The notes below the pieces were generated by a model. That model was not told the origin of the DNA. It saw nothing but the letters and a program-made list of their open reading frames with translations, and made no database searches. A stretch of 64,000 nt of DNA from Methanobacteriota archaeon (GTDB lineage: Archaea > Thermoplasmatota > E2 > DHVEG-1), in assembly GCA_017885605.1 (NCBI GenBank), contig JAFNFT010000071.1, positions 85,519-149,518 on the forward strand, in the 5' to 3' direction. How positions within the stretch are numbered: the first letter of the stretch is position 1; each line of letters begins with the position of its first letter. The position numbers and the translations under genes are program-made. Shown here piece after piece: positions 1-64,000 of the stretch.

Positions 1-2
1 TA

Positions 3-830
3 ACGCTGTACCCTTTCTCCTTTACAGAATGCCTTCTCTTACACAACATCCAACCAAAAAACCCCGTTCTTCTCACTAATGAAAGAGCACAACTGAAAAA
101 AGAATTCAATACCTATCTTGAAAAAGGTGGTTTCCCTGAATATAGACTTTACAACAATAATCAGATGCTTAAAGACCTGTACGAGAACATCCTCTATCGA
201 GACGTCATTGCGAGATACCATATCGCAAATGAAAAAACACTCAAAGAGCTCTCCTTTTATTTGTTTTCAAACTATGGAAAAGAAATCAGTTACAATCAAC
301 TGAAAAACCTTCTGAAAACAGGTTCCGCAAACACGATAAAAAATTATATTGAATACCTTGAAAACGCCTATCTTGTATTTTCCGTTCCAAAGTACGATCC
401 CTCTGTTAAAAAACAAATCTATTCTAAAAAGAAAATATATGCTATTGATACGGGACTCATCAATTGTATCTCCTTTCAATTTTCAAAAAATATGGGAAGA
501 ATCCTCGAAAACACGGTGTTCCTTGAATTAAAAAGAAAAAACAAGGATATCTACTATTACAAAAATAAATACGAATGCGATTTTGTCATTACGGACAATC
601 GCACGATAACACAAGCAATACAAGTTACTCAAGAAGTAAACGATACAAATAAAGAAAGAGAAACAAAAGGACTCTTTGAAGTGTTAAAAAAGTTTAACCT
701 ACCATGTGGATTGATTCTCACCTACGATCAAGAAGAAGAAATGACGTATGAAAAGAAAAAAATTTTCATACAACCGGTATGGAAATGGCTGCTTGAAAAA
801 GAGCCACAAGAGATGAAAGCCCATATCTAA
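3..830 (+). CDS. AAA+ ATPase family protein, C-terminal part (DUF4143-like); 5-prime truncated by window edge
   Basis: Open frame runs from nt 3 with no stop, so the listed M at 165 is internal. The C-terminal region looks like the archaeal DUF4143-containing ATPase family. There is no Walker A in the visible part, consistent with the N-terminus lying upstream of the window. Confidence 0.45.
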   Translation, partial: TLYPFSFTECLLLHNIQPKNPVLLTNERAQLKKEFNTYLEKGGFPEYRLYNNNQMLKDLYENILYRDVIARYHIANEKTLKELSFYLFSNYGKEISYNQLKNLLKTGSANTIKNYIEYLENAYLVFSVPKYDPSVKKQIYSKKKIYAIDTGLINCISFQFSKNMGRILENTVFLELKRKNKDIYYYKNKYECDFVITDNRTITQAIQVTQEVNDTNKERETKGLFEVLKKFNLPCGLILTYDQEEEMTYEKKKIFIQPVWKWLLEKEPQEMKAHI

Positions 831-1281
831 GCGACAACGAACTCTGCCGTATAGAGGCTTCTTTTCCAGGGGTGGATGAATCTTATTGCTTCATGTGTAA
901 TCAGCATAGAAGTCTTTGCTATCCTCTTTTCGATTGAGAAAAAAAAAGATAAAATGTACCACGTGTTTGTTGGAAAGAATGAAACAATGTTTTGTCTTCT
1001 TTTTGTTATGTTAATGTCTTTATTAGTGCTCATTTAGTGTTTCATCATCCGTGACGCTTGATAGGAGATGATTTTGGCGATAGAATTCAGAGGGAGAACA
1101 AAAAGAATGAGAAGGAATGCCGTAGCATAAACTATTATTGCGAGCGCTGGGTATTTTGTTCCGAGTTGAAAGTAGGTTCTTATCAAGATTGGAAATCGTT
1201 CGTTTTTTAGAATGGCTATACTCGATTTCTTCCGCAGATATTATATACCTAAAAAATTATTCACCTGTGGCAATTACGATA

Positions 1282-1299
1282 GTAATTGTTAACAATTAC
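1282..1299. promoter_or_regulatory. Perfect 18-bp palindrome gtaattgttaacaattac (overlapped by a caattac-N4-gtaattg inverted repeat at 1271-1289) ~55 bp upstream of the histidine kinase start
   Basis: Read directly; its own reverse complement. Lies in the 520-bp intergenic region before the 1354 gene. Candidate operator. Confidence 0.35.
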
Positions 1300-1353
1300 G
1301 TATTTACCTTACTTGGATGGGATGCTATACGAACTATAAATTAGCGACTCTAA

Positions 1354-3321
1354 TTGGCGGAGAATTTATCACTAAGATGTTTTGGATGGGGATATTTAAT
1401 GCAGAATGTTACTGACCTCGAGCAGCAGACAGAACGAACCGTTCAGGATGCTCGTGAATACGCTGGAAGCATTGTAGAGACGCTCCGAGAGCCTTTGATA
1501 GTGCTTGATGCTGACTTAAAAGTAATCTCAGCTAATCGTTCCTTTTACCAGACCTTTAAAACGAAACCCGAGGAGACTGAGGGGAAATTGGTCTACGACA
1601 TAGGTAATCAGCAATGGAATATTCCAAAGCTCCGAGAGCTTTTGGAGGAGATTTTACCCAAGAATACTTCTTTCGACAACTTTGAGGTTGAGCATGATTT
1701 TCCTCATCTTGGTAAACGAATAATGCTCTTGAATGCTCGATTGGTACCCCAGCCGCCAGCAAAACCCCGAATAATGCTTCTTGCTATTGAGGATATCACA
1801 GAACGCAAGCAGGTTGAACAAATAGCCAACGATGCTCGTGAATACGCTGAAAGCATTGTAGAGACGCTCCGAGAGCCTTTGATAGTGCTTGATGCTGACT
1901 TAAAAGTAATCTCAGCTAATCGTACTTTTTACCAGACCTTTAAAACGAAACCCGAGGAGACTGAGGGGAAATTGGTCTACGATATAGGTAACCAGCAATG
2001 GAATATTCCAAAGCTCCGAGAGCTTTTGGAGGAGATTTTACCCAAGAATACTTCTTTCGACAACTTTGAGGTTGAGCATGATTTTCCTCATCTTGGTAAA
2101 CGAATAATGCTCTTGAATGCTCGATTGTTACCCCAGCCGCCAGCAAAACCCCGAATAATGCTTCTTGCTATTGAGGATATCACAGAGCGTAAATGGGCGG
2201 AGGCGCTGAGGACTTCGGAGATCCGGTATCGTCGGCTCTTTGAGTCGGCCAAAGACGGAATTATAATCCTCGATGCTGAGACCGGGATGATTGTAGACGC
2301 GAATCCGTTCTTAATTGAGATGTTGGGTTACTCAAAAGAACAGTTCCTGGGAAAGTCAATCTGGGAAATGGGGCTTCTCAAGGGTATCGTCACCAACAAA
2401 GACAAATTCATGGAATTGCAACGACAGGAATATGTCCGCTACGAGGATTTGCCGCTGAAAACCGCCGATGGGCGCCGTATCGAGGTGGAGTTCGTCAGTA
2501 ACGTCTATGTAGTGGACCACCAGAAGGTAATCCAGTGCAACATCCGGGACATCACCGAACGTAAGCAGATGGAACATAAACTTAATGAAGCGTATCAAAA
2601 AATCAAAACACATACCAAGGAACTTGAGATGATCAACGAAAATCTGGACAGTTTTGCATATTCTGTCTCTCATGATCTTCGCACACCACTTCGGGCTATA
2701 AGTGGCTTCGCCCAAGTGTTAAAAGATACACACGGCGATAAAATCGACGAGGAGATGCGACATTATCTAAACAGAATTAGTGAAGGCGCTCAAAAAATGG
2801 GCCAATTAATCGATGATCTCCTCGGTTTCTCAAGGGCTACCCGGAGCGAGATAAAATATAAGACGATAAATGTTGAAAATATCGTTAATGATCTCGTAAA
2901 GGCATATCGTGATGTCGAACCGGATAGGGACATTGAATTTATTGTGAATCCATTAGGGGAAGTTGAAGCAGATAAAGAAATGCTAAAGGTTGTTTTTTCT
3001 AATCTTCTGCAAAATGCAGTTAAATTCACTATCGATCGGAAAAAGGCTCGTATTGAGATTGGAAGCGAGCAGAAAGAGGATCATATTCAATTTTATGTTA
3101 AAGATAACGGTATAGGTTTTGATATGAAATATAAAGATAAATTGTTCGTTGCCTTCCAGCGGATCCAAACAGATCAAAGGTTCACGGGTACTGGAATAGG
3201 TCTTACAACCGTGAAAAGGATAGTAACCAAACATGGCGGAAATATATGGGCCAATGGAGAGGTTGATAAAGGAGCAGAATTCTATTTTACTCTGCCTTCC
3301 AAGACGCATGTAAAAGATTGA
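1354..3321 (+). CDS. Cytoplasmic sensor histidine kinase with two tandem-duplicated PAS-like modules, a third PAS, HisKA and HATPase_c
   Basis: H-box VSHDLRTPLRAISGFAQVL and G-box region GTGIGLTTVKRIV...HGGNIWANGEVDKGAEFYFTLP. Three DITERK PAS linkers. No TM segment. Alternative start ATG at 1399. Confidence 0.9.
   Translation: MAENLSLRCFGWGYLMQNVTDLEQQTERTVQDAREYAGSIVETLREPLIVLDADLKVISANRSFYQTFKTKPEETEGKLVYDIGNQQWNIPKLRELLEEILPKNTSFDNFEVEHDFPHLGKRIMLLNARLVPQPPAKPRIMLLAIEDITERKQVEQIANDAREYAESIVETLREPLIVLDADLKVISANRTFYQTFKTKPEETEGKLVYDIGNQQWNIPKLRELLEEILPKNTSFDNFEVEHDFPHLGKRIMLLNARLLPQPPAKPRIMLLAIEDITERKWAEALRTSEIRYRRLFESAKDGIIILDAETGMIVDANPFLIEMLGYSKEQFLGKSIWEMGLLKGIVTNKDKFMELQRQEYVRYEDLPLKTADGRRIEVEFVSNVYVVDHQKVIQCNIRDITERKQMEHKLNEAYQKIKTHTKELEMINENLDSFAYSVSHDLRTPLRAISGFAQVLKDTHGDKIDEEMRHYLNRISEGAQKMGQLIDDLLGFSRATRSEIKYKTINVENIVNDLVKAYRDVEPDRDIEFIVNPLGEVEADKEMLKVVFSNLLQNAVKFTIDRKKARIEIGSEQKEDHIQFYVKDNGIGFDMKYKDKLFVAFQRIQTDQRFTGTGIGLTTVKRIVTKHGGNIWANGEVDKGAEFYFTLPSKTHVKD
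1447..2190 (+). repeat. Near-perfect tandem duplication, 384-bp unit x ~1.9, in frame, duplicating one 128-aa PAS-like module
   Basis: Copy 1 starts at 1447 (gatgctcgtgaatacgctggaagc) and copy 2 at 1831 (gatgctcgtgaatacgctgaaagc). I count only about six substitutions by eye over ~360 bp. The antisense ORFs 1556-1762 and 1940-2146 are near-identical shadows of it. Confidence 0.9.
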
Positions 3322-3351
3322 AAAATGATGTAAAAAAGGTTGTAATAAAGT

Positions 3352-3795
3352 GTGGTAAAAATGGACAAAGAAATAGAAATATTACTGGTAGAAGATAATG
3401 CTACTGATGAAGAATTAGCAACAATCGCATTAAAAAAACACAATATAAAAAATAAACTAAAAATAGCGAGAGATGGCGTAGAGGCCCTGGAATATCTTTT
3501 TGGCTCTGTTGATAGTGAAACGCTTAAATGTTTTGGTCCATTGGTGATTCTTCTTGATCTCAAGTTACCCCGGATAAATGGACTTGAGGTGTTAAGAAGA
3601 ATAAAGTCGCATCCAGAAGCAAAAAAAATACCTGTTGTAATATTGACATCATCCAGTGAAGAGAAAGATATATTGGAATCTTATCAACTCGGTGCAAACA
3701 GCTATATTCGTAAACCTGTGGATTTTAACCAATTTGAAGAAGCGATAAATCAGATTGGTTTGTATTGGTTGGTGCTGAATAAGCAATCTTCGTAG
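3352..3795 (+). CDS. Single-domain response regulator (CheY-like receiver)
   Basis: Matches the receiver-domain D-D-K pattern: LLVEDNATDEEL ... VILLDLKLPRINGLEV ... ILTSS...IRKPV. Probable true start is ATG at 3361. Directly downstream of the histidine kinase. Confidence 0.85.
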   Translation: MVKMDKEIEILLVEDNATDEELATIALKKHNIKNKLKIARDGVEALEYLFGSVDSETLKCFGPLVILLDLKLPRINGLEVLRRIKSHPEAKKIPVVILTSSSEEKDILESYQLGANSYIRKPVDFNQFEEAINQIGLYWLVLNKQSS

Positions 3796-3965
3796 GTACA
3801 AATCTATGAAAAATCGATTCCAAGAGCTGCTGAACTCTTCGATAAAGAAGTTGCTGGGGACGAAGTGCATTGCAAAATGCAGGGCAATGAAAAATGTCTA
3901 TTTAGAATCATGGAGCAAAAAGAATCGGAGGAAAAAACAAGAGAAAGAATCAAAAAGATGTTGAA

Positions 3966-4535
3966 ATGAAAACAGAACAAATAGAGAAGATAAAAAATGC
4001 ATTCAACGATTTACCAGAACACTGGCTATTACTATTCTTAATTAACGCCGAAGATTATCTGGAGAAAAATATAGCAATCCTAAACGAAGTATTAAAACAA
4101 GAAGACGTTGTTGGTGTTTATGTCACCTTAAACCGACCTTATTCAGTGTTAATAAAAATTTTAGAGAAAAACAACATCAATACAGACAAATTATTCTTCA
4201 TAGACTGTATAACAAAAACATTAGGACTGGAAAGAGAAGAAAAGAAATGTTTATTTTTAGAAAATCCACAGAATTTGACAAATATTGCAATAGCAATAGA
4301 TGAAATCATGAGTGCGATACCAGCAAAGAATAAATCGCTGTTTGTTGACCCTATGAGCACATTGTTGATTTATAACAGGGTTGAAACTGTTTCAAAGTTT
4401 CTACATGTTCTCACAGGAAAGATACGGGTTTTGAATTTAAACGGGGTTCTACTTTCTGCAGAGAAAGAACTTGATCCTGAATTCGCAGATCAATTGGAGC
4501 AATTTGTTGACAAAACAGTAGATTTAAGCAAATAA
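3966..4535 (+). CDS. DUF835-like protein (paralog 1 of 4 free-standing copies)
   Basis: C-terminal SLFVDPMSTLLIYNRVETVSKFLHVLTGKIRVLNLNGVLLS...EKELDPEF matches my recollection of the DUF835 consensus (…vlLDglEYLllhNgFe.vlkFlh.l.d.....n..lli.idp.al.e.e...L). FIDCIT is a Walker-B-like strand. No Walker A. Confidence 0.5.
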   Translation: MKTEQIEKIKNAFNDLPEHWLLLFLINAEDYLEKNIAILNEVLKQEDVVGVYVTLNRPYSVLIKILEKNNINTDKLFFIDCITKTLGLEREEKKCLFLENPQNLTNIAIAIDEIMSAIPAKNKSLFVDPMSTLLIYNRVETVSKFLHVLTGKIRVLNLNGVLLSAEKELDPEFADQLEQFVDKTVDLSK

Positions 4536-4586
4536 AATATGAATAAGAGAAAGATGCAAAAAAATTATTGTTGATGGTGTTGTAAG

Positions 4587-5141
4587 GTGCAGGAAGAAAT
4601 TGTAACTATTGATAAAAAAATGATTGAACTTAAAAATTATGAAAGTGTTTTAATAATTGAGAATGTGAAATCCTTACGGGCAACAGTAAATGAAATTTTA
4701 AAAACTCTTCAAGATAAACCTATTATTTACCTTAATTTAACTACTACATATAATTCATTAGTATCAAATTTAAAAAAGGATGGGCTAAAGATAGATAATA
4801 TTCTATTTATTGACTGCATTACACAGTTAGCTGGAGGTACTGTCAGTGATCAAGAGAATGTTTTATTTATTAAAGAGCCAAATGATTTAACCAGTTTAGG
4901 AATCGCGATCTCTCAATTTTTTGAAAACATACTTGGTGAGAAATGGCTTGTTTTATATGGTTTTAGTATTTTTAAAATTTACAATAAAGAAGATATTGTT
5001 TTAAGGTTCATTCAATCTATTTTTGAAAATGCCTCAATGAATAATGCAAAAATTGTTATTTTATCGACGCAAGTAAAGAATGATAGTCTAATTAAAAAAA
5101 TGGCTCATTTTTTTGAAAAAGTTGTTATGGAAATTGAGTAA
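4587..5141 (+). CDS. DUF835-like protein (paralog 2)
   Basis: Same length class and motifs as 3966 (IYLNLTTTYNSL..., ILFIDCITQLAG, LVLYGFSIF..., KIVILS). Preceded by an SD-like gtaaggtg. More divergent than the others. Confidence 0.4.
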   Translation: MQEEIVTIDKKMIELKNYESVLIIENVKSLRATVNEILKTLQDKPIIYLNLTTTYNSLVSNLKKDGLKIDNILFIDCITQLAGGTVSDQENVLFIKEPNDLTSLGIAISQFFENILGEKWLVLYGFSIFKIYNKEDIVLRFIQSIFENASMNNAKIVILSTQVKNDSLIKKMAHFFEKVVMEIE

Positions 5142-5143
5142 AA

Positions 5144-6337
5144 ATGACGCAAGAAAAGAGTGAACAAAATATTGAGCGCTTGGAATTACGGAATAAGGAG
5201 AAAGCAGAATTACTACACAAGAAGCTAGATGAAAAACAAGCAAAACAGCAAGCAAAGCAGAAAGAGCGGGACGCAAAAAGACTAGCAAAAGAACATGAAG
5301 AGAAGTTACGATTAGAGCGATTAGAATTACGCATGAATGAGAAAGCAGAATTACTACACAAGAAGCTGGATGAAAAACAAGCAAGATGGGAAGCGAAGGA
5401 GAGGGGGCGGGAGGAGGAAAGACGCGCAAAGGCGGAACTGAAATCGAAGCAGCGCATACTTGCCTTAAAAGAACTTGAATGGAGGACAAAGGAAAAAGAA
5501 GAACGTATACAAAAAAAGATTGAAGAAAAAAAAGCAAAACAGGAAGAAAAAGAAAAACAACATCGTCTCAAAGAACGTGAAGAGAAATCACGGTTAAAAC
5601 AGGTAGAAATACAAGAGGAAAAAGAGAAACAGAAAAAATTGGAAGAGAAACTTGCAAAACGAGACGCAAAGGAAAAAGAACATGAAGCAATAAGACGTGA
5701 AAAAGAAGAGGAAAGAAGAAAGCAGCAAATTCTTTCTATGAAAGAAATGGAAATAAAAGAAAACGAAAAGGAAGAACAAAAACAGAAACATGTTAAGGAA
5801 AAAAGAGAAAGACTACATTTAAGTGAACTTGATTTCGGAAAAGCAAAAGATGATGGGGCTATAGAAGAACGTAAAAAAGCGGAAAAAATAAAAAATACGA
5901 TGTCTTTAGTAAGAATTGCCGCAGAAGAAAAAGAACTCCGTAAAACCAAAGTTTTTGAACGAAAGATGAAAAAAGAGATGAAAAAAAATGAAAAAGAAGA
6001 ACAAAAATTCAAAATGAAGGAAGAGATGAATGCGAGGAAAAAAATGGCTGTACATATACAAGAAGAAATCATTAAGGGAAAAATCAGTGGTCAAAAAGAA
6101 AGGAGTGATGCATTCGTTGCATTTGATGGTATTGATGAAGAAACCGCGATTTATCTCTTCGAGAATGGATATAACACAGTAGAAAAATTGCGACAGACAA
6201 CGGTTAAAGATCTTATGAAAATTGGTTTAAGGAAAAAAATTGCCCAAAGGATAGTTGCTGAATGTGAAGAATTTGTTGAATGGGACGTGTATGACGCTGA
6301 TGAATATACTACGAGAAAATCCGATACACTACTCTGA
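5144..6337 (+). CDS. Lys/Glu-rich coiled-coil protein with a C-terminal helix-hairpin-helix (RadA/Rad51 N-terminal-like) domain
   Basis: About 300 aa of KEKxELxxKK heptad-like charged repeats, including an internal near-repeat ERLELRNKEKAELLHKKLDEKQA at aa 12 and aa 58 (nt ~5180 and ~5318). C-terminal GIDEETAIYLFENGYNTVEKLRQTTVKDLMKIGLRKKIAQRIV resembles a HhH pair. Its start is 3 nt after the 4587 gene's stop. Confidence 0.55.
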   Translation: MTQEKSEQNIERLELRNKEKAELLHKKLDEKQAKQQAKQKERDAKRLAKEHEEKLRLERLELRMNEKAELLHKKLDEKQARWEAKERGREEERRAKAELKSKQRILALKELEWRTKEKEERIQKKIEEKKAKQEEKEKQHRLKEREEKSRLKQVEIQEEKEKQKKLEEKLAKRDAKEKEHEAIRREKEEERRKQQILSMKEMEIKENEKEEQKQKHVKEKRERLHLSELDFGKAKDDGAIEERKKAEKIKNTMSLVRIAAEEKELRKTKVFERKMKKEMKKNEKEEQKFKMKEEMNARKKMAVHIQEEIIKGKISGQKERSDAFVAFDGIDEETAIYLFENGYNTVEKLRQTTVKDLMKIGLRKKIAQRIVAECEEFVEWDVYDADEYTTRKSDTLL

Positions 6338-6409
6338 ACCCATAGAGGTTTCACCCGATATAAAAAGAGGTATTTGTAAAGTAAAATTTATATGCGATCA
6401 AACTATTCG

Positions 6410-6440
6410 TAATTTATATGTAATTTATATGTAATGTGTA
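6410..6440. promoter_or_regulatory. Direct repeat cgtaatttatatgtaatttatatgtaatgtg (unit tatatgtaattta x2) ~140 bp upstream of the KaiC-histidine kinase gene; TATA-like
   Basis: Read directly. AT-rich tandem motif in the 237-bp intergenic region. Confidence 0.25.
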
Positions 6441-6574
6441 TTGTGAGCGGGTAAGATGGGATGCAAAAAAACAGTTTCAATTAAGATTAGATTAACAAGA
6501 ATGTTATATATCACTTTATTTGCAACTATAATTCCGTTAATTTCTTTCTTTAAAAAACAAATTGCTTTAGATTA

Positions 6575-9500
6575 TTGGTGAAGGAGATGCAAAACAAAAA
6601 AAATCTCAATCAATTTTCCCAACAGCATCAGAGTGTTGTTCAAGAAGTTGAACAAATATTACAGGAAAAAAAATACGTCATACCACCTGAAAAACTACTA
6701 TCGCTTGATAATAATTTCCCATCTGCATTCAATGTTTCTTTTACGGGTATAAAAGAGTTTGATCAACTTCTTGATGGCGGATTTACTAAGGGTTCAATTA
6801 TCTTGCTTGCCGGATCATCAGGAAGCGGCAAAACTATCTTTTCCTTCCAATGGCTTTTTGAAGGAATTAAAAACAATGAAAATGGAATCTATATCACTCT
6901 TACAGAACCGCTTTTCAAAACCTTAGAAAATCTTGAAAAACTAAGTTTTTACAATAAAGAAGCTATAGAAAATGAAAAATTGAGAATCGTTGATCTGCGG
7001 AAGATATATGAAAAGGAAGGTTTTGACCAGCAAAAAATCCTCGATTTTATTGAAAACGAGGTCAAACGAACAAATGCAAAACGACTATGCATTGATTCGA
7101 TTACCGCTATCGCGTATCAGCTTGATGATAGGGCCAAGATTAGAGCTTTTATATTTGCTCTAGGTACGACACTTGCAACACTCGGTTGCACAACTGTTTT
7201 AACCAGTGAAGTTTCTGAAATGAATAAATACTCTAAGTACGAAGTCGAGGAATTTATATCTGATGCAATTTTACGATTTGATCAAATTAAAGAAAAAGAC
7301 GAACCACAAAGAATAATACAGATAATCAAAGTGAGAGGGAGAAACCATAGGTCAGATGACATTTATTTCAAAATTACAAAGGATGGCATCACCGTTTTTC
7401 CTAAACTCAGGATTCCGCTTGAACATTTTTCTACGACAGAACGGATCTCGATGGGCATTTCTACGCTGGATGACATGTTAGGCGGAGGTATTTTTGTTGG
7501 TTCTTCTACACTCATAACTGGTTCGCCTGGAACCGGAAAATCTACGTTGGGTTTAAGTTTCCTTGCTGAGGGATTGAAAAATGGGGAGATGTGCCTGTAT
7601 GTTGGATTCGAAGAAAGTAAGAAACAAGTATTAAGAAACGCCAAAAATTTTGGATGGGATTTCGAGAAGTCCGAAAGAAATGGTCTTCTTGTCATGCGAT
7701 GTATTTATCCGAACGAAAAGCATCTTGAAGAACATCTAGCAGATATAAGAAAAATAGTGGAAGAAAAAAAAATTAAAAGATGTGTTGTTGACCCTCTCTC
7801 TGCCATTTCGAGTGCGTTCTCACCGGATGCATTTATAAGTTTTTCAAAACGACTTAATGGATATTTGAAAACTCGTGAGGTGACTCCTTTATTTACATCA
7901 ACCACAAACTCGCTCATAGGCAATACAAAAGATGTAGATTCGCATATTTCTACGATATCAGATAATATTATCTTGTTGCGTTATGTTGAAATGCAAGGTG
8001 ATGTACAGTTTGTAATAAACATTATCAAAATGAGAGGGAGTGAGCATAGCAAAAATCTAAGAATGTACAACATAACAGATAAGGGCTTAGTCGTCGGTAA
8101 AAGTCTCGAAGGTTATGAAGGTGTTACAACTGGTGTCAGTAAAAAAATTGCTGAACTCGAGAAAGAAGGTTTGGAACTTAAGGAAGTTATCAAGCAGAAA
8201 GAAATGGCGGAAAAGGTTCTGCGAGAGAGCGAGGAGAAATTTAGATTATTGTTTAATGACTCTCCTTTAGGTATTGCACTGGTAGATCCAGAAGGAATCA
8301 TTAAAGAAGTAAACAGCAGCTTACTTCAGCTGTTATCAATACGAAAAGAAGAATTTATCGGTAAAAACTTTGTTCAATTAATCTCAGTTTATGGTTTAGA
8401 TGTCCAAGAGCAAACCTCAGATTTCAAAAACAGAATTGCCGGAAAACCATCAAAAAGTGAAATAACATTTTTATCTAAAGACAACAAGAAAGCGACGATG
8501 ACGGTACAGAGTTCGATTATTAAAAGTAACGATGTAATAATTGGTGTTCTCTTCATTTTAGAAGACATCACCGAGCGTAAGCGGGTGGAGGGTATGCTAA
8601 GTGAGACGAATCAATACCTCGAAAACCTATTCAACTATGCAAATGCTCCTATCATCGTCTGGGATGCACAATTCGCAATCACCCGTTTCAATCATGCCTT
8701 CGAATCGTTGACCGGCCGGAGCGTGAAAGATGTTATCGGAAAAACTCTTGAAATTCTCTTTCCCCCAGACCTGGTGGAAAGTTCAATGGAACTAATTCGA
8801 AAAACGCGGGAAGGGAAACAATGGGAGGTGGTCGAGATTGATGTTCTGCATCTCGATGGATCAAGGAGGACCGTCCTCTGGAACTCAGCCAACCTTTTCG
8901 CCCCAGACAGTAAGACTCTCATCGCCACAATTGCGCAAGGTCAAGATATCACCAAACGCAAGCGAGCACTGGACGAATTGAAGGTAGCTAATGAAAAACT
9001 TAATCAAATAAAATCAGATTTTTTCGAAGTGACAACTCGCGAAATAAGATCGCCGTTAACTACAATAAAAGGATATATGGAAATGTTGTCAAATCGAACC
9101 TTTGGTGAAATAAATGATGAGCAAAAAAAATATCTTGATATAATGTTACGGAATACAAATCAGCTTGACAACCTTGTATCAGATCTTGTGGGCATTTCAA
9201 GCATTGAATCAGGGGATATGACTTTTACTTTGAAAAAAACGAGTATTAGTAAGATGGTGAATGAAGCAGTTGAAAAAATACAGTCATCTGCAGATGTAAA
9301 AAACATTGCAGTCAATGTAGAAATAGAGGATCAAATACCTGATTTAATCGTTGACCAAGATCGGATAAAACAAGTCCTTATAGATATACTCGGGTACACA
9401 ATAAAATTCTCACCAGATAAAACTACGGTTAATATGCGCGCAAAAAAACAAGAAACCGATGTTTTATTCGAGATTCAAGACCAAGGATTGAATATACCAA

Positions 9501-9769
9501 AGGATAAACAGAAAAAGATTTTTAAGGCGTTTTACCGAGCTGAAGAAGGTAAAAGTAAAGAATACTTAGGAGGCGGTATTAGACTTGCACTATCACGAGG
9601 TATTATCACCATTCATGGCGGCAAGATGTGGGTAGAAAGCGAGGATGAAAAGGGAAGTACATTTAGATTTACACTGCCAATAAAACCAGTTGATAATATT
9701 CAAACAAGATATAAAGAATCTGACATATTCGAATCAAAAAAAGATGATGAAAACATTGAAATTAATTAA
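6575..9769 (+). CDS. Fusion protein: two KaiC/RecA-like ATPase domains + coiled coil + 2 PAS + HisKA + HATPase_c (KaiC-histidine kinase)
   Basis: Walker A LLAGSSGSGKTIF (domain 1) and LITGSPGTGKSTLG (domain 2), with KaiC-like FDQLLDGGFTKGS and LDDMLGGGIFVGS leaders. EDITERK PAS linkers. H-box TTREIRSPLTTIKGYMEML. G2 region GGGIRLALSRGIITIHGGKMWVESEDEKGSTFRFTLP. Listed start is GTG; ATG at 6587 is more likely. Confidence 0.85.
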   Translation: MVKEMQNKKNLNQFSQQHQSVVQEVEQILQEKKYVIPPEKLLSLDNNFPSAFNVSFTGIKEFDQLLDGGFTKGSIILLAGSSGSGKTIFSFQWLFEGIKNNENGIYITLTEPLFKTLENLEKLSFYNKEAIENEKLRIVDLRKIYEKEGFDQQKILDFIENEVKRTNAKRLCIDSITAIAYQLDDRAKIRAFIFALGTTLATLGCTTVLTSEVSEMNKYSKYEVEEFISDAILRFDQIKEKDEPQRIIQIIKVRGRNHRSDDIYFKITKDGITVFPKLRIPLEHFSTTERISMGISTLDDMLGGGIFVGSSTLITGSPGTGKSTLGLSFLAEGLKNGEMCLYVGFEESKKQVLRNAKNFGWDFEKSERNGLLVMRCIYPNEKHLEEHLADIRKIVEEKKIKRCVVDPLSAISSAFSPDAFISFSKRLNGYLKTREVTPLFTSTTNSLIGNTKDVDSHISTISDNIILLRYVEMQGDVQFVINIIKMRGSEHSKNLRMYNITDKGLVVGKSLEGYEGVTTGVSKKIAELEKEGLELKEVIKQKEMAEKVLRESEEKFRLLFNDSPLGIALVDPEGIIKEVNSSLLQLLSIRKEEFIGKNFVQLISVYGLDVQEQTSDFKNRIAGKPSKSEITFLSKDNKKATMTVQSSIIKSNDVIIGVLFILEDITERKRVEGMLSETNQYLENLFNYANAPIIVWDAQFAITRFNHAFESLTGRSVKDVIGKTLEILFPPDLVESSMELIRKTREGKQWEVVEIDVLHLDGSRRTVLWNSANLFAPDSKTLIATIAQGQDITKRKRALDELKVANEKLNQIKSDFFEVTTREIRSPLTTIKGYMEMLSNRTFGEINDEQKKYLDIMLRNTNQLDNLVSDLVGISSIESGDMTFTLKKTSISKMVNEAVEKIQSSADVKNIAVNVEIEDQIPDLIVDQDRIKQVLIDILGYTIKFSPDKTTVNMRAKKQETDVLFEIQDQGLNIPKDKQKKIFKAFYRAEEGKSKEYLGGGIRLALSRGIITIHGGKMWVESEDEKGSTFRFTLPIKPVDNIQTRYKESDIFESKKDDENIEIN

Positions 9770-9792
9770 AAAAAATTCCAATAAGTGATACC

Positions 9793-10380
9793 ATGTTAAA
9801 AGATGAAACAAAAAAATCTATTGAACAAGCAATACAAATGGACAAACATGGCGTCATAATTATGATAGAACTTCCAATAAATGCTTATTTTGAAATGAAT
9901 TCTTCCACCATTAAAATATTGACAAACCATGGTTTTCAAGGGATATACATTAGCTTTCAGAGACCGTTTAATAACATATCTTCCTTTTTTGAATCTGAGG
10001 GAATAGACACTAATACACTATTATTTATAGATGCTGCAACAGCCCTTTCCGGTGAAAAACAACATGAAGATGCTCGTTGTATACATGTCTCCCAAGAACT
10101 CGATATTGATGAACTGGTAAAAGCCATCTATCTTTCTCTGCCAAAGCTAAAAAGCCAAAAAAAGTTTATTTTTATCGATTCATTAACTACAATATCTCTT
10201 TACAAACCATTATCTCAAATAATGAGATTTTCAGAATTCCTGATGAGGACAGTACGTAAAGAAAACGAGGAAAATGTTATACTCATTTTTAACGTGGCAA
10301 AAGATCTCGCCCAAAAAAAATTTATCAGAGAGGTAGCCTTCCATGTGGACCAAGTAATAAGTGTGGATAATAATGAATGA
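9793..10380 (+). CDS. DUF835-like protein (paralog 3)
   Basis: GIYISFQRPFNNI...LLFIDAATALSG...KFIFIDSLTTISLYKPLSQIMRFSEFLMRTV...VILIFNV: same pattern as 3966. Starts 24 nt after the KaiC-histidine kinase stop. Confidence 0.45.
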   Translation: MLKDETKKSIEQAIQMDKHGVIIMIELPINAYFEMNSSTIKILTNHGFQGIYISFQRPFNNISSFFESEGIDTNTLLFIDAATALSGEKQHEDARCIHVSQELDIDELVKAIYLSLPKLKSQKKFIFIDSLTTISLYKPLSQIMRFSEFLMRTVRKENEENVILIFNVAKDLAQKKFIREVAFHVDQVISVDNNE

Positions 10381-10930
10381 TCTAGAAAAAATTTCTCAAG
10401 AATTAAACAATCTGCCAAAAGGCTGGATTGTAATGCTGGAAACTTCTCCAGAAAAAATGTTAGAGGTTTCTTTGTCAACGATAAAATTTTTATCTGATGA
10501 AAAAAACTACATTGGAATTATCGTATCAGCAAGCAGACCTCAAAAAAATTTGATACAACTCTACCAACAAAAAAAAATCGATATTAAAAAAATTCTCATT
10601 CTCGACTGTATCTCAAAAAGCCAGAGTTTGGACCTGGAGGAAGCGAGCAATGTTATATATCTTGAATCAGTATCTTCTCTTACAAATATTTCACTTGCAA
10701 TAACAGCGAGTATTCAACGAATACCGGGAGATAAATTTGTTTTTATTGACTCTATCAACAGCATGCTTATTCATAACAAACCTGAAGTTTTTGCTCAATT
10801 CATTCATGGGATTTTAACTAAGCTGAGAATTGGCGGGATAAACGGTTTACTTATTTCTCTAGAACATGAAACGAACAAAGAGATACATGCAGAAATTGCA
10901 CAACTGTGCGATCGGATTGTGAAAATATAA
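10361..10930 (+). CDS. DUF835-like protein (paralog 4)
   Basis: KFVFIDSINSMLIHNKPEVFAQFIHGILTKLRIGGINGLLISLEHETNKEIHAEIAQL is the strongest DUF835-type match of the four. Overlaps the upstream paralog by 20 nt and the downstream kaiC by 25 nt. Confidence 0.5.
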   Translation: MWIIMNDLEKISQELNNLPKGWIVMLETSPEKMLEVSLSTIKFLSDEKNYIGIIVSASRPQKNLIQLYQQKKIDIKKILILDCISKSQSLDLEEASNVIYLESVSSLTNISLAITASIQRIPGDKFVFIDSINSMLIHNKPEVFAQFIHGILTKLRIGGINGLLISLEHETNKEIHAEIAQLCDRIVKI

Positions 10931-11853
10931 TGGATGAAAAAAAGAGTAAACAAAGTAATATCTTTGACATGGCTAAAATCAAAGCAGAGATTGAGAATAA
11001 GCTAAAGGGTACTGATGACAAAGGTTATTCCACGGGAGGAACTTTAGAACAAAAAACGCAACAGTTGCATGAAACAAAAAATGAAGCTAAAACGGGAAAA
11101 AAATTTGTTTTAACAGGCGTTTCCGGATTTGATGAACTATTTGAAAATGGCATACCAAAAGGTTCCAATATTCTCGTTGCTGGAGGTGCAGGTTCAGGAA
11201 AAACAATTTTTTGTCTACAAACACTGTGGTACCATATCTTATGTGGGGAAAAATGTTTTTACATGAGTTTTGAAGAATCTGAAAAAAGATTAATGGAACA
11301 TATGGAGGATTTTGGTTGGAATCCAGAAAAACTTCTCGCATCAGGTAACTTTAAAATCAAGAGGTATCTACCGAGCGATATTCATTATGTATCTGAAAAA
11401 GGTAACGATAATGCAATGTTTGCTAAAGAAGAGGACAGTCAACTTTTACAGTTAGAGCCAGTAACTTTGGAAGAAGGATTTAATCCTGATTTTGTTGTCA
11501 TTGATTCACTTACGGCAATTGCCTCGGCATTTATGGGAAAAGAAGGTTCGTACAGGTTTTATGCTGAGCGACTCTTCAGGTTTTTTGAAAATATGGGGAG
11601 TACAAATTATTTTATAACAGAGACCGGACAGATGCCAGAAACTTTTTCACAGACCGGTGTTGAGGAGTTCTTAGCTGATGGGGTGATTGTTTTGTATAAT
11701 ATTAAACGAGAAAATATGCGGGAACGCGCTATAGAGGTTTTGAAAATGCGTGGTACAAAACATCAAGAGAGAATAGTTGCAATGAAAATTTCCGAAAAAG
11801 GTATGGTTGTGTATCCAAAACAGGAGATTTTTGGTGAGATTCACACTAAATAA
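10906..11853 (+). CDS. Single-domain KaiC-like (RecA superfamily) ATPase
   Basis: Walker A VAGGAGSGKTIFCLQ preceded by the KaiC-like GVSGFDELFENGIPKGSNIL. Walker B DFVVIDSLTAIAS. Confidence 0.8.
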   Translation: MRSDCENIMDEKKSKQSNIFDMAKIKAEIENKLKGTDDKGYSTGGTLEQKTQQLHETKNEAKTGKKFVLTGVSGFDELFENGIPKGSNILVAGGAGSGKTIFCLQTLWYHILCGEKCFYMSFEESEKRLMEHMEDFGWNPEKLLASGNFKIKRYLPSDIHYVSEKGNDNAMFAKEEDSQLLQLEPVTLEEGFNPDFVVIDSLTAIASAFMGKEGSYRFYAERLFRFFENMGSTNYFITETGQMPETFSQTGVEEFLADGVIVLYNIKRENMRERAIEVLKMRGTKHQERIVAMKISEKGMVVYPKQEIFGEIHTK

Positions 11854-11946
11854 AATTCATATTTATAGTGGCCCTCAAACCCGATTTAAACAACCGTTGG
11901 GGAAACGTGTTTGTCTAACTTGAAAACCATGTTTTTATTAAATCCA

Positions 11947-12777
11947 TCAAGAAGCTATCCACGCATCTATTTCTATGATGTTTAGAGCGAGATTAACGGT
12001 GGTGATTCCTAAAAATTCTATAGTTATTTCGCCAGTAGTATCCGTCACTGAAAAATTGGCTCCATAGGTAAGGTTTGCTGATTGTAATGTACTTTTAAAC
12101 GCTTGATGCCAGGCATTTGGATAATTTGTGGTAATTGTAATGTTTTTTATATTGTTCATCAAAGAAGTTTTATTACTAACGAATTCTGTCCGTATCGGAT
12201 AGGTTCCATATCCGCCTGCGGATGTTCTTCCACCAACTCCTGTGATGTTTACAATATCGAGGGTTAGGTTAACAACATTTACGTTTATTATTGCGGAAAA
12301 AGGTTTTATGGACATTACATTTCCTTCAGATTGATTCAATATTACAGATCCAGCCTCATAAATGTAAGATTGATCAAGATAGTATACATTTTTCGATGAA
12401 TATTTTATGATTCCAAGTGAATACGAAGCGGAGTTTGAGATATTTGTGATTGTCACTGTACAATTATTTGATAAAATCAGAAGAGACCCAAACGCTCTAC
12501 TCGCTGAGAAATAAGGTATTTCTTTATTTCCAAGAGTAATAGATGTTGACATTGGTGTTTTTTGCCCAGTTGCAGCTTGTATGTCTATCGCAGATTTTAA
12601 CTGAGAAAACTGATCTGCTACGTCACCCATATGCTCTGCTTCTATCGACCTCATCCATTTTGGCACATACGTGGTTTGTATCAATGAAATAACAATGACA
12701 ATGAGTCCTACAAGTAATATTGCAGTAATAATGCCTGCCACTGCATTATCCGAACACCATCTCTGGTTCACTCTCAT
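11947..12777 (-). CDS. Pilin-like protein with class III signal peptide / N-terminal hydrophobic helix (putative minor pilin), rich in N-x-S/T sequons
   Basis: N-terminus DNAVAGIITAILLVGLIVIVISLIQ, about ten N-x-S/T sequons. Last gene of the minus-strand pilus operon. Confidence 0.45.
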   Translation of the reverse strand: MRVNQRWCSDNAVAGIITAILLVGLIVIVISLIQTTYVPKWMRSIEAEHMGDVADQFSQLKSAIDIQAATGQKTPMSTSITLGNKEIPYFSASRAFGSLLILSNNCTVTITNISNSASYSLGIIKYSSKNVYYLDQSYIYEAGSVILNQSEGNVMSIKPFSAIINVNVVNLTLDIVNITGVGGRTSAGGYGTYPIRTEFVSNKTSLMNNIKNITITTNYPNAWHQAFKSTLQSANLTYGANFSVTDTTGEITIEFLGITTVNLALNIIEIDAWIAS

Positions 12778-12788
12778 CTCAATTCTCC

Positions 12789-14540
12789 TTACGTATGCCT
12801 ACATCTCGAATCAGCACTCGCAGGTGCGCCCTCGACAGTACCAGCATACCTCCCTCTACTGTAAAATTCATAATACACATTCCCATTCGGAAAATCAAAA
12901 CTCCAACTCCATGGATGCGAAGTATCAGGGTTATTCGAATTATTCCAGATTATCCAATTGCTCTGTATCAAAGAATAATTATTTTCCTGCCCCCAAGTTC
13001 CATGAGATGGTTCAGGGGAGACGTGTTTACAGACACGGATATCATCATAATATGAATAACTTCCATAGTGATTCTGTAATGAAATTTCTCCTGCGTTTGA
13101 ATATGCAGAAGAAGGAGGAGTCTCACTACATGTTTTTGTCTTCCCATCACATGTTATTGTAAACGATGAGCCACTTACGGTAATATTGAATGGTTTCCAT
13201 GATCCCGTTCCAACGGCAGTTCCTGTTACTGAACAACCGGTAAAAAACGCCCAAGCGGTATAGGGTGGTCTGAGGTAAGAAAGACCTTCATTGGTTCTTG
13301 CGTCCATTCTAGATTTATACCCGGTGTTACCCGTATAATTTCCTCGCCATCCGACTTCTGCAATGGCATTTGATGAAAGGTATACTTTTCCTTCAATTGT
13401 TCCATTGATGAATCCAGTATAGGTTGCATTTGAACCCAGAACGGTGTGGCCATAAGACCCGCTCGTTGAACCTCCACCACAGACGAGATATCCATTTTCA
13501 ATTCTTGGGTAAACTCCTGAGAGTTTGTGCCTTGTCCATTTACTGAGATCCCCACTAAAATCATCAAAGAAAATGAACGTATTCGTTCCATTACTTTTGT
13601 TCGTAGCAGCACTATTTCCATAATATAACCAGATTGAGCTGCCTGTTGTATTCAAATTGTCAGGTATTTTGACCCAAAAGGTAGCATTACTGCCTGTGTT
13701 TTTCTGTTCTATCCAGTAGTCCAGTTTGGTTGTATTATCAGTATAGCTGATAAATCGTATATCGCCAAAGTCGTTTCGTGCTTTGTTATTGATATAGACA
13801 GTGTCCTCACTATCAGTCCCTGTCCCATTTTTCACAATAATTTTTACTTGGTAATTTGATCCAGCGCCACTTGCGCTTCCTATGTCATGCTTCTTACGGT
13901 ACCCCCAAGAGTTGTTCCACCAATTTTCATTCTCGCCCCATGAAGCATTATCTGCAGAATAACGATACCAGAGCGTTACAATCTCCAATCCTGAATCGCC
14001 AGTAGCATTGACAGTAAGTGGAGAAGATGTTTGATGGTAGGGACTAATTGTATCAACAGAAGTAACAAGTGACGGAATAGTCGTTGTTTCTCCCTCCTGT
14101 AGAACTCCCATCATCATTATAGAATTGCTATCCCTATCAACTACAGTAGCCTCGATTTGCAAACCTGTCATATTCCCAGATAAATTGTAGTGGTAGACGA
14201 GCTGCTCACTAATATCCCATCGATAATTTCCATTAGAATCAATCAATAAATCGTGAACAGTCTTACTAATCCTTGTTCCCCCTACGATAAATGAGACTGT
14301 TGCGTTTTGATCCAGTGAATCTCCACCACGATGTTCTAGTACTATATTACTCCCTTCAATTGATCCGACAATATCTACAGAAGGTACCGACGGAGAAAAT
14401 GGATACGACATAACAATGAAATACAATATGGAGAAAAGTGCTACACCTATCCCTACCATTAAAATAGCGCCAATGACTTCAGAGACAGCACCATCCAGTT
14501 TTTTCCATTTCATTTTCATATCCATTATACCACTCTTCAA
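12789..14540 (-). CDS. Large pilin-like surface protein A: archaeal type IV pilin N-terminal domain + LamG/DUF2341-like beta-sandwich region
   Basis: KWKKLDGAVSEVIGAILMVGIGVALFSILYFIV matches the archaeal pilin N-terminal (class III signal) pattern. IWLYYGNSAATNKSNGTNTFIFFDDFSGDLSKW is typical of DUF2341/LamG. Many N-glycosylation sequons. Paralog of 15033-17282. Confidence 0.65.
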   Translation of the reverse strand: MKSGIMDMKMKWKKLDGAVSEVIGAILMVGIGVALFSILYFIVMSYPFSPSVPSVDIVGSIEGSNIVLEHRGGDSLDQNATVSFIVGGTRISKTVHDLLIDSNGNYRWDISEQLVYHYNLSGNMTGLQIEATVVDRDSNSIMMMGVLQEGETTTIPSLVTSVDTISPYHQTSSPLTVNATGDSGLEIVTLWYRYSADNASWGENENWWNNSWGYRKKHDIGSASGAGSNYQVKIIVKNGTGTDSEDTVYINNKARNDFGDIRFISYTDNTTKLDYWIEQKNTGSNATFWVKIPDNLNTTGSSIWLYYGNSAATNKSNGTNTFIFFDDFSGDLSKWTRHKLSGVYPRIENGYLVCGGGSTSGSYGHTVLGSNATYTGFINGTIEGKVYLSSNAIAEVGWRGNYTGNTGYKSRMDARTNEGLSYLRPPYTAWAFFTGCSVTGTAVGTGSWKPFNITVSGSSFTITCDGKTKTCSETPPSSAYSNAGEISLQNHYGSYSYYDDIRVCKHVSPEPSHGTWGQENNYSLIQSNWIIWNNSNNPDTSHPWSWSFDFPNGNVYYEFYSRGRYAGTVEGAPASADSRCRHT

Positions 14541-15013
14541 AATAAAAATTTGAAAACAAAAAGTGAGATCACACCAAGAACAAAACTGTACCGAAGGCCT
14601 GAAGAAAGTTTACCATCCATCATGAACCCTCCGATCATACCTGCACCAATACCCTGTGTAAAAACAAATGAACTCAATGCGTATTTCAACGCCACGGGAT
14701 CCACTTTATTCATCATGACACCAGCCATTTCAACCGTGCTGCTCTGACTCTTGAAAAATGAGGCGAACAGCGTGTTATTAAGAATCATAATTATTCCGAG
14801 GAACACAAAAAAACTCATGATAATTACAACGGTATAGGTAGCCATTTCCGATTTTCTCTGCTCCTTAATATTATTAATTTGATTGATTTCTTTTGCCGCT
14901 GCTTTAAAAACCTTTGACGTCATCCCCCCCATTCTCAATCCTGTATTTATCGAAACAACTATTCTTTTGACAATAGGAGATCTCATCCGTTCAGCAAAAT
15001 TCTCAAACTTCAT
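13955..15013 (-). repeat. Segmental duplication copy A (pilin 5-prime ~590 bp + tadC 3-prime ~480 bp); copy B at ~16695-17745
   Basis: The pilin N-terminal ~95 codons are essentially identical between 14225-14520 and 16950-17245. The tadC 3-prime 477 bp (14537-15013) is ~90% identical to 17260-17740 by eye. Confidence 0.6.
14537..15013 (-). pseudogene. 5-prime-truncated duplicate of the tadC/flaJ-like gene (C-terminal 158 codons only); may be expressed as a small 3-4 TM protein
   Basis: MKFENFAERMRSPIVKRIVVSINTGLRMGG... aligns residue-for-residue with the last 158 aa of the 586-aa protein at 17260-19020 (KVFENFAERMRSAIIKRIVVSINTGLRMGG...). Confidence 0.5.
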
Positions 15014-15032
15014 TTTTTTTTATCTCGCCTCT

Positions 15033-17282
15033 TTACATTTTTTGGCATCTTGCATCAGCGCTCACGGGTGCGCCCTCGATAGTACCAGCATACCTTCCTA
15101 TACTGTAAAACTCATAATATCCCACCCCTTTGGGAAAGTTAAAACTCCAACTCCATGGACTATTTAAGTCAGGATTAGTATCACCTGTATAAATAATCCA
15201 GTTATGTCCTTCTCCTCCACCTATATATGTTTCTTCAGCTCCAGCTGAGCTATAAGATGGTTCTATTGCAATGCATTTTCTAACAAAAACATCATCAAAA
15301 GAAGCTGTTTCTCCCATGCTTCCTCCATTAAGAGCAAGGTAACCTGGACGACCACTTCTTGGCCATGAATTAAAGGCACCCGGCGTCCCACCAATATTCC
15401 AGACTCTTCCTCTGACATTTGTTCCATCATGATAGATTTCAAACCAATACCATGTTCCAAAAGACCATGCAGTTCGAGTATATGATGTTCCCCAGGCTAC
15501 ATGGTCATCTAAGAATTGTTCTGTCGTCTTGGTAACGAAATCATGAAACACATAATTGTAACTTTCACCATTAGCGGCACTAGTTTTAATGCTTAGACCT
15601 GCCCTTCCATCGGCATCTGTTCCAGCCTCTGGTCTCACTTTTGCTCTAATTGCATAATAATTGGATTGAGGAGCTGATGTTGCAATACATTTCTTAGGGT
15701 CGGCAGTTCCTGTGGATGTCTGTCTCATTATCCCGCCTGTTTCGCTCCAAGTGCCTTGGTATGTAGTCCATTTGCTTGCATCAATAGAATTATCGTCAAA
15801 GTTATCAAAGAAATTAAAGGTGTTAGTTCCATTACTAGCATTTGAAGCAGATGGATTGCCGTAATAGCAATAAATGCTGGTACTGCTATTCAAGCTGTCT
15901 TTTACTTCTACCCATACCTTTGCAAGTCTGTTTGGGGCTGTTCCGGATACATCTTCTACCCAGAAATCAAGCGAGGTTGTACCACTCTTATTAGTAAATC
16001 TTAAGTCTCCACCTATGTTTTTCCCGCTAGGAAAGTTTGATGAGTGTCCACCCAAATTAAAATATGCCCCTGAAACACCAGACGTTTCCCCTATCATTAA
16101 AAGCACTTGATAGTTAGGTCCAGCTCCAGCTTGACCAGTAATGTTAATCTTCTTTCTATAAATCCAATTAGCATCATACCAGTTCTCACTATCCCCCTCA
16201 CCAACTGTAGCATTTACATATATTTGATCAATGTAAACATCATTGCTATTATTTTGTGCATCACAACGGAATTTAATCTTCATATCAGATGGGAACGTAT
16301 AACTCGTTTCATTAATCCAAACAATTTCATAATAAAACTGATCGTTTACAAAATCAGTACCAGCAACAAAAGAAGCTACAGTCTGCCAAATAGCTCCATC
16401 ATAATACTCCACAAAAAAATCATGACCATCGCTCAGACCCTCAGATCGAAACCAGAAACTAATAGTAATACAAGTATAACCCGGTGAATGTACATCCACC
16501 CCATTTGTATGATAAAAAGACGATGCATTACCACCATTACCCTGTATATCTGCAGCTTTGCTTCCCTGATGAGCGTATGTACCACCTGTATAAAGAGAAC
16601 AATTCACTCCACCGTCACTGTAATTACCAAATCCTCCTTCAAAATCATCATATGTCAATGTAGTCCAATCCACGGTCCAATTATCATTACTCCAACGATA
16701 ATAAAGTGTAACGTTATTCAACCCAGGATCACCAATAGCATAAACAGTAAGTGGAGAAGATGTTTGATGGTAGGGACTAATTGTATCAACAGAAGTATCT
16801 AGTGAAGGAATAGTCGTTGTTTTTCCCTCCTGTAGAACTGTCATTATCATTATAGAATTGCTGTCTGTATCAATTACGGTAGCCTCGACTTGCAAATTTG
16901 TCATAGATGAATTGTTGTAGACAAGCTGCTCACCTATATCCCATCGATGATTTCCATTAGTATCATTTAAAAAAAATCCAACTGTATTACTAATCCTTGT
17001 TCCCCCTACGATAAATGAGACTGTTGCGTTTTGATCCAGTGAATCTCCACCACGATGTTCTAGTACTATATTACTCCCTTCAATTGATCCGACAATATCT
17101 ACAGAAGGTACCGACGGAGAAAATGGATACGACATAACAATGAAATACAATATGGAGAAAAGTGCTACACCTATCCCTACCATTAAAATAGCGCCAATGA
17201 CCTCAGAGACAGCACCATCCAGTTTTTTCCACTTTATTTTCACAGCCATCAACCACCCTTCAAAATACAAACTTAAAAACAA
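15033..17282 (-). CDS. Large pilin-like surface protein B (749 aa): type IV pilin N-terminal domain + LamG/DUF2341-like domains with an extra ~170-aa insert
   Basis: N-terminal 180 aa nearly identical to protein A. YCYYGNPSASNASNGTNTFNFFDNFDDNSIDASKWT is DUF2341/LamG-like. Conserved C-terminus YYEFYSIGRYAGTIEGAPVSADARC. Likely true start is MAVKIKWKK (~17249). Confidence 0.65.
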   Translation of the reverse strand: MFLSLYFEGWLMAVKIKWKKLDGAVSEVIGAILMVGIGVALFSILYFIVMSYPFSPSVPSVDIVGSIEGSNIVLEHRGGDSLDQNATVSFIVGGTRISNTVGFFLNDTNGNHRWDIGEQLVYNNSSMTNLQVEATVIDTDSNSIMIMTVLQEGKTTTIPSLDTSVDTISPYHQTSSPLTVYAIGDPGLNNVTLYYRWSNDNWTVDWTTLTYDDFEGGFGNYSDGGVNCSLYTGGTYAHQGSKAADIQGNGGNASSFYHTNGVDVHSPGYTCITISFWFRSEGLSDGHDFFVEYYDGAIWQTVASFVAGTDFVNDQFYYEIVWINETSYTFPSDMKIKFRCDAQNNSNDVYIDQIYVNATVGEGDSENWYDANWIYRKKINITGQAGAGPNYQVLLMIGETSGVSGAYFNLGGHSSNFPSGKNIGGDLRFTNKSGTTSLDFWVEDVSGTAPNRLAKVWVEVKDSLNSSTSIYCYYGNPSASNASNGTNTFNFFDNFDDNSIDASKWTTYQGTWSETGGIMRQTSTGTADPKKCIATSAPQSNYYAIRAKVRPEAGTDADGRAGLSIKTSAANGESYNYVFHDFVTKTTEQFLDDHVAWGTSYTRTAWSFGTWYWFEIYHDGTNVRGRVWNIGGTPGAFNSWPRSGRPGYLALNGGSMGETASFDDVFVRKCIAIEPSYSSAGAEETYIGGGEGHNWIIYTGDTNPDLNSPWSWSFNFPKGVGYYEFYSIGRYAGTIEGAPVSADARCQKM

Positions 17283-19020
17283 AAAGTGAAATCACACCAA
17301 GAACAAAACTGTACCGAAGCCCTGAAGAAAGTTTACCATCCATCATGAACCCCCCAATCATACCGGCACCAATACCTTGAGTAAAAACAAATGAACACAA
17401 CGCGTATTTCAATGCCACCGGATCGACCTTATTCATCATGGCACCAGCCATTTTCACGGTACTACTCTGACTCTTGAAAAATGAGGCGAACAGTGTATTA
17501 TTAAGTATCATAATTATTCCGAGGAACACAAAAAAACTCATGATAATTACAGTGGTATACGTAGACATCTCCGATTTTCTCTGCTCTTCAATATTATTAA
17601 TTTGATTGATTTCTTTTGCTGCTGCGATAAAAACCTTTGATGTCATCCCCCCCATCCTCAATCCGGTATTTATCGAGACAACTATTCTTTTGATGATGGC
17701 GGATCTCATTCGTTCAGCGAAATTCTCAAACACCTTTGTTACGGGAATACTCCAAGATAGCTCAGATTTCATTTTTTGTATTTCAGGGGTCAATCTTCCA
17801 TAACGGCCTTTTGATGAAATTTTTATTGCATCAAAAATGGTCATCCCTGAGGAGATACAGTTTCCCATTTCGACCACAAAATCTGGTAATCTTCGCTCAA
17901 TCTCACGCTGTTTTTGCGCTTGCTTATGACAATAAAAGGTAATAGGCCCTATGAAAACCAGGACGGACAGGAAAAAAACATCAAAAAAGAAGTAGGTGGT
18001 GAAATTCATATATTTGTAATAACTTAATACATAAATAATGCAGTAAAAAGAAAGCAATAAACCTGTTGAAAGAAGCAGAATTAAAATAAATGGTCTGTTT
18101 TTTTTATAAAAATCTTTCACTGAAGGTCTCTTCTTCGAATGAGGGTTTCTTATCTCTTCTATACTTGTTGATCGTATGAGAGCGTAATATCCACCATATG
18201 CTATGGGTAGAACAACGAACGAAAAAATAAACAAAATCTCTATAGTGAAACTTGAGGAACCACCAAAAAAACCCATCACAGAGATAATGATCACAAGAAA
18301 AATCGGAAACGCGACAAGCGTGGTGACAAATGTTTCTGCAAGAACCCCAAGAGTATCCAAGTTTTTCTTCCTTGCTAAAAATTCATCGGCCATGTACTGA
18401 TCTACAATGGTTGAAAGGTAAATATGAAGGTCACTACCTGATTGAATAGTACCGATTATCCCTTGGAGAAACGATTTGAATTTTTTTGAAGGAGTGTTTT
18501 CAAGGGCGTGTTTTAGCGCAGTAATCGTATCAATCCCCATGACATCGAGTTCTATGATGATTTTCTTTGCTTCTTGTTGTACTTCACCATAGATATCGAT
18601 TGTTGCAAAAGATCGAAAGATATCTGCGGGTGAAACACCCGCAATTGCCATGGTGCTGATAAAATTCACCGCATAAGGTAAGAATCTATCGATATTCGCG
18701 GCTCTTTTTTTGATATGAGAGTGCGGGATGTATTGACACATCACCCAGATGCTAAACGGCACAAGTGCAGGCAAAAGAATCGCAAGTAAGAGAGTATTTA
18801 ATGAAGGGAAAAAGAGATACAGGAGTAAAGATGGGATGATGGTGAGTATAAACCCCAGGAGCATTGTCATCAAAAACATCGAGAAGTACTCCTGGTATAA
18901 CATATTGATATCGGCTTGTTTTAATAGTATGTTTTTCTCTTGGAGCCGCTGTTTTGTTTTTATTGAAAAAAATCTATCAAATTTCCAGAGGCAGAAGTTC
19001 GAATATTTTGAGGATTTCAT
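17260..19020 (-). CDS. Type IV pilus / archaellum assembly membrane platform protein (FlaJ/TadC/PilC-like)
   Basis: 586-aa polytopic membrane protein with the typical FlaJ/TadC topology, immediately downstream of the secretion ATPase and overlapping it by 4 nt (ATGA). Confidence 0.7.
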   Translation of the reverse strand: MKSSKYSNFCLWKFDRFFSIKTKQRLQEKNILLKQADINMLYQEYFSMFLMTMLLGFILTIIPSLLLYLFFPSLNTLLLAILLPALVPFSIWVMCQYIPHSHIKKRAANIDRFLPYAVNFISTMAIAGVSPADIFRSFATIDIYGEVQQEAKKIIIELDVMGIDTITALKHALENTPSKKFKSFLQGIIGTIQSGSDLHIYLSTIVDQYMADEFLARKKNLDTLGVLAETFVTTLVAFPIFLVIIISVMGFFGGSSSFTIEILFIFSFVVLPIAYGGYYALIRSTSIEEIRNPHSKKRPSVKDFYKKNRPFILILLLSTGLLLSFYCIIYVLSYYKYMNFTTYFFFDVFFLSVLVFIGPITFYCHKQAQKQREIERRLPDFVVEMGNCISSGMTIFDAIKISSKGRYGRLTPEIQKMKSELSWSIPVTKVFENFAERMRSAIIKRIVVSINTGLRMGGMTSKVFIAAAKEINQINNIEEQRKSEMSTYTTVIIMSFFVFLGIIMILNNTLFASFFKSQSSTVKMAGAMMNKVDPVALKYALCSFVFTQGIGAGMIGGFMMDGKLSSGLRYSFVLGVISLFVFKFVF

Positions 19021-21029
19021 TTAGAACCGCCTTTTGCCTTTTCCAATACAACCTCTGGCTCTCGGCTATAGTCTGCTACAACCTTTCCGACTTCCTTATA
19101 CGAGCGCAGATTATTTTTTCTCATCCATTCCAATACAATAATTCTATTTTTAACCTCTGAAATGAGCTGCGCATCGCTCCATCCTTTCTTACTTTGAGTT
19201 CTATCAAGTAAGATGCTTTTTGCTTCTTTCTTAAAATGATCCTCTGATTCGGAAACCCATGAAAAAGGGATTGAAAAAATTAGTTTGTTCGTACTAGGCT
19301 CCATTTTTATTATTTCGATAACATTGGTGATTCTTCGAGCAGGTTTCCCATTTATCACAGTAGCTTTTAAAAACACGACAAGATTAAGGGAGATAAGAAG
19401 TGCTTTCGGCAAAGAAATAGGGGGATTCTCCAGCCTCTGAACCAACGTATGAATATCACTTGCATGAATTGTTGAATATGAAATATGACCAGTAGCCATC
19501 GCTTGGAAAAGAGCATAGGCTTCTTGCCCACGTATCTCACCTACGATTACAACTTGTGGCCGCTGACGCAGTGCAGCCCTAGTAAGATCAAACATATCAA
19601 TATCTTTACTAGTTTTATGTTCTGCAGATTGAGAAAAACCAGTTCTCGTAGTACTCGCTATCCAGTTCTCATGGGGGAGCATCAGTTCTCTGGTATCCTC
19701 TATGGAAAAAATCTTATATGCAGCAGGTAAAAAAAGTGCAAAAGCATTCAATGTGGATGTCTTCCCAGAAGCAGTACCCCCACAGAAGAGAATAGATGCA
19801 CCATTTTCAATGGCAAGCCAGAAATATGCCGCCATCTCCAATGACATCGTGCCGGTATTAATCAAATCAATTGGAGTGAAGGGATCCTCTCGAAATCTCC
19901 TAATGGTAAATGTTGAAAATGGCGTCACGGTTTTCGCCAACATTACCGATAGCCGAGACCCATCCGCAAGTTTCCCATCGATAATCGGTTCATAAATTGA
20001 GATTTGTTTACCGCAAATCTGAGCCAATTTCACCGCAAAAGAATCCAATTCATCAGGATTTTCAAAGACGATGTTGCTCTTTATCGATTCATATGTTTTA
20101 TGATAAATAAAAATAGGGATATTAGGACCGTCACAAGAAATATCCTCAATACCTTCGTCATGCATCAATATATCGATTTTACCATATCCTGTGAACTCTT
20201 GAAAAATATAGTAAAAGATTTTATCCTTGGAGATTTCGCTGAGTTTAATATGGCCATCAACAATAATTTTTTGTAATGATTCATCCAGCTTTATTGATTT
20301 TTCAACGGTGTTACTTTCGAAAACATCAATAGTGGAACGTAATTCAAACAACTCAAGGAGTTTGTTTTTTATTTCTTGTTCCTCTTTTTCCAGCGAAGGC
20401 TCATGTACCTCATAGACGTAGGTCTTACTATTTTTATCAAACTTGATTACCCGACTTCCAAGACCTTTCCATCCAAAACCTGTTCGTTCGTCGTCTGCCT
20501 TCTCGCTGCTTTTTTTCTGTAACCCTTGTTGATCGTTTGATACAAAATCTTCTGATGCATTTAGAGTTTTTCCCCTTTGTGGTATTGGTAATTCTTTGGT
20601 TTTTTCAGGTGGTTTCATTACTTGTTGTAATTTTTGTGGTGCCATTGATTCTTTTTGAACCCCTGCGTCATCGTTTTCTCCTATCAACCTCGTGCGGAAC
20701 TCTGAGTCATCCGTCTGGTCTATATTTGCATCTCTTGTTTTTATCCCAAGAATATTTTTTAGTTGTCGTTCCACAGAGGCCATAAATTTAAAATTAGGGT
20801 TGTCGGTGGTGGGAATATCTGAAATAACGTTTCCTGATTCAACGGTTTTTTCATTAAAAATATCCTTTGAACATGTAACAAGCTCAAATTCCTGAGGTTT
20901 TTCCTCTATTTTTCCCAGCATTTCCTCTTTTCGAAGTATTTTTATTATCTCAGGTTCGTCCTTCATTGAAACCTCCAAAAAACAACTTTTTGTATTTGGA
21001 GAAAACAGAAATCTTCTTGACAGTATCAA
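19017..21029 (-). CDS. Type IV pilus assembly ATPase (FlaI/TadA/GspE-VirB11 family) with a long acidic N-terminal extension
   Basis: Walker A FCGGTASGKTSTLNAF, Asp box/Walker B RPQVVIVGEIRGQEA, His box ATGHISYSTIHASD. The ~190 aa before the conserved core are low-complexity and acidic. Confidence 0.85.
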   Translation of the reverse strand: MILSRRFLFSPNTKSCFLEVSMKDEPEIIKILRKEEMLGKIEEKPQEFELVTCSKDIFNEKTVESGNVISDIPTTDNPNFKFMASVERQLKNILGIKTRDANIDQTDDSEFRTRLIGENDDAGVQKESMAPQKLQQVMKPPEKTKELPIPQRGKTLNASEDFVSNDQQGLQKKSSEKADDERTGFGWKGLGSRVIKFDKNSKTYVYEVHEPSLEKEEQEIKNKLLELFELRSTIDVFESNTVEKSIKLDESLQKIIVDGHIKLSEISKDKIFYYIFQEFTGYGKIDILMHDEGIEDISCDGPNIPIFIYHKTYESIKSNIVFENPDELDSFAVKLAQICGKQISIYEPIIDGKLADGSRLSVMLAKTVTPFSTFTIRRFREDPFTPIDLINTGTMSLEMAAYFWLAIENGASILFCGGTASGKTSTLNAFALFLPAAYKIFSIEDTRELMLPHENWIASTTRTGFSQSAEHKTSKDIDMFDLTRAALRQRPQVVIVGEIRGQEAYALFQAMATGHISYSTIHASDIHTLVQRLENPPISLPKALLISLNLVVFLKATVINGKPARRITNVIEIIKMEPSTNKLIFSIPFSWVSESEDHFKKEAKSILLDRTQSKKGWSDAQLISEVKNRIIVLEWMRKNNLRSYKEVGKVVADYSREPEVVLEKAKGGSK

Positions 21030-21111
21030 TTATTAATACTCTATCCATCTGATGAATCCCATCCTCTATCAGTCCCTGTTTTTTTTTATGTAACCATCTG
21101 TAATGCTAGAA

Positions 21112-21127
21112 CATTACAATTGTAATG
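21112..21127. promoter_or_regulatory. Perfect 16-bp palindrome cattacaattgtaatg ~85 bp upstream of the pilus-operon ATPase gene
   Basis: Read directly; self-complementary. Embedded in tgtaaccatctgtaatgctagaacattacaattgtaatg, which has further GTAAT/ATTAC half-sites. Confidence 0.35.
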
Positions 21128-21311
21128 AATATCTTACCAATATAAAATATTAACGGATGAAAAATTACGAGCATATTTTTGAACGATAAAACTGAAACGG
21201 ATACATACCTCCAAAGAACAATGGTAGAACAGATTGAAGCTTAGAATATCTTTGGTATTATATGTTTTACCTCAAAATTACCTCAAAATATTTTTTTGTT
21301 ACAAGAATGTT

Positions 21312-22616
21312 TTAAGCATATTTTCTAATTACCAAAATGATAATAACAATTGCTATCCCCAAAAATGTGAAAATAAGGTAATCAAATAAAGGAGATCTCT
21401 GTAAATCTTTACCGGGCGAGGTTGAAATAAAGATGGTGACATATTCTGTCGCTGTATCACTAACACCATCGTTATCAATAACCCTTAGAGATATCTGATA
21501 TGTTCCTCCATGAGAATAATTATGACCAGGATTCCTCACATTCGAAGTTACTCCATCCCCAAAATCCCAACTCCAAGAAACCACTACTCCGTCAGCATCT
21601 AATGATGTATCGGTGAACAATATCGTATCATTAATCTTTGGAAGAAACGGTGAAAAAAACGTAAACATAGCGGTAGGCCCCACATTTAACGCGGATATCT
21701 TCCGAGAAACCTGATTTACTGCTTGATCATCATCAACAATACTCAAAGTCACAATATACGATCCATTATCAACATACTGATGTGTCACATTCTGCAATGT
21801 AGACGTATTTCCATCACCGAAATCCCAAAACCATGAAACAATATGGCCATCGAAATCTGTCGACGTATCATTAAAAGTCACGATTTGTAGATCAGTAGGA
21901 ATAAGGGGAGAAAAACTAAAATGAGCAACAGGCGGTACCGTAAACGGTTTCATCAACGGATGCATATCAAAACTACCAGCACCAGCAATACGATAGGAGG
22001 TATCACCAAATCCATCCCTATCACCATCCACACCGGTATAATCATCCCAATAGTTTCCACCGTGGAGATAACCAGCATCCCAGGAGTTCCTCCCCAGATC
22101 ATACGCATTCTGCGTATTATTCAAAAAATTATTATTATAGATAACGTTGTTAAAAACACTTCCTAAAAACATACCGTACTCTGCATCTCGAAAAGTGTTT
22201 TCCGTAATAATACTACCAGACGAATTATATATTCTAATACCACAGGTACCATTTTTGATTGTACAACCACATATCGTCACATTATCAGCAGAAATATTTA
22301 CAACATCTTTAGTTCCACAGCCATCAATAATCACATTTCCTTTACCAGTACGATTTACATTGATAGTTTTATTGATAACTATATTTCCACGATAGATCCC
22401 TGCAAAAACATATACAGTACCGTTTTCCGTTACCGCATCAATACCATCTTGAATAAACTGAAATGGATGACCAGATGAACCATCCCAAGGACCCACAGTA
22501 TTGTTACCATTAACAAAAATAGGAGACCCCGCGGCATGTACCGTATCAAATAGAAAAACAAATACAAATGAAAATACCATTAAAAAAACTACGAAGTATA
22601 CCAACTTTTTTTGCAT
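21312..22616 (-). CDS. Cell-surface protein: signal peptide, right-handed parallel beta-helix region, two PKD domains, C-terminal TM anchor
   Basis: N-terminal MQKKLVYFVVFLMVFSFVFVFLF...VHAAG. Beta-helix-like repeats NVTICGCTIKNGTCGIRIYNSSGSIITENTF. Two WxWDFGDG PKD motifs (SWFWDFGDGNTS, SWSWDFGDGVTS). C-terminal LIFTFLGIAIVIIILVIRKYA. Confidence 0.75.
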   Translation of the reverse strand: MQKKLVYFVVFLMVFSFVFVFLFDTVHAAGSPIFVNGNNTVGPWDGSSGHPFQFIQDGIDAVTENGTVYVFAGIYRGNIVINKTINVNRTGKGNVIIDGCGTKDVVNISADNVTICGCTIKNGTCGIRIYNSSGSIITENTFRDAEYGMFLGSVFNNVIYNNNFLNNTQNAYDLGRNSWDAGYLHGGNYWDDYTGVDGDRDGFGDTSYRIAGAGSFDMHPLMKPFTVPPVAHFSFSPLIPTDLQIVTFNDTSTDFDGHIVSWFWDFGDGNTSTLQNVTHQYVDNGSYIVTLSIVDDDQAVNQVSRKISALNVGPTAMFTFFSPFLPKINDTILFTDTSLDADGVVVSWSWDFGDGVTSNVRNPGHNYSHGGTYQISLRVIDNDGVSDTATEYVTIFISTSPGKDLQRSPLFDYLIFTFLGIAIVIIILVIRKYA

Positions 22617-22974
22617 GTTTCTCCGCGCAACAATAAAATCATACTGTCTTTATATAATATGATTTAAAAAAATATAGAGTGATATACTTTTTGTTCATTT
22701 TATATTTGCAATGAAATGAGTCTAACATAAATAAGGGATGTGAGAAATACTTAGATATTGTTAAACTCATATCATTGCTTATCCGTATGGGTTCAATCCA
22801 ATTGTTATTGCAACAATTAATACCATAGGTATAACAACAGAAATTCCTCTATTATCATCTTTCACAAGTTTTCTATGTGCTTTTATCCTCATCACCACCT
22901 ATCAAATTAAAATTACGATAAAATTACAGAAGCATTACATAATATAAATATTTTTTGGTAGGCAGTTGAAAAAT

Positions 22975-22998
22975 TCGTGAGAACTAAATAGTTCACGA
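22975..22998 (-). terminator. Imperfect inverted repeat cgtgagaacta-aa-tagttcacg followed on the minus strand by a T-run, just 3-prime of the histidine kinase at 23006
   Basis: Read directly. Archaeal intrinsic terminators are oligo-T tracts, sometimes with hairpins. Confidence 0.25.
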
Positions 22999-23005
22999 TT
23001 TCGTC

Positions 23006-24706
23006 TCATTCTTTTTCCAAACCAAACACATCTGCTCCTTTAAAACGCTCCTCGATATTAACAACAGATTCAACCGGTAAGGTAAACCGAAACGTACTTC
23101 CTTCTCCAGGTTTCCCTGTACTTTCAACCCAAATACGACCACCATGAGCAAGAATAATACCATAACAAATCGCAAGACCTAGGCCGGCTCCACCAAATTT
23201 TGTATCTGCATCAGAATCTACTTGATAGAAAGTCTGGAAGATTTTCTTATGATGTTCTTCTGGTATGCCTCTGCCGTAATCCTGCACCTCAAACAAAACA
23301 TCTTCCTTTTCTTTCCTTACTTTGATATGTATCATTGAACTATCCGGTGAGAACTTTATAGCGTTGTTTAAAAGATTGATGATAACTTGCGAAATCCGGT
23401 CTTTATCGATAGTTAATTCAGGGACATCTATTCCCATTTCTGCTATAATTTTTATTCTTTTTAAATCTGCGGATGCCTGCATAGTTTCCGCGACTTCTTT
23501 TACCATTTTTGTTACATCTGTTTTTTCAGTAACAAATTTCATCGTCCCAGATTCCAGTCGTGAAATATCGAGAATGTCTTGGATGAGACGATTCAGACGA
23601 TTTGTATTCCGTAAGATAACCTCCAAGGAATGTTTTTGTTCATCATTGATCGTTCCCAGATTACCTTTTAAAATCATTTGAATGTGGCCTTTGATCGCTG
23701 ACATCGGTGTACGTAGTTCGTGAGATGTGATATTTAAAAAAGCTGATTTTATTTGACTTAGCCGTCTTAGTTTATTAGTGGTTTCATCCAAATCCTTCAT
23801 GATGTTAAGAGTTGCGATCTCACTTTCTTTCAATTCAACAATTTTTTTATCGAGTTCTTTTGTTCGTCCTTCAATTTTTTCCTCAAGATTCTTTTGTGCA
23901 TCTAATAATTTTTTGCGCGCAACATTTAAAGATTGTCTCATTACTTCAAATGACTGACTCAATTCGCCTATTTCATCTTTTCTTTTAACATCCACTGTGA
24001 TATTAGTATTACCTATACTGATTTCTTTGGTGGTCTTGTTCAGTTTCTTAATATCTTTAATAAGTGTCAGAGAGAATAATCCAATGATACTTGCAGCAAT
24101 AAGAATCGCCACCCCGAGGATCCCATAAATCGTATTACCAATAAAATTCTGTTTTTCGATTACTTTCGTAATTGATATATCAAATCCAACGATCGCTACC
24201 ACAGTACCACTCGAAGTTTTTACCGGAGCATACCCTGAAAGAAGAGTCCCCCACCGGTCCGTAGAAAAATCTGTTTCTGCGATAGGGTGATCAAAACCTT
24301 GTAAGAGTACCGGGGTGGCGTTATAGATTTCGCCGATTGCAGCTCCGGGATCTTTAGGGTTACCATAATCTGCATCGACAATAAATTGAATTTGATTCGC
24401 AACTTTTCTCATTGTATAGACATATTTTATATCTGGATGAGAATCTCGTATATTCTTTAATTGGTCGCGAATTGATAGGAATTGAGTGGTATTTTCATTA
24501 CCAGGTTTCAATAAGGCAAGCGTGTCCCCATCTATCTGCGTTGCTGTTGTCGATGCCAGTGCGGTCAGTTCATCTCGTATTATTTCATTTAATGCTCTTT
24601 TTGCTTCAGTATATGTATATGTGAAGGTCAAGCCAGAAATGACTATTATTAAAACAATAAAACTTAGAATTAACTTTATTTGTAAGCTATGTATCATTTT
24701 GACCAT
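23006..24706 (-). CDS. Membrane sensor histidine kinase with extracellular Cache-like domain, HAMP/coiled coil, HisKA and HATPase_c
   Basis: TM1 ILSFIVLIIVISGLTF. A ~170-aa periplasmic domain. TM2 IYGILGVAILIAASIIGLFSLTLI. H-box TSHELRTPMSAIKGHIQMI. G-box GGAGLGLAICYGIILAHGGRIWVES. Confidence 0.85.
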   Translation of the reverse strand: MVKMIHSLQIKLILSFIVLIIVISGLTFTYTYTEAKRALNEIIRDELTALASTTATQIDGDTLALLKPGNENTTQFLSIRDQLKNIRDSHPDIKYVYTMRKVANQIQFIVDADYGNPKDPGAAIGEIYNATPVLLQGFDHPIAETDFSTDRWGTLLSGYAPVKTSSGTVVAIVGFDISITKVIEKQNFIGNTIYGILGVAILIAASIIGLFSLTLIKDIKKLNKTTKEISIGNTNITVDVKRKDEIGELSQSFEVMRQSLNVARKKLLDAQKNLEEKIEGRTKELDKKIVELKESEIATLNIMKDLDETTNKLRRLSQIKSAFLNITSHELRTPMSAIKGHIQMILKGNLGTINDEQKHSLEVILRNTNRLNRLIQDILDISRLESGTMKFVTEKTDVTKMVKEVAETMQASADLKRIKIIAEMGIDVPELTIDKDRISQVIINLLNNAIKFSPDSSMIHIKVRKEKEDVLFEVQDYGRGIPEEHHKKIFQTFYQVDSDADTKFGGAGLGLAICYGIILAHGGRIWVESTGKPGEGSTFRFTLPVESVVNIEERFKGADVFGLEKE

Positions 24707-24758
24707 ATTACCACCATATTCGTGAGTATTTTTTCTCTAAAGTATGAAGAATGGACTC

Positions 24759-27700
24759 CTACATTTCTCCTTTCAATTTTTCCTCCAATTCCGCTATTCT
24801 TTTTTTCAATTCAATCATTTTTAGTTCTCTATTTACTGTTAATTTTTTATATAGTTCAAGGGCATCAATTTCCTCCTTTAACTTTTTTTCAAGTTGTTTT
24901 TGCATGGTGATATCTCTGACAGTTGCCTGGAGAAATACCTTTCCACCCTGCACGACCCTTGATAAGAGCACCGTTGCGAAAAAATCCTCGCCATTGATTC
25001 GTTTGTGTGTCCACTCGAAGAATTTGGATCCATTGCGCATTGCTGTTTCAATCATCTCTTTAGCCTTCTCTGCTGAAGAACGTCCGTCTGGTTGGCGTTC
25101 GGGAGATAAATTCTCAGGTCCTTTGGAAGTGAATTCCTCTTCGTTCTTAACCTTGAACATTTCTAGTGTTGCCGGGTTTCCAGTTGTGAAATTCCAGGTC
25201 GGAGGCTCAAGGGTCATGATAGCGTCACGGGAGCTTTCAAAAAGAACCCGATGCCGTTCTTCACTATCCAGTAGCGCTTCCTCCGACCGCTTACGTTCGG
25301 TGATGTCTTTTGTTATAGCTACGAATGATAGTGGATTGCCAGAGGCATCTCTGATTAGGCACGCTGAAAGTTCTGCTGGAAACTCCTGACCGTCTTTCGT
25401 CAATAGGGTGTATTCTAAATTCTTTACCGATTCCGACTCAAGGGTTTCCTTTAAACTTTCTTTTGCCCTTTCGAGGTCTTTCGGTGAAAATAATTCTAAG
25501 GCATTTTTACCGATTAATTCCTTTTTATTAAAGCCATGCAACATTGATGTTGCTTGGTTACATTCGATAATGTTTCCATTTAGATCCGTGACGGTGATTG
25601 CGTCAGGAGATGAATCAAGTATTCGCCTTAGTTTTTCTGCGCTTTCAATGACTTCTTTTTCTGCCTTCTTGCGTTCGGTGATATCGGTGACCGTCCCAAT
25701 CCATCTGATGGGATGTCCGTCCGGCGTCCTTGCTACGGCGCCCCGCGCTGTCCACCACCGGCAGGTCCCATCTTTCGTTCGAACACGATATTCGATAGCA
25801 TAGGGCATGCGTTCGTCCAGATACGCCTGAACTGCAGCCGCAACGCGCTTCTTGTCCTCCGGATGGATCAAGTCCGTCCAAGCGTCAAATGTTCTCGGGA
25901 ACTCGCCTGGACCATAACCGAGCATCTCATCAATTTTTCCAAACCACTGAACGCTGTGTTGCAGGTCCCATTCGTACACCGCATCGTTTGAGGTCTCGGC
26001 GGCAATGCGAAAGCGTTCTTCTGTCTCGTGCAGTCTCTCCTCCATCCGCTTGCGCTCGGTGATATCTGCAAACGATGCCTCCATGCAGACTGGCTTACCA
26101 GCAGCATCCACTGTCATGCTTGCCGAAACCTGAACCTCAAAGAGAGCGCCATTCTTTCTATGAGCTACCAATTCCCCGATCCAACCTCCGCGAGTGCGCA
26201 ACGCATCTATGACTTCTGCTGCTTTTTCGCCCATCTGCCAGAATTCCGTAGCCGATTTCCTCAGTATTTCTGCTGAGGAACTATATCCCCACAACTTGAG
26301 AAATGCGGGATTCACATAGTTCAGGTTTCCCTGTAAGTCGGAGATTGCAATGGCGTTTATCGCCGATTCGATGACCCAATCCTTTACCCGCAGCGCCTCC
26401 TCCGCCTGCTTGCGCTCGGTGATGTCTCTTAGAATGCCCATCGTCCCTATTGGGTTACCCTTATCATCCTTGATAATAAAAGCAGATAAAATGGCAGGAA
26501 ATTTTTCCTTATTTTTTCTGATGTTTATTACGTCACCACTCCATCTCTCTTTCACAGCTATATCCTGCATAACTTTTTTGGCAACCATTGGATCGGCATC
26601 GAGTTCAGCTATGTTTAGCTTCAAGAATTCCTCAGAGGTATATCCAAATGCGCTGATAGCGGATTCATTTGCGTAAGTAATATTTCCCTTCACGTCAGTA
26701 AGCATAAAGCAATCAAAGGCGCTAGCGATAGCATCGGAAAATATCTTAATTTTCTCCTCTGCTTTCTTGCGCTCGGTGATGTCACGAGATATTGAAAGGA
26801 TCACGTGTTTCCCTGAAGCATCCTTCACAAGTTTCGCTGCGGTATCATAGATATGATACACACCTGATTTATCCCTTAGATGATATTCAAAACGAGAGCT
26901 CGTTCCTGGTTTATACATTCCAATGACTAATTGTTTTAACATGGAGGTAATACTTATCTTATCTTCAGGATGTAGTACGAAGAAACTATCTTGTCCAACC
27001 AGTTCATCAGGAGTATAACCTAACGATTTAATCGAGGGGCTCACATAACGAAAAGTTTTATCAATATTAGTGATAATTATCAGATCATTTGTATTTTCTG
27101 TAATCAACCGATACTTTTCTTGGCTCTCTATCAACGCTCCTTCTGCTTTCTTGCGCTCGGTGATGTCCCTTCCATATAAATTCACATATCCTTCGTCTGC
27201 TACGGGTGAAACGACAAATGAAAAGATTTTATCATTAATTTCTTCTTCTTCTTCTTCTGCTTTCAAATTCTTAGATACAAACTTTTTTCTGATTATGTTA
27301 CGCCATCGCTCTGGGACATCTTCTCCGATATTCGTTTTCCAAAAATCGAGTATCTGAAAACCCGCTTTATTACTATATACAACCTCACCATCCTTTTTAA
27401 TACGCAACACTGGATTAGGGTTCTCCGCTGGGAACTTTGCTAACCTTTTAATTTCTTCCTCTGCTTTCTTGCGCTCGGTGATATCCTGAAATACTATTCC
27501 TTGACTCCCTTCTTCTTCTGCTACTGTTTTTTTCACAACGAAGGAGCGAACATTAAAATCTTTTCCTCTAAATTTCAATTCCTTAGACCTACCATCTACT
27601 TGTAAAAGGTTTTCAAAAACAGCGAAAATCTCCGATGGTACCACATCTTTTAGATTCCTCGTGATATACTCATTTTTCGTTTCTCCAAACGCAGAAATAA

Positions 27701-29906
27701 AAGATTTGTTTACATACTCAATATGTTTTCCTTTCACAATCAATATCGGATTTGGATTACTTTCAAGAATATTCTCATTATAGTCTTTTAAATATCTAAT
27801 TTCTTCTTCTGCTATCTTCTGTACTGTAATATCTCTTGCAATTAATTGGATAGTTCTCTTCCCGCCAGGATGGATGATGGGGACATAAATATTTTGAAAA
27901 TATCGTCCTGCTCTTTCGTCCTCGTATTCTTGATTTTTCATTTCTTTAAGTGCCGTTCTGGCGATTTTTGCGCGTTCTTCAGCTATTTCTCTTGGAAGGA
28001 TATCAAAAATATTTTTACCAATTAACTTATCAGCTGGAACACCTATACTTTTTACCATCATTGGATTCATAGCTAGGATATTCCCTTTTTCATCAGTTTC
28101 AATGATTAAATCAGGAGACGAATCAAATAATCTTCTGAATTTTTCCTCAGATTCTTTTAATATTTGTTTCGCTTGCTTTTGTTCAGTAATGTTGTGCGCT
28201 ATCCCTTGAATAGCGTAGGGTTTTCCATCGCGATACACTTTCTCTGCAGTTGTTTCTATGTCGATAATCGTACCATTCTTTGTCTTCAGTCTGTATTCGG
28301 TCGATTCTTTTTGATGGCCATATTTTTTGATCTCGTTCAGCGCTTTCATTGCTTTCCATATTTGCCCGCCATCAAGTATTGAAGAAAAATTAAGCGAACC
28401 CAATTCTTCCTTACTGTAACCCAATAGTTTTAATGCCGTAGGATTCGCATCAATGAAATTTCCTTTGAGATCATGAAGATATACTAATTCAAATGAACTA
28501 TTAAATAACGCTTGATAACGTTCCTCGTTCTCCTTTGGGGTCGCGGTGATTTTTTCATGTTCTGTTATAGAACCAGATGCGTCTTCATCCGTTGTATCCG
28601 TTGTTACAGAATTCACAGCTAAGCCAACACTTTCCGCAGACGTATTCTCCGATGGCATCTCCTCCTTTAAATCTGTGTTATCCATATCGGAAATTGACTG
28701 AATGGGGAGCGTAAACAGAAATGTGCTACCGATGCCTTCTGTGCTCTCGAACCATATATTTCCACCGTGTAATCCTACAATACCTTTGGAGAGAGCAAGA
28801 CTAAGACCTACTCCACCAAACAGTCTATCATCACCAGAATCAGCCTGATAAAACGCATCAAAAATCATTCCCTGTTTATCCTTTGGTATGCCTTGTCCGA
28901 AATCCTGCACTTCAAACAAAACATCTTCCTTTTCTTTTCTTGTTTTTATATTTATTGTTGAACCATCTGGCGAGAACTTTATGGCATTGTCTACAAGGTT
29001 CAACAAAACTTGTTTAATCCGCTCACCATCAATCATCAAATCTGGAAGATCTTTTTCTAGATTAACATTAATTGTCATCTCTTTTTTATTCGCAAATGGT
29101 TCCATCGTTTTGGTTATTTCTTCCACGAGTGCTCTTGGATTTACTTTTCGTGGAATGAATTTCATACTCCCTGACTCCAAACTCGAAGCATCAAGGATAT
29201 TCTGGATTATCTGATCAAGACGATTTGTGTTACGCAAGATTACCTCAAGACCTTTCATCTGTCCTTCGTTAATTTCACCTAGAGTCTTTTTCATCAACAT
29301 CTGTACATATCCTTTTATGGACGTTATTGGAGTGCGTAATTCGTGGGACGTGGTTTTGAGAAAAGTTTTCTTGGTTTCATTTAGTTTTTGCAATTTTACA
29401 TTCTGCGACCAAAGATTTTTATTTAATTCATCATACATTTTATTAATTTCGGTAACATCCTTTAGTATAGATATGGAGTACAGAATCGCTCCATCAGCAC
29501 CTCTTACAGCACTTGCACTGAGCAACACTCTCCGTTTCTCCCCCTGTTTTGTCTCAATAACCATTTCTTCGTTATCTATTTCGCCGGTTTCTTTCCATTT
29601 GGAGAAGAGGATCTTCATCTTTTCATGGGATTCAGGAGCATAAATAGTGGTGAGATTTTTTCCTAGTAATTCCTCTTTTTTATAACCTAGATTCGTAAGC
29701 GCTGTTTTGTTTATTTCAAGAATTGTTCCTTCAGGCGAAACCATGTATTCATATAGCGGCGCGTTTTCAAAGAATTTTTTAAAACATGTATGTTCAAGGT
29801 TTTGATCAGAGGTATTATTTTTAGAGGATTCTTTTGATGAAGAAAAAAGTCTCCCATGTTTTTCTTCTTCTTTCAGTTCTTGAACAATTTCATAGTTATT
29901 CTTCAT
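24759..29906 (-). CDS. Giant cytoplasmic multi-PAS sensor histidine kinase (1715 aa): PAS1-HisKA-HATPase_c-acidic linker-10 further PAS domains-C-terminal coiled coil
   Basis: H-box TSHELRTPITSIKGYVQML and G-box GGVGLSLALSKGIVGLHGGNIWFEST lie at aa ~180-400. Eleven (D/N)IT(E/Q)(R/Q)K PAS junctions are counted along the protein. Confidence 0.9.
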   Translation of the reverse strand: MKNNYEIVQELKEEEKHGRLFSSSKESSKNNTSDQNLEHTCFKKFFENAPLYEYMVSPEGTILEINKTALTNLGYKKEELLGKNLTTIYAPESHEKMKILFSKWKETGEIDNEEMVIETKQGEKRRVLLSASAVRGADGAILYSISILKDVTEINKMYDELNKNLWSQNVKLQKLNETKKTFLKTTSHELRTPITSIKGYVQMLMKKTLGEINEGQMKGLEVILRNTNRLDQIIQNILDASSLESGSMKFIPRKVNPRALVEEITKTMEPFANKKEMTINVNLEKDLPDLMIDGERIKQVLLNLVDNAIKFSPDGSTINIKTRKEKEDVLFEVQDFGQGIPKDKQGMIFDAFYQADSGDDRLFGGVGLSLALSKGIVGLHGGNIWFESTEGIGSTFLFTLPIQSISDMDNTDLKEEMPSENTSAESVGLAVNSVTTDTTDEDASGSITEHEKITATPKENEERYQALFNSSFELVYLHDLKGNFIDANPTALKLLGYSKEELGSLNFSSILDGGQIWKAMKALNEIKKYGHQKESTEYRLKTKNGTIIDIETTAEKVYRDGKPYAIQGIAHNITEQKQAKQILKESEEKFRRLFDSSPDLIIETDEKGNILAMNPMMVKSIGVPADKLIGKNIFDILPREIAEERAKIARTALKEMKNQEYEDERAGRYFQNIYVPIIHPGGKRTIQLIARDITVQKIAEEEIRYLKDYNENILESNPNPILIVKGKHIEYVNKSFISAFGETKNEYITRNLKDVVPSEIFAVFENLLQVDGRSKELKFRGKDFNVRSFVVKKTVAEEEGSQGIVFQDITERKKAEEEIKRLAKFPAENPNPVLRIKKDGEVVYSNKAGFQILDFWKTNIGEDVPERWRNIIRKKFVSKNLKAEEEEEEINDKIFSFVVSPVADEGYVNLYGRDITERKKAEGALIESQEKYRLITENTNDLIIITNIDKTFRYVSPSIKSLGYTPDELVGQDSFFVLHPEDKISITSMLKQLVIGMYKPGTSSRFEYHLRDKSGVYHIYDTAAKLVKDASGKHVILSISRDITERKKAEEKIKIFSDAIASAFDCFMLTDVKGNITYANESAISAFGYTSEEFLKLNIAELDADPMVAKKVMQDIAVKERWSGDVINIRKNKEKFPAILSAFIIKDDKGNPIGTMGILRDITERKQAEEALRVKDWVIESAINAIAISDLQGNLNYVNPAFLKLWGYSSSAEILRKSATEFWQMGEKAAEVIDALRTRGGWIGELVAHRKNGALFEVQVSASMTVDAAGKPVCMEASFADITERKRMEERLHETEERFRIAAETSNDAVYEWDLQHSVQWFGKIDEMLGYGPGEFPRTFDAWTDLIHPEDKKRVAAAVQAYLDERMPYAIEYRVRTKDGTCRWWTARGAVARTPDGHPIRWIGTVTDITERKKAEKEVIESAEKLRRILDSSPDAITVTDLNGNIIECNQATSMLHGFNKKELIGKNALELFSPKDLERAKESLKETLESESVKNLEYTLLTKDGQEFPAELSACLIRDASGNPLSFVAITKDITERKRSEEALLDSEERHRVLFESSRDAIMTLEPPTWNFTTGNPATLEMFKVKNEEEFTSKGPENLSPERQPDGRSSAEKAKEMIETAMRNGSKFFEWTHKRINGEDFFATVLLSRVVQGGKVFLQATVRDITMQKQLEKKLKEEIDALELYKKLTVNRELKMIELKKRIAELEEKLKGEM

Positions 29907-30175
29907 AAAAAACCTCTCTAATATTTTAAAGGGTTTTCTCCTAAAATTGTAGCATCCACCTCAACGTCACAAAACAGCATCATTTCGTAACCCCTCATTT
30001 CCTTTTTCCCGCCACAATTAAATTACGCAAACATTACAATATAATACTTCTTTCTTATTTAACTTTAATGGACGAATCAAAAAAGTAAAAACAAAAAAAT
30101 CATCAGATGATCCTTATCTGATATGCAACAAAGTTGAATCAGGACGATATTTGGAGGAAGCAGCAATGTCTGGAC

Positions 30176-30232
30176 TGAATCATAAAACGATATTTTCAAT
30201 CAATCTCTTTCACCTTAGAGATGATTCGATAC
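30176..30232 (+). repeat. Copy A of a ~57-bp imperfect direct repeat flanking the MEDS-histidine kinase gene
   Basis: atcataaaacgatattttcaatcaatctctttcaccttagagatgattcgatac versus 31936-31995 atcataaaaacgatattttcaaaccatccttttcaccctagagatggtatctggtatc. The atctct/agagat inverted repeat is internal. About 45 of 55 positions match. Confidence 0.45.
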
Positions 30233-30456
30233 GAAGTTAAAAAAAAATTAACTATTGGGCAAAAATAAAATATATTTACTCGTTCTCGAAGAATGGGTTT
30301 ATTTTCAATATGTAAGATAATAGAGTTATTGTAGCGTGGGAATGAAATTAATGTAACAATTTGTAATAAATTTTTATTAAAAGTAAAAAACGTTGCAAAA
30401 CGAAACATTTAAGATTTGCTACAATATTGTAGTTTTATATTTTTATAGAGAAAAAA

Positions 30457-31848
30457 ATGAAAAACCCAGCAATAAGAAAACTAGGTCTCGATGTAATCAA
30501 GGAAGCCCCTTGGGGGACACATCTCTGTTTTTTTTACGACTCTATCAATGACTACTTAGATATTATAAAACCATATATCAAAGCAGGTTTAGAAAATAAT
30601 GAATTTTGCGTGTGGATTATTTCTAAAGACCTCGAGAAGGAAAAGGCATTTGAGATTTTACAAACAGCGATTCCTACCCTTGATTGTTATCAACGAAAGA
30701 AACAAATCGAGATTCTTTCACATTCTGAATATTATTTAAATAATGGAAGATTCGATGGAGAAGCAGTTATCACGAATTGGGAAAACAAACTTGACAACGC
30801 TCGATCCGCAGGATTTGATGGATTACGAGTAGAAGGTGACATTTCATGGGTTGGAACGAATCGGTGGAAACTCTTTAAGGATTATGAATTTGAACTTGGA
30901 AATGTAATTTTCAATAACAAGATTTTAGCTATTTGTTCGTACCCTCTTAAAAAGATTGGAGCAAGAGAAATTATTGATGTTATAGAAAATCATCATTTTG
31001 CTCTAATCAGGCGTAATGAGAAATGGATATATGCAAAGAGTTTTGTAGATATGATGGATAAATTACTCGACATCCAAAATCACATTAAAGGAGAAAATAT
31101 TGAATTAATAAAACAGGGAATAGTACAGAATACCCTTTTTAACGTATCATCCCATGAGATAAAAACACCTTTAAGTTCAATTAAAGGCTATACTCAAATG
31201 TTGATAAAAGAACAATTCGGTACAATTAATGAGCAACAAAAGGAGGTTCTCGAGATCCTGAAACGAAATACTGATTATTTGAACCACTTAATTAATAATT
31301 ATCTTAATTTAGTTCAACTACAAACAGGCACAATGAAATTCATAGTGGAGAAGATTCCTATAAAGAGTCTAATCAAAGATACTATGGATATTATGTCCCC
31401 GTTGGCAGATTCTAAAAAAGTTAAAATAGATGTCCGATTGGCAGACGGATTACCACCGCTTAGCATTGATGTTGATAAGATAAACCAAGTTCTAATAAAT
31501 ATCATTGGTAACGCTATTAAATTTTCACCTGAGGGGGCATCAATCAATATTAATGTGAAGAAAAAAAACGAGTATATCCTTTTTGAAATTCAGGATTTCG
31601 GATTGGGTATACCAAAGAATGAGCATGAAAAAATCTTTGGCATGTTTTTCCAATCTGAATCAATTCGGGATAAAAATATAAAGGGCTCTGGGCTGGGGCT
31701 TCCCATTTCAAAGGCTATCGTTGAAGCGCATGGGGGACAGATATGGGTTGATAGTAAAATAGGCAAAGGAAGCAAGTTTAGTTTTACACTGCCCATCAAG
31801 TCTGTGAAAGCACGTAAGATTAATCTCATAAAGGGCCTACTTGAGTAA
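30457..31848 (+). CDS. Cytoplasmic histidine kinase with N-terminal MEDS-like sensory domain
   Basis: [35 protein letters not shown]...[14 protein letters not shown] fits the MEDS pattern (conserved His and FY near the N-terminus, GLRV...W at the end). H-box [20 protein letters not shown]-box [24 protein letters not shown]. Confidence 0.75.
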
Positions 31849-31935
31849 TCGAACTTTTAGATGTGACCTGAACTTTGTTTGGTCGTTTATTCCATACTCA
31901 AGCTCCTTATCGTGCAGGTAGTATCTTCTTATTCA

Positions 31936-31995
31936 TCGATCATAAAAACGATATTTTCAAACCATCCTTTTCACCCTAGAGATGGTATCTGGTAT
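31936..31995 (+). repeat. Copy B of the ~57-bp direct repeat (see 30176-30232), 90 bp downstream of the MEDS-histidine kinase stop
   Basis: See copy A. Confidence 0.45.
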
Positions 31996-32115
31996 CAATC
32001 AGATATTGATAGTGGTATTTGCGAGATTTAAGTATTACTCGGACAAGTTCAAATCATACGAATGAAAGATTACAGGAACACAAAATCAATATTCTGAACG
32101 GAGGAAAAAATCGTT

Positions 32116-32505
32116 CTACTGTTCCAACATAGTACGTACTCTGTTCAACAAATCATCCACATCAAAGGGTTTGGTGATATAATCGATAACCTTCAAATCA
32201 TTTAAAATCTGTTTTCCCTGTTCCTTAAAATTTGCAACGGTAAAAAACGCAATCTTGATATCCTTCAAACCAGGATCTTTCTCGGCTCTGATCGTTTTGC
32301 ATACTTCCCTTCCGCTCATCCCTGGCATAAACATGTCAAGCAATATAAGATCGGGTCTCTCGTCATCTTTCACGCTCCGTAATTTATCCAGTGCTTCTTT
32401 CCCATTAAAAGCGATGATGGTAGTATACCCTTCAGATTTCAGAAGTTTTTCAACCAGCTCCACGGTATCCCTTGTATCATCAACAATCATAATTTTTTTT
32501 ACCAT
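32116..32505 (-). CDS. Single-domain response regulator (CheY-like receiver)
   Basis: IMIVDDTRDTVEL...LILLDMFMPGMSGREV...FTVANFKEQ...YITKPF. Receiver-domain pattern with D-D-K residues. Confidence 0.85.
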   Translation of the reverse strand: MVKKIMIVDDTRDTVELVEKLLKSEGYTTIIAFNGKEALDKLRSVKDDERPDLILLDMFMPGMSGREVCKTIRAEKDPGLKDIKIAFFTVANFKEQGKQILNDLKVIDYITKPFDVDDLLNRVRTMLEQ

Positions 32506-33275
32506 TTTTCCTCACCCAGCACTCTATCCACAAGCATTGAAATGTCGTTTATGGTTTGTTTATCAAGAGATTCTATTTTTCCAATAAAAAAACCCTGGGC
32601 TCCATTTGATTTAATCAGGGAAGCAGTATCTTGGACAAAGAGCGGCATCTCAAATTTTTCAATATTCTTTACCGCAGAAACGTTATCCACAATAACGCAT
32701 TTTATATCTTTTTCCTTAAGTATCCTATCCAATGAGCTTTTGATATCACTTGGATTATTTTTTACCGTTACACAGTTTTTGGCGTTGCAATCTCCACCTG
32801 ATGCATCTAAAAATTGAAAGCCGGACGTATCTATTCCATACAAATCGAAAACATCAACTATCTTTTCGTACGGTACTTCCAGCGTCAAATAACAGATGCC
32901 CCGTATATTTTTAACAAGATCCACGAGCTTGCCTTCATATTTGTCCTTGGATGTGATTAAAAATGCTTGGCCAAAATCTGAAAGATTTTTGATAAGCGTT
33001 TTCAGTTTGTACAGTCCGATCACGAGGAAGAAAATAAAGACAATGGTGAATAACTCAGGAGCAATCGTTTGAGGTAAAATTAAAAATAATTCAAATATCT
33101 TAAACGTTTCTAACAAGACAAACGCTATCATGCCTATGAGAAGAAAAACAAAGCCTTGTCGTATCGCAGATTTGGTCCTTTTCATTATGGCAAACACTAT
33201 TCCAATGGTAAAGAGACCAAAACAGAATCCTATTATACTTAGGAGTCCTGATGCGGTCAACAGATCCATGTTCAC
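32499..33275 (-). CDS. Membrane protein (4 TM) with C-terminal cytoplasmic DUF835-like domain
   Basis: Four N-terminal hydrophobic helices. Then ICYLTLEVPYEKIVDVFDLYGIDTSGFQFLDAS...KCVIVDNVSAVKNIEKFEMPLFVQDTASLIKSNGAQGFFIGKIESLDKQTINDISMLVDRV, matching the DUF835-like pattern of the small paralogs. Overlaps the receiver gene by 7 nt. Confidence 0.45.
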   Translation of the reverse strand: MNMDLLTASGLLSIIGFCFGLFTIGIVFAIMKRTKSAIRQGFVFLLIGMIAFVLLETFKIFELFLILPQTIAPELFTIVFIFFLVIGLYKLKTLIKNLSDFGQAFLITSKDKYEGKLVDLVKNIRGICYLTLEVPYEKIVDVFDLYGIDTSGFQFLDASGGDCNAKNCVTVKNNPSDIKSSLDRILKEKDIKCVIVDNVSAVKNIEKFEMPLFVQDTASLIKSNGAQGFFIGKIESLDKQTINDISMLVDRVLGEEKW

Positions 33276-33475
33276 TGTCTACCCGCAGTTTTTATGAATT
33301 TTTGGAGATCTTTCACAGAAACAGTGAGAACCTCGCTCGTAGCAGGTTTACGATCCAACATTTTTCTCACGCTATCTCGGACCGCTTCAGATCTATTTGG
33401 ATAGGTGCCCTGTTGTATCAAAACATCAATTCTCTCCAACATATTTTTTGTCAATCTTATTTGAAGTGTTTCCAT
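33272..33475 (-). CDS. Ribbon-helix-helix (CopG/Arc/MetJ-like) transcriptional regulator
   Basis: IRLTKNMLERIDVLIQQGTYPNRSEAVRDSVRKMLD is a textbook beta-alpha-alpha RHH. The 4-nt ATGA overlap with the downstream membrane-DUF835 gene implies an RHH / DUF835 / receiver operon. Confidence 0.6.
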   Translation of the reverse strand: METLQIRLTKNMLERIDVLIQQGTYPNRSEAVRDSVRKMLDRKPATSEVLTVSVKDLQKFIKTAGRQ

Positions 33476-33599
33476 TTTTTATCACGTCCATTTTTCTTTT
33501 TTTGATATTATTTTTGTGCTGCTTATACCATTACAACACAATTACGTATAAGCGTGCATGTTTTATAAAATTATCTCTTTCGAAAAATCAGGATTTTTT

Positions 33600-34199
33600 T
33601 CATTTAAAAAATTTCTCCAATTCAATAAACTTCTTCAAATCATCCTCGGAAACCTTCAATTTTGATATCCGCCTGTGCTCATGAAACAATCCACCGACCG
33701 TAATAATCAATGCCCCGCCCATGACATACTCGATCAATAGTTGCTGATTCGCTGACACCTCAACGACACTAAAGGATTTACTCGCTTCCACATATTTCGT
33801 CCCATCAAGCGAGGTAACATTTGCTTTCACGAGATAGACCCCACCTTTAATGGTTTCTGGTAATTGTATCTCCTCGGAAAAAGAACTTAACGTTTCTATT
33901 GCCACGGTTGTACTTTCAACCAAAATACTGTTGTCTTTTAAATCAGTTACCTCGTAGGTAACCTTCACATCAACCCTGCCCGATGATTTTGAGTTTCTGA
34001 TCTCCGTAATAATGTGGAACGATTGACCTGGTCGAAATGTATCGCCCTCTACGACCGACACGGAGATCGCTAGCGATGCAGTAGATTCTGAAATGACCGT
34101 TGCCCCACACAGGAGTGAAAAAAGAAAATATGCGACGAACAAGAGTATGCAAATCTTTCCCAAGCTACTTTTGAACCCATGGTGCAATCCCATAGCCAC
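33600..34199 (-). CDS. Hypothetical secreted/membrane-anchored protein (N-terminal TM or signal, beta-rich ectodomain, C-terminal TM)
   Basis: N-terminal ICILLFVAYFLFSLLCGATV and C-terminal GGALIITVGGLF followed by a basic tail. No recognisable motifs. Confidence 0.4.
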   Translation of the reverse strand: MAMGLHHGFKSSLGKICILLFVAYFLFSLLCGATVISESTASLAISVSVVEGDTFRPGQSFHIITEIRNSKSSGRVDVKVTYEVTDLKDNSILVESTTVAIETLSSFSEEIQLPETIKGGVYLVKANVTSLDGTKYVEASKSFSVVEVSANQQLLIEYVMGGALIITVGGLFHEHRRISKLKVSEDDLKKFIELEKFFK

Positions 34200-34346
34200 G
34201 CTCCGATATACAAAAATGAAATAGGAAGATATTGTTTAAATTTTTTGATTGATAGTTTCTTTCGAACGAGGGCGTAAAAAGAGAATGACAAGTTTTTCCA
34301 GTAGCGTGGTCGCTTTCCCGTCTCACGGATCTTTCTTCCTTGTCAA

Positions 34347-35327
34347 TTACGATACGGTGACGAAGAGATGTGTTTCTCGGTACGCATCCGTGATCTTTTC
34401 TGCGATACTATCTTTGTAGTCTATAGTATAATTCGAGGCGTCTTTTGGGGTGGTAAATAAGAGGAACTCAAGTTTGAGGTCTTTTCCTTTCTGGCTGATG
34501 TTGAAGGTATAGTTGTATTCCCATTGCGGCTCCCATGCTGCTTCGATATCAACAGAGGTATGATTGAGCATGACCGTAACGCTGTTCATGAACCATGCAT
34601 GGTTGTACAAGGTTTCGTTATTTTGTGTTGAGTTGCTGTACACTATAGTTTGATTGATGAGCCATACCTCAACTGTGTAAGTAATTGGTCGGTATTCATG
34701 GTTGACGATGCCAATGATGACCGATGCTTCTTCACCCACGGTAAGATTCGTTGGGTAGTCATCTGCTCGTCGTTCGGTGCTCAGCAGGTAGAACTCAGTG
34801 AATTTCTCACCTGTTTTTGGGACCACGATAACATAGGTTAAGGAGGTAATTGCAATAATGATGGCAGCACCCAGCATTAGAGTCAATGCTTTATCTATTC
34901 TCTGTTCAGCTTTTGGTAATGCTACATCAAGAGCTATGGTAAATCTTTCGCTGGTGTCGGTTTTCGTCCATCGGTAGATTGCAATGGATCCGACACCTAT
35001 GATAAAAATGAATACTGAGAGGAGAATAGGTTGTAGTCGTATGCCCCATGGCGTGTAATTTAATCCTAGCCCTATCAGGGGTACAATTGCTATTGACAGG
35101 CCGAAGCTGAGGGCAATTCTTTCTATGGAATCTATTCCTTTGTCTGTTATTCTAGTGGGGAATAGTGCAAAGATGAGTACGTATCCTGGTATGAAGAGGA
35201 TGAACGGTAAACCCAGTATGATCCTTACGGTTCCTTCTATGTTTAGTGTTGCTATTGGTAAAATAATCATGCTCCATGTTATACTTAGAAGTATGTCGAT
35301 TGGATATTTTTCGAATCGTATCCTCAT
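34347..35327 (-). CDS. Polytopic membrane protein with C-terminal extracytoplasmic N-x-S/T-rich domain (possibly the archaeal DUF1616 family)
   Basis: 4-5 N-terminal TM helices, then a ~170-aa region with many sequons (NLTV, NQTI, NSTQ, NETL, NHTS, NYTF, NISQ, NYTI). Family assignment is from memory of the architecture only. Confidence 0.4.
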   Translation of the reverse strand: MRIRFEKYPIDILLSITWSMIILPIATLNIEGTVRIILGLPFILFIPGYVLIFALFPTRITDKGIDSIERIALSFGLSIAIVPLIGLGLNYTPWGIRLQPILLSVFIFIIGVGSIAIYRWTKTDTSERFTIALDVALPKAEQRIDKALTLMLGAAIIIAITSLTYVIVVPKTGEKFTEFYLLSTERRADDYPTNLTVGEEASVIIGIVNHEYRPITYTVEVWLINQTIVYSNSTQNNETLYNHAWFMNSVTVMLNHTSVDIEAAWEPQWEYNYTFNISQKGKDLKLEFLLFTTPKDASNYTIDYKDSIAEKITDAYRETHLFVTVS

Positions 35328-35456
35328 CTTTCCCCGGCATTTAGATGATGTAACAGTTTAATTACCTTTTTCTTTTAAAAAAGGAAGAGTATAAATATAA
35401 CTTTACATATACAGTACATAAGTGATGTTTAAAAATCACAACGTGAGGGTGATGAG

Positions 35457-35720
35457 ATGATAACAACTGTAACAACTACGACAACCACTGTCGTTGCGAC
35501 AACTACCACGACAACGGCAGCAATATCGATAACTGCCTCCTTGGCAATAATAGGCACAATTGTTTTAATATCACTCCTCATAGCAAAGGAGCTTTTATCA
35601 TCACATGAGGCAGAACGAACACAGTTTTTATCGGACAGACTCAGCATCGCCATCGTACCACTATTGATGATGTTTGCGATGATTGTCATAACAAAAATAG
35701 TGGATGTTCTTCATTTTTAA
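35457..35720 (+). CDS. Small Thr-rich membrane protein (poly-Thr N-terminus, 2 predicted TM helices)
   Basis: SD-like gagggtgatgag 7 nt before the ATG. TTVTTTTTTVVATTTTTT, then AAISITASLAIIGTIVLISLLIA and LSIAIVPLLMMFAMIVITKIV. The antisense ORF 35429-35689 is its Val-rich mirror; which strand is real is uncertain. Confidence 0.25.
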   Translation: MITTVTTTTTTVVATTTTTTAAISITASLAIIGTIVLISLLIAKELLSSHEAERTQFLSDRLSIAIVPLLMMFAMIVITKIVDVLHF

Positions 35721-36577
35721 ATCAGAACGAGCGGGCAGATTATAAAAAGAAATACGTTCACTACTGTGTGTGATATACTTACTCCTATAACTGTTTTGGT
35801 TGTTTTTACGACGACGGCGTATAATCCACCGATAGAAAAAACAAGCAGCACGTCCAGCAAAGAGAGATTTCCAATGTGAAGCACCGCGAAAATAAGGGTG
35901 ATAAAAAATATGCCCGGCCATACTCCAAGGATGTCTGTAGATTTTTTTTGAAGAAGTCCTCTGAAGATTAATTCCTCCATGAGTCCCGTTGCTATGAACA
36001 AGATCAGAACAGCTACGATGATGTTTTCTATGGAAAATGAGTCAATAAAAGGGGTAGGCCTTAGTATATAATACTCTGCGAATCCTAAAGGTATTCCAAG
36101 CAGTATGATGCCAACCTCTATGGGAATGTGTTTTTTGGTTGGAAGCCGTAGGCCGCATTCCTTGATATTGATTTTTTGCTGAAATAATAAGACGAAAAAT
36201 GCAAGATAGACTGCAACGCCGATGATGATAAACCATTGTATGCGTGGAAAATGAGAGAGCGGCATGACCAGGCTTAAGATGCGTATGAGCGGGACAAGGG
36301 TGAGAGCAAGGAGTATTGAGGTAAGTTTTACCCTGTTGTCTATAAGTTTCTGTACTAGGCTTGAAGGTTTTTTCTTCTCTTTGATCATGAGCCATTGTAA
36401 TTTGTTTATTGACATTTTTTCTTTATTTATGAATCCCGAATGAATGAAGAGCAGACAGAGAATGATGATGTGGAAGAATATCCCTGCCTGTGGACTGACA
36501 TATGCGACAGTAATTTCTGCGAGAGTTATGAGAATGAGATACAGTAAGAGGTACTGTCCGTCCGATATTTTGTTCAT
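35717..36577 (-). CDS. CPBP family intramembrane glutamic endopeptidase (CAAX protease / Abi domain)
   Basis: Motif 1 GLMEELIFRG and motif 2 FAVLHIGN. Multi-TM. Confidence 0.8.
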   Translation of the reverse strand: MNKISDGQYLLLYLILITLAEITVAYVSPQAGIFFHIIILCLLFIHSGFINKEKMSINKLQWLMIKEKKKPSSLVQKLIDNRVKLTSILLALTLVPLIRILSLVMPLSHFPRIQWFIIIGVAVYLAFFVLLFQQKINIKECGLRLPTKKHIPIEVGIILLGIPLGFAEYYILRPTPFIDSFSIENIIVAVLILFIATGLMEELIFRGLLQKKSTDILGVWPGIFFITLIFAVLHIGNLSLLDVLLVFSIGGLYAVVVKTTKTVIGVSISHTVVNVFLFIICPLVLI

Positions 36578-36793
36578 TCAGACAAGGAATCGATATAGTG
36601 CATATAAAAATTACGGGGAAATTACGCATGGTGGACAATTTTAGTCTTTTAAAACCACTATCTTTATAAATAAAAAAAATATTACATTAGTAATTGTATC
36701 GTAATGTATTTGTGTTGCTCTCTTGCAGCACAAGTGGGGGTGATGTAATCGATCACATACTACCCGAAATACACTAGGATGGATAATCAAACT

Positions 36794-36813
36794 GAGATGA
36801 GATGAGATGAGAT
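36794..36813 (+). repeat. Pentanucleotide microsatellite (gagat)4 immediately 5-prime of, and overlapping, the ATG of the 36812 gene
   Basis: ctgagatgagatgagatgagatgagtgg read directly. Contains four ATGs spaced 5 nt apart. Confidence 0.6.
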
Positions 36814-37228
36814 GAGTGGTGAGGAAGCCTGGCACAGGGGAAAATGTTCTCATGTAGATTGTGGTAGAGAACACAGGATATGGCTCCCTGAAACCATCGC
36901 TTCTTCAGATGATACGAGAACTCCTAGTAGTACTGGAAAATCAGACGTCTCGTTACACCACTGGTGCGTGCTTTGCGGATGCATACAAAATATCTCTGAT
37001 GATCGCCCTAAAAAAATGGGTTATTGGATAAATGTTCTTTCGAAGATGGCGCGAGAATATCATCTCACAGACTGCCAGAAACGACTTGTTATTAAAGCAT
37101 TGGAAACCAATGAATTCTTTGAGGACCTGTACGGAACCACAGGTTCTGCACAACAGGGGGTATTTGTTAAGGTAGTACAAAACTATAGTAATCTAGGTGA
37201 AAACACGATTGATTCATTTATCTTTTAG
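36812..37228 (+). CDS. Hypothetical protein with Cys/His cluster (possible zinc ribbon)
   Basis: CSHVDCGREH and HHWCVLCGC. No further similarity recognised. Confidence 0.35.
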   Translation: MSGEEAWHRGKCSHVDCGREHRIWLPETIASSDDTRTPSSTGKSDVSLHHWCVLCGCIQNISDDRPKKMGYWINVLSKMAREYHLTDCQKRLVIKALETNEFFEDLYGTTGSAQQGVFVKVVQNYSNLGENTIDSFIF

Positions 37229-37315
37229 ACTGAATTGACAACCTCTATGGTTGAGTGATACGAGGCTAAAGGATGGGTAGTCTGAGGAAGGATAAGGTTG
37301 AGGAGCAGAGAATAA

Positions 37316-38215
37316 ATGGTTAATGGAATTAAACGTACGCTTGTCGTTATCCCCTGTTTTAATGAAGAGGCAACGATCGGCAGCGTTGTCCTAAAGGCGA
37401 AACAATATGTTGACGAGGTTGTTGTCATCGATGATGGGAGCACAGACAAAACAGCAAAGATAGCGGAATACGCGGGTGCAACAGTCCTCAGACATGATGA
37501 AAACAAAGGATATGGGGCTGCACTGAAAAGCGGTTTTGAATATGCACGTGAGAAAGACTTTGATGTCATGACAATCCTTGATGGAGACGGGCAGCATGAC
37601 GCGGATCAAATTCAAACGGTTATGATGCCTGTTTCAGATGGGAAGGCAGATATCTGTGTTGGTTCTCGTTTCCTTGACAGCACCGGCAACATGGTTCCGA
37701 TGTATCGTCATTTTGGTATTGCGGTGTTAACCAAGTTTACCAATGCAGGCTCAGAGAAGGAAAATAAAGTGACCGATGGCCAGAGTGGTTTTCGCTCGTA
37801 TTCGCGAAAAGCCATCGAAAATATTGATCTGAAAGATACTCAGATGGGGGCGTCAGCCGAAATCCTTATGCAAGGTCGAAGGATGCATCTCAACTGCGAG
37901 GAGGTCCCCATCACGTGTAGTTATGAAGGAGATTGCTCGACAGAACGACCAGTTGATCACGGTCTCGGGGTTCTTATTTCCATCTTGAAATATTTTGAAG
38001 TAGAGCATTCTTTGTTGTTCTTTGGCGTCCCTGGTCTTATCATGTTTGTTGCAGGGCTTGCCTTGGGCACCTGGGTATATTTTGATTTCATGGCAAACAA
38101 CGTTCTTGCACTTGGTAATGCGTTAATTACCGTGATACTCCTTGTTCTTGGGACGCTTGCAGGTATCACAGGGTTGATCTTACATGCTGTGATCAACGCA
38201 AATCAACGAAGATAG
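37316..38215 (+). CDS. GT2 family dolichyl-phosphate sugar synthase-like glycosyltransferase (Dpm1/AglJ-like) with C-terminal TM helices
   Basis: VVIPCFNEEATI, VIDDGSTD and DGDGQHD motifs (GT-A DXD). Two C-terminal TM segments. Confidence 0.85.
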   Translation: MVNGIKRTLVVIPCFNEEATIGSVVLKAKQYVDEVVVIDDGSTDKTAKIAEYAGATVLRHDENKGYGAALKSGFEYAREKDFDVMTILDGDGQHDADQIQTVMMPVSDGKADICVGSRFLDSTGNMVPMYRHFGIAVLTKFTNAGSEKENKVTDGQSGFRSYSRKAIENIDLKDTQMGASAEILMQGRRMHLNCEEVPITCSYEGDCSTERPVDHGLGVLISILKYFEVEHSLLFFGVPGLIMFVAGLALGTWVYFDFMANNVLALGNALITVILLVLGTLAGITGLILHAVINANQRR

Positions 38216-38422
38216 AACCAAGGTTTTTCCAAATGGTAGGTGCTCTTCCTATGTTTATTGATTTTCTTCTCAATTCGTTTCCTCGTATTATACAACGGAC
38301 GATACGTGAGGTTCGGTGGGAGCAGTAAGATGGATATTTCTATTTGCAGACCTTGAAAACCATATACCATAGGTGGAACCGCTATTTTAAATGTAAAAAA
38401 GGAAGACGGATAAAGGGTTGTA

Positions 38423-40216
38423 ATGCCAGTCGAATTTGTTGAACTAGCAAAGTTAATAGGTGGCGTTATTCTCCTCATTGTTCCAGGTTATCTCTGGAGT
38501 TTTATTTTATTTCCAAAAATCATGCATCTCGAAAGAATCGTGTTTGGGTTTGTATTGGACCTATGCGTACTTTCCTGTGGAATGTTTATTTTGAATGTCG
38601 TATTTGGGATAACCCTAACATATACAGTTATATGGGTGCTCCTTGCGTTTTACACCATTCCTGTTCTGATTATAATTATATATTGTTTATTAGTATTCAA
38701 ATTTGATTTTAAAAAACCAAGTTTTAAAGATTTTAAAAACCCCAAATTATTGTTACTTGTATTTGTCTTAGGGTTTACAGTGTTAATGATCTTTTTACCT
38801 CATCTTAAAGAAGGTTATTTTCTCCCGTTTCATGTTGATGAATGGGAGCACTGGAGTTATTCAAGAGCTGTGGCAGAATCTGGTTCTACTTCATTTGTTA
38901 ATCCTTACTTAGGGCAAGGAATTCTTCAGCCTCTTGAAATAGGATTTAACCTTGTCGTCTTAGGTGTTTCTTGGAGTTCTGGAAGTAATCTTGTCACTAT
39001 CTTTGTGTTTATGCCATCTCTTATTGCAATATTTACAAGCCTTGCAGCATTTAACATAGGCGAAAGAACAGAACGGAAATTTGGTCTTGAGGCAGCATTT
39101 TTTGTGGCATTGATTCCAACCACCTGCCGGATGATGGGGCCGTCTTTCTTTGTGCCGGTGGCGTTAGGATTGTTATTCATCGTACTTATCATCTGGATTT
39201 TACAGCAGAAAACATATCGAGCAATGCTGCTTATTCCTTTCATTATTTGGTGTATGTTTCTTATTCATCCACCCACCGCACTCGCTGGATTCATGGTGTG
39301 CATAATTTTTACCGTACTGTTTCTGTTTGAAAAGAAATATAAATTATCCCTGCTCGCTGCCGGATTATCTCTAATCCCCATAGGATTTGTGTTACTTCTT
39401 TCAACAAGATGGAATATGTCCATTCAAGATGTAGTCAAGGCGTTTCTTGGAGAAGGAAGATTTATGGATCTAGACCTTCCAAAAATCTGGATCTCCTTTG
39501 AACATATGGGCATAGTCATTTGGGTATTTTTTATCATTGGGGCATACTTTGCATTCAGTAAAGGAAAAACAACGGTGCGTGCCATAGGTCTTTTGGCTAT
39601 CGCATTTATTACACTCATTGGACTATATGACAAATTCAATTATGGCATACCAATCATGTATGAACGCTCGTTTTTGTATCTTTTTTTGATGGTGGCATTG
39701 ATGGCGGGTTGGGGATTGAGTGAACTGAAAAGAACCTTGGCTGAGAACTCAGAAAAATTTGTGCCAAAACGATATGGGGAGCTTTTGAAACACAACAATA
39801 TCATTATCTCTCTTGTAGTATGTCTCATCTTGGTGGCAACAACGGTTCCTGCTCATCTCAATATCCCCTATTACCATATGATAAATGAAGATGAATATGA
39901 AGCTTTCTCCTGGATTCATGATAATATCAAATCCTTTAGAGACGAAAATCATTCATACGATAGATGTGCCGTTGATCCATTTAAAGCATCACCATTTGTT
40001 GCAATATCGGGATTGTATATTGTCTCCTCTACGATGAGTCCACTTTATGGATATAGTTCGCACGCTGAGGTAGAACAGTTTCTGAATGGTAAATGCACTG
40101 ATACAAATTTTTTGTATAAATACCAAATTTCTGTGATTTATTCTCCAAGTTGTAACAATAAAAATTTCACTATCATATATCCAAATGTTTACCTGTATCC
40201 TGGATTGAATAAATAA
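38423..40216 (+). CDS. Polytopic membrane protein, putative GT-C-type glycosyltransferase (PMT/ArnT-like)
   Basis: 12+ hydrophobic helices. LPFHVDEWEHWSY sits in the first extracytoplasmic loop, as does the acidic DE motif of GT-C enzymes. No STT3 WWDYG motif seen, so probably not AglB. Confidence 0.4.
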   Translation: MPVEFVELAKLIGGVILLIVPGYLWSFILFPKIMHLERIVFGFVLDLCVLSCGMFILNVVFGITLTYTVIWVLLAFYTIPVLIIIIYCLLVFKFDFKKPSFKDFKNPKLLLLVFVLGFTVLMIFLPHLKEGYFLPFHVDEWEHWSYSRAVAESGSTSFVNPYLGQGILQPLEIGFNLVVLGVSWSSGSNLVTIFVFMPSLIAIFTSLAAFNIGERTERKFGLEAAFFVALIPTTCRMMGPSFFVPVALGLLFIVLIIWILQQKTYRAMLLIPFIIWCMFLIHPPTALAGFMVCIIFTVLFLFEKKYKLSLLAAGLSLIPIGFVLLLSTRWNMSIQDVVKAFLGEGRFMDLDLPKIWISFEHMGIVIWVFFIIGAYFAFSKGKTTVRAIGLLAIAFITLIGLYDKFNYGIPIMYERSFLYLFLMVALMAGWGLSELKRTLAENSEKFVPKRYGELLKHNNIIISLVVCLILVATTVPAHLNIPYYHMINEDEYEAFSWIHDNIKSFRDENHSYDRCAVDPFKASPFVAISGLYIVSSTMSPLYGYSSHAEVEQFLNGKCTDTNFLYKYQISVIYSPSCNNKNFTIIYPNVYLYPGLNK

Positions 40217-40235
40217 AAATGAGCAAGGTTTTTTT

Positions 40236-41330
40236 ATGAAGGATCATACATTAAGAATAGCAATAGTTGTCGGTACTCGCCCTGAAATAATCAAGATGTC
40301 TCCGATAATCCGTGAATGCAAAAGAAGAAAACAAGATTATTTTATCTTGCATACAGGGCAACATTATTCCTATAATATGGATCAGGTTTTTTTTGAACAA
40401 CTTGAGCTACCAAAACCAAAATACAATCTTGATGTCGGCTCTGGTACGCAAGCAGAGCAAACCGGAAGAGCCCTTATCGGAATTGAGCAAGTGTTACTAA
40501 AGGAAAAGCCAGATGTTGTATTGGTTGAAGGCGACACAAATACGGTTCTTGCAGGAGCTCTTGCAGCAACAAAGTTACACATAAAAGTTGGACATGTTGA
40601 GGCAGGTCTGAGATCCTATGACCGAACCATGCCTGAGGAGATCAATAGGGTTTTGACCGATCATATCTCAGATTTTTGTTTTGCACCAACGGAACAATCC
40701 CGACAAACGCTTCTCAGAGAAGGTATTGAAGAAAACAAGATTTTTGTCACGGGAAATACGATTGTCGATGCAGTGTATCAAAATCTTGAACTTGCACGTA
40801 AAAAGGCAAATATATTGGAACGACTTGGTCTCAAAGAAAAGGAATATTTTCTTGTTACTGTACATAGGCCGGAAAATGTCGATAACAAAGACCGCTTTCA
40901 AGGAATTCTTTCTGGTTTGCAGCAATTAGAAAAGGAATATAATATACCGGTCGTCTATCCTATTCATCCTCGTTCTCGCAAGAAGATGGATGAGTTTGGG
41001 CTGTTCGCAGACAACATTAATCTTGTTGATCCTCAAGATTTATTTGGTTTTTTACAACTTGAGCAAAATGCAAAAGTGGTTCTCACAGATTCCGGGGGTG
41101 TCCAGGAGGAGACGTGCATTCTAGGAAATCCCTGTGTAACCCTAAGAGATAATACTGAGAGACCAGAAACCATAGACGTAGGATCCAATGTTTTGGCAGG
41201 TACACATCCGGAGGATATTGTTAACGCGGTTTCAATGATGCTTCATAAAGAAAGAGAGGGAAGCAATCCGTTTGGTGATGGTCAATCTGGTAAAAAAATT
41301 GTTGATATATTGGAGAAAGAAATTACATGA
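40236..41330 (+). CDS. wecB: UDP-N-acetylglucosamine 2-epimerase (non-hydrolysing)
   Basis: IVVGTRPEIIKMSPI, HTGQH and HVEAGLRS with typical length. Canonical WecB/MnaA motifs. Confidence 0.9.
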   Translation: MKDHTLRIAIVVGTRPEIIKMSPIIRECKRRKQDYFILHTGQHYSYNMDQVFFEQLELPKPKYNLDVGSGTQAEQTGRALIGIEQVLLKEKPDVVLVEGDTNTVLAGALAATKLHIKVGHVEAGLRSYDRTMPEEINRVLTDHISDFCFAPTEQSRQTLLREGIEENKIFVTGNTIVDAVYQNLELARKKANILERLGLKEKEYFLVTVHRPENVDNKDRFQGILSGLQQLEKEYNIPVVYPIHPRSRKKMDEFGLFADNINLVDPQDLFGFLQLEQNAKVVLTDSGGVQEETCILGNPCVTLRDNTERPETIDVGSNVLAGTHPEDIVNAVSMMLHKEREGSNPFGDGQSGKKIVDILEKEIT

Positions 41331-42304
41331 ATAAAGAGAAAAAGATACTTGTTACTGGTGGAAGTGGTTTTATTGGTACGAATCTTGTGAATGAATTACG
41401 TAAACGTGGTCACAAGGTAATAGCGTGTGATTTATTGAATCACGAACTTCCGGATTATATCCGTTGTGATGTTCGAAATTTTCGTCAGTTGGAGCGGGTG
41501 TTTGATCGATTCGGATCTTTTGAATATTTGTACCATCTTGCTGCGGAGTACGGACGGTGGAACGGGGAGGATTACTATGAGAATTTGTGGGAAACGAACG
41601 TGATCGGGACGAAACACATGATTCGGCTGCAGGAGAAGCATAAATTCCAGATGATTTTCTTCTCGAGCGCAGAAGTATATGGAGATTTCATGGGAACGAT
41701 GAGAGAGAACGTCATGGAGGATGCCCTGATTAAAGAAGTGTATCAAATGAATGATTATGCGATTACGAAATGGGCTGGGGAGCTGATGTGTTTGAATTCC
41801 GCGAAGATGTTTGGAGCGGAGACCGTGCGAGTGCGACCCGTGAACTGTTATGGTCCGCATGAGCAGTATAATCCGTATCGTGGGTTCATTCCGAAATTCA
41901 TCTATCACGCGTTGCATGATAAATCGTATACGGTGTATTGTGGCCATACGCGCATTATTGATTATGTGGAGGACACGTGTCGTACGTTTGCGAACATTGT
42001 TGACAACTTTATTCCTGGTGAGGTGTACAATGTTGGTGGCCGCGAAGAATGGGAGCGAGATATCAAGGAATACTCTGATTTAGTACTCAAAGCGTGTGGG
42101 AAGGATGATTCGCTCGTAACGTACAAAGATGCGGAGCCGCATACTACAAAAGTGAAACATATGGATTTTTCAAAAGCAGAACACGATTTACATCATAACC
42201 CAAAGATAACTCCTGACGAAGGAATTCAAAGAACAGTGGATTGGATGAAATGGTTTTATCGATTTGATAGAAAAGAAAAGCCGGATCTTGAAACAATTGC
42301 CTAA
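41327..42304 (+). CDS. NAD-dependent nucleotide-sugar epimerase/dehydratase (extended SDR)
   Basis: VTGGSGFIGTNL Rossmann motif and catalytic YAITK. Visibly GC-richer than its neighbours. Confidence 0.8.
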   Translation: MNKEKKILVTGGSGFIGTNLVNELRKRGHKVIACDLLNHELPDYIRCDVRNFRQLERVFDRFGSFEYLYHLAAEYGRWNGEDYYENLWETNVIGTKHMIRLQEKHKFQMIFFSSAEVYGDFMGTMRENVMEDALIKEVYQMNDYAITKWAGELMCLNSAKMFGAETVRVRPVNCYGPHEQYNPYRGFIPKFIYHALHDKSYTVYCGHTRIIDYVEDTCRTFANIVDNFIPGEVYNVGGREEWERDIKEYSDLVLKACGKDDSLVTYKDAEPHTTKVKHMDFSKAEHDLHHNPKITPDEGIQRTVDWMKWFYRFDRKEKPDLETIA

Positions 42305-42330
42305 AAAAAATAATTGGGGGTGAAGAAAAA

Positions 42331-43389
42331 ATGGGAAGATTTAATGAATACAATGGTAAAACTATTTTAGTCACCGGTGGCGCAGGTTGCATTGGTGGCA
42401 ACCTGTGTAAAAAGCTATCAGAGCTCCATGCTCGCAACATCATCATTCTTGATAATTTATCATCAGCCTATGAATGGAATATACCTCAAGCAGACAACAT
42501 TTCTTTTGTCAAAGGAGATGTACTTTCTGATGAAGATCTCAAACGAGTGTTCAAAGAAAAACCAGACCATGTGTTTCATTTGGCCGCGCATTTCGCTAAT
42601 CAAAACAGTGTTGATAGCCCGGAAACAAATCTTCTTGTCAACGGCCTCGGCATCCTAAAGACACTGGAACATGCACAGCTCACCGGAGTAAAACGATTTG
42701 TGTACTCATCCTCAGGCTGTGGCGTGTATGGACTAGATTCACAGATGCCCTTTAAAGAACATGACATATCAATACACCTTCATACACCCTATCAAGTAAC
42801 AAAACTTCTTGGCGAACTCTACACAAATTATTTCCACAACCTCTACAACCTCCCCATCGTCAACGCACGGTTCTTCAACGTCTTTGGACCAGGTGAAGTC
42901 CCAGGGAAATATCGAAACGTGATTCCTAATTTTATGTACTGGGCAATGCATCATCAACCATTACCAATCACAGGAGATGGCAGCGAAACAAGGGATTGGA
43001 CCTATGTTAGTGACATCGTCAACGGACTTCTTGCAATGGGTGTGGTCGATGAAGCAATTGGTGAAGCAATAAATCTAGGATCAGCTACGGAAACTAAGGT
43101 TATCGATATGGCTCATCTGATCAATGATCTCACAGGAAACCCTAATGGCATCAAATACATTGAAAGACGGAACTGGGATGTAAAGACACGACTTCTTTCA
43201 TCAGTTGACAAAGCCAAAGATATCTTGGATTACAAGCCGCAAACATCCTTTGAAGCTGGTGCTGAACAACTGTATCAGTGGTTTGTTGAAAACTGGACGC
43301 TTATTCAAAAAAGTGCAGAGTTTGCAGGGTATAAGAAACAACAATGGGAACACACTACGCCTCAAAAAACCCAAGAGGCTATCGCATAG
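42331..43389 (+). CDS. NAD-dependent nucleotide-sugar epimerase/dehydratase (extended SDR)
   Basis: VTGGAGCIGGNL and catalytic YQVTK. Confidence 0.8.
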   Translation: MGRFNEYNGKTILVTGGAGCIGGNLCKKLSELHARNIIILDNLSSAYEWNIPQADNISFVKGDVLSDEDLKRVFKEKPDHVFHLAAHFANQNSVDSPETNLLVNGLGILKTLEHAQLTGVKRFVYSSSGCGVYGLDSQMPFKEHDISIHLHTPYQVTKLLGELYTNYFHNLYNLPIVNARFFNVFGPGEVPGKYRNVIPNFMYWAMHHQPLPITGDGSETRDWTYVSDIVNGLLAMGVVDEAIGEAINLGSATETKVIDMAHLINDLTGNPNGIKYIERRNWDVKTRLLSSVDKAKDILDYKPQTSFEAGAEQLYQWFVENWTLIQKSAEFAGYKKQQWEHTTPQKTQEAIA

Positions 43390-43466
43390 ATGAATATATG
43401 TTACAAGTTGAACATCGTAATACCTATTGATTTAAGTTTCAATGGTTCAAAGTCTACTTAGATTGG

Positions 43467-43486
43467 AGTGGCAAATTTTTGCCACT
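43467..43486 (+). terminator. Inverted repeat agtggcaaa-tt-tttgccact 78 bp after the epimerase stop
   Basis: Read directly. Lies at the left boundary of the AT-rich methyltransferase insert. Confidence 0.3.
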
Positions 43487-43568
43487 TCCATTATTTAAAT
43501 TTATACAAAGATTTAAAAATGGAAATTATGCTAGAATGATAAATATTTTTTTTAAATACAATGGTTGA

Positions 43569-44528
43569 ATGGTCGATTTTATGAACAAAGTTGCTAGAAA
43601 TTTGCAAAAAAGCTTTTTATTATTTCATAAAATTGGGCTTAAGGTTGGATTGCAATTACTTCCCAATCATTACTATTCATCATATGCTGATATAAATTAC
43701 CTAGAAAGAAACAAGGAACTCTGGGCAAAAAGATCAGATTTGCCAGGCATTAAAATAAATCTCAAAAATCAAGTGAAAAACTTAAAAAAGATTTGTTTAC
43801 CTTTTAAAGAAGAGTATATCGGTAACAAAGTGTTTCTAGGCGCGGTAAAAGGTGATTGCGGTTCGGGTTTTGGATATATCGAAGCGCAAGTATTGCATTC
43901 GATTATTCGATATTACAAACCAAAAAAAATCATTGAAATTGGTAGTGGTGTTTCTACATATTGTTCATTAAATGCAATTCACTTAAATAAATGTGATACT
44001 GATTATAAATTTAATATGACTTGTATAGAGCCCAATCCTAGTAAAAAGTTACAATTAGAAAAAAAAGTCGAACTTATTAAAAATGATGTTCAAAAAGTAC
44101 CATTGGATTTATTCGAGAATTTGCAGGAAGACGATCTATTATTCATTGATTCTACTCATACCGTAAAACCTGGATCTGATGTAAACTATTTGATTCTTGA
44201 AGTTCTACCAAGACTTCAACATGGTGTAATTATCCATTTTCATGACATATTTTTTCCTTACGATTATCAAAGAGATGTACTCCAAACTTTTTTTCAATGG
44301 AATGAAAATTCACTACTTAGATCTTACCTAACATATAATAATACTATTGAGATTTTATTTTGTTTATCTATGTTACATTATGAAGCTAGAGATGCTCTAA
44401 AAGAAGTGTTCCCAGAATACGTCCCACAAAAGGATAAAAACGGACTGGTGGATGATTATTATAAACCTTTTCAGAAAATCAAAGAACATTTTCCTTCATC
44501 AATTTATTTGAAAGTAAATAAGACATAG
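43569..44528 (+). CDS. Class I SAM-dependent methyltransferase (TylF/CmcI-like O-methyltransferase fold)
   Basis: Motif I IIEIGSGVSTY and acidic motif LLFIDSTHT. Very AT-rich relative to the upstream genes. Confidence 0.6.
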   Translation: MVDFMNKVARNLQKSFLLFHKIGLKVGLQLLPNHYYSSYADINYLERNKELWAKRSDLPGIKINLKNQVKNLKKICLPFKEEYIGNKVFLGAVKGDCGSGFGYIEAQVLHSIIRYYKPKKIIEIGSGVSTYCSLNAIHLNKCDTDYKFNMTCIEPNPSKKLQLEKKVELIKNDVQKVPLDLFENLQEDDLLFIDSTHTVKPGSDVNYLILEVLPRLQHGVIIHFHDIFFPYDYQRDVLQTFFQWNENSLLRSYLTYNNTIEILFCLSMLHYEARDALKEVFPEYVPQKDKNGLVDDYYKPFQKIKEHFPSSIYLKVNKT

Positions 44529-44529
44529 A

Positions 44530-44815
44530 GATTTGCCAGCGCAACAGATGCAAGAGTCATCGGCATGGCAAATAGAGTCAATGAGCTCATCGCAAATCAA
44601 ACAAGCATCATCTACACTAAAAGACGTAACTGGGATGTGAAAAAACGACTTATTTCATCAGTTGACAAAGTCAAAGACATCTTGAATTACAAGTCACAAA
44701 CATCATTTGAAGATGGTGTTTAACAACTGTATCCGTGGTTTACAAACAACTGGAATAATATTGAGGAATCTGCTGAGTTTCTCAAGTATCTGAAAAATCA
44801 ATGGGAAAAGAATAT
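44530..44815 (+). pseudogene. Decayed 3-prime remnant of an NAD-dependent epimerase/dehydratase gene, homologous to the C-terminus of 42331-43389, with an in-frame stop
   Basis: ...ELIANQTSIIYTKRRNWDVKKRLISSVDKVKDILNYKSQTSFEDGV*QLYPWFTNNWNNIEESAEFLKYLKNQWEK aligns with ...AHLINDLTGNPNGIKYIERRNWDVKTRLLSSVDKAKDILDYKPQTSFEAGAEQLYQWFVENWTLIQKSAEFAGYKKQQWEH. TAA at ~44720. No start or N-terminal part. Confidence 0.6.
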
Positions 44816-45999
44816 TGATAGAGGTGAGATGGTTGACATCAAAAAAAGATGTTGATGTATTTTCAGATGTAAAACGTTGCAGTAAATGTATTTTACCCCA
44901 AACTTTTCCAGGTATATCCTTTGACAAGAACGGTGTGTGTAAGTATTGTCATGACTGGGAACCTGTAAAAGTATTAGGTGAAAAAGAACTTGAAAAGAAA
45001 CTTCAGGAATATAAAAACAAAGGAGTAGAGTATGATGTTTTGGTCCCGTTTAGCGGTGGTAGGGATAGCTCATTTGTGTTGCATCAAATGGTTAAAAAAT
45101 ATCATATGAGAACTTTAGCAATTACTGTTGATAGTGGTTTTTTAACAAAAGAAGGTTTTCAGAACATAGAAACGGTTACCAAAGCATTACATGTTGATCA
45201 TGTATGGTTAAAAAATGAAGGAAAAATTGATACTTCGAAGCAGAACTGTAAAATTAAATTTCATGGCTGGCTAAAAAAACCATCGATTAACACTATTGTT
45301 CCTGTGTTGAACTCTGGTGATAAAACGATGAATCTTCAGATGTTTCAGTATGCTCATGATCATAATATTCCTGTGGTCATGGGTGGAAACAACATCGGGA
45401 ACAGTATTTTTGAGCAGGAGCATTGGAAGACCGGTTTTCTCGGTGTTTTCCCCAATGAACGAGGATACTACGGACCATCTGATCGGTTGAAGTTATCGTT
45501 TCTTTTTGGAGTCGAATATCTCCGAAATCCTGCGAACTTTAGTTTTCCTATTTTTAAAGAGTATTTCAAAGGAGCAAGTGTATATTTCTTTGAATCGTTT
45601 CTCAAACCAAACGATGTTGACACGCTAGGGTTCTACGACTATATCTACTGGGATGAAAAAAAGATACTGTCTACCATTCTGAAGGAAGCCGGTTGGAAAG
45701 GGGCGGCGGATACAACCGCAACTTGGCGGGTTGATGATTCCGCATATCCGTTAATTAACTACATGTATCATACACTCGTAGGTTTTACAGAGCATGATGA
45801 ATTCTATAGTAAGATGATTCGTGAGGGTCAGCTAACACGTAAAGAAGCATTGGAGCGATGTCTCTCAGATCAGAAACCCCGGTTGCCATCGCTTCATAGA
45901 ACGTTTGGGGAGTTGGACGTCACGAAAGAGCAGGTGGATGACTTACTCGAAAAATATAGGACGAAATTGCTAGGGCAGATCAAGGGAGATTACCGATGA
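44815..45999 (+). CDS. N-acetyl sugar amidotransferase (PP-loop ATP pyrophosphatase, WbuX/WbpG-like)
   Basis: N-terminal CxxC...CxxC (CSKCILP...CKYCHDW). PP-loop VPFSGGRDSSFVL. Matches the architecture of the LPS N-acetyl sugar amidotransferase family. Confidence 0.6.
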   Translation: MIEVRWLTSKKDVDVFSDVKRCSKCILPQTFPGISFDKNGVCKYCHDWEPVKVLGEKELEKKLQEYKNKGVEYDVLVPFSGGRDSSFVLHQMVKKYHMRTLAITVDSGFLTKEGFQNIETVTKALHVDHVWLKNEGKIDTSKQNCKIKFHGWLKKPSINTIVPVLNSGDKTMNLQMFQYAHDHNIPVVMGGNNIGNSIFEQEHWKTGFLGVFPNERGYYGPSDRLKLSFLFGVEYLRNPANFSFPIFKEYFKGASVYFFESFLKPNDVDTLGFYDYIYWDEKKILSTILKEAGWKGAADTTATWRVDDSAYPLINYMYHTLVGFTEHDEFYSKMIREGQLTRKEALERCLSDQKPRLPSLHRTFGELDVTKEQVDDLLEKYRTKLLGQIKGDYR

Positions 46000-46907
46000 A
46001 AATCGTCATACCAGGTGGTGCTGGGTTTGTTGGGCGAAATCTTGTCAGAATGCTCTATTCGACGAATCAAACCATGTCTGAAGTTATTATCTTCGATATC
46101 AACCAGATTAATTTAGAGTATGTCAAAAAGTATGGTGTTCACGCAGTCAATGCAGATCTCTCAAAACAAGGAGATTGGAATCATGAATTTGAGAATGCAG
46201 ACATGGTCATTAATCTTGCAGCTCAATTGTCTTCATCCAACCATGAACCATTCCATAGGAACAACGTATTGACTACGAAAAATATCATAGACGCAATGAA
46301 AAAAGCAAATGTTCAAAGAATCATTCATTTTAGTTCAGCAGCAGTTCTCTCTCTCTGGCAAGATGACTATGCTCGTACGAAAAATGAAGGGGAAAATCTC
46401 GTAAAGTCAAGTGATCTTGACTACTGTATTCTCCAACCCTCGATTATGTACGGACCAACCGATGAAACAAATATCGGCTATCTGATCAATTTTGCAAAAA
46501 AGATACCGGTTTTTCCCATACCCGGACAAGGAAAGTGGCCCAGACAACCTCTCTATATTGATGATGTATGTCGTTTGATTTTGAGAATTATTGAGGATTT
46601 CCCTCATAACGAGACTCTGAGTATCAATGGACAAGAGGTCATTTATTTCAAGGATATGGTCAAAATCGTCCTTCAAGAACTTGGAGGAATCAAATTTCGG
46701 GTTTTTTTGCCGATACGTCTTTTTACGGTCCTCATGATGATCTACCAGAAGGTAAAAGGGGTCACCGAATTTACCCCTGATCAAGTACGAGCTCTTACGA
46801 CCGTCGAGACCTTTCCAGAATACCCCTGGTGGGATACATTTGATATCCCAGTCACATCATTTGAGCAAGGTGTCAGAACAATGCTAACTCACAAGGAGAT
46901 GATATAA
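45996..46907 (+). CDS. NAD-dependent epimerase/dehydratase family protein (short form)
   Basis: IPGGAGFVGRNL and YARTK. Overlaps the upstream gene by 4 nt. Confidence 0.7.
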   Translation: MKIVIPGGAGFVGRNLVRMLYSTNQTMSEVIIFDINQINLEYVKKYGVHAVNADLSKQGDWNHEFENADMVINLAAQLSSSNHEPFHRNNVLTTKNIIDAMKKANVQRIIHFSSAAVLSLWQDDYARTKNEGENLVKSSDLDYCILQPSIMYGPTDETNIGYLINFAKKIPVFPIPGQGKWPRQPLYIDDVCRLILRIIEDFPHNETLSINGQEVIYFKDMVKIVLQELGGIKFRVFLPIRLFTVLMMIYQKVKGVTEFTPDQVRALTTVETFPEYPWWDTFDIPVTSFEQGVRTMLTHKEMI

Positions 46908-47020
46908 GGGGGGATTTGGGCTATTTCAAAGATTCCAAGCAATATCTATCTCGAATTCAAAGAATAATACTCAACTATGAAAAGAATATCTATGACTAAA
47001 TATTTTAGGAAACGAGTCGA

Positions 47021-48199
47021 ATGAAAATTCTATTCTTACAGGATACTGATTGGATTAAGCGTAATCCTCATCAACAAGTTCATTTAGCAGAACGTATGGT
47101 ACAAAGGGACCACGAGGTTCGTGTCATCGACTACGAAATCCTCTGGCATGATGAGAAGAAACGGGAGTTATTATCGAAAAAAAAGATTCATACCGTTAGT
47201 AAAGTCTTTCCTGACGTAAAAATCACCGTCATCCGCCCCCCGATTCTCAAAATACTCCTTCTTGATTATATCTCGATGCTTTTTACGTATTCGCGAGAAA
47301 TCAAACATCAGATCAAGGAGTTCAAACCCGATGTCATCTTCTCCATGGACATCCTTATTGCATTTCTCGCATATCCTCTTGCAAAGCGTCATGGTATCCG
47401 AGTCGTTTACTATACAATCGATATCGATTATCGCCTTATTCCCTATCAATTCCTTCAACCCCTTGGGAAATGGTTAGAGAGTTGGAATATCCGGCGTGCG
47501 GACCTGGTTCTCTCCATCAACGAAGGATTACGAGAATATACTATTCGAATGGGTGCCGATCCAAAGAAGACAATGGTGATTCGTGCTGGTGTCGATTTTC
47601 AGAGATTTCACTCGGGAGTTAACGGTGATGAGATACGGAAAAAATACGGTATTGGGCAGGATGATACTCTATTGTTTTTTGTCGGCTGGTTGTATCATTT
47701 CTCAGGATTAAAAGAAGTTGTAGTTGAGCTATCAAAAATAAAAAGAGACGACATTAAACTTTTAATCGTCGGCGATGGAGATGGTTATGATGATCTCAAA
47801 CAAATGATGTCAGACTATCATCTTGAAAATAAAATGATTATGACCGGTAAGCAACCATACGATTTACTTCCACAATATCTTGCTGCAGCAGATATCTGCT
47901 TACTTCCAGCATATAACAATGAGATTATGAGGGATATTGTACCTATAAAAATGTATGAATACATGGCAATGGGAAATCCTGTTATTGCTACAAGACTACC
48001 AGGTATTGAAAAAGAATTTGGTGATGATAATGGCATTATTTTTATTAATAATTCGAATGAAACAGTAAACAGATCATTAGAATTAATCGAAAAGGGAGTA
48101 ATAATCAGTGAAGGAAAAAAAGCGAGGAAGTTTATTGAAAAAAACGATTGGAACAAAATTACAGATGATTTTGAAAAGGTTTTAAAGGAATTAATATGA
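47021..48199 (+). CDS. Glycosyltransferase family 4 (GT-B)
   Basis: C-terminal GT4 pattern LLFFVGWLYHFSGLKEVV...IVGDGDGYDDLKQ...EYMAMGNPVIAT. Confidence 0.8.
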   Translation: MKILFLQDTDWIKRNPHQQVHLAERMVQRDHEVRVIDYEILWHDEKKRELLSKKKIHTVSKVFPDVKITVIRPPILKILLLDYISMLFTYSREIKHQIKEFKPDVIFSMDILIAFLAYPLAKRHGIRVVYYTIDIDYRLIPYQFLQPLGKWLESWNIRRADLVLSINEGLREYTIRMGADPKKTMVIRAGVDFQRFHSGVNGDEIRKKYGIGQDDTLLFFVGWLYHFSGLKEVVVELSKIKRDDIKLLIVGDGDGYDDLKQMMSDYHLENKMIMTGKQPYDLLPQYLAAADICLLPAYNNEIMRDIVPIKMYEYMAMGNPVIATRLPGIEKEFGDDNGIIFINNSNETVNRSLELIEKGVIISEGKKARKFIEKNDWNKITDDFEKVLKELI

Positions 48200-49335
48200 A
48201 AATTCTGCATGTTATTCCTTATTTCAATCCGAAGCGCGGCGGAGATGTGAATGTGTGTTATCACATTGCAAAACATCTCGCTAAGCGAGGATATGATGTA
48301 ACGATATTTACTACGGATTTTGAATTCGATGAGAAGTTTGCTCGTACTCTTAATGGTGTTCGTGTCGTTCCGTTTCATTGTTGTCTCAATATTCAATTAT
48401 TTCTTTATTCACCTCAGATGAAAAAGGAGTTGAAAAAAGAAATTAAAAATTTTGATATTATTCACGTACATGATTTTCGAACGTATCAGAATGTCGTAGG
48501 GCATCACTATGCAATGAACTATCACGTCCCTATTGTATTACAGGCTCATGGAGATATTCCGTTCTTTGAAAAAAGCAGATTAAAAACTCTTTATGATTTT
48601 GTTTGGGGAAAACGGATTTTAAATAATACGACAAAAGTTATTGCTCTTACTAAGGTGGAAGCAGAACAGTACAAGAAGATGGGTGTGAATCCAAATAAAA
48701 TTGAGATTATACCGAATGGAGTGGATCTCTCTGAATATGAGAACCTGCCTGAAAGAGGAATCTTTAGGAAAAAATATGGAATAAACAACGATGAAAAAAT
48801 TGTTTTGTATCTAGGTAGGATTCATAGGATTAAAGGTATTGATCTACTGGTCGAGGCATTCGCAGATCTGGAAAAAGAAATGGATGATGTGAAGCTTGTA
48901 ATTGCTGGGCCTGACGACGGATTTTTATCAATTTTGGAAAGGAAAATAAACGATTTGAAGATTGGTAGAAAAATTTTGTTTACAGGTCCACTTTATGAAC
49001 GGGATAAATTCGGAGCGTATGTGGATGCCGATGTCTATGTTCTTCCCTCCGTCTATGATGCATTTCCAAATACCGTTCTTGAAGCATGGGCTTGTGGCAC
49101 GCCTGTAATCGTTACGGATCGCTGTGGGATTGCCAACCTTGTGGACGATAAAGTCGGATGTGTAGTTGAATTTGATAAAAGTCAATTAAGGAATACAATG
49201 TTCAAGGTTTTGAGTAATGAAAAATTGAGGAGGAAATTTGGGGAAAATGGCAGGAAATTAGTTGATGAACGATTCGATTGGGGTAAAATTATTGATAGGG
49301 TAGAAAAAGTGTATTCTGCATTGAAGAACCGGTAA
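48196..49335 (+). CDS. Glycosyltransferase family 4 (GT-B)
   Basis: ILHVIPYFNPKRGGD...YLGRIHRIKGIDLLVEAF...IAGPDDG...EAWACGTPVIVTD. Overlaps the upstream gene by 4 nt. Confidence 0.85.
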   Translation: MKILHVIPYFNPKRGGDVNVCYHIAKHLAKRGYDVTIFTTDFEFDEKFARTLNGVRVVPFHCCLNIQLFLYSPQMKKELKKEIKNFDIIHVHDFRTYQNVVGHHYAMNYHVPIVLQAHGDIPFFEKSRLKTLYDFVWGKRILNNTTKVIALTKVEAEQYKKMGVNPNKIEIIPNGVDLSEYENLPERGIFRKKYGINNDEKIVLYLGRIHRIKGIDLLVEAFADLEKEMDDVKLVIAGPDDGFLSILERKINDLKIGRKILFTGPLYERDKFGAYVDADVYVLPSVYDAFPNTVLEAWACGTPVIVTDRCGIANLVDDKVGCVVEFDKSQLRNTMFKVLSNEKLRRKFGENGRKLVDERFDWGKIIDRVEKVYSALKNR

Positions 49336-49363
49336 AGATAGCTTTACAAGGAGTTGATTAATT

Positions 49364-50725
49364 TTGACAAGTGTAAATTCTGATGTATGCAATGTTGAAA
49401 AAAAGAAACGAATTCTCTTCATCGGTTATAACCTACCTCCACTGGGAGGTCCCCACAGTAACAGACTCATTAATTTTGTTAATTATCTTGATAAATTAGG
49501 TTGGAAGGTTGATGTATTGACAATTTCACCTCCTCCAAGTTTTCCTCTTTATGACAATAATTCAGGTAACTGTTTTCGAGAATCTATTAGGTTTTTCAGA
49601 ACTTCTCATGGATTTATAAATAGAACTTACTATGATATGATGAAAACTGCTAACGATAAAATAAAACATGCATACACATCCGATAGTAAAATAAATGCCA
49701 AAAAATTACGAACTTACCTCTTGAAAATTCTTAGACATATTGCAAATTCTGTATTGGTACCGGATAGCACGATTGAGTGGTTTCCTTTTGGAGTTTATCA
49801 AGGGCTCAAGCTAACAAAAAAATACAAATATGATCTTTTGATTTCTTCAGCATTTCCCGCTACTTGTCACTTTATTGCCTACATCATTAAGAAACGAAGA
49901 GGTCTGCCATGGATTGCTGATTACGGAGACCCATGGGTTTTTAATCCCACGTTCAATCCCAAAAGAATTAAGTTTCCTATTGAATATAAAGTAGAATCGA
50001 GTATTTTAAAAGCAGCTGATGCTATAATTGTGACAGCTGATGAAACTAAGCAGAATTATTTAAAAAACTATCCTGTGCTTAAGGAAGAAAAAATAATTGT
50101 TATACCGATGGGTACAGATTATAATTTGTTTAAAAGAATGCAAATTGAAAGATCAAAAAAATTTAGAATATTATATGCTGGTACGTTGTATGCTGGTACA
50201 AAATATGGATCTAAAAATCTAGAGCCGTTTTTAGATGCAGTTGAATTACTTTTTGAACAGGAGAAATTTAGGAAGGACATTGAAATCATTTTCATTGGTA
50301 ATATTCTAGATGATGCTATTGAAGTTATAGAAAACAAACAACTTCAGGATAAAGTAATACTTAAAGGGTATCTTCCACATGATAAAATCCCCTCTTTACT
50401 TATGGGTTCGGATATACTTCTTTTATTTGGCGGGGAGGGCGAAATTCAAGTTGCCAGTAAAATATTTGAGTACATCGCCGCACGGAGACCCATTTTATGT
50501 GTAAAAGGAAGTGAAAAGGATCCAACATTAAAATTACTTCAAGGATTGAATAGGGGAATTATTGTGGATAATAAAAAGGAGAATATTTATTCAGAAATAA
50601 TTGGGCTATACAATCTTTATCAAAAACAAGAACTTGAGGGGACATTCGATTTAAGAGCGAGACTGGATTGTTCATGGGAAAATAGGGTAAGGGTTTTAGA
50701 TAAAATATGTGGTGAATTAATATGA
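49364..50725 (+). CDS. GT-B fold glycosyltransferase (GT4-like, divergent)
   Basis: ILFIGYNLPPLGGPHSNRL N-terminal donor-site-like motif and C-terminal FEYIAARRPILC. Weaker match. Confidence 0.5.
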   Translation: MTSVNSDVCNVEKKKRILFIGYNLPPLGGPHSNRLINFVNYLDKLGWKVDVLTISPPPSFPLYDNNSGNCFRESIRFFRTSHGFINRTYYDMMKTANDKIKHAYTSDSKINAKKLRTYLLKILRHIANSVLVPDSTIEWFPFGVYQGLKLTKKYKYDLLISSAFPATCHFIAYIIKKRRGLPWIADYGDPWVFNPTFNPKRIKFPIEYKVESSILKAADAIIVTADETKQNYLKNYPVLKEEKIIVIPMGTDYNLFKRMQIERSKKFRILYAGTLYAGTKYGSKNLEPFLDAVELLFEQEKFRKDIEIIFIGNILDDAIEVIENKQLQDKVILKGYLPHDKIPSLLMGSDILLLFGGEGEIQVASKIFEYIAARRPILCVKGSEKDPTLKLLQGLNRGIIVDNKKENIYSEIIGLYNLYQKQELEGTFDLRARLDCSWENRVRVLDKICGELI

Positions 50726-50821
50726 TGGCCAAAAAATATCTTAAAACCCAAACTTTGGATTGTTAAAATATGAAGTTTAGATATTGTTTTAGATATATCT
50801 TTTTTTGGCACTAATAGGGGA

Positions 50822-51589
50822 ATGTTATATATGGTAATGAAGAACATGAGATTTAAAAATAGATCTGTAATTGTAACAGGTAGCTCAAGGGGTTTAGGAA
50901 AGGTAATGGCTTTGGCCTTCGCAAGGGAAGGGGCCAATATTGTAGTTAATTATGTAAAAAATGTCAAAGCAGCAAAGGAGGTTGCAAATTCAATTGGGAA
51001 AATTGGCAGTCGCTTCTTAGTGATTAAAGCCGACGTTGCAGAGTATAAGCAAGTAGAGAAATTAGTGGAACAAACTTTAGATGAGTTTGGAAAGATAGAT
51101 GTATTGATCAATAATACCGGCGTTCATAATGACAGTGTTGTTTGGAAGATGGATAATGAACAATGGAATGACATTATAGATGTTAATCTTACAGGTGTTT
51201 TTCATTGTACAAGGGCTGTAATAGGACATATGATAAAACAAGAATATGGGCGGATTATAAATATGTCCTCGGTTGTTGGACAAATTGGTGCATTTGGCAC
51301 ATCAAACTACTCTGCTTCAAAAGCAGGTATAATTGGGTTTACCAAAGCAGTAGCAAAAGAGGTTGCAAAAAAAGGAGTAACAGTAAATGCTATTGCAGTA
51401 GGTTACATTGATGTAGGCATGGGCCGGAGACTTCCACAAGAACTGAAAAATACTTTAATTCAACAGACGCCCATTGGAAGATTTGGGAAGCCAAAAGAAG
51501 TTGCACAAACAGTTATGTTTTTAGCTTCAAAGGATGCTAGTTTTATCACAGGCCAAGTGATTAATGTAAATGGAGGCTATTATTTATGA
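50822..51589 (+). CDS. SDR family oxidoreductase (3-oxoacyl-ACP reductase FabG-like)
   Basis: VTGSSRGLGKVMA, NNTGV and catalytic SNYSASKAG. Confidence 0.85.
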   Translation: MLYMVMKNMRFKNRSVIVTGSSRGLGKVMALAFAREGANIVVNYVKNVKAAKEVANSIGKIGSRFLVIKADVAEYKQVEKLVEQTLDEFGKIDVLINNTGVHNDSVVWKMDNEQWNDIIDVNLTGVFHCTRAVIGHMIKQEYGRIINMSSVVGQIGAFGTSNYSASKAGIIGFTKAVAKEVAKKGVTVNAIAVGYIDVGMGRRLPQELKNTLIQQTPIGRFGKPKEVAQTVMFLASKDASFITGQVINVNGGYYL

Positions 51590-52455
51590 TTCTATGTAAT
51601 AAAAAGAAAGTTGGATACAAATTCAAAGTTGGTAAGAATGTCAAGATAGTATGTGATACAATGATAGTGGGCGATGAAACAATAATAGAAGATGGTACAG
51701 ATATTTATTTACATGGTAAATTGGAAATCGGTAATTTAAGTAATATCGGCCCAAATACTACTATTAGAGGAAATAATGTATCCATTGGCTCTGAGTTTTT
51801 TAGTGATGGAGGCTTAGAAATTGGTGGAGGGGGTTGGCACAATCCAATTGCAAATCTAATTATAGGTGATAGATGTGTTATGCATAACAATCATATCAAT
51901 ATCAACAGTCCAATTACTATATGTAATCATGTTGGTTTGAGCCCCAATGTAGATTTAATAACACACGGGTACTGGCTTTCAATATTGAAAGGATTCCCTT
52001 TTAGAGAAGGGCCAATTACTATAAAAGATAATGTGATCGTTGGAAGAAATAGTATTATTTTAGCTAATGTTTTAATAGGTGAAAATGCCGTTATTGGTGC
52101 TGGTTCCATCGTTACAAAAAATGTTGATGCTTATCATGTAGTTGGAGGTGTCCCGGCCAAAACAATTTACATCATCAAACCAAATAAATTAACAATGACG
52201 GAAAAGGAAAAAATAGCCAAAAATATCATAAATGAGTATAAAAAATCATTAGCGTTTAGAAAAATCACCGATGTTAAAATAAACTTAGAATATCCAAAAG
52301 TTTATGTAAACAACGCAGTTTTTAATTTAGAAAAAGAGACTTTTGATGTAAAAGATCATACAGATATTACTGATGATTTTAGGGATTTTATGCGAAGAAA
52401 GGGCATATGGTTTTATGGTAGAAGGTTTAAATCTATTAGAAAAGTGATATTATGA
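51586..52455 (+). CDS. Hexapeptide-repeat (left-handed beta-helix) acyl/acetyltransferase
   Basis: Runs of [LIV]-G-x-x-x-x hexads (IGNLSNIGPNTTIRGNNVSIGSE...IGDRCVMHNNHININ...IGENAVIGAGSIVT). Confidence 0.65.
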   Translation: MILCNKKKVGYKFKVGKNVKIVCDTMIVGDETIIEDGTDIYLHGKLEIGNLSNIGPNTTIRGNNVSIGSEFFSDGGLEIGGGGWHNPIANLIIGDRCVMHNNHININSPITICNHVGLSPNVDLITHGYWLSILKGFPFREGPITIKDNVIVGRNSIILANVLIGENAVIGAGSIVTKNVDAYHVVGGVPAKTIYIIKPNKLTMTEKEKIAKNIINEYKKSLAFRKITDVKINLEYPKVYVNNAVFNLEKETFDVKDHTDITDDFRDFMRRKGIWFYGRRFKSIRKVIL

Positions 52456-53057
52456 AAATATTAGTAATAGGAGCACATCCTGATGATATCGAACTGGGAT
52501 GTGGCGGAACTATCAATTTATATAATTCGAATAACCACCCGGTTTATGGTCTAATATTAAGTAATGGAGAAAGATCAGGTGACCCGGTAATCAGGAAACA
52601 AGAGACTGTAGATTCATTGAACGCATTAGGTGTTAAAAGGTTGTTCTTTGGAGAATTACCTGATACTAAAATAGGAAATGATATATCTACAATTAGTGTA
52701 ATAGAAAATATTGTTAACAAATTAAAACCGGATATTATTTTTACTCATTCTATAAACGAGATACATCAAGATCATCGGAATACTGCATTATCTACATTTT
52801 CAGCAGCGAGAAATGTTCCCACAATACTATGTTATGAAAGCCCATCATTGATGTTAGATTTTAAACCTCAATGCTACTACGATATAATAAAAACCATTGA
52901 TCAAAAAATTGAGGCTTTAAAACTCCATAAATCCCAAATTGATAAACGATATTTTAAAATCGATGCTATTTTTGGTCTTGCTAAGTATAGGGGAAATCAA
53001 ATGAATCTAAAATATGCAGAATCATTTGAAGTATTTAAAATGCTAAATTTTGTTTAA
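52452..53057 (+). CDS. PIG-L/LmbE family N-acetyl-sugar deacetylase (copy 1)
   Basis: GAHPDDIELGCGGT plus a downstream HQDH metal-binding motif. Confidence 0.8.
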   Translation: MKILVIGAHPDDIELGCGGTINLYNSNNHPVYGLILSNGERSGDPVIRKQETVDSLNALGVKRLFFGELPDTKIGNDISTISVIENIVNKLKPDIIFTHSINEIHQDHRNTALSTFSAARNVPTILCYESPSLMLDFKPQCYYDIIKTIDQKIEALKLHKSQIDKRYFKIDAIFGLAKYRGNQMNLKYAESFEVFKMLNFV

Positions 53058-53125
53058 TATATTTTAAAGCAGAACATATAATGATGATGGATGAAAAAGA
53101 AAATCTAGAGGATCGATAAGTTAAA

Positions 53126-54313
53126 ATGAAAATCTGTCACATAACTTATGATTTTCCACCCACCAAGGGTGGAGTTGAAACGCATAATTATTCATTAGTT
53201 AAGTATTTACTTAAAAAAGGCTATGATGTGGATGTAATAGTTCTAAGATCTTCTTTACCAAAGGCGCAAATTGCAAAAGCATCTGCCACTGTTAATAAAG
53301 GTATAAAAGTACACGACATTTCTCCTAAGCCCTTTCCATTCTGGATTTTTCAGGTAAGAAAAAAGATTAAAAAAATAGAGGAAGAAGGAAAAATAGACGT
53401 TTTTGACATTCATTCAATAAATCATGCGTTCCCATTTGTATTTCAGAAGAGAAAAATTGTTTTTTCTTTACATTACTTTGAACTAAATTGTCCAGGTCCG
53501 CGAGTAAATCCTTTTCCTCAACCATGTATCAGTTCTTTTACGAAATGTTGGCGATGTTGCGGTATCAAGCGCTATTTCGAATGGAAGTTGACAAGATGTC
53601 TCGCCATAAAAAAGACAACAAAATTTATGGCTAAATATGATCATATGAAAAAATTAATAGTTAAAAGCGGAGTCGGAGAAGACAGAATCAAAGTGGTTCC
53701 GCACTGGATAGATGTAGATAAAAATAGAAAAATAATGGAAAATTCTAAATTAACAATTGTCGGTGTCGATGAACATAACAATATTTTTGTTCATGTAGGT
53801 AGACTATCGCCAGAAAAGGGAGTTATGGAATTGTTAAAAGCATTTAATATTCTAATTAAAAAATATAAAAATGCAAAATTAATTTTTGTAGGTGATGGTG
53901 TTCTTAAGACCAAAATGGAAGATTTTTGTAGTAAGAACAATATCGATAATAATGTTATTTTCGTTGGAGCAGTGAAACATGATGCTATTTTTAAATATCT
54001 TTCTATAACTAATTATATTGTATCTTGTCAACTTTACGATAACTATGGATGGGCTTTACTCGAATATATGTGTGCAGTAAAGCCAATTATTGCAACAAAT
54101 GTGGGGGCAACATCAGACATTCTTGAAGATGGTTATAATGCTCTATTCGCAGAGCCAACTATAGAATCTTTAAGTATGAAAATGCAGGAAATATTAGAGA
54201 ATCCAAAGTTAGCGAAAAAGATAGCGAAAAACGCATTAGAAACAGTAAGAGCGAAACATGGATATGGAAATTTGAGGAAATATGAAGAGCTTGTCAAAGA
54301 GGTGGTTGAATGA
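53126..54313 (+). CDS. Glycosyltransferase family 4 (GT-B)
   Basis: HVGRLSPEKGVMELLKAF...FVGDG...EYMCAVKPIIATNVG. Confidence 0.8.
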   Translation: MKICHITYDFPPTKGGVETHNYSLVKYLLKKGYDVDVIVLRSSLPKAQIAKASATVNKGIKVHDISPKPFPFWIFQVRKKIKKIEEEGKIDVFDIHSINHAFPFVFQKRKIVFSLHYFELNCPGPRVNPFPQPCISSFTKCWRCCGIKRYFEWKLTRCLAIKKTTKFMAKYDHMKKLIVKSGVGEDRIKVVPHWIDVDKNRKIMENSKLTIVGVDEHNNIFVHVGRLSPEKGVMELLKAFNILIKKYKNAKLIFVGDGVLKTKMEDFCSKNNIDNNVIFVGAVKHDAIFKYLSITNYIVSCQLYDNYGWALLEYMCAVKPIIATNVGATSDILEDGYNALFAEPTIESLSMKMQEILENPKLAKKIAKNALETVRAKHGYGNLRKYEELVKEVVE

Positions 54314-55464
54314 ATATTTGTGTAATTGCTTCGGGGTATCCTTCTCGATCTAATCCTGTTTTAGATATTTTTATCCATGAACAAGCGAGAGAGATGGTCA
54401 GACAAGGATTGAACATTCATGTGATTACGATCGGCACTAGTGAAGATTTTTGTGAGGAGATAATGGATGGAGTCTATGTCCATAGAGTAATTCGTGATGA
54501 TTTTAAACCATCGTATTTGCTATTTCTTGCATTCTCCTTAAAGGCCTTAAGGGCTGCGATTCAATTAAATCGTAAATTGAGATTTGACATAATCCATTCT
54601 CATTTTGCAGATCATGCTGGGTTTGCCGGAGCAGTCATATCAAAATTGTTAGGAAAACCCTTTGTGCTAACATCACATGGTTATGATATATATTATAACA
54701 AAAAGTTAGGTTATGGGCTAGGTTCCCATTTGCCCTCACGACTTTTAATATGGTTTATTCTTAAAATGCCAAGCAAAATAACAGTAGCAAGTAAGGCATT
54801 AAAGAATCAGCTAAAAACTTGGAATGTTGATTCCAAGAAAATCGAGATTATAAATAATGGGATAAATTTGGATTTCATAAAGAGCGATATTACTCCAAAA
54901 ATAATTAAAAATTCTCAAGTTATATTAACAGTAGCCAATCTTTTACCAATTAAAAACATTGGATATATGCTGGAAGCAATGCCTTATGTGCTTGAAAAAT
55001 TTACAGATGTTCGATATATAGTTGTGGGCGATGGCCCCGAGAGAGAAAAATTGGAGAGAATCGCAGACAAAAGAGAATTGACCAATAATGTTGATTTTGT
55101 CGGCGAACTTAGAAATAATGAATTGCCACGATATTATTCAATGGCTGATGTATTTGTGTTGCCATCGGTTCATGAAGGTTTTGGGATTGTAAAGTTAGAA
55201 GCATTTGCTTTTGGAGTGCCTGTTATTGTTACAAATGGCGGAGGAGCTGTTGAAGGGGTAAACCATGGGGAAAACGGATTTGTGGTGCCGCTTAACCAGC
55301 CGAAAAAATTAGCAGAAGCAATTATCACAATACTAGCTAACCCTGAGTTAAAAGAGAGTATGGGTCGAAGAGGAAAAGAAATCGTGATGAAAAACTATCT
55401 ATGGAAACATAATGTCAAAAAAGTTATCAAAGTCTACAGTGGGTTGATGAGTAATCACACGTGA
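54310..55464 (+). CDS. Glycosyltransferase family 4 (GT-B)
   Basis: LTSHGYD..., VVGDGPEREKLE and LEAFAFGVPVIVTNGGG. Confidence 0.85.
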   Translation: MNICVIASGYPSRSNPVLDIFIHEQAREMVRQGLNIHVITIGTSEDFCEEIMDGVYVHRVIRDDFKPSYLLFLAFSLKALRAAIQLNRKLRFDIIHSHFADHAGFAGAVISKLLGKPFVLTSHGYDIYYNKKLGYGLGSHLPSRLLIWFILKMPSKITVASKALKNQLKTWNVDSKKIEIINNGINLDFIKSDITPKIIKNSQVILTVANLLPIKNIGYMLEAMPYVLEKFTDVRYIVVGDGPEREKLERIADKRELTNNVDFVGELRNNELPRYYSMADVFVLPSVHEGFGIVKLEAFAFGVPVIVTNGGGAVEGVNHGENGFVVPLNQPKKLAEAIITILANPELKESMGRRGKEIVMKNYLWKHNVKKVIKVYSGLMSNHT

Positions 55465-55467
55465 TAT

Positions 55468-56598
55468 ATGATGGAAAAAATAAAAATTTTCGCATTGGTT
55501 GAGGGGAAAATCATAGATGAACTTAGCGATAGGGTTAGCGGGACTTTTATACGGATTCACTATATATTAAAACATTTACAACAGCATAAAGACATTAAGT
55601 TAATCTACATTCCTTTTGAATATAAGCAGAAATATTCAGATACATATTCCAGAATCAGCTGGTGTATTGATACATTTTACCATTTTGCAATTCCCTTTTT
55701 TTCCTTGCTAATCATTATTTTCAAGCGTCCTCATTTCATTTATTTTTCATATCCGAACGTTGTTTATAATGATAAGTTCAATATCCCTTTGCTGAAATTT
55801 GCCAAAAAAATCGGGACAAAGCTATTGATGTATTCACATGATTGGACGGAGCAGAGCGAGGTTTCAGGGCAGGGCAAAAACAAGTTTTTATCAGAAAAGC
55901 TAGAAGACGAGTTGGTAAAGCTTTCTGATGTTTTGGTGGTAGTATTGAGTAAATATCCAGAGCATGAAACGGCGATACTTCCTGGTGGTTTGGAAGAAAA
56001 CGAATTTGAAAGCTTGAAATATGAAATCCATGATGGAAGGTTTAACATTGCGTATACAGGTGCTATGGTGATAGATACCGGAGTTAACCTACTTGTGGAT
56101 GCGGCTGTTATGCTTCATAAAAAATATCCCTACATAAAACTTTATCTTTTTGGAAGAATCTTTGCATTAGATGATGAAACAAAGAAAAAGATAGAAGAAA
56201 CAAGTTTCATCATACAAAAAGTAGTACCAAGAACGAAATTAATTAGTTATTTCTCTGAGATTGATGTATTTGCTTATGCATATAACCCAAATATTCCTTA
56301 TTATAACAATACTAGACCAACAAAATTTTTTGAATACATTGGTTCTGAGATACCATTTATAGCAACGAAGTGCGATGGATTAAAGATGATTAGTGATGGA
56401 AAGGGATTTTTGTGGGTTAATTATTCAGTGAAGGGTTTTTGTGAAAAATTAGAATATTTATTAAAAAACCCACAAAAGAGGATGAGATTGAGTAAAGAAT
56501 TGCATGAATTGAAAAAGGATAACACCTGGGAAAAAAGAGCTGATACGTTACATGAGATACTATTACAAAATTTAATAAAGGAAGAACTGTCAAAATGA
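55468..56598 (+). CDS. GT-B-like glycosyltransferase (divergent)
   Basis: Position, size and weak GT4-like C-terminal pattern only (IAYTGAMVIDTGVNLLVDAA...FEYIGSEIPFIATKCDG). Confidence 0.4.
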   Translation: MMEKIKIFALVEGKIIDELSDRVSGTFIRIHYILKHLQQHKDIKLIYIPFEYKQKYSDTYSRISWCIDTFYHFAIPFFSLLIIIFKRPHFIYFSYPNVVYNDKFNIPLLKFAKKIGTKLLMYSHDWTEQSEVSGQGKNKFLSEKLEDELVKLSDVLVVVLSKYPEHETAILPGGLEENEFESLKYEIHDGRFNIAYTGAMVIDTGVNLLVDAAVMLHKKYPYIKLYLFGRIFALDDETKKKIEETSFIIQKVVPRTKLISYFSEIDVFAYAYNPNIPYYNNTRPTKFFEYIGSEIPFIATKCDGLKMISDGKGFLWVNYSVKGFCEKLEYLLKNPQKRMRLSKELHELKKDNTWEKRADTLHEILLQNLIKEELSK

Positions 56599-56675
56599 TA
56601 CATTCTGTGAAAAAACAGAAGGAGTGGCATATGCAATATTTGGATAAAATATCTCTTTCAAATAAATTATAGGAC

Positions 56676-58070
56676 TTGTTTATAATGAGCAAATTAGATT
56701 GTGTATTAGTTTATCCTGAACCAAGTTTAGAAAGTCCAGCTAAAGGTCCAGCTTTAAGTATTTTTTATCCAGGCGCTATGTTAGAATATAAGGGTTATAA
56801 AGTTGAATATATAGATCTCAGATTTGACAAGCAAAAAGTTTTGGAGAATATCATCTCTGAATGTCCATTGGCCGTAGGTATTAGTTCTATGACAGGTTAT
56901 CAGTTAGTCGGTGCTAAAAAAGTAATTGAGTTTGTTAAGGAATATGATAAAAATATTAAAACGATTTTGGGTGGACCCCATGTTACTATTCAAAAAGAAA
57001 AGGTATTGAAAGAACAAAAAGGAATTGATTATTACATCGTGGGGGAAGGTGAAATTCAATTATGTAATCTCATGCATTGCATTAAGAATAACAAGAAATT
57101 TGATCCTAAACGGTATGAGAATAGTCATGTTAATTTAGATACAATTCCATCACCTTTAACTGAAAAAACTAAACCTTATTATAAAATAGCAAATAATGCC
57201 AACTCGATCAGAGTTCTAACGACAAGAGGTTGTATGTATTCCTGTAATTTCTGTTATAATCAAGCAGTATATAATGGTAAATGGGAAAAAATGGGCATTC
57301 ACATTTTTGAGAAAGAGATTGAGAATTTAAACAAAGAATTTGACATTAAACATATTATCCTAGGTGATGATAACATAGGAAATAATAAGAAAAGAATAAA
57401 GAATATTGGGGATATAATGAAGCGTTATGATATCAAATGGCATTCATCTATTAGGCCTGAGTGGGTTAAACCCGATATGATCAATATCTTGGAGAAAGGT
57501 GGTTGTGACTCTCTATTTCTTGGAATCGAGTCCGGGTCTGAAAGAATTTTAACTGAAGTTATCAATAAGAGGTTGCCTCGCGGTTTGCTAGATATAAGAG
57601 ATTGCACTAAAAATCTAGGTAAATCAACTATTAGCGGTATGTATTCTTTTATGTGTGCTATTCCAACAGAAACAAATGAAGAACTGTTAGAGTCAATGAA
57701 TTTGGCTGATTGGATATGTAAAACTGATCCAAATGCTCGATTAGGATTCTATGTTTATGCGCCGTATCCGGGAACTAAAATGTATGAAATGGCTTTGGCA
57801 ACAGGATTTAATGAACCAAGAAATTGGGACGAGTGGAGCAAAGTCAGTCTTTCAGAATCTTGGGGGGATGAGTGGGAAAATTTTTACTACATGACGGGAT
57901 TGCATTTTAGAAAGGATAAAACGGAACAGAATTTTCCAGGTATCCGAAGAGATATTATTAAACTATACGAAGACTTGGCGAACTTGCACTGGCGAAACAG
58001 AACCTGGAAGAACTTCCCAGGGAAAAATGTTAAACATCTTATTATAAAAGAACGGCATAGATTGAACTAG
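56676..58070 (+). CDS. B12-binding domain radical SAM protein (class B rSAM, putative methyltransferase)
   Basis: N-terminal cobalamin-binding-like region and CxxxCxxC cluster TTRGCMYSCNFCYN. Confidence 0.8.
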   Translation: MFIMSKLDCVLVYPEPSLESPAKGPALSIFYPGAMLEYKGYKVEYIDLRFDKQKVLENIISECPLAVGISSMTGYQLVGAKKVIEFVKEYDKNIKTILGGPHVTIQKEKVLKEQKGIDYYIVGEGEIQLCNLMHCIKNNKKFDPKRYENSHVNLDTIPSPLTEKTKPYYKIANNANSIRVLTTRGCMYSCNFCYNQAVYNGKWEKMGIHIFEKEIENLNKEFDIKHIILGDDNIGNNKKRIKNIGDIMKRYDIKWHSSIRPEWVKPDMINILEKGGCDSLFLGIESGSERILTEVINKRLPRGLLDIRDCTKNLGKSTISGMYSFMCAIPTETNEELLESMNLADWICKTDPNARLGFYVYAPYPGTKMYEMALATGFNEPRNWDEWSKVSLSESWGDEWENFYYMTGLHFRKDKTEQNFPGIRRDIIKLYEDLANLHWRNRTWKNFPGKNVKHLIIKERHRLN

Positions 58071-58266
58071 AGGATTTGAGCCTTTGAGAAAGTGCATTAT
58101 CATGAACGTCCCATCTTGTCTTTAAATTTTAATTTAAAGCTATATTCGGTCTAATGATTCTAGTTTTTAAATTTTTTTATTTACTTATTTGAAATAAAAA
58201 ATTTCAACCCATTTTATTTTTCATTACATATACTTTTCTATTTTTAAAAAATAATGGAGACAGATT

Positions 58267-58905
58267 ATGAGATCATTCGATAAAATTTTGGTTTTATCTC
58301 CACACGCAGATGATGGAGAGGTTGGTGCAGGAGCTACAATTGCAAGATTTATTGAAGAAGATAAAGAGGTTCATTATGTGGCATTTTCAAGCTGCGAATT
58401 ATCAGTACCAAATGGATTTCCAAAAGATATTTTGAAGAAGGAATGTAAAAAGGCAACTAAAATGTTAGGAATTTTTCAAGAAAATTTATATATGTTGAAT
58501 TATGAAGTCAGGAAATTTCCTACATTTAGGCAAGAAATTTTAGAGGATATAGTACAACTCAATAAAAAAATCAGGCCAGATTTAATTTTGACTCCTTCAT
58601 CAAATGATACTCATCAAGACCATCAGACAATTTTTAAAGAAACATTAAGGACATTCAAAAAAACATCATCTATATGGGGTTATGAACATCCCTGGAACAA
58701 TTTTACATTCACTACAGACGTTTTTGTTAAATTGGAAGAAAAACACATTCAAAAGAAGATCAATGCTTTAAAACAATACAAATCTCAAGAGTTCCGTACT
58801 TATTTTGATGAGCGTTATATTAAATCATTAGGTTTTACAAGAGGGACACAAGTAAACTTTAATTATGCGGAATGTTTTGAGTTATTAAGAATGTTAGTGA
58901 AATAG
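58267..58905 (+). CDS. PIG-L/LmbE family N-acetyl-sugar deacetylase (copy 2)
   Basis: LSPHADDGEVGAGAT and THQDHQ. First gene after a 200-bp AT-rich promoter-like gap. Confidence 0.8.
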   Translation: MRSFDKILVLSPHADDGEVGAGATIARFIEEDKEVHYVAFSSCELSVPNGFPKDILKKECKKATKMLGIFQENLYMLNYEVRKFPTFRQEILEDIVQLNKKIRPDLILTPSSNDTHQDHQTIFKETLRTFKKTSSIWGYEHPWNNFTFTTDVFVKLEEKHIQKKINALKQYKSQEFRTYFDERYIKSLGFTRGTQVNFNYAECFELLRMLVK

Positions 58906-58925
58906 GAAGGATACGAGGAAGTTCC

Positions 58926-59675
58926 ATGATTTTCACTACTCTTGAAGATAAAATGAGTCCAATATTAGCTAAACAAACAGATTTGAACGCCGTCAGAGTC
59001 GCCATTCATCAACCTAACTACTTGCCATATATTGGATTTTTTCAAAAGATGGCTTTAGTAGATGTTTTTGTTATTTTGGATGTGGTACAATTTTCCAAAG
59101 ACAGTTATACACAAAGAACGAAAATAAGAACAAAAGATGGATGGATGTGGCTAACAATACCTATAGAAAAAAAATATTATTTTAAACCCATTAAAGATAT
59201 TTATTTACCACAAGATAAAAAATGGTTTAAAAAACATAAACTATCAATTATCTCAAACTATTCAAAATATAAATTTATTGATGATAAATTTATTGATGAA
59301 TATTATTCTTGTCAAGGAAATTTTAAGAAATTGCATGAATTCAATGAATATGGGATTTTTTATTTAAAAGATAAATTCAGAATAAAAACTAGAATTGTTA
59401 GAGCAAGTGAGTTGAATATCGATGAGAAGTTAAAATCTTCAGATTTGCTGGTGGACATTGTAAAAAAAGTCGAAGGGGATATTTATATTTCTGGTTCGGG
59501 AGGCAAAAACTACATGGATACTAAGAAGTTTTTGATAAATAAAATAAAGCTAAAGTATTTTGAATTTAAACCGATGGAGTATCCTCAAAGATGGAATGGC
59601 TTTGAACCTTATATGAGTGCGATTGATTTGTTATTTAATGTTGGGGAACCAAATGAGAATATGTTTTTTTGGTAA
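58926..59675 (+). CDS. WbqC-like family protein
   Basis: VAIHQPNYLPYIGFFQKMALVDVFVILDVVQFSKDSYTQRTKIRTKDGWMWLTIP fits my recollection of the WbqC consensus (IHQPnYlPw.GyF.K...aD.FV.lDdVQf......NRN.I......wLTvP). Confidence 0.65.
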   Translation: MIFTTLEDKMSPILAKQTDLNAVRVAIHQPNYLPYIGFFQKMALVDVFVILDVVQFSKDSYTQRTKIRTKDGWMWLTIPIEKKYYFKPIKDIYLPQDKKWFKKHKLSIISNYSKYKFIDDKFIDEYYSCQGNFKKLHEFNEYGIFYLKDKFRIKTRIVRASELNIDEKLKSSDLLVDIVKKVEGDIYISGSGGKNYMDTKKFLINKIKLKYFEFKPMEYPQRWNGFEPYMSAIDLLFNVGEPNENMFFW

Positions 59676-60789
59676 TTTACAGAGCATCCATCTTCAAAGA
59701 TGGGTGAGATATTTTGTGGAGAAGGGACACGAGGTTCATATAATTACACGGGAACCATCTGAGATTTCTGATGTACACATTCATGTTTTTGTTAGTCATT
59801 CGATATTATCATTCTTTTATAAAATTCCTATTATCGCTCGCCTCTTCTACTCTTTACATAAATATTTTGAAATAAACAGATTAAAAAAACTTATAAACAA
59901 AATTAAACCTGATTTAATAAACGCCCATTATTTAACTGATTACGGAATTTTAGCATCTAAGTTAAATTTTCATCCATTAGTAATAACCTGTTGGGGAAGC
60001 GATATATTAATTGCACCAGCTAAATTTGGAGAAAAACATGTTAAAGAAATGAGGGGAAGTCTCAGTAGTGCAGATAGGATACTAGTTGAGTCTAATTATA
60101 TGAAAAAGGAAATCGAAAAATTCGGTATTAATGAGGAAAAGATAATCTTAAACCCTTGTGGCGTTGACACAAATATGTTTAATCCCAAAGCCAAATCAAT
60201 TGATCTCAGGAAGTTACACGATCTATGTGATGGACCAATATTTATCACTACAAGGAATTTGGAAGATATATACAATCAAAGCTGTCTTTTAAAGGCAATT
60301 CCAATTGTTAAGAAGAGGCATCCAAAGGTAAATCTTTTAGTTGCAGGGAAAGGGAGTAAAAAGGATGAATTGGAAAAAATTGTAAAAGAATTAAAAATTG
60401 GTGAAAATGTACGGTTCTTGGGTTTTATTGACCATCATAAACTTCCCAGCTATCTAGTCAGCTCGAACATCTATATCTCAACAGCCCTTAGCGAAGGAAT
60501 GGGTAAATCTAACTTAGAAGCTTTATCTTGTGGGATAATTACGATTGTTACGGATGTTCCTGTTGTACACGAATACATTAACCCGGGTGTTACTGGTTTT
60601 ATTGTAAAGGATGATCCTAGTGAGTTGGCAGAACAAATAAAAAACTGCATTGATAATTATGCAGAATATAAGCGGTTACTATCAAAAAATAGTATAAAGC
60701 TGATTAATGAACGATATAATTGGAATAAAAATATGGATGAGATTGAAGAATTATATTGTGAATTAGCTAAAAATTCTCATTCACTATGA
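59653..60789 (+). CDS. Glycosyltransferase family 4 (GT-B)
   Basis: The listed ORF starts at 59617; ATG at 59653 (MRICFFGN...) is the more likely start. ...LVAGKGSKKDELE...EGMGKSNLEALSCGIITIVTD. Confidence 0.8.
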   Translation: MRICFFGNLQSIHLQRWVRYFVEKGHEVHIITREPSEISDVHIHVFVSHSILSFFYKIPIIARLFYSLHKYFEINRLKKLINKIKPDLINAHYLTDYGILASKLNFHPLVITCWGSDILIAPAKFGEKHVKEMRGSLSSADRILVESNYMKKEIEKFGINEEKIILNPCGVDTNMFNPKAKSIDLRKLHDLCDGPIFITTRNLEDIYNQSCLLKAIPIVKKRHPKVNLLVAGKGSKKDELEKIVKELKIGENVRFLGFIDHHKLPSYLVSSNIYISTALSEGMGKSNLEALSCGIITIVTDVPVVHEYINPGVTGFIVKDDPSELAEQIKNCIDNYAEYKRLLSKNSIKLINERYNWNKNMDEIEELYCELAKNSHSL

Positions 60790-60814
60790 TGTTGGCAATA
60801 TCATATAACTAAGG

Positions 60815-61669
60815 GTGAAACATACGACTGAAAAAATAACGACATACGAACCGGATAACTCGCTGAGAAAAGGATATCGATTTATCTTTGGTGAGATATT
60901 CAACGAACTTAAAAAAAATCGATGGCTAATCTTTCAATTATTCAAAAGAGATTTTTTTACTATATATAAACAATCATTTATTGGGGTTTTATGGGCGGTT
61001 GTTATACCGATTGTCAGCGTTGGCACATTTATTGTGTTGAACCAATCTGGTGTGTTTGCTATCGGCGATATTGATGTCCCGTATCCGATTTATGCAGTAC
61101 TTGGTATGGCATTCTGGCAGTTGTTCTCAACCGGTTTGATTGCAAGTTCGAATTCATTGGTATCTGCGGGTTCAATGATAACCAAAATTAACTTTTCTAA
61201 GAAATCTTTAGTAATTGCTTCCACTGGCCAGGCAATTGTATCATTTCTGATTCAAATTTTTTTGATAGTTATATTATTTGTTTACTATGGACTCAAACCA
61301 AACATAGCAATTTTATTGATTCCAATAACTATGATTCCGATGATGCTACTTACACTTGGACTGGGTTTTATTTTATCGATTCTAAATGGAATTATGCGGG
61401 ATATTGGAAAAATAATCGTAGTGCTTATGACATTTTTAATGTTCTTGACTCCTGTTTTGTATGCAAAGCCGACCACAGGAATCCTTGCAACTGTTACAAA
61501 ATATAATCCACTATATTATTTAGTTTCAGTACCAAGAGAACTTGTACTGAAGGGGACGATTTCCGAATGGAAAGGATTTTTAATCGCCAGTATCGCATCA
61601 TTTATCATTTTTATAATATGTTTAATTGTTTTCCATCTGACTGAAACGAGGGTTGCGGAGAGAATTTAA
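60815..61669 (+). CDS. wzm: ABC-2 type polysaccharide exporter permease (Wzm/TagG/KpsM-like)
   Basis: Six TM helices and ABC-2 family topology. Immediately upstream of the ATPase, overlapping it by 17 nt. Confidence 0.8.
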   Translation: MKHTTEKITTYEPDNSLRKGYRFIFGEIFNELKKNRWLIFQLFKRDFFTIYKQSFIGVLWAVVIPIVSVGTFIVLNQSGVFAIGDIDVPYPIYAVLGMAFWQLFSTGLIASSNSLVSAGSMITKINFSKKSLVIASTGQAIVSFLIQIFLIVILFVYYGLKPNIAILLIPITMIPMMLLTLGLGFILSILNGIMRDIGKIIVVLMTFLMFLTPVLYAKPTTGILATVTKYNPLYYLVSVPRELVLKGTISEWKGFLIASIASFIIFIICLIVFHLTETRVAERI

Positions 61670-62954
61670 TATGGATGACGGAACAGCTATAAAAGTCGAA
61701 AACGTGTCCAAGAAATATTGTAAGTCATTAAAGAGATCTATGCTTTATGGTGTGAAGGATATTGGACGAAATACATTTGGATTGAGTTCTCATTCTGATC
61801 GATTGAGAAATGGTGAGTTTTGGGCGGTTGATGATATTTCTTTTGAAGTGAAAAAAGGAGAAACGCTTGGAATTATTGGTCCTAATGGTTCAGGTAAAAC
61901 TACCCTTTTAAAAATGCTCAATGGTATTTTTTGGCCAGATAAAGGCAAAATCACAATGAAAGGTGAGGTTGGCGCACTTATTGAGATAGGGGCTGGTTTT
62001 CACCCACTGCTCACGGGAAGAGAAAATATTTACATTAATGCAGCGATATTAGGTATGAACAAAAAATATGTAGATGAAAAATTTGAGGATATTATAAAAT
62101 TTGCAGATATCGGTGATTTTATTGACACACCAGTTAAATTTTATTCATCAGGAATGTTTGTAAGACTTGGATTTGCTGTTGCTGTGCACTGTGAACCAGA
62201 TATATTGCTTGTGGATGAGGTTTTAGCGGTTGGAGATACATCGTTTATAAATAAATGTTATAAAAGATTACATGAAATTAAAAGTGATAAAAATGCAGCT
62301 ATACTCATTGTGTCACATAATTTATATATTTTAGAAAGGTTTTGTGATAAAGGAATATTTATTAACCATGGAAAAAACACAAGTTATGGCGAAATTCACA
62401 AAGTTATTGGGGATTATCAGGTTGTAATTCACCAATTAATGAAAAATCAGGAAAGTATTGCTGCCCCCCTCCTTGAGGAAAGTTGCACTAAGGACGTTAA
62501 AATAACGAATGTGAAATTATTGACTCAAGATGGCATAGAAAAAAAAGTATTTAATTTTAGGGATACGTTAAGAATAAAGATAGAATATGAATCTAAAGAT
62601 ATAATTCACAATCCTCAATTTCAGATACTTTTATGGAGTTACGATGGAAAACTTATTTCTGCATTTGGGCCCCATCTAGATAATCTTAAAATCTCAAACA
62701 TCGATAAAGGACAAGGGGTAGCAGAGTGCTGTATCGAAAAACTTCCTCTTCTGGCAAATAGGTATTATATAACGGTTGGAATGTATGATAAAACTCGTAC
62801 AATTACTTTAGATTATTGGGCGGCTGATACACATCCGGAACTTTCTTTTGGTATATTGCCAAATTTAGTTAGCACAACAATGGGGCAAATGGCATCTATT
62901 TGTCATTTTGATAGTAGATGGTTAATAGATGGAAAACAATTAGATCGAACTTAA
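61653..62954 (+). CDS. wzt: ABC transporter ATP-binding protein for polysaccharide export (Wzt/TagH-like) with extra C-terminal ~170-aa domain
   Basis: Walker A GPNGSGKTTLLK, signature YSSGMFVRLGFA, Walker B ILLVDEVLAVGD and H-loop VSHN. C-terminal extension beyond the nucleotide-binding domain, as in Wzt carbohydrate-binding domains. Confidence 0.85.
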   Translation: MRREFNMDDGTAIKVENVSKKYCKSLKRSMLYGVKDIGRNTFGLSSHSDRLRNGEFWAVDDISFEVKKGETLGIIGPNGSGKTTLLKMLNGIFWPDKGKITMKGEVGALIEIGAGFHPLLTGRENIYINAAILGMNKKYVDEKFEDIIKFADIGDFIDTPVKFYSSGMFVRLGFAVAVHCEPDILLVDEVLAVGDTSFINKCYKRLHEIKSDKNAAILIVSHNLYILERFCDKGIFINHGKNTSYGEIHKVIGDYQVVIHQLMKNQESIAAPLLEESCTKDVKITNVKLLTQDGIEKKVFNFRDTLRIKIEYESKDIIHNPQFQILLWSYDGKLISAFGPHLDNLKISNIDKGQGVAECCIEKLPLLANRYYITVGMYDKTRTITLDYWAADTHPELSFGILPNLVSTTMGQMASICHFDSRWLIDGKQLDRT

Positions 62955-63047
62955 AAAAAGAAAACCAGCCATCTGATGAATCATTCTTTGATAAAACAAT
63001 TATGACTAAAGTATTGTTGGAAATGATACGTCGTAAAGAGGTAATAA

Positions 63048-63950
63048 ATGAAAATTAAATCCGTAGTAAGTAGGTTCCTTGGAAAAATTATTAGAATTGA
63101 AATATTAAATACTTCATTGAGACGATTAATAAAACTATTTTTGCCAATAATGCCAAAGAATGTTATAAGCAGCATACCTGTAGTTGGAATAATTTGTTTA
63201 AAATTAACTGATTCAAAGAAAATTTATCTTAAATCAGACGAAGATCCTATAGCACAACTCTTATACTGGCATGGTATAGACGGCTTTGAACATAATTCGA
63301 TTCAACTTTTCATCAAATTATTGAAATATTCAGATACTGTTTTTGACATTGGTGCTAATACAGGGATATATGCCTTAATTGCAGCAATTGATAATTCTCA
63401 TAGAATGGTGTATGCTTTTGAGCCAGTTCCAAGAATTGTTGATTACTTGAAGGAGAATGTCAAAATTAACAAACTGCACAACTTACAAATCAATTCCAGT
63501 GCAATCACTAACTATGACGGAAAAATTACATTATATGTCCCTTCTTTTACTATTCCCTCGAGTGCTTCAACGTTACAGGGGTTTAGAGATGTTTCTGAAA
63601 CAATTTCTGTTCCTGCATTAACAATAGATTCTTTTGTTGCTATGAACAGTATACCAAAAGTTGATTTAATAAAAATAGATACAGAGGCGACTGAGCATAT
63701 GGTTTTGGAAGGTGCAAAGAACTTATTAAAACGGGATGAACCCATAATAATTTGTGAAGTTTTAAAAGGAAGAACAGAAAAATATTTACATTCTATTTTG
63801 GATAACTTACAGTACAAGTATTATTGGATATCTGATGAAGGCCTGATTGAAAAGGAACAGATTGAGGGGGATGGGACATATAAAAACAGTAATTATCTTT
63901 TCATCACGAAAAAGAAAATACGAGTGGTCATGAAAGAAATAACTGTGTAA
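63048..63950 (+). CDS. FkbM family SAM-dependent methyltransferase
   Basis: VFDIGANTGIYAL, YAFEP and DLIKIDTEATE are FkbM (Methyltransf_21) hallmarks. Confidence 0.8.
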   Translation: MKIKSVVSRFLGKIIRIEILNTSLRRLIKLFLPIMPKNVISSIPVVGIICLKLTDSKKIYLKSDEDPIAQLLYWHGIDGFEHNSIQLFIKLLKYSDTVFDIGANTGIYALIAAIDNSHRMVYAFEPVPRIVDYLKENVKINKLHNLQINSSAITNYDGKITLYVPSFTIPSSASTLQGFRDVSETISVPALTIDSFVAMNSIPKVDLIKIDTEATEHMVLEGAKNLLKRDEPIIICEVLKGRTEKYLHSILDNLQYKYYWISDEGLIEKEQIEGDGTYKNSNYLFITKKKIRVVMKEITV

Positions 63951-64000
63951 GTTTTTCAGCACGTTTAAACATGTTCGCCCCTAGAAACCTTTTTTTACCT

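What the first reader, a model, noticed from the sequence alone, without database searches (positions are those of the whole stretch)
6575..9769. Double-KaiC ATPase fused in one polypeptide to PAS sensors and a histidine kinase core
Seen: two complete KaiC/RecA P-loop domains (GSSGSGKT and GSPGTGKST with KaiC-type leaders), a coiled coil, two PAS domains, HisKA and HATPase_c in one 1064-aa ORF. Inference: in cyanobacteria KaiC autophosphorylation state is read out by a separate histidine kinase (SasA). Here the ATPase/autokinase and the histidine kinase would be covalently coupled, i.e. a self-contained KaiC-to-two-component relay, presumably signalling to the orphan receivers nearby (3352, 32116).
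Basis: partly seen in the sequence, partly recalled or inferred. Interest (0 to 1): 0.7.

Follow-up and report, generated by a model that had tools for sequence, protein, structure and literature searches.

The report
KaiC ATPase fused to dead histidine kinase
An uncultured Thermoplasmata archaeon encodes a clock-type KaiC ATPase fused to PAS sensors and a histidine-kinase-like module that has lost its phosphorylatable histidine, so it is a conserved signalling switch (probably tied to a pilus machine) rather than the self-contained KaiC-to-two-component phosphorelay first proposed.

Summary
One uninterrupted ORF (6575-9769, 1064 aa; the likely true start is ATG 6587) carries two KaiC domains, a helical linker, two PAS domains, HisKA and HATPase_c. 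At least 17 independent metagenomic homologs share this architecture down to about 41% identity, so it is not a frameshift or assembly artefact.

KaiC CII keeps the Walker A/B motifs, catalytic E346/E347, the Arg finger and the S459/T460 phospho-sites. CI has Thr in place of catalytic E77, a signature of a whole archaeal clade. The "histidine kinase core" is a pseudokinase. The acceptor His is Arg (R822) in 17 of 18 fused proteins and Gln in the other. In this protein the N, G1 and G2 ATP-binding boxes are also broken. Four other HKs in the same window are intact. The dead module is nevertheless under purifying selection (dN/dS 0.11-0.33).

Context: the gene heads a conserved operon with two P-loop-less KaiC-fold proteins and a single-domain ArlH-like KaiC, next to an ArlI/ArlJ-like type IV pilus locus.

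Best reading: a KaiC switch with a sensor and docking appendage of the DivL pseudokinase type, not a phosphorelay. It is a new variant of known kinds and of moderate interest.

The parts
6575..9769 (+). Whole ORF: KaiC(CI)-KaiC(CII)-linker-PAS-PAS-pseudoHisKA-degenerate HATPase_c. The probable true start is ATG 6587.
6743..7405 (+). KaiC CI domain (aa 57-277). Walker A GSSGSGKT at 6812-6835, Walker B D174, Arg finger R254. The catalytic pair reads T110-E111 (6902-6907) instead of E77-E78.
   Evidence: T-E is conserved in 73 of 119 relatives (the archaeal clade).
7439..8104 (+). KaiC CII domain (aa 289-510). Walker A GSPGTGKS at 7520-7543, E346/E347 at 7610-7615, D406, phospho-site equivalents S459/T460 at 7949-7954, V454 in place of T426, Arg finger R487.
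8129..8257 (+). Conserved post-CII segment and helical linker 'TGVSKKIAELEKE...' (aa 519-561). It occupies the A-loop/C-tail position of cyanobacterial KaiC and is nearly invariant among the fusions.
8234..8965 (+). Two PAS domains (aa 554-667 and 682-797). This cassette is exchanged among homologs (24-30% identity in L001/L004, against 69-93% for the flanking modules).
9011..9214 (+). HisKA/DHp-like domain (aa 813-880) without a phospho-acceptor. The H-box reads VTTREIRSPL, and the R822 codon is at 9038-9040.
9353..9685 (+). HATPase_c-like CA domain (aa 927-1037) with a degenerate N box (Y941), G1 box (DQGLN, N973) and G2 box (GGGIRL, R1003). The F box is intact.
9793..10380 (+). iKaiC-B: a 195-aa protein with a KaiC/RecA fold but no Walker A and no catalytic Glu ('GIYISFQRP'). 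It lies 23 nt downstream of the fusion. The family is 50-94% identical across many archaeal phyla.
10361..10930 (+). iKaiC-A: a 189-aa KaiC-like protein without a P-loop (DUF7504-like). It overlaps the previous gene by 20 nt.
10906..11853 (+). Single-domain KaiC (315 aa) with an intact Walker A (GGAGSGKT) and EE pair. It gives weak ArlH/FlaH hits and overlaps the previous gene by 25 nt. In rearranged loci it stays next to the pilus locus.
11947..21029 (-). Convergent type IV pilus/archaellum-like locus: DUF7289, two Pilin_N+DUF2341 proteins, a T2SSF fragment, T2SSF (ArlJ-like, 107 bits) and T2SSE ATPase (FlaI/ArlI-like, 360 bits, below the cut-off of 550).
   Evidence: Linkage is conserved in L001, L002, L044 and L047.
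1354..3795 (+). Intact PAS-PAS-HisKA-HATPase_c kinase (1354-3321, H-box SHDLRTPL) followed after 30 nt by a receiver (3352-3795, acceptor Asp in 'LLDLKLP'). This is a candidate source of the REC~P that the pseudo-HK might read.
   Evidence: The pair is conserved in L001.
3966..5141 (+). A second pair of iKaiC paralogs without a P-loop (3966-4535 DUF7504-like; 4587-5141 DUF7090-like).
   Evidence: Conserved in L001.

Best explanation
SHOWN
- The gene encodes a double-domain KaiC-family P-loop protein.
- Its CII domain has every residue needed for ATP binding and for Ser/Thr autophosphorylation at S459/T460.
- Its CI domain keeps the nucleotide-binding residues and the Arg finger, but has Thr at the position homologous to catalytic E77/E318. 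This is a clade signature.
- Through a strongly conserved helical linker it is fused to an exchangeable PAS sensor cassette and to a DHp-CA module that is a pseudo-histidine kinase. That module has no acceptor His (R822), and in this protein no functional ATP-binding boxes.
- The pseudo-HK is conserved under purifying selection.
- The gene heads a translationally coupled operon with two P-loop-less KaiC-fold proteins and a single-domain, ArlH-like KaiC, next to an ArlI/ArlJ-like type IV pilus locus.
- Non-fused members of the same KaiC clade have, in the same place, membrane sensors that end in HAMP with no output domain.

INFERRED MECHANISM
- The KaiC ring is the switch or timer, working through its nucleotide state and S459/T460 phosphorylation.
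- The C-terminal appendage is a regulatory and docking arm, not a catalytic output.
- PAS senses a ligand or redox signal.
- The dimeric pseudo-HK acts like DivL. It binds a partner, most plausibly a phosphorylated receiver made by the adjacent genuine HK-REC pair, or another HK. It couples that binding through the helical linker to the KaiC ring, or the coupling runs the other way.
- Output probably passes by protein-protein contacts through the iKaiC pair and the ArlH-like KaiC to the pilus ATPase.
- No His-Asp phosphotransfer originates from this protein.
For: Domains and residues.

Pseudokinase status:
- R822 aligns to the acceptor His of EnvZ, HK853 and the neighbouring HK in MAFFT and in HMMER against 2c2a/3dge.
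- None of the 18 KaiC-fused HK modules has His (17 Arg, 1 Gln). Among the most similar non-fused PAS-HKs found by an exhaustive search, 69 of the 70 with a parsable H-box have His; 20 more could not be parsed.
- The other four HKs in this window keep the His, the N-box Asn and the G1 Gly residues.
- H1014 is the only His in residues 800-1064.

Retained function: dN/dS is 0.11-0.29 for DHp and 0.22-0.33 for CA, against 0.09-0.13 for CII.

Conserved operon and pilus linkage, in several gene arrangements.

HAMP-only sensors beside standalone KaiC2 plus the iKaiC pair, in Micrarchaeia and other archaea.

iKaiC fold: AF2 pLDDT 88.8, best PDB matches PH0284, KaiC and FlaH, TM 0.6-0.73.

Precedents from the literature:
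- DivL is a PAS-containing pseudo-HK that senses DivK~P and has neither kinase nor phosphatase activity (PMC4211667).
- Autophosphorylation of the KaiC-like ArlH controls its binding to ArlI (bioRxiv 10.1101/2021.03.19.436134, title and abstract only).
- The KaiC-like CirA represses motility in Haloferax (PMC10983859).
Against: - No biochemical data exist for any member of this family.
- The direction of signal flow (appendage as input or as output) rests only on gene-context analogy.
- A receiver gene lies nearby only in the window and in L001, not in L002 or L044, so a REC~P partner is not universal in the neighbourhood.
- More distant fusions (P0012, P0017, P0018, P0020) keep intact N, G1 and G2 boxes. 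Their CA domain may still bind ATP and do something catalytic, so the ancestral role of the module may differ from pure docking.
- The stoichiometry problem (hexameric KaiC against a dimeric DHp) is unresolved. The full-length AF2 model was of low confidence (pLDDT 58).
- The effect of E77 to Thr on CI ATPase activity is unknown. Even E77Q/E78Q KaiC retains residual activity (PMC9171630).
Confidence: 0.55

Rival explanations
1. One reading: an active KaiC autokinase is covalently coupled to an active histidine kinase. That kinase autophosphorylates on His and passes the phosphate to nearby receivers, making a fused KaiC-SasA-type relay.
For: - All the Pfam domains of an HK are present above threshold.
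- Receivers are encoded at 3352 and 32116.
- kaiC followed by an HK gene is a common bacterial arrangement (PMC3164672).
Against: - The acceptor His is absent (R822), and there is no other His in the DHp.
- The N-box Asn, a G1 Gly and a G2 Gly are replaced.
- The His is missing in all 18 fused proteins.
- There is no SasA-like KaiB-fold domain.
- The 3352 receiver already has its own intact HK directly upstream.
Confidence: 0.04
2. The pseudo-HK is a dedicated, His-independent phosphatase or sink for a phosphorylated receiver. Its activity is gated by the KaiC phosphorylation or nucleotide state and by PAS.
For: - The DHp keeps the residues next to the missing His: E823 at +1 and S826 at +4, in place of the HisKA phosphatase motif E/D-x-x-T/N.
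- An intact HK plus REC pair is encoded upstream here and in L001.
- From general knowledge, His-less mutants of some HisKA kinases retain phosphatase activity.
Against: - The +4 position is not conserved as T/N. It is S in this sub-clade and Q in P0017, P0018 and P0020.
- DivL, the closest characterised pseudo-HK, has no phosphatase activity (PMC4211667).
- No REC gene is linked in L002 or L044.
Confidence: 0.15
3. The DHp-CA remnant is purely architectural. It acts as a dimerisation or higher-order assembly handle, comparable to the C-terminal coiled coil that joins Rhodobacter KaiC hexamers, or as a partner that heterodimerises with genuine HKs. PAS would be the only sensory element, and no receiver would be involved.
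For: - The linker and DHp helices are conserved.
- The ATP-binding boxes decay progressively in this sub-clade while the fold is kept.
- Relatives exist that carry a PAS array but no HK module and sit in the same operon context (L047, L043).
- KaiC with a C-terminal coiled-coil extension is a solved precedent (PDB 8dba is among the hits).
Against: - Purifying selection acts on the whole CA domain, not just the helices (dN/dS 0.22-0.33).
- Arg at the His position is nearly invariant down to about 36% identity. This suggests a specific surface function rather than a mere scaffold.
Confidence: 0.22
4. Artefact or decaying gene: a chimeric assembly or frameshift joining two genes, or a pseudogenised HK tail with no function.
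For: The catalytic residues of the HK module are lost.
Against: - The ORF is uninterrupted.
- The same architecture is found on independent contigs from JGI, ENA, NCBI and Logan at 41-92% identity.
- dN/dS is well below 1 for DHp and CA.
- The operon context is conserved.
Confidence: 0.02

Closest known systems
Cyanobacterial circadian KaiC (S. elongatus, PDB 1u9i/2gbl) and its bacterial KaiBC homologs (e.g. Rhodobacter KaiC, PDB 8dba)
   Same: - Two tandem RecA-like domains, aligned end to end at 37% identity to S. elongatus KaiC and scoring 367 bits to PDB 8zn5.
- The Walker A/B motifs, both Arg fingers, the CII catalytic EE pair and the S431/T432 phospho-site pair are all conserved.
- Like Rhodobacter KaiC, it has a helical C-terminal extension.
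   Different: - CI has T-E instead of E-E.
- T426 is Val.
- No KaiB or KaiA was detected in the window.
- The KaiA-binding tail is replaced by the linker, PAS domains and pseudo-HK.
- It scores below the TIGR02655 circ_KaiC cut-off.
- Its constant partners are two P-loop-less KaiC-fold proteins, not KaiB.
DivL of Caulobacter (PAS-containing pseudo-histidine kinase, PDB 4q20)
   Same: - PAS domains followed by a DHp-CA whose acceptor His is substituted (Tyr in DivL, Arg here).
- Weakened or lost ATP binding.
- The module is conserved rather than decaying.
- DivL is itself among the PDB sequence hits to the HK module (84 bits).
- DivL shows that such a module can act as a sensor of RR~P (PMC4211667).
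   Different: - DivL is a membrane-anchored bacterial protein that regulates CckA. This one is a soluble archaeal protein fused to a KaiC ATPase.
- The substituting residue differs.
- Partner binding has not been tested here.
SasA/CikA-KaiC output, and bacterial kaiC-HK operons
   Same: There is a functional association between a KaiC and a HisKA-type kinase module. kaiC immediately followed by an HK gene is common in bacteria (PMC3164672).
   Different: - In those systems the HK is a separate, catalytically active protein that docks through a KaiB-like or other N-terminal domain.
- Here the module is fused to the C-terminus, has no KaiB-like domain and is catalytically dead.
Archaeal KaiC-like signalling proteins (ArlH/FlaH, CirA, MEDS and 'iKaiC' domains; the 'KaiC hub' proposal of Makarova et al. 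2017, cited in PMC5847659)
   Same: - KaiC-family ATPases occur together with inactivated KaiC homologs next to a type IV filament machine.
- A single-domain KaiC sits adjacent to an ArlI/ArlJ-like ATPase and platform.
- A MEDS-HK fusion in the same window shows that KaiC-like domains do combine with HK cores.
   Different: - The locus is not a canonical archaellum. It has no archaellins or ArlF/G, the pilins are large Pilin_N+DUF2341 proteins, and the ArlH/ArlI/ArlJ models score below their cut-offs.
- The hub protein here is a bona fide double-domain KaiC with phospho-sites, fused to PAS and a pseudo-HK.
- I could not read Makarova 2017, so I cannot say whether this architecture is listed there.

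Membership tests
KaiC family (double-domain, PF06745 x2 / NCBIfam PRK09302) | Two tandem RecA-like KaiC domains scoring above the curated thresholds | tested here: met
   Pfam PF06745 scores 345 bits with 2 stretches. PRK09302 scores 436 against a cut-off of 408.
KaiC family (double-domain, PF06745 x2 / NCBIfam PRK09302) | Walker A Lys, Walker B Asp and an Arg finger in both domains | tested here: met
   K86, D174 and R254 in CI; K322, D406 and R487 in CII.
KaiC family (double-domain, PF06745 x2 / NCBIfam PRK09302) | A catalytic Glu-Glu pair in both domains (E77/E78 and E318/E319) | tested here: not met
   CII has E346/E347. CI has T110/E111. The T-E state is a conserved clade feature, seen in 73 of 119 relatives.
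Circadian-type KaiC (TIGR02655 equivalog; KaiABC/KaiBC oscillator or hourglass) | Autophosphorylation sites S431/T432, plus T426 | tested here: inconclusive
   S459/T460 are present, but T426 is V454. Actual phosphorylation cannot be tested here.
Circadian-type KaiC (TIGR02655 equivalog; KaiABC/KaiBC oscillator or hourglass) | Score above the equivalog cut-off | tested here: not met
   355 bits against a cut-off of 546.
Circadian-type KaiC (TIGR02655 equivalog; KaiABC/KaiBC oscillator or hourglass) | A KaiB partner gene | tested here: not met
   The best tblastn hit of S. elongatus KaiB in the 64-kb window has E=1.1. No KaiB Pfam family appears in any related locus. The rest of the genome was not available.
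HisKA-type sensor histidine kinase | HisKA (DHp) and HATPase_c (CA) domains | tested here: met
   PF00512 scores 52.7 bits and PF02518 scores 76.8 bits. The module scores 128-133 bits to HK853 structures.
HisKA-type sensor histidine kinase | A phospho-acceptor His in the H-box | tested here: not met
   R822 aligns to EnvZ H243 and HK853 H260. There is no other His in the DHp. None of the 18 fused homologs has His.
HisKA-type sensor histidine kinase | ATP-binding N box (Asn), G1 (DxGxG) and G2 (GxGxGL) | tested here: not met
   Y941, 'DQGLN' and 'GGGIRL'. The boxes are intact in distant fusions P0012, P0017, P0018 and P0020 and in the four other HKs of the window.
Pseudo-histidine kinase of the DivL type | A DHp-CA fold retained without the acceptor His, preceded by PAS, and evolutionarily maintained | tested here: met
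   dN/dS is 0.11-0.33.
Pseudo-histidine kinase of the DivL type | Phospho-specific binding of a response regulator; no kinase or phosphatase activity | not testable with these tools
   This needs binding and enzyme assays. Only the DivL precedent is available (PMC4211667).
Archaeal KaiC-hub module (KaiC plus inactivated KaiC homologs) | A KaiC ATPase encoded with P-loop-less KaiC-fold proteins in a conserved neighbourhood | tested here: met
   The iKaiC pair follows KaiC2 in the window and in L001, L002, L044, L046, L047, L048 and L049. In L042 two unannotated genes of matching size (211 and 183 aa) follow KaiC2. In L043 the pair precedes KaiC2. The iKaiC fold was confirmed.
Archaellum motor accessory (ArlH/ArlI/ArlJ) | Scores above the NCBIfam equivalog cut-offs, and the presence of archaellins and ArlF/G | tested here: not met
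   ArlH scores 54.6 against 215, FlaI 360 against 550 and ArlJ 107 against 550. The locus has Pilin_N+DUF2341 proteins instead of archaellins.

The most novel reading that the evidence does not exclude
This could be the founding example of a hybrid archaeal pathway in which a bacterial-type two-component signal (REC~P from the adjacent genuine HK) is read by a KaiC-tethered pseudo-histidine kinase. That signal would be converted, through a KaiC autophosphorylation timer or switch and a conserved heteromeric pair of dead KaiC-fold proteins, into control of a type IV pilus motor. This would be a physical bridge between the two-component world and the archaeal KaiC network. The invariant Arg at the former His position would be a functional phospho-recognition residue.
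Probability: 0.2. Interest if true: 0.8.

Novelty: new variant of a known kind. Interest (0 to 1): 0.55.

Why it matters
How KaiC homologs outside cyanobacteria receive inputs and deliver outputs is largely unknown, and most archaeal KaiC-like proteins are uncharacterised.

This family offers a 'Rosetta-stone' fusion that links a phospho-site-bearing double-domain KaiC physically to PAS sensors and to a two-component-derived module. It also shows that the module was kept only after losing its kinase chemistry.

That points to protein-protein read-out rather than phosphotransfer. It also names concrete, testable partners: the iKaiC pair, an ArlH-like KaiC, an ArlI-like ATPase and an adjacent HK-REC pair.

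The CI E77-to-Thr clade and the widely conserved iKaiC pair (50-94% identity across archaeal phyla) define a sizeable, unstudied archaeal signalling module.

There is a practical lesson too. Domain-level annotation ('histidine kinase') would mislead automated pathway reconstruction here.

Tried and rejected
- **Exact-sequence lookup.** The window protein is not on record in public assemblies, so I used homologs instead.
- **Full-length AF2 model.** With a 16-sequence alignment it reached only pLDDT 58 and pTM 0.30. I used it only for secondary-structure boundaries and ran no fold search on it.
- **KaiB search.** tblastn in the window found nothing. This does not exclude KaiB elsewhere in the genome.
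- **Literature.** Seven full-text searches found no paper describing a KaiC-PAS-HK fusion or its His loss. The key reference, Makarova et al. 2017 mBio, is not held, so prior mention there cannot be excluded.
- **Genome-contig scan.** The patterns came from a single protein, so the scan mostly returned unrelated PAS-HKs. Only L003, L004 and L005 (Thermoplasmata/Thermoplasmatales) were informative.
- **Frameshift or chimera.** Considered and rejected.
- **An alternative acceptor His elsewhere in the DHp.** Considered and rejected.
- **A canonical archaellum locus.** Considered and rejected.
- **Not examined.** PAS cofactor-binding motifs, and window positions 36-64 kb.

Full report
**1. Observation**

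The window contains one uninterrupted ORF at 6575-9769 (+), 1064 aa, with a TTG start. Homologs start at 'MQN...', which corresponds to ATG 6587.

Pfam finds two KaiC domains (aa 57-277 and about 289-510; 345 bits), two PAS domains (about 554-667 and 682-797), HisKA (813-880) and HATPase_c (927-1037). NCBIfam PRK09302 'circadian clock protein KaiC' is passed (436 against 408). The stricter cyanobacterial equivalog TIGR02655 is not (355 against 546).

The KaiC half aligns end to end with solved KaiC structures (367 bits to 8zn5).

**2. The fusion is real**

A search of 5.8 billion proteins returned full-length homologs with the same architecture. P0001, P0003 and P0004 are 83-92% identical over 100% of the query. 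P0018 and P0020 are 41% identical over 96-98%. They come from JGI, ENA, NCBI and Logan assemblies.

Genome-resolved relatives are uncultured Thermoplasmatales or Thermoplasmata MAGs (L003 at 90%, L004 at 65%).

An exhaustive HMMER pass over 1.84 billion cluster representatives added only one further KaiC+HK protein, the 463-aa P0190, to those already found. The fusion is real but rare.

**3. The KaiC half**

I verified my recalled S. elongatus KaiC sequence as identical to PDB 1u9i_A and mapped its functional residues.

| S. elongatus | Window protein |
|---|---|
| K52 | K86 |
| D145 | D174 |
| R226 | R254 |
| K294 | K322 |
| E318/E319 | E346/E347 |
| D378 | D406 |
| S431/T432 | S459/T460 |
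| R459 | R487 |
| T426 | V454 |
| E77/E78 | T110/E111 |

Across 119 relatives the T-E state of CI is found in 73. That is the whole archaeal clade down to about 40% identity, while the more distant bacterial KaiCs keep E-E. It is a conserved clade signature, not decay.

E318, the CII counterpart of E77, is the catalytic residue for both kinase and C2-ATPase activity. Even E77Q/E78Q KaiC keeps residual C1 ATPase activity (PMC9171630). CI here probably binds ATP but has altered or slow hydrolysis. That is an inference.

No KaiB is detectable in the window.

**4. The 'histidine kinase core' is a pseudokinase**

The H-box reads VTT**R**EIRSPL. In a gap-free MAFFT alignment R822 sits on EnvZ H243, on HK853 H260 and on the His of the neighbouring HK at 1354-3321. 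HMMER independently gives the same alignment to HK853 structures 2c2a/3dge. The only His in residues 800-1064 is H1014, in the CA domain.

All 18 KaiC-fused HK modules lack the His: 17 have Arg and one has Gln. Among the most similar non-fused PAS-HKs, 69 of the 70 with a parsable H-box have His, and 20 more could not be parsed.

In the window protein and its close relatives the ATP-binding boxes are also broken:
- N-box Asn is Y941.
- G1 reads 'DQGLN' (N973).
- G2 reads 'GGGIRL' (R1003).

More distant fusions (P0012, P0017, P0018, P0020) retain canonical N, G1 and G2 boxes.

As an internal control, the four other HKs in this window (1354, 23006, 24759, 30457) all keep the His, the N-box Asn and G1.

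The dead module is not decaying. dN/dS is 0.11-0.29 for DHp and 0.22-0.33 for CA, compared with 0.09-0.13 for CII.

The PAS cassette between them is exchanged among homologs. It is 24-30% identical in L001 and L004, while the flanking modules are 69-93% identical in the same loci. That is the behaviour of a modular sensor.

**5. Genomic context**

The fusion gene is followed by:
- after 23 nt, a 195-aa KaiC-like protein without a P-loop;
- overlapping that by 20 nt, a 189-aa paralog;
- overlapping that by 25 nt, a 315-aa single-domain KaiC with intact Walker A and EE, which gives weak ArlH/FlaH hits.

Convergent to this operon lies a type IV filament locus: DUF7289, two Pilin_N+DUF2341 proteins, T2SSF (ArlJ-like) and T2SSE (FlaI/ArlI-like, 360 bits, below cut-off).

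The same arrangement holds in L001 (68% identity) and L002 (41% identity).

In L044/L004 the pilus locus is instead divergent upstream. The single-domain KaiC stays beside it, and the iKaiC pair stays behind the fusion. Linkage that survives rearrangement argues for functional coupling.

Relatives with a PAS array but no HK module sit in the same operon-plus-pilus context (L047).

Standalone KaiC2 proteins of about 600 aa from the same T-E clade are followed by a membrane sensor ending in HAMP with no output domain (MASE3-HAMP or dCache-HAMP), and then by the iKaiC pair. This is seen in the unclassified archaeal loci L042 and L046 and in Micrarchaeia (L048). An Altiarchaeales locus (L049) has KaiC2 followed directly by the pair.

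The first iKaiC is 50-94% identical across Thermoplasmata, Hadesarchaea, Altiarchaeales, Undinarchaeales, Woesearchaeota and Micrarchaeia. It models confidently (pLDDT 88.8) as a KaiC/RecA fold, with best PDB matches PH0284, KaiC and FlaH at TM 0.6-0.73. 'GIYISFQRP' replaces the catalytic 'EE' strand, and there is no Walker A.

Upstream in the window, and in L001, lie an intact PAS-HK, a canonical receiver 30 nt after it, a second iKaiC pair and a Lys/Glu-rich HhH protein.

**6. Mechanism**

What is shown:
- a KaiC with a competent-looking CII autokinase site;
- a variant CI;
- a conserved helical linker (the block 519-553 is nearly invariant among the fusions);
- exchangeable PAS sensors;
- a conserved but catalytically dead DHp-CA;
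- constant iKaiC partners and pilus linkage.

What I infer:
- The KaiC ring is the switch or timer.
- The C-terminal arm is regulatory or docking rather than a phosphotransfer output.
- In non-fused relatives output-less HAMP sensors take the arm's genomic place. I read this as meaning that the C-terminal side of KaiC2 is where sensory input enters.
- The best-characterised analogue of a PAS-pseudo-HK is DivL. It has Tyr for His, has neither kinase nor phosphatase activity, and uses its DHp-CA to sense phosphorylated DivK, reversing the usual signal flow (PMC4211667). DivL (4q20) is also a direct sequence hit of the module.
- A DivL-like role is therefore the leading hypothesis: reading REC~P from the adjacent genuine HK-REC pair, or binding another HK.
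- Output to the pilus machine via the ArlH-like KaiC is suggested by two precedents. ArlH autophosphorylation controls ArlI binding (bioRxiv 10.1101/2021.03.19.436134, seen as title and abstract only). The KaiC-like CirA represses motility in Haloferax (PMC10983859).

The last is contradicted by the sequence.

**7. Comparison and novelty**

KaiC-HK association as separate genes is well known in bacteria (PMC3164672). KaiC-family 'hubs' with inactivated paralogs have been proposed for archaea (Makarova 2017, cited in PMC5847659; the paper itself is not held). KaiC-REC and MEDS fusions are listed there, and pseudo-HKs are known.

In the searchable literature I did not find a covalent fusion of a bona fide double-domain KaiC to PAS plus a systematically His-less HK module, nor the CI T-E clade signature.

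I classify it as a new variant of known kinds. Interest is moderate, at 0.55. It reframes an attractive but wrong 'self-contained relay' into a testable pseudokinase-on-KaiC design, and it exposes a widespread, unstudied KaiC2-iKaiC module. All function remains inferred.

Noticed in passing
24759-29906 (-): A 1715-aa histidine kinase with an unusual layout. PAS-HisKA-HATPase_c sits at the N-terminus (aa 55-403), followed by at least 8 PAS domains C-terminal to the kinase core. The H-box His is intact.
   Followed up: partly
30457-31848 (+): A MEDS-HisKA-HATPase_c protein with an intact His. Here an inactive KaiC/RecA-like sensor domain is fused to a live kinase, which is the mirror image of the finding (a live KaiC on a dead kinase).
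   Followed up: partly
5144-6337 (+): A 397-aa, highly repetitive Lys/Glu-rich protein with a C-terminal helix-hairpin-helix (HHH_5) domain, directly upstream of the fusion gene. L001 has a 302-aa counterpart in the same position. Its function is unknown.
   Followed up: no
3966-4535 and 4587-5141 (+): A second pair of P-loop-less KaiC-like paralogs (DUF7504-like and DUF7090-like), downstream of the intact HK-REC pair. The window therefore carries four iKaiC genes; 3966 and 10361 are the closest pair (31% identity).
   Followed up: partly
14537-15013 (-): A short (158-aa) ORF with a partial T2SSF domain, lying between the two large Pilin_N+DUF2341 genes. It may be a fragment or a small platform-like protein.
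   Followed up: no
L042 11919-13256; L046 7805-9076; L048 5659-6951: Membrane sensors (MASE3-HAMP or dCache-HAMP) that end right after HAMP, with no output domain. They are always wedged between a standalone T-E-type KaiC and the iKaiC pair, which suggests that HAMP signals directly to KaiC.
   Followed up: partly
P0028-P0070 C-termini (e.g. L042 10001-11929): Standalone KaiC proteins of about 600 aa from the same clade carry a different conserved C-terminal domain of about 80 aa ('FIGPMAxSVFSExKxKGLTKENIFSYIDEL'). It sits after the shared 'YEG..TGV..K' segment, where the fusion has its PAS linker.
   Followed up: no
window 8258-8965 vs L001/L004: The PAS cassette between the conserved KaiC and pseudo-HK modules has been swapped. 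It is 24-30% identical in L001 and L004 but 94% in L003, and the number of PAS/GAF domains varies (proteins range from 818 to 1512 aa).
   Followed up: partly
165-830 (+): A DUF4143/HEPN-like protein at the window edge. It is unrelated to the signalling cluster.
   Followed up: no

Follow-up and report, generated by a model that had tools for sequence, protein, structure and literature searches.

The locus at positions 11947 to 21029 of a 64-kb stretch of DNA (64,000 nucleotides, hereafter the window) is identified from its genes as a type IV pilus (T4P) operon of an uncultured Thermoplasmata archaeon, not an archaellum. Its two large proteins are modular pilins in the sense of Raynaud et al. 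(2021), with a pilin module fused to modules that are not specific to T4P biology. By gene content and published description, the locus fits euryarchaeal clade 2, or "System 2", T4P. With moderate confidence, we consider it probable that the large pilins act as low-copy carriers of glycan adhesins, likely at the tip, on an otherwise ordinary clade 2 pilus.

Secretion machinery and affiliation of the locus

The five-gene pilus set lies on the minus strand, and all its ORFs were confirmed. The intergenic distances within the set, −4 to 23 nt, show that the genes form an operon. The genes of the set and the neighboring features are as follows.

6575..11853, plus strand: four-gene KaiC module, convergent with the operon (Pfam, NCBIfam)
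11947..12777, minus strand: DUF7289 pilin-like protein, 276 aa (Pfam DUF7289, 1.5e-10)
12789..14525, minus strand: modular pilin 2, ~578 aa (ORF of 583 aa, to 14540; Pilin_N 3.4e-11, DUF2341 1.2e-23)
14537..15013, minus strand: intact 158-aa ORF, a copy of the C-terminal 158 residues of the platform protein (T2SSF 7.6e-6)
15033..17249, minus strand: modular pilin 1, 738 aa (ORF of 749 aa; Pilin_N 6.5e-11, DUF2341 1.4e-20)
17260..19020, minus strand: TadC/PilC/ArlJ-type platform protein, 586 aa (two Pfam T2SSF stretches, 4e-28)
19017..20966, minus strand, ORF to 21029: PilB/FlaI-type secretion ATPase, probably 649 aa (Pfam T2SSE, 2e-29)
21312..22616, minus strand: sequon-rich surface protein, 434 aa (Sec signal, NosD-type beta-helix, two PKD domains and C-terminal transmembrane anchor; Pfam)

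The ATPase and platform genes overlap by 4 nt. The ATPase ORF spans 670 aa, and the lengths of homologues favor a product of 649 aa starting at 20966. The Walker A motif, Asp box, Walker B motif and His box are present as a complete set. The core begins around residue 200 of the 649–670 residues and is preceded by a poorly conserved N-terminal extension of ~200 aa. Among solved structures, GspE of A. fulgidus (2OAP) is the best relative (2.7e-108), followed by Sulfolobus FlaI (3.5e-72). The orthologous ATPase in the related locus L008 gives a weak match to PilB3_C.

The T2SSE and T2SSF matches uphold the view of the initial annotation that the system is pilus-like. A homologous ATPase and platform protein, subunits with class III signals and a nearby ATPase of the KaiC superfamily are shared with the archaellum, whereas archaellin, ArlF, ArlG, ArlC, ArlD, ArlE and ArlX are missing. 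The ATPase scores 360 bits on the NCBIfam FlaI model (cutoff 550), and the platform protein scores 107 on the ArlJ model (cutoff 550) and is likewise far under the cutoff of the UpsF model. An archaellum was thus rejected, since the scores on the ArlI, ArlJ and ArlH models all fall short of their cutoffs and no accessory genes are present. No window ORF of at least 120 aa exceeds the cutoff of any archaellum family in profile searches, in agreement with the earlier statement that flaG, flaF and flaCDE are lacking. That statement had included flaH, and it stands in that no ArlH equivalog is present, but a KaiC-family ATPase lies only 94 nt beyond the 3' end of the operon. ArlH is itself a member of the KaiC superfamily; the neighboring KaiC protein scores 55–57 bits on the FlaH/ArlH models, whose cutoffs are 194–215. 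The possibility, raised at the same time, that archaellum genes lie just beyond the window finds no counterpart within ~10 kb in five related loci.

The absence of a prepilin peptidase, also initially noted, is confirmed by profile searches of the 64 kb, in which none scores above cutoff among ORFs of at least 120 aa, and none is found among the called genes of related loci. The gene for this enzyme is often located elsewhere in the genome.

The N-extended ATPase, the single full platform gene and the large adhesin-like proteins are all traits of clade 2 / System 2. Loci of this system are described as encoding large adhesin-like proteins and as often having the genes for pilins or the peptidase in trans (Sivabalasarma and Albers, 2026 preprint, 10.64898/2026.04.22.720090; PMC4858521). 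The presence of several class III-signal proteins and an association with the KaiC family are shared with these systems (Haloferax PilB3C3-type) as well. The present locus differs from them in that the adhesin domains are fused directly to pilin modules, and in its fixed four-gene KaiC partner, which includes a fusion of KaiC, PAS and histidine kinase; no MinD/FleN gene was seen at the locus. The host lineage, an uncultured member of Thermoplasmata, is a further difference.

Clade 1 (Epd) loci of Methanococcus and Thermococcus also hold large DUF2341 (MJ1470-type) proteins inside T4P operons. These loci contain two TadC genes, numerous minor pilins and a dedicated peptidase, EppA, whereas the window locus has a single platform gene with a partial copy and lacks a peptidase gene. 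For archaeal T4P loci, the DUF2341 proteins have earlier been predicted to act as tip adhesins. The epd pilus gene region of M. maripaludis holds a DUF2341 gene, and transposon insertions there impaired natural transformation. This observation would suit a pilus for DNA uptake or cell-cell contact, in which the DUF2341 proteins serve pilus function and not adhesion to glycans. Such a role is very improbable for the present locus, judging from the carbohydrate-binding modules that the cargo folds match and from the Pfam and NCBIfam searches, which detect no DNA-binding or competence gene in the operon; moreover, other pilus genes give the same phenotype in M. maripaludis, perhaps simply through lost piliation.

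Architecture of the large pilins and exchange of their cargo

The two large proteins had been described with sizes of 583 and 749 aa. ORFs of these lengths do exist, but the true products are likely ~578 and 738 aa. The lengths of homologues favor a start at ~14525 for pilin 2 and at 17249 for pilin 1, and a database protein of 738 aa is 100% identical to the latter. The modules of pilin 1 are arranged as follows.

aa 1-145: pilin module
aa 146-194: scaffold N-half
aa 195-348: unannotated jelly-roll "mid" module
aa 349-470: DUF2341
aa 471-665: ConA/LamG-like region
aa 675-738: scaffold C-half

Pilin 2 shares the pilin module and the scaffold ends with pilin 1, and its cargo consists of DUF2341 and a ConA-clan domain. 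The first ~200 aa of the two proteins are nearly identical, and the remainder is 35% identical.

The first ~145 aa of each large protein correspond to a normal archaeal pilin module, and the Pilin_N matches bear out the initial assignment of archaeal pilin N-termini. Both matches start at profile position 2, and the motifs KWKKLDGAVSEVIGAILMVGIGVA and YYGN...FFD.F occur in both proteins. Across the family, the logo shows a leader rich in K/R, with a median length of 12 aa, and then A/G-VSE[VI][IVL]G. In a six-frame motif scan of the 64-kb window, DUF1628-type N-termini were found only in the two known large pilin genes. The module is N-terminal in all of the best 150 family representatives. 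About two thirds of them carry large extensions; in 49 of the 150, the module is free-standing as a pilin of 137–190 aa (under 200 aa). Pilin size had been taken to suggest a thick fiber or a sheath-associated structure; this proposal finds no support, as the ~145-aa module itself is normal.

In the AF2 model of pilin 1 (mean pLDDT 78.5), a helix at residues 12–39 is followed by a string of beta domains. Foldseek gives CBM16/22/66, reelin and legume-lectin folds with TM scores up to 0.69, the matches not being assignable to one region. A sequence search of the PDB with the 738-aa protein gave nothing useful. The proposed DUF2341/LamG-like domains hold in part: DUF2341 is present in both proteins together with predicted lectin-type jelly-roll folds, and PF06439 of the ConA clan matches the 583-aa protein at aa ~321–517 (9e-7, 29.5 bits against a cutoff of 26.8), but Pfam calls LamG in neither large pilin of the window. 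The ConA/LamG-like region of pilin 1 has no Pfam match; its assignment derives from the 35% identity to the PF06439-bearing paralogue and from a model that is of low confidence there (pLDDT 35–65 at aa ~545–600). The homologues P0030 and P0032 carry Laminin_G_3.

The conserved scaffold halves flank the variable cargo (jelly-roll/CBM-like, DUF2341 and ConA-like), which thus appears to be nested between them. Their co-occurrence suggests that the two halves may constitute a single split domain. Pfam searches up to E ≤ 5 gave no match for the "mid" module in isolation, for either scaffold half or for the two halves joined. The "mid" module is 55–61% identical to repeats in bacterial proteases secreted by T9SS.

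All three pilin-like proteins have a short, basic leader and a single N-terminal hydrophobic segment with no further transmembrane segment. Their sequons, at 2.3–3.3 per 100 aa, compare with 0–1 in cytoplasmic proteins of the window and are about twice as dense as in composition-matched shuffles (z 2.4–3.4), which accords with the dense sequons originally reported.

Comparison with related loci separates the history of the cargo from that of the machinery. The N-terminal and C-terminal ends of the pilins are 74–82% and 74–76% identical, respectively, to those in L002 and L006; the sequence separating the ends shows no similarity, and the machinery is 82–95% identical despite the unrelated cargo. 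The reverse is found in L001, where the cargo is 80% identical and the machinery 55–77%. These relations indicate that cargo is exchanged among lineages independently of the machinery. A scan of the genome collection with the N-terminal 203 aa as the query returned only three close loci.

A larger proposal can be built on this mosaicism. The pilin and split scaffold would form a carrier whose conserved 5' and 3' gene ends serve as handles for recombination, modules would be exchanged between paralogues, lineages and even bacteria, and the adhesin repertoire could be rapidly reprogrammed under the dedicated KaiC/histidine-kinase module; in its strongest form, the large pilins would be filament subunits that form a lectin-coated fiber. 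We regard this proposal as speculative and rather unlikely.

The 158-aa platform fragment is positioned between the two large pilin genes and belongs to a segmental duplication.

13961..15008: copy A of the 1,048-nt duplication
16694-17731: copy B (89.4% identity over 1,048 nt)

The duplication covers the 3' end of the platform gene and the first ~185–190 pilin codons. Within it, the fragment (14537-15013) and the corresponding part of the platform gene (17260-17736) share ~89% nucleotide identity, with 32 synonymous and 12 non-synonymous codon differences. The fragment ORF recurs in the metagenome locus L014. We do not assert that the fragment is a dead pseudogene, as its substitutions are mostly synonymous. 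A second, short repeat lies at the 3' ends of the pilin genes (12802-12915 and 15046-15159, 84% identical).

The platform fragment and the duplication, the module and split-scaffold make-up, the exchange of cargo and the KaiC module described below had all gone unremarked in the initial annotation.

Probable placement of the large pilins in the filament

The large pilins follow a design that bacterial modular pilins already exhibit and that had been predicted for pilus loci of euryarchaea. In Streptococcus sanguinis, PilB (vWA) and PilC (ConA-like lectin) have been modeled at the pilus tip (PMC8179133, PMC9934059). These proteins, as well as CofB and TcpB, resemble the present ones in that bulky binding modules, in PilC an Ig-like and a ConA-type lectin module, are joined to a small pilin module that lies at the N-terminus and bears a class III signal. 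Several modular pilins occur per locus together with a small non-modular minor pilin, as here. The pilin family is different, being archaeal Pilin_N/DUF1628 here and IPR012902 in the bacterial modular pilins. Furthermore, the bacterial cargo is simply appended, whereas the cargo here is apparently nested in a split scaffold, includes DUF2341 and is predicted to be heavily N-glycosylated. By analogy with the bacterial proteins, the large pilins are probably located at the tip. No operon protein has a Pfam match to the C-terminal beta-propeller of PilY1; the comparison with PilY is a literature analogy made by way of DUF2341.

Small and large pilins are encoded side by side in the related cassettes L007 and L015/L016. 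In L015/L016, a 145-aa pilin directly follows the platform gene, the slot that the big pilins occupy in the window. No small pilin gene is found in the window operon, L006 or L008, and relatives that are at least 75% identical in the pilin module are all at least 412 aa long among the matches listed. The occupation of the slot by a small pilin, the lack of small pilin genes in the three loci and the uniformly large close relatives could mean that the slot encodes the filament subunit and that the large pilins are the main or only subunits, giving a thick, glycosylated, lectin-coated "bottle-brush" fiber. By a rough volume estimate, a fiber ~16 nm wide could accommodate ~65 kDa of cargo per subunit. 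We consider such a fiber unlikely. Two to three different large pilins per locus, with unrelated cargo and rapid turnover, are typical of accessory adhesins, and related cassettes contain small pilins along with large ones of the same family. In addition, the characterized modular pilins clash sterically in a modeled filament body, and trans-encoded pilins are known to serve euryarchaeal System 2 machineries. The small pilins beside large ones, taken together with the bacterial modular pilins, therefore favor the large pilins as low-copy adhesin carriers. A separate major pilin, not seen in the operon or the 64-kb window, is assumed.

The DUF7289 protein, recorded earlier as a 276-aa pilin-like protein and matching its Pfam family accordingly, is encoded by a conserved gene that closes the cassette and is a candidate minor pilin. 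A database protein is 100% identical to it. Sequence searches of the PDB gave nothing useful for it, and it has no convincing counterpart among solved folds.

The carbohydrate-binding-type folds of the cargo would also be compatible with a bindosome-like arrangement, namely a short pseudopilus or surface array of class III-signal binding proteins for the capture of glycans or other substrates close to the membrane. Class III-signal binding proteins on TFF machineries have been proposed to be widespread in archaea, and the ATPase and platform protein do match the BasE and BasF models. However, these matches are far below cutoff (210 bits against 1000 for BasE and 34 against 1300 for BasF), none of the window proteins contains a solute-binding-protein domain, and no ABC importer adjoins the operon, the only ABC system in the window being a Wzt/ABC-2 glycan exporter ~40 kb away. 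The full globular pilin module and the DUF7289 partner further suggest incorporation into a filament. A bindosome was therefore not adopted as the primary reading, and we judge it quite improbable.

For the clade 2 pilus with low-copy adhesin carriers, the following mechanism is proposed. The ATPase and the single platform protein would pull class III-signal proteins, once processed, out of the membrane and polymerize them. The ~145-aa pilin module, comprising an N-terminal helix and a beta-sandwich, would slot into the filament, while the two-part beta scaffold would hold the glycosylated cargo (CBM-like jelly roll, DUF2341 and ConA/LamG-type lectin domain) outward. The large pilins would be present in low copy number, most likely at or near the tip with the DUF7289 protein, and would mediate adhesion to glycans or glycosylated surfaces. 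The bulk small pilin and the prepilin peptidase would have their genes in another part of the genome. Through the conserved 5' and 3' ends of the pilin genes, the cargo may be replaced by recombination, so that close relatives would display different adhesins.

Neighboring genes and biological implications

The four-gene KaiC module begins with a 1064-aa protein of KaiC-KaiC-PAS-PAS-histidine kinase architecture and also encodes two KaiC-like proteins of ~190 aa and a single-domain KaiC of 315 aa. KaiC-family genes are located beyond the DUF7289 gene in L001, L002 and L006–L014, and the full four-gene set is convergent after this gene in L002, L007, L008 and L009–L012. An association of KaiC with clade 2 T4P loci has been described (Makarova et al. 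2016, PMC4858521). The KaiC/PAS-histidine-kinase module is probably a regulator of the pilus and would govern its assembly or expression.

The 434-aa surface protein is encoded upstream of the operon on the same strand and contains 3.5 sequons per 100 aa. A counterpart of its gene occupies the same position in L002 and L006 (82–88% identical), and a C25/PKD protein takes its place in L007. The 64-kb window contains no tRNA genes.

Sediments and other anoxic habitats harbor uncultured Thermoplasmata in abundance. A pilus presenting interchangeable carbohydrate-binding modules is a concrete candidate for the means by which these archaea adhere to particles or to partner cells. The locus further suggests that the "modular pilin" strategy known from bacteria is very common in one archaeal pilin family. 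Current views are not overturned by these findings; they extend the published predictions for euryarchaeal pilus loci, and the fixed KaiC/PAS-kinase partner could be the regulator of pilus assembly that has long been sought in archaea.

Gene content and class of the pilus-like operon

The initial annotation had placed a type IV pilus-like locus in this region, and the locus proves real. Six closely packed minus-strand ORFs fill window positions 11947–21029 with an intergenic spacing of −4 to 23 nt and give the following Pfam matches.

ORFs of the operon (window coordinates)
19017–21029 (−): 670-aa ORF, ATPase; T2SSE 2e-29
17260–19020 (−): 586-aa ORF, TadC/PilC/ArlJ-type platform; T2SSF 4e-28, two stretches
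15033–17249 (−): pilin 1, 738-aa product of a 749-aa ORF; Pilin_N 6.5e-11, DUF2341 1.4e-20
14537–15013 (−): 158-aa ORF, platform fragment; T2SSF 7.6e-6
12789–14525 (−): pilin 2, ~578-aa product of a 583-aa ORF reaching 14540; Pilin_N 3.4e-11, DUF2341 1.2e-23
from 11947 (−): 276-aa ORF; DUF7289 1.5e-10

Judging from homologue lengths, the real products are slightly shorter (649 aa for the ATPase, 738 aa and ~578 aa for the pilins). Walker A, Asp box, Walker B and His box are all present in the ATPase. All three pilin-like proteins start with a short basic leader, and their only membrane segment is a strongly hydrophobic one at the N-terminus; the Pilin_N and DUF2341 matches in both large proteins confirm the pilin N-termini and DUF2341 domains recognized initially. 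Among the ORFs of at least 120 aa in the 64-kb window, no prepilin peptidase or archaellum family was matched above cutoff, in agreement with the earlier view of a non-archaellum type IV pilus (T4P) locus with no peptidase in the window.

The nearest structure to the ATPase is the A. fulgidus secretion ATPase 2OAP (2.7e-108), followed by Sulfolobus FlaI (3.5e-72), and its score on the FlaI equivalog model is 360 bits against a cutoff of 550. Scores with the ArlJ, UpsF, BasE and BasF models are all under their cutoffs. The N-terminal ATPase extension, single platform gene and large adhesin-like proteins in the published description of System 2 (clade 2), a class of euryarchaeal T4P, all match the locus.

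Architecture of the large pilins

An exhaustive HMMER search with residues 1–150 of the pilin gave 899 cluster representatives at E ≤ 1e-3. Among the best 150 of the 899, the pilin module is N-terminal in all 150; 49 are free-standing pilins shorter than 200 aa (137–190 aa), and the remainder carry extensions to total lengths of up to 1,444 aa. The N-termini of the family consist of a K/R-rich leader (median 12 residues), A/G-V-S-E-[VI]-[IVL]-G and a hydrophobic helix, a pattern that Pfam Pilin_N recognizes as the archaeal class III signal. The pilin module of the large proteins is an ordinary pilin, so that the giant pilin fibre or sheath proposed initially exceeds the evidence. We regard a fibre or sheath built of the giant pilins as unlikely, though it draws support from the absence of a small pilin in cis, the main weakness of the modular-pilin reading. 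The two large pilins have the only class III-type N-termini of the family in the window, and relatives at least 75% identical in the pilin module are all at least 412 aa long.

The model of the DUF7289 protein (pLDDT 84.8, pTM 0.75) opens with an N-terminal helix of 65 residues and continues as a beta-rich globule. As Foldseek gave the model no significant match in the PDB, its resemblance to a pilin is one of layout only. The protein is found in all related cassettes examined, and its conservation in close relatives (83–95%) is far above that of the large pilins.

The 738-aa pilin 1 product was modelled with AlphaFold2 (mean pLDDT 78.5), and its six modules were projected onto 120 homologues.

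Modules of pilin 1 (window coordinates, residues, model)
16815–17249 (−): pilin module, aa 1–145; helix 12–39, beta-sandwich 50–141
16668–16814 (−): putative scaffold N-half, aa 146–194; small beta unit 153–201
16206–16667 (−): "mid" jelly roll, aa 195–348; confident jelly roll 205–350
15840–16205 (−): DUF2341, aa 349–470; modelled at ~360–470
15255–15839 (−): ConA/LamG-like region, aa 471–665; poorly modelled beta domain ~480–660
15036–15227 (−): putative scaffold C-half, aa 675–738; small beta unit at the C-terminal end, 690–738

Foldseek matches of this model in the PDB include CBM16, CBM22, CBM66, a porphyran-binding CBM, legume lectin and reelin repeats, with single-domain TM scores of up to 0.6–0.69. 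As to the LamG-like domains claimed initially, Pfam calls LamG in neither large pilin; the region following DUF2341 in the 583-aa protein matches the ConA-clan family PF06439 (9e-7), and related proteins carry Laminin_G_3.

In the homologues, the blocks at aa 146–194 and 675–738 co-occur almost always and flank variable content, namely mid alone (~411-aa proteins), DUF2341 with the ConA-like region, or unrelated sequence (~710-aa proteins). We infer from this mapping that the two blocks are halves of a conserved scaffold enclosing the cargo; Pfam found nothing in the concatenated halves. No Pfam family matches the mid module (~150 aa), even at E ≤ 5. Tandem repeats in bacterial subtilase/PKD proteins that bear T9SS sorting tails are 55–61% identical to it; one of these proteins is named Krumholzibacteriota, and the similarity points to a binding module exchanged between archaea and bacteria.

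Large DUF2341 proteins of archaeal T4P loci were predicted in 2016 to be PilY-like tip adhesins, and bacterial modular pilins with vWA or ConA-like lectin modules have been experimentally characterised and tip-modelled (PMC8179133, PMC9934059). We favour, with some reserve, a reading in which a System 2 pilus displays the large proteins, probably at its tip, as modular and glycosylated pilins that carry adhesins; genes for the major pilin and for the peptidase would then lie elsewhere, acting in trans. A bindosome-like array ranks as less well supported and is somewhat less probable than even the fibre. DUF2341-gene insertions in the M. maripaludis epd pilus gene region impaired transformation; a role in DNA uptake, likewise ranked as less well supported, seems improbable here.

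Duplication, and probable cargo exchange among related cassettes

The intact platform-fragment ORF, which the initial annotation had missed, is a copy of the C-terminal 158 residues of the platform protein. A segmental duplication of 1,048 nt (13961–15008 versus 16694–17731, 89.4% identity) spans the fragment and approximately the first 185–190 codons of the pilin gene. The 3′ ends of the pilin genes are 84% identical over 114 nt, and the ~1 kb between the conserved ends shows only 35% protein identity between pilins 1 and 2. Relative to its parent, the fragment shows 32 synonymous and 12 non-synonymous codon differences, and it turns up again in locus L014 of another metagenome. It may thus be under selection as a functional half-platform, or gene conversion may keep the two copies alike.

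The cassette recurs across MAGs of uncultured Thermoplasmata/Thermoplasmatota and metagenomes in the order surface protein, ATPase, platform, one to three Pilin_N genes, DUF7289 and convergent KaiC module. The surface protein (NosD/PKD or C25/PKD) stands at the start in the window and in loci L002, L006 and L007. Small pilins (139–145 aa) adjoin large ones in L007 and L015/L016, the latter being exceptional in that DUF7289 lies between the small and the large pilin.

In L002 and L006, the machinery (ATPase, platform, DUF7289, 315-aa KaiC and NosD/PKD) is 82–95% identical to that of the window and the pilin N- and C-ends are 74–82% and 74–76% identical, whereas similarity of the cargo is undetectable. 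In L001, with only 55–77% identity in the machinery and 57% and 67% at the pilin N- and C-ends, the cargo is 80% identical over 318 aa. Judging from this contrast, the history of the cargo is decoupled from that of the machinery, which indicates exchange by recombination; cargo would be diversified in this way. Contigs of three independent metagenome assemblies (L009, L011, L012; DUF7289 genes 100% identical) end inside the neighbouring large pilin gene, which fits assembly failure at a duplicated or variable pilin region.

Two further arrangements were observed. In L018 (225–1813) and L019 (200–1788), from a related lineage, the pilin module (176 aa) and the cargo (353 aa; FN3-like region and Laminin_G_3) are separate genes overlapping by 4 nt, reflecting a modular pilin split in two or else a frameshift. 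On the related 712-kb L002 contig, the two large pilins are separated by additional genes (12237–14621), whose products are a 258-aa protein, a Pilin_N protein of 95 aa and a CLIPPER/vWA-like protein of 412 aa, the last reminiscent of the S. sanguinis modular pilin with a vWA module.

Surface proteins, glycan cluster and KaiC module

The three pilin-like proteins contain 2.3–3.3 N-x-S/T sequons per 100 aa versus 0–1 in cytoplasmic proteins of the window, about twice the count in composition-matched shuffles (z 2.4–3.4), and the sequon density noted initially is thus upheld. The excess is equalled or exceeded in two other proteins, a NosD-beta-helix/2xPKD surface protein (21312–22616, −; 3.5 per 100 aa, z 4.9) and a DUF1616 membrane protein (34347–35327, −; 2.8 per 100 aa, z 5.5). 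Such enrichment may thus be a feature of this organism's surface proteins at large. The NosD/PKD gene shows conserved synteny with the operon in L002 and L006.

A long single-strand cluster for glycan biosynthesis and export occupies ~36800–64000 (+). It encodes a GT2, about eight GT4-type glycosyltransferases, a UDP-GlcNAc 2-epimerase, three NAD epimerase/dehydratases, two PIG-L deacetylases, WbqC, a B12-radical SAM enzyme, a hexapeptide acyltransferase, an FkbM methyltransferase and an ABC-2/Wzt exporter. This cluster may be the glycan source for the sequon-rich surface proteins.

A four-gene KaiC module, absent from the initial annotation, lies at 6575–11853 (+) and stops 94 nt short of the operon's 3′ end. 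It encodes a KaiC-KaiC-PAS-PAS-HisKA-HATPase protein, two KaiC-like proteins of ~190 aa and a 315-aa KaiC. KaiC-family genes flank the pilus operon in all related loci examined. The full set follows DUF7289 convergently in the window and seven loci (L002, L007, L008, L009–L012); in L001, L006, L013 and L014, the module is partial or a KaiC-PAS-kinase gene lies on the other side of the operon. KaiC association has been recorded for clade 2 T4P loci (Makarova et al. 2016, PMC4858521). A partial paralogous set lies just upstream (3966–6337, +; DUF7504, DUF7090 and a 397-aa HhH protein). A dense sensor-kinase set at 23006–31848 includes a HAMP histidine kinase (566 aa), a MEDS-domain histidine kinase (463 aa) and a 1,715-aa ORF read from its translation as many PAS-like repeats with a histidine-kinase core; more PAS kinases and receiver proteins are at 1354–3795 and 32116–32505.

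The KaiC/kinase module would act as the regulator of the pilus. Three features of the locus stand out: its apparently nested, swappable cargo, a binding module also present in bacterial secreted proteases and a fixed KaiC-kinase partner.

Follow-up and report, generated by a model that had tools for sequence, protein, structure and literature searches.

How does an archaeal pilus operon come to carry two different large pilin genes with a piece of its own platform gene lodged between them, and what keeps that piece intact? The question is raised by an uncultured Thermoplasmata archaeon whose type IV pilus operon was found within a stretch of 64,000 nt (the window). Positions in the window serve as coordinates throughout, and all features given lie on the reverse strand. 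Lineage labels L001-L009 belong to the window's genome, and those from L010 onward to related metagenomic loci or contigs. We hold with moderate confidence to an account in which a single duplication produced the arrangement, the repeated sequences act as recombination arms for cassettes, and the gene piece has been under purifying selection, leaning towards a role as a small protein. The outcome is an operon in which a single ATPase/platform pair is followed by genes for two distinct DUF2341 surface proteins.

The secretion/assembly ATPase of the pilus system (19017-21029; 670 aa; Pfam T2SSE, E=2.1e-29), 85-98% conserved at the amino acid level in related loci, overlaps by 4 nt the start of the full-length gene for a TadC/PilC-like membrane platform (tadC; 17260-19020; 586 aa), which matches Pfam T2SSF in two stretches (E=4.1e-28). 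In an AF2 model of TadC residues 338-586, a cytoplasmic bundle of helices precedes three long helices at the C-terminus. Next comes pilB (15033-17249), encoding a large pilin-like protein with a B-type central cassette (Pfam Pilin_N, 6.5e-11; DUF2341, 1.4e-20). It is 738 aa long from its ATG, as in the JGI gene call, while the mechanical open reading frame extends to 17282 from a TTG. The second large pilin-like gene, pilA (12789-14525; 578 aa from ATG, mechanical frame to 14540; Pilin_N, 3.4e-11; DUF2341, 1.2e-23), has an A-type cassette. Between the two lies a 5'-truncated copy of tadC, as an earlier note on this DNA had recognized, with an intact reading frame of 158 codons (14537-15013). 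The array ends with a DUF7289 pilin-like gene (11947-12777; Pfam DUF7289, 1.5e-10), which also immediately follows the last large pilin gene in L017, L028, L035, L037, and L072.

That a segment had been directly duplicated within the operon was borne out by a repeat search and by blastn, which matched 13961-15008 to 16694-17731 with 89.4% identity over 1048 bp. The repeat comprises the last third of tadC (about 520 nt), the spacer between tadC and the pilin gene, and the beginning of the latter. Copy A (13961-15027) holds the tadC fragment and pilA codons 1 to about 190; copy B (16694-17785) holds tadC codons 413-586 and pilB codons 1 to about 190, the 5' limits being set by pairwise alignment. 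The earlier note had placed the block correctly, but the homology runs about 20 nt further 5', to tadC codon 413, with a gap of 36 nt in the fragment. Its estimate that the fragment is about 90% identical to its parent holds (49 of 474 nt differ, 89.7% identity), and the pilin N-termini are indeed identical, although over 82 residues rather than some 95 codons. A further short repeat covers the conserved last 40 or so codons of the pilin genes (12802-12915 and 15046-15159; blastn, 84% over 114 bp). Identity falls to only about 35% in the central parts of pilA and pilB.

The junction that created the fragment (15014-15032) fuses AGAGG, which normally follows the pilin stop codon ("stop+AGAGG" is also found downstream of the pilin gene in L010), to tadC from codon 413 onward. 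The junctions of the window's genome, L011/L023/L029, and L028 are colinear, and their sequences align to TGAAATACAAAAAATGAA in tadC. Just after the fragment's ATG, tadC codons 419-430 (SELSWSIPVTKV; 17731-17766 in the parent) are missing, a 36-nt deletion evident in junction-versus-parent alignments of the window's genome, L028, and L029. The fragment is carried by three lineages, namely the window's genome, L028, and L011-L016/L023/L029/L072. Since all three have the identical junction (pilin stop + AGAGG + TGAAAT.. + ATG AAG TTT GAG) and the same 12-codon deletion, the duplication must have happened once. Five related loci (L017, L035, L037, L031, and L010) have a single pilin gene, and the fragment is absent from about 65 more distant loci in the comparison. 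By ATPase divergence, the fragment-bearing genomes are not a clade: dS is 0.33 between the window's genome and L029 and 0.21-0.24 between the window's genome and single-pilin lineages.

The duplication is thus a direct one, of a single operon module and of single origin. It had been attributed to unequal recombination between pilin paralogs, but the two joined sites, 5 nt past the pilin stop and tadC codon 413, are not homologous, and so the join was illegitimate. The duplicated module would have consisted of tadC codons 413-586, the large adhesin-like pilin gene that follows, its stop codon, and five more bases, the far end of which became fused, one time, to codon 413. Nor did the fragment gain its own start codon, as had been thought: the alignment shows its ATG to be the internal Met417 codon of tadC. 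The join by chance set an SD-like GAGG(C/T)GA (GAGGTGA in the window) 10-14 nt before this in-frame Met codon, a spacing longer than usual, and the truncated copy could therefore be translated inside the operon as a protein of 158 aa.

Could the second pilin be a recent copy of the first that the duplication made and that has since diverged? The relationships of the central cassettes speak against that proposal. The A-type middle region of pilA is 91% identical to that of the position 2 pilin in L028 and the position 1 pilin in L029, and the B-type region of pilB is 90% identical to that of a 786-aa pilin in L072 and 80% to that of the distant L019. The A cassette thus stands second in the array in the window's genome and L028 but first in L029; the B cassette stands first in the window's genome and last in L072. 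Among lineages with TadC proteins at least 88% identical, no fewer than eight kinds of central cassette are found, and the C-terminus of the L011 pilA' product is a mosaic of A-like then B-like sequence. Since the centres within one operon have diverged so far, yet have counterparts 80-91% identical in other genomes, in some cases at the alternative place in the array, the flanks that are conserved act as recombination arms for swapping adhesin cassettes. Three such arms have been in use (the tadC 3' end or fragment, about 570 nt at the pilin 5' end, and about 120 nt at the pilin 3' end), and recombination within them exchanges widely differing adhesin centres among strains as well as between positions in the array.

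The copies still recombine. The longest common substring of the two pilin genes is a tract of 215 nt (14263-14477 in pilA, 16987-17201 in pilB, codons 17-88 of each) that reaches from the last part of the signal peptide through the hydrophobic helix into the beginning of the globular part. Given a background identity of 89%, the chance expectation of so long a perfect run is about 3e-9. Moreover, the first 300 nt of pilA are 94% identical to pilB of the same genome versus only 78-85% to pilA orthologues, and in the next 370 nt the relation is reversed (86-88% to orthologues, 74.5% to pilB). The perfect tract and the incongruence together identify a recent gene conversion between the two pilin 5' ends. 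The process that swaps cassettes has also just homogenised these 215 nt, and the surmise that the conserved pilin 5' region could mediate exchange is upheld both by the tract and by the shifted position of the A cassette.

What of the fragment itself? According to the helix map from the AF2 model, it retains about 2.5 cytoplasmic helices and three transmembrane helices, and it matches the T2SSF profile only at positions 54-123 of 125 (26.4 bits). It might have been a decaying pseudogene, as had been suggested, but its substitutions argue otherwise. Comparing fragments with one another gives dN/dS of 0.05-0.11 at dS of 0.32-0.72, and fragment with parent 0.07-0.09 (dS 0.46 in the window), much as between full-length tadC genes (0.045-0.12). 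The ratio is similarly low in the 55 codons nearest the junction and in the last 62. Third codon positions account for 35 of the 49 differences from the parent, only 1-3 residues per fragment are absent from 68 distinct full-length TadC C-termini, and the reading frame, ATG, and SD are intact in all three lineages. The substitution pattern indicates purifying selection on the coding sequence through nearly all of its history. We lean, at about even odds, towards the view that the selection acts on a translated, free-standing small membrane protein with three helices. From sequence we infer its translation, its membrane insertion, and any role. The product would be a remnant of the second cytoplasmic T2SSF bundle together with three transmembrane helices, probably a TadC-derived transmembrane module sitting with the platform or the pilins. 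A "dominant-negative" role had also been raised; we found nothing in its favour.

Several observations argue against a free-standing function. Without the first three helices of the cytoplasmic domain and 12 further residues, the fragment falls short of a complete T2SSF domain. The version in the L029 lineage is shorter by another 39 codons, among them those of the first transmembrane helix, a loss that should invert the topology of the remainder, and by two single codons besides. Indel events number 3-4 in the fragments versus none in 14 parents; they are in frame because of short direct repeats (GAAATGGC; an Ala-codon run), so selection need not be invoked. Lineage-specific replacements are about 4.9-fold commoner in the fragments (10 in 426 codons versus 6 in 1248 codons of close full-length copies; P=0.002), and E48K and R139H fall on columns that are 96-100% conserved. 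Finally, 1.84 billion representative proteins yielded no family of proteins as short as this one beyond the small clade studied here.

Three of these observations, the excess of private replacements, the indels with their loss of a transmembrane helix, and the lack of the fragment beyond a narrow clade, lend weight to the main rival explanation, which we regard as possible but doubtful. It accepts the same history of duplication and shuffling and takes the fragment to be a functionless scar, serving as the upstream homology arm of the second cassette. Cassette swaps or conversion would overwrite the scar with functional tadC 3' ends, from its own genome or from incoming DNA, so that it spends little time evolving as a fragment. 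Conversion is, after all, visible in the adjacent 215-nt tract; in L029, the fragment resembles its parent (91-93%) more than it does other fragments (87-88%); and the tadC 3' end attached to the A cassette belongs to the functional gene in L029 and forms the fragment in the window's genome and L028. Truly private changes are few per fragment, and about half are non-synonymous (pooled, 12 synonymous to 11 non-synonymous). As the upstream arm of every cassette swap, the fragment could be overwritten by functional tadC from unsampled donors; since any two sampled tadC alleles differ by 6-10%, most donors would be expected to lie outside the sample. On the other side, the parent is not the recent donor, since fragment and parent in the same genome differ by dS of 0.28-0.46. 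We found no significant conversion tracts within the tadC part of the repeat, no significant identical runs between any fragment and any of the 14 sampled parents, and no sampled tadC allele closer than 93-94% to any fragment. In the 55 codons by the fragment-specific deletion, too, omega between fragments is 0.05-0.11 at dS of 0.2-0.6. Conversion tracts would need to begin within a few dozen bases of the junction each time, and one unsampled donor would be required for each of the three lineages.

Perhaps instead the frame is kept open only for translational coupling: ribosomes must reach the native tadC stop, 10-12 nt before the pilA start, coupling pilA to the fragment as pilB is coupled to tadC, while the residues encoded are irrelevant. 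The layout of tadC stop and pilin start has been copied exactly (TTTTGA-AG(A/G)GTGG-..ATG), and the retention of frame, ATG, and SD in three lineages, with every indel in frame, would follow. Coupling, however, conserves frame rather than residues and could not yield dN/dS of 0.05-0.11 with 35 of 49 differences at third positions; we consider it unlikely.

An assembly artefact, in which strain alleles tadC-pilB and tadC-pilA were stitched through shared sequence, is very improbable. A 215-nt exact repeat does confuse assemblers, and many contigs break there: some begin within the tract at 17107 (L005, L007) or 17076 (L006), and five stop at 14351. Past the fragment, the L003 contig continues with another copy of pilB that agrees with the contig's own at 975 of 977 positions, and consensus calling could in principle inflate the exactness of the tract. 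As the source of the duplication, however, an artefact is rejected by a junction of non-homologous points, by a 36-nt deletion found in no full-length allele, by the exact fragment protein on nine independent metagenome contigs or assemblies (and a diverged junction in two other lineages, including NCBI MAG contigs), and by L004, 100% identical to window positions 11449-15372, which span the end of pilB, the fragment, pilA, and the DUF7289 gene. Ordinary paralogy, with two old pilins sharing only a signal peptide and N-terminal helix and tadC uninvolved, fits the conserved N-termini (Pilin_N) of archaeal pilins and their tendency to duplicate in tandem (PMC4858521), but it is scarcely credible and is rejected by alignments that extend at 89% nucleotide identity through 520 nt of tadC, the spacer, and 190 pilin codons, well beyond the signal peptide and again at the pilin 3' end, while the rest of the proteins are only 35% identical.

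Known systems offer partial parallels. Euryarchaeal type IV pilus loci contain large DUF2341 proteins with class III signal peptides, predicted to be PilY-like tip adhesins, and their pilins tend to duplicate in tandem and to evolve in modules (Makarova et al. 2016, PMC4858521). The present locus resembles them in its ATPase and TadC core, its Pilin_N and large DUF2341 proteins, and the KaiC-family ATPase cluster next door. It differs in that the duplicated unit is a block from inside tadC to just past the pilin rather than a gene, and in the intact, conserved partial tadC frame left between two adhesin-like genes; tadC genes in truncated or fragmentary form are, as far as we found, not mentioned in PMC4858521. 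In the Staphylococcus aureus lpl cluster of tandem paralogues, the evolutionary unit takes in the 3' part of an ORF together with the spacer behind it and the 5' part of the following ORF (Tsuru & Kobayashi 2008, PMC2568036). There, as here, the conserved stretch spans a gene boundary (here the tadC 3' end, spacer, and pilin 5' end) and is the site of recombination, variable regions are shuffled among strains, and parts of one ORF give incongruent phylogenies. The lpl genes, however, encode bacterial lipoproteins conserved in their central region, whereas here the gene ends are conserved and the centre varies, and the boundary unit includes a truncated copy of a different gene, one for an essential part of the machinery.

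In the antigenic variation of Neisseria pilE/pilS (for context, PMC4877100), too, repeated pilin sequences with conserved and variable parts undergo non-reciprocal transfer by gene conversion between copies. The present array, however, has no silent, 5'-truncated cassettes: each of the two pilin genes, which share an operon, is complete and has a start codon and a signal peptide. The observed tract, moreover, lies in the conserved part, not the variable one.

Bacterial TadB and TadC have one T2SSF domain each. In Cuniculiplasma divulgatum, also of class Thermoplasmata, the platform protein is likewise encoded in pieces, CdiPFa and CdiPFb (PMC12448462). Both cases show that the platform of a type IV filament can function when its polypeptides are encoded separately, and the second is a precedent for the fragment. 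Those pieces are complementary halves that replace a full-length protein, each of them, as far as described, matching an entire N- or C-terminal region; the present operon retains full-length TadC, and the extra piece holds T2SSF positions 54-123 and three transmembrane helices.

Partial-gene relics arise by tandem duplication or by homology-facilitated illegitimate recombination, and they normally decay. The fragment resembles them as a truncated gene copy at a novel joint with one homologous and one illegitimate end, and its direct repeats could delete the intervening DNA again. It departs from such relics in retaining, in three lineages separated by dS of 0.3-0.7, an open frame and a start signal, with dN/dS like that of its parent.

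The pilus operon lies on the minus strand of the window and comprises, in order of transcription, a T2SSE/VirB11-family assembly ATPase (19017-21029; Pfam T2SSE, E = 2.1e-29), a TadC/PilC-like polytopic platform protein of 586 aa (17260-19020; T2SSF in two stretches, E = 4.1e-28), pilB (15033-17249/17282; 738/749 aa, archaeal Pilin_N at 6.5e-11 plus DUF2341), a 158-codon ORF with a partial Pfam match to T2SSF (14537-15013), pilA (12789-14525/14540; 578/583 aa, Pilin_N at 3.4e-11 plus DUF2341), and a DUF7289 pilin-like gene (11947-12777) whose product carries the N-terminal motif NAVAGIITAILLVGL. The assembly ATPase, the platform with its two T2SSF stretches, and substrates with class III signal peptides and a hydrophobic N-terminal helix are those of an archaeal type IV pilus (Tad/T4P-like); no prepilin peptidase (PibD/EppA) was found among the ~30 window ORFs scanned. 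The archaeal T4P census of Makarova et al. (PMC4858521) predicts that the large DUF2341 proteins bearing class III signal peptides are PilY-like tip adhesins, describes pilins as readily duplicated in tandem, and counts KaiC ATPases among the typical neighbours. The DUF2341 pilins and KaiC neighbours of the window match that census, so the pilus system as a whole is of a known kind. All the evidence considered here is metagenomic sequence from uncultured organisms, the nearest public genomes being uncultured Thermoplasmata MAGs.

The segmental repeat to which the earlier note drew attention is borne out by blastn, which aligns 13961-15008 with 16694-17731 at 89.4% over 1048 bp. Within it, the truncated copy of tadC (hereafter the fragment) differs from the 3' end of its full-length parent at 49 of 474 positions. 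A second repeat links the 3' ends of the two pilin genes (12802-12915 and 15046-15159, 84%), and the repeat scan of the window found no inverted repeats. A base-by-base alignment revealed a feature absent from the earlier description: inside the ~90% block, 215 consecutive bases, covering pilin codons 17-88, are identical (14263-14477 = 16987-17201). The chance expectation of such a run, at a background identity of 89%, is ~3e-9.

An assembly artefact as the source of the duplication is ruled out. The exact fragment protein is present on nine independent metagenome contigs, and one contig, L004, covers the end of pilB, the fragment, pilA, and DUF7289 at 100% identity to the window. Five of the nine break off at 14351, and three begin at 17076 or 17107; all these points fall inside the exact repeat, as short-read assembly would lead one to expect. 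On one metagenome contig (L003:2940-4414), the fragment leads through the 215-nt identical tract not to pilA but to a second copy of pilB, identical to that contig's own first pilB at 975 of 977 positions. The likeliest cause is misassembly at the exact repeat, though the contig may be a real tadC-pilB-fragment-pilB variant.

The pilins encoded by pilA and pilB are 82% identical over their first ~195 residues and 75% over their last ~56 but only ~35% in between, and each of the central parts has close counterparts elsewhere. That of pilA (A type) is matched at 91% in the second pilin of L028 and the first of L029, which represent two other lineages bearing the fragment. That of pilB (B type) is matched at 90% in the last pilin of L072, a locus of the same kind as L029, and at 80% in the more distant locus L019, where TadC is only 77% identical. 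The duplication therefore made neither gene by recent copying and divergence, and to that extent the proposal that it created a second pilin gene is not supported. Behind TadC proteins at least 88% identical there are at least eight central cassette types, and types A and B occupy different array positions in different genomes. From these comparisons, pilA and pilB are best described as two old cassette types between homogenised flanks. Over its first 300 nt, pilA shares 94% identity with the pilB of its own genome and 78-85% with pilA orthologues, while in the next 370 nt the relationship is reversed (86-88% to orthologues, 74.5% to pilB). Together with the perfect 215-nt tract, this reversal is the pattern that gene conversion within one genome typically leaves.

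Conserved flanks around diverged centres that are exchanged among strains also characterize cassette-type variable surface-protein arrays, whether lpl-like or pilE/pilS-like. To that extent the earlier suggestion of cassette switching through the conserved pilin 5' region holds. The resemblance does not extend to silent, promoterless, or 5'-truncated donor cassettes, for both pilin genes are complete and belong to the same operon.

How the fragment arose can be read from its 5' flank, where pairwise alignment carries homology with tadC ~20 nt further upstream than had been recognized. The ATG at 15013, taken previously to be the fragment's own, is the internal Met417 codon of tadC (…PEIQKMK…). 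The 12 codons just after it, S419-V430, are absent from the fragment, which reads MKFENF…. Upstream of the sequence TGAAAT, at tadC codon 413, stand a pilin stop codon and AGAGG, and the same stop+AGAGG follows the pilin of the single-pilin locus L010. Codon 413 of tadC was thus fused to a site 5 nt beyond the stop codon of a pilin gene. Since the joined sites are non-homologous, the join was illegitimate and not, as had been supposed, unequal recombination between pilin paralogs. It generates GAGGTGA (GAGGCGA in the window) 10-14 nt ahead of the ATG, a Shine-Dalgarno-like element able to pair with the conserved 3' terminus of archaeal 16S rRNA, which may be used for translation of the fragment. 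The idea that ATG and ribosome-binding site were captured together from the start of a downstream DUF7289-like gene arose because the junction resembles the intergenic region of L010. It is rejected by the alignment that identifies the ATG with Met417; the pilin-downstream spacer contributes only stop+AGAGG. In L028 (3231-3254) and L029 (10229-10252), an 18-nt spacer puts the ATG of the fragment in the same frame as the TAG stop of the upstream pilin, so that read-through of the stop codon there would fuse pilin and fragment. The corresponding spacer in the window (15011-15035) is 19 nt, and the frames differ. The agreement of frame in the other two lineages is probably without meaning.

The ATPase, thirds of tadC, pilin ends, and DUF7289 were mapped on 104 related loci from genomes and metagenomes. 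In the ~65 loci whose TadC is at most 62% identical, the fragment is absent; these carry tadC, a short pilin, DUF7289, and another pilin. Among the close relatives (TadC 88-97%), five (L017, L035, L037, L031, and L010) have a single large pilin and three lineages carry the fragment, with the gene orders tadC-pilB-fragment-pilA-DUF7289 in the window, tadC-pilY (891 aa)-fragment (157 aa)-pilA-DUF7289 in L028, and tadC-pilA'-fragment (117 aa)-pilX-DUF7289-like-pilin-…-pilin (B type)-DUF7289 in L011-16, L023, L029, and L072. Since the junction and the 12-codon deletion are identical in all three, the event happened once. The genomes that bear the fragment nonetheless do not form a clade, as the ATPase genes of the window and L029 differ by a dS of 0.33, compared with 0.21-0.24 between the window and the single-pilin lineages. 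Repeated loss of the arrangement and transfer of the module between lineages by homologous recombination both fit this scattered distribution. Loss would be easy, because recombination between direct repeats restores a single-pilin operon.

Several arrays differ in other ways. The one in L029 (8459-14739) and L072 (1-8879) is much longer, running from pilA' and the fragment through pilX (520 aa), a DUF7289-like gene (300 aa), and a pilin of 504 aa to a B-type pilin of 786 aa and DUF7289. The 786-aa pilin has a divergent N-terminus and no fragment ahead of it, and the A and B cassettes stand in reverse order relative to the window. In L019 (11682-15583), a short pilin of 179 aa is followed by a B-type pilin of 1034 aa with no tadC fragment between them, so two-pilin arrays also arise without copying part of tadC. 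A contig from a Thermoplasmatota MAG (L024:1-1440) has the 3' end of tadC (85% identical), ~230 nt, and then a convergent KaiC gene, with neither pilin nor DUF7289 gene in between, which suggests a variant from which the entire pilin array has been deleted.

Archaeal type IV pili evolve in a modular way, and tandem duplication, gene conversion, and cassette shuffling are all known at surface-protein loci, but we know of no case in which the recombination units of archaeal T4P have been mapped at the nucleotide level. This locus exposes one of them directly. The unit extends from the 3' end of the platform gene across the gene boundary into the 5' end of a pilin gene, and it has a datable junction, a fresh conversion tract, and natural variants in which adhesin cassettes have been relocated. 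What is new is the mapping of such a boundary-crossing unit in an archaeal pilus operon, with its single-origin junction, and a truncated platform-gene ORF that is intact and parent-like in dN/dS across three lineages. The nearest described analogue is the lpl cluster of S. aureus, where the unit inherited and recombined consists of the 3' part of one ORF, the spacer, and the 5' part of the next (PMC2568036).

The fragment is a copy of TadC residues 417-586 minus 12 residues. AlphaFold2 was used to model residues 338-586 of TadC from a shallow alignment (mean pLDDT 70); in the model, Met417 belongs to helix 3 of the second cytoplasmic bundle. On this helix map, the fragment lacks the first three bundle helices; ~2.5 of the six remain, together with all three C-terminal membrane helices. 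Its Pfam T2SSF match covers only positions 54-123 of 125, at 26.4 bits against a cut-off of 25.2. Sequence and model thus indicate that the fragment, without a complete T2SSF cytoplasmic domain, is a derivative of the family and not a member in the functional sense. Nor is it one piece of a split platform. In TadB/TadC and CdiPFa/CdiPFb, complementary pieces replace the full-length protein, whereas here the fragment stands beside an intact 586-aa tadC upstream. No comparable family of short proteins was found among 1.84 billion representative proteins. The short TadC C-terminal proteins that might have formed a wider family begin at internal Met codons, retain the 12 codons, and resemble partial gene calls. 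P0002/L106 is a frameshifted low-quality contig. P0008 is an orphan tadC 3' piece in a distant lineage (L105:780-2635), 60% identical to the fragment, with ~250 nt of AT-rich non-coding DNA before it and a short pilin and DUF7289 after it. It had seemed an ancient orphan with the same breakpoint, but its break, near codon 426, is independent; from there onward the sequence is 89% identical to the full locus L067. The scaffold is chimeric, its first 780 nt being high-GC bacterial sequence (FabD-like).

The open frame, ATG, and Shine-Dalgarno-like sequence are present in the copies of all three lineages, with none of the disruptions of a pseudogene, which speaks against decay. Values of dN/dS are 0.07-0.09 for fragment against parent (dS 0.28-0.46), 0.05-0.11 for fragment against fragment (dS 0.32-0.72), and 0.045-0.12 for parent against parent, so that by pairwise comparison the fragment appears to evolve like full-length tadC. 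Third codon positions hold 35 of the 49 fragment-parent differences in the window, and dN/dS is low in both parts tested, the 55 codons beside the fragment-specific deletion and the last 62 codons. Branch counts were also derived from three sequences attached to A-type cassettes. The ratios of non-synonymous to synonymous changes are ~4.8:13 for the window's fragment, 8.3:13 for that of L028, and 5.3:15 for the functional end of L029, against a neutral expectation of ~48 non-synonymous changes per branch; the fragment branches are therefore not clearly unlike the functional branch. Only 1-3 residues per fragment are unseen in 68 distinct full-length TadC C-termini.

Other observations point to relaxation. 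A count of lineage-private synonymous and non-synonymous changes was meant to isolate evolution as a fragment, and only its non-synonymous part is used, the test being weak at synonymous sites because, with 17 sequences, most are already polymorphic. Private replacements number 10 in 426 codons of the fragments, compared with 6 in 1248 codons of the eight closest parents (4.9-fold, P=0.002), and E48K and R139H alter columns that are 96-100% conserved. The fragments have 3-4 deletions and the 14 parents none; in the L029 lineage, the loss of 39 codons takes out the first membrane helix. These deletions are in frame and flanked by short direct repeats (GAAATGGC; an Ala-codon run), so the preserved frame needs no selective explanation. 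Relaxed selection could be masked by recombination with functional alleles.

What, then, is the fragment? The chances seem to us evenly balanced that the ORF is translated into a small membrane protein of three helices, derived from TadC, that selection has maintained. This reading is a more parsimonious account of the substitution data than a scar overwritten by conversion. The incomplete domain, the L029 deletion, and the narrow distribution argue against it. Some plausibility comes, by analogy, from a Thermoplasmata platform that can be encoded in pieces, CdiPFa/CdiPFb (PMC12448462).

Or perhaps the fragment is a scar. Because every exchange of cassettes uses it as the upstream arm, it would be overwritten again and again by sequence from functional tadC. 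That possibility, doubtful though deserving of serious weight, agrees with the demonstrated recombination at the locus and with the excess of private changes. For each of the three lineages it needs a donor outside the sample, and the conversion tracts would have to begin very near the junction. Among the full-length alleles sampled, the best is 93-94% identical to any fragment, and after ~100 comparisons no long identical run in the tadC part was significant as a recent conversion tract.

It is possible, though unlikely, that the fragment is both a genuine selected component of the pilus and, with the upstream pilin gene, a self-contained add-on module that spreads adhesins horizontally. In such a 'mini-TadC', the platform's final cytoplasmic helices and its three C-terminal membrane helices would have been kept by selection and would act alongside full-length TadC, perhaps docking the second adhesin-like pilin or passing it on. 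The module, bounded on both sides by tadC 3' sequence, could enter any related strain at its tadC end through homologous recombination, spreading extra adhesin genes and re-creating the fragment each time.

A constraint from translational coupling alone is very improbable, as it leaves the excess of synonymous change unexplained. The dominant-negative role suggested earlier for the fragment gains no specific support from these data. A recent demotion, in which the 3' part of each fragment was the recipient's former functional tadC end, is not supported: the tadC end found natively before the X cassette of L029 (in L060) is not the nearest match to the L029 fragment, and the 3' parts of the fragments are more diverged at synonymous sites than the parents are among themselves. 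It could still hold if the donors are unsampled.

If the small-protein reading is right and the fragment is expressed and selected, it would be an accessory component, so far unrecognised, of a type IV filament machine, and a small membrane protein newly arisen by partial duplication. Otherwise, the locus is a clear case of recombination making a dead gene fragment look constrained, and a caution for dN/dS-based gene calling in metagenomes.

A cluster of KaiC-like ATPase genes adjoins the operon (3966-11853, plus strand). One gene (6575-9769) encodes a 1064-aa protein in which two KaiC domains are fused to PAS domains and a histidine kinase; three to four others encode short KaiC/DUF7504/DUF7090 proteins. 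In related loci, the KaiC gene at 10906-11853 stays beside DUF7289. Just upstream of the ATPase is a NosD/PKD-domain surface protein (21312-22616, minus strand), kept in all close relatives, and beyond it (23006-29906, minus strand) are a HAMP histidine kinase of 566 aa and a multi-PAS histidine kinase of 1715 aa. A long same-strand cluster of glycan-synthesis genes (37316-63950, plus strand) encodes GT2 and GT1/GT4 glycosyltransferases, a UDP-GlcNAc 2-epimerase, an NAD-dependent epimerase/dehydratase, a methyltransferase, and a B12/radical-SAM enzyme; the cluster could serve to glycosylate the pilins and other surface proteins.
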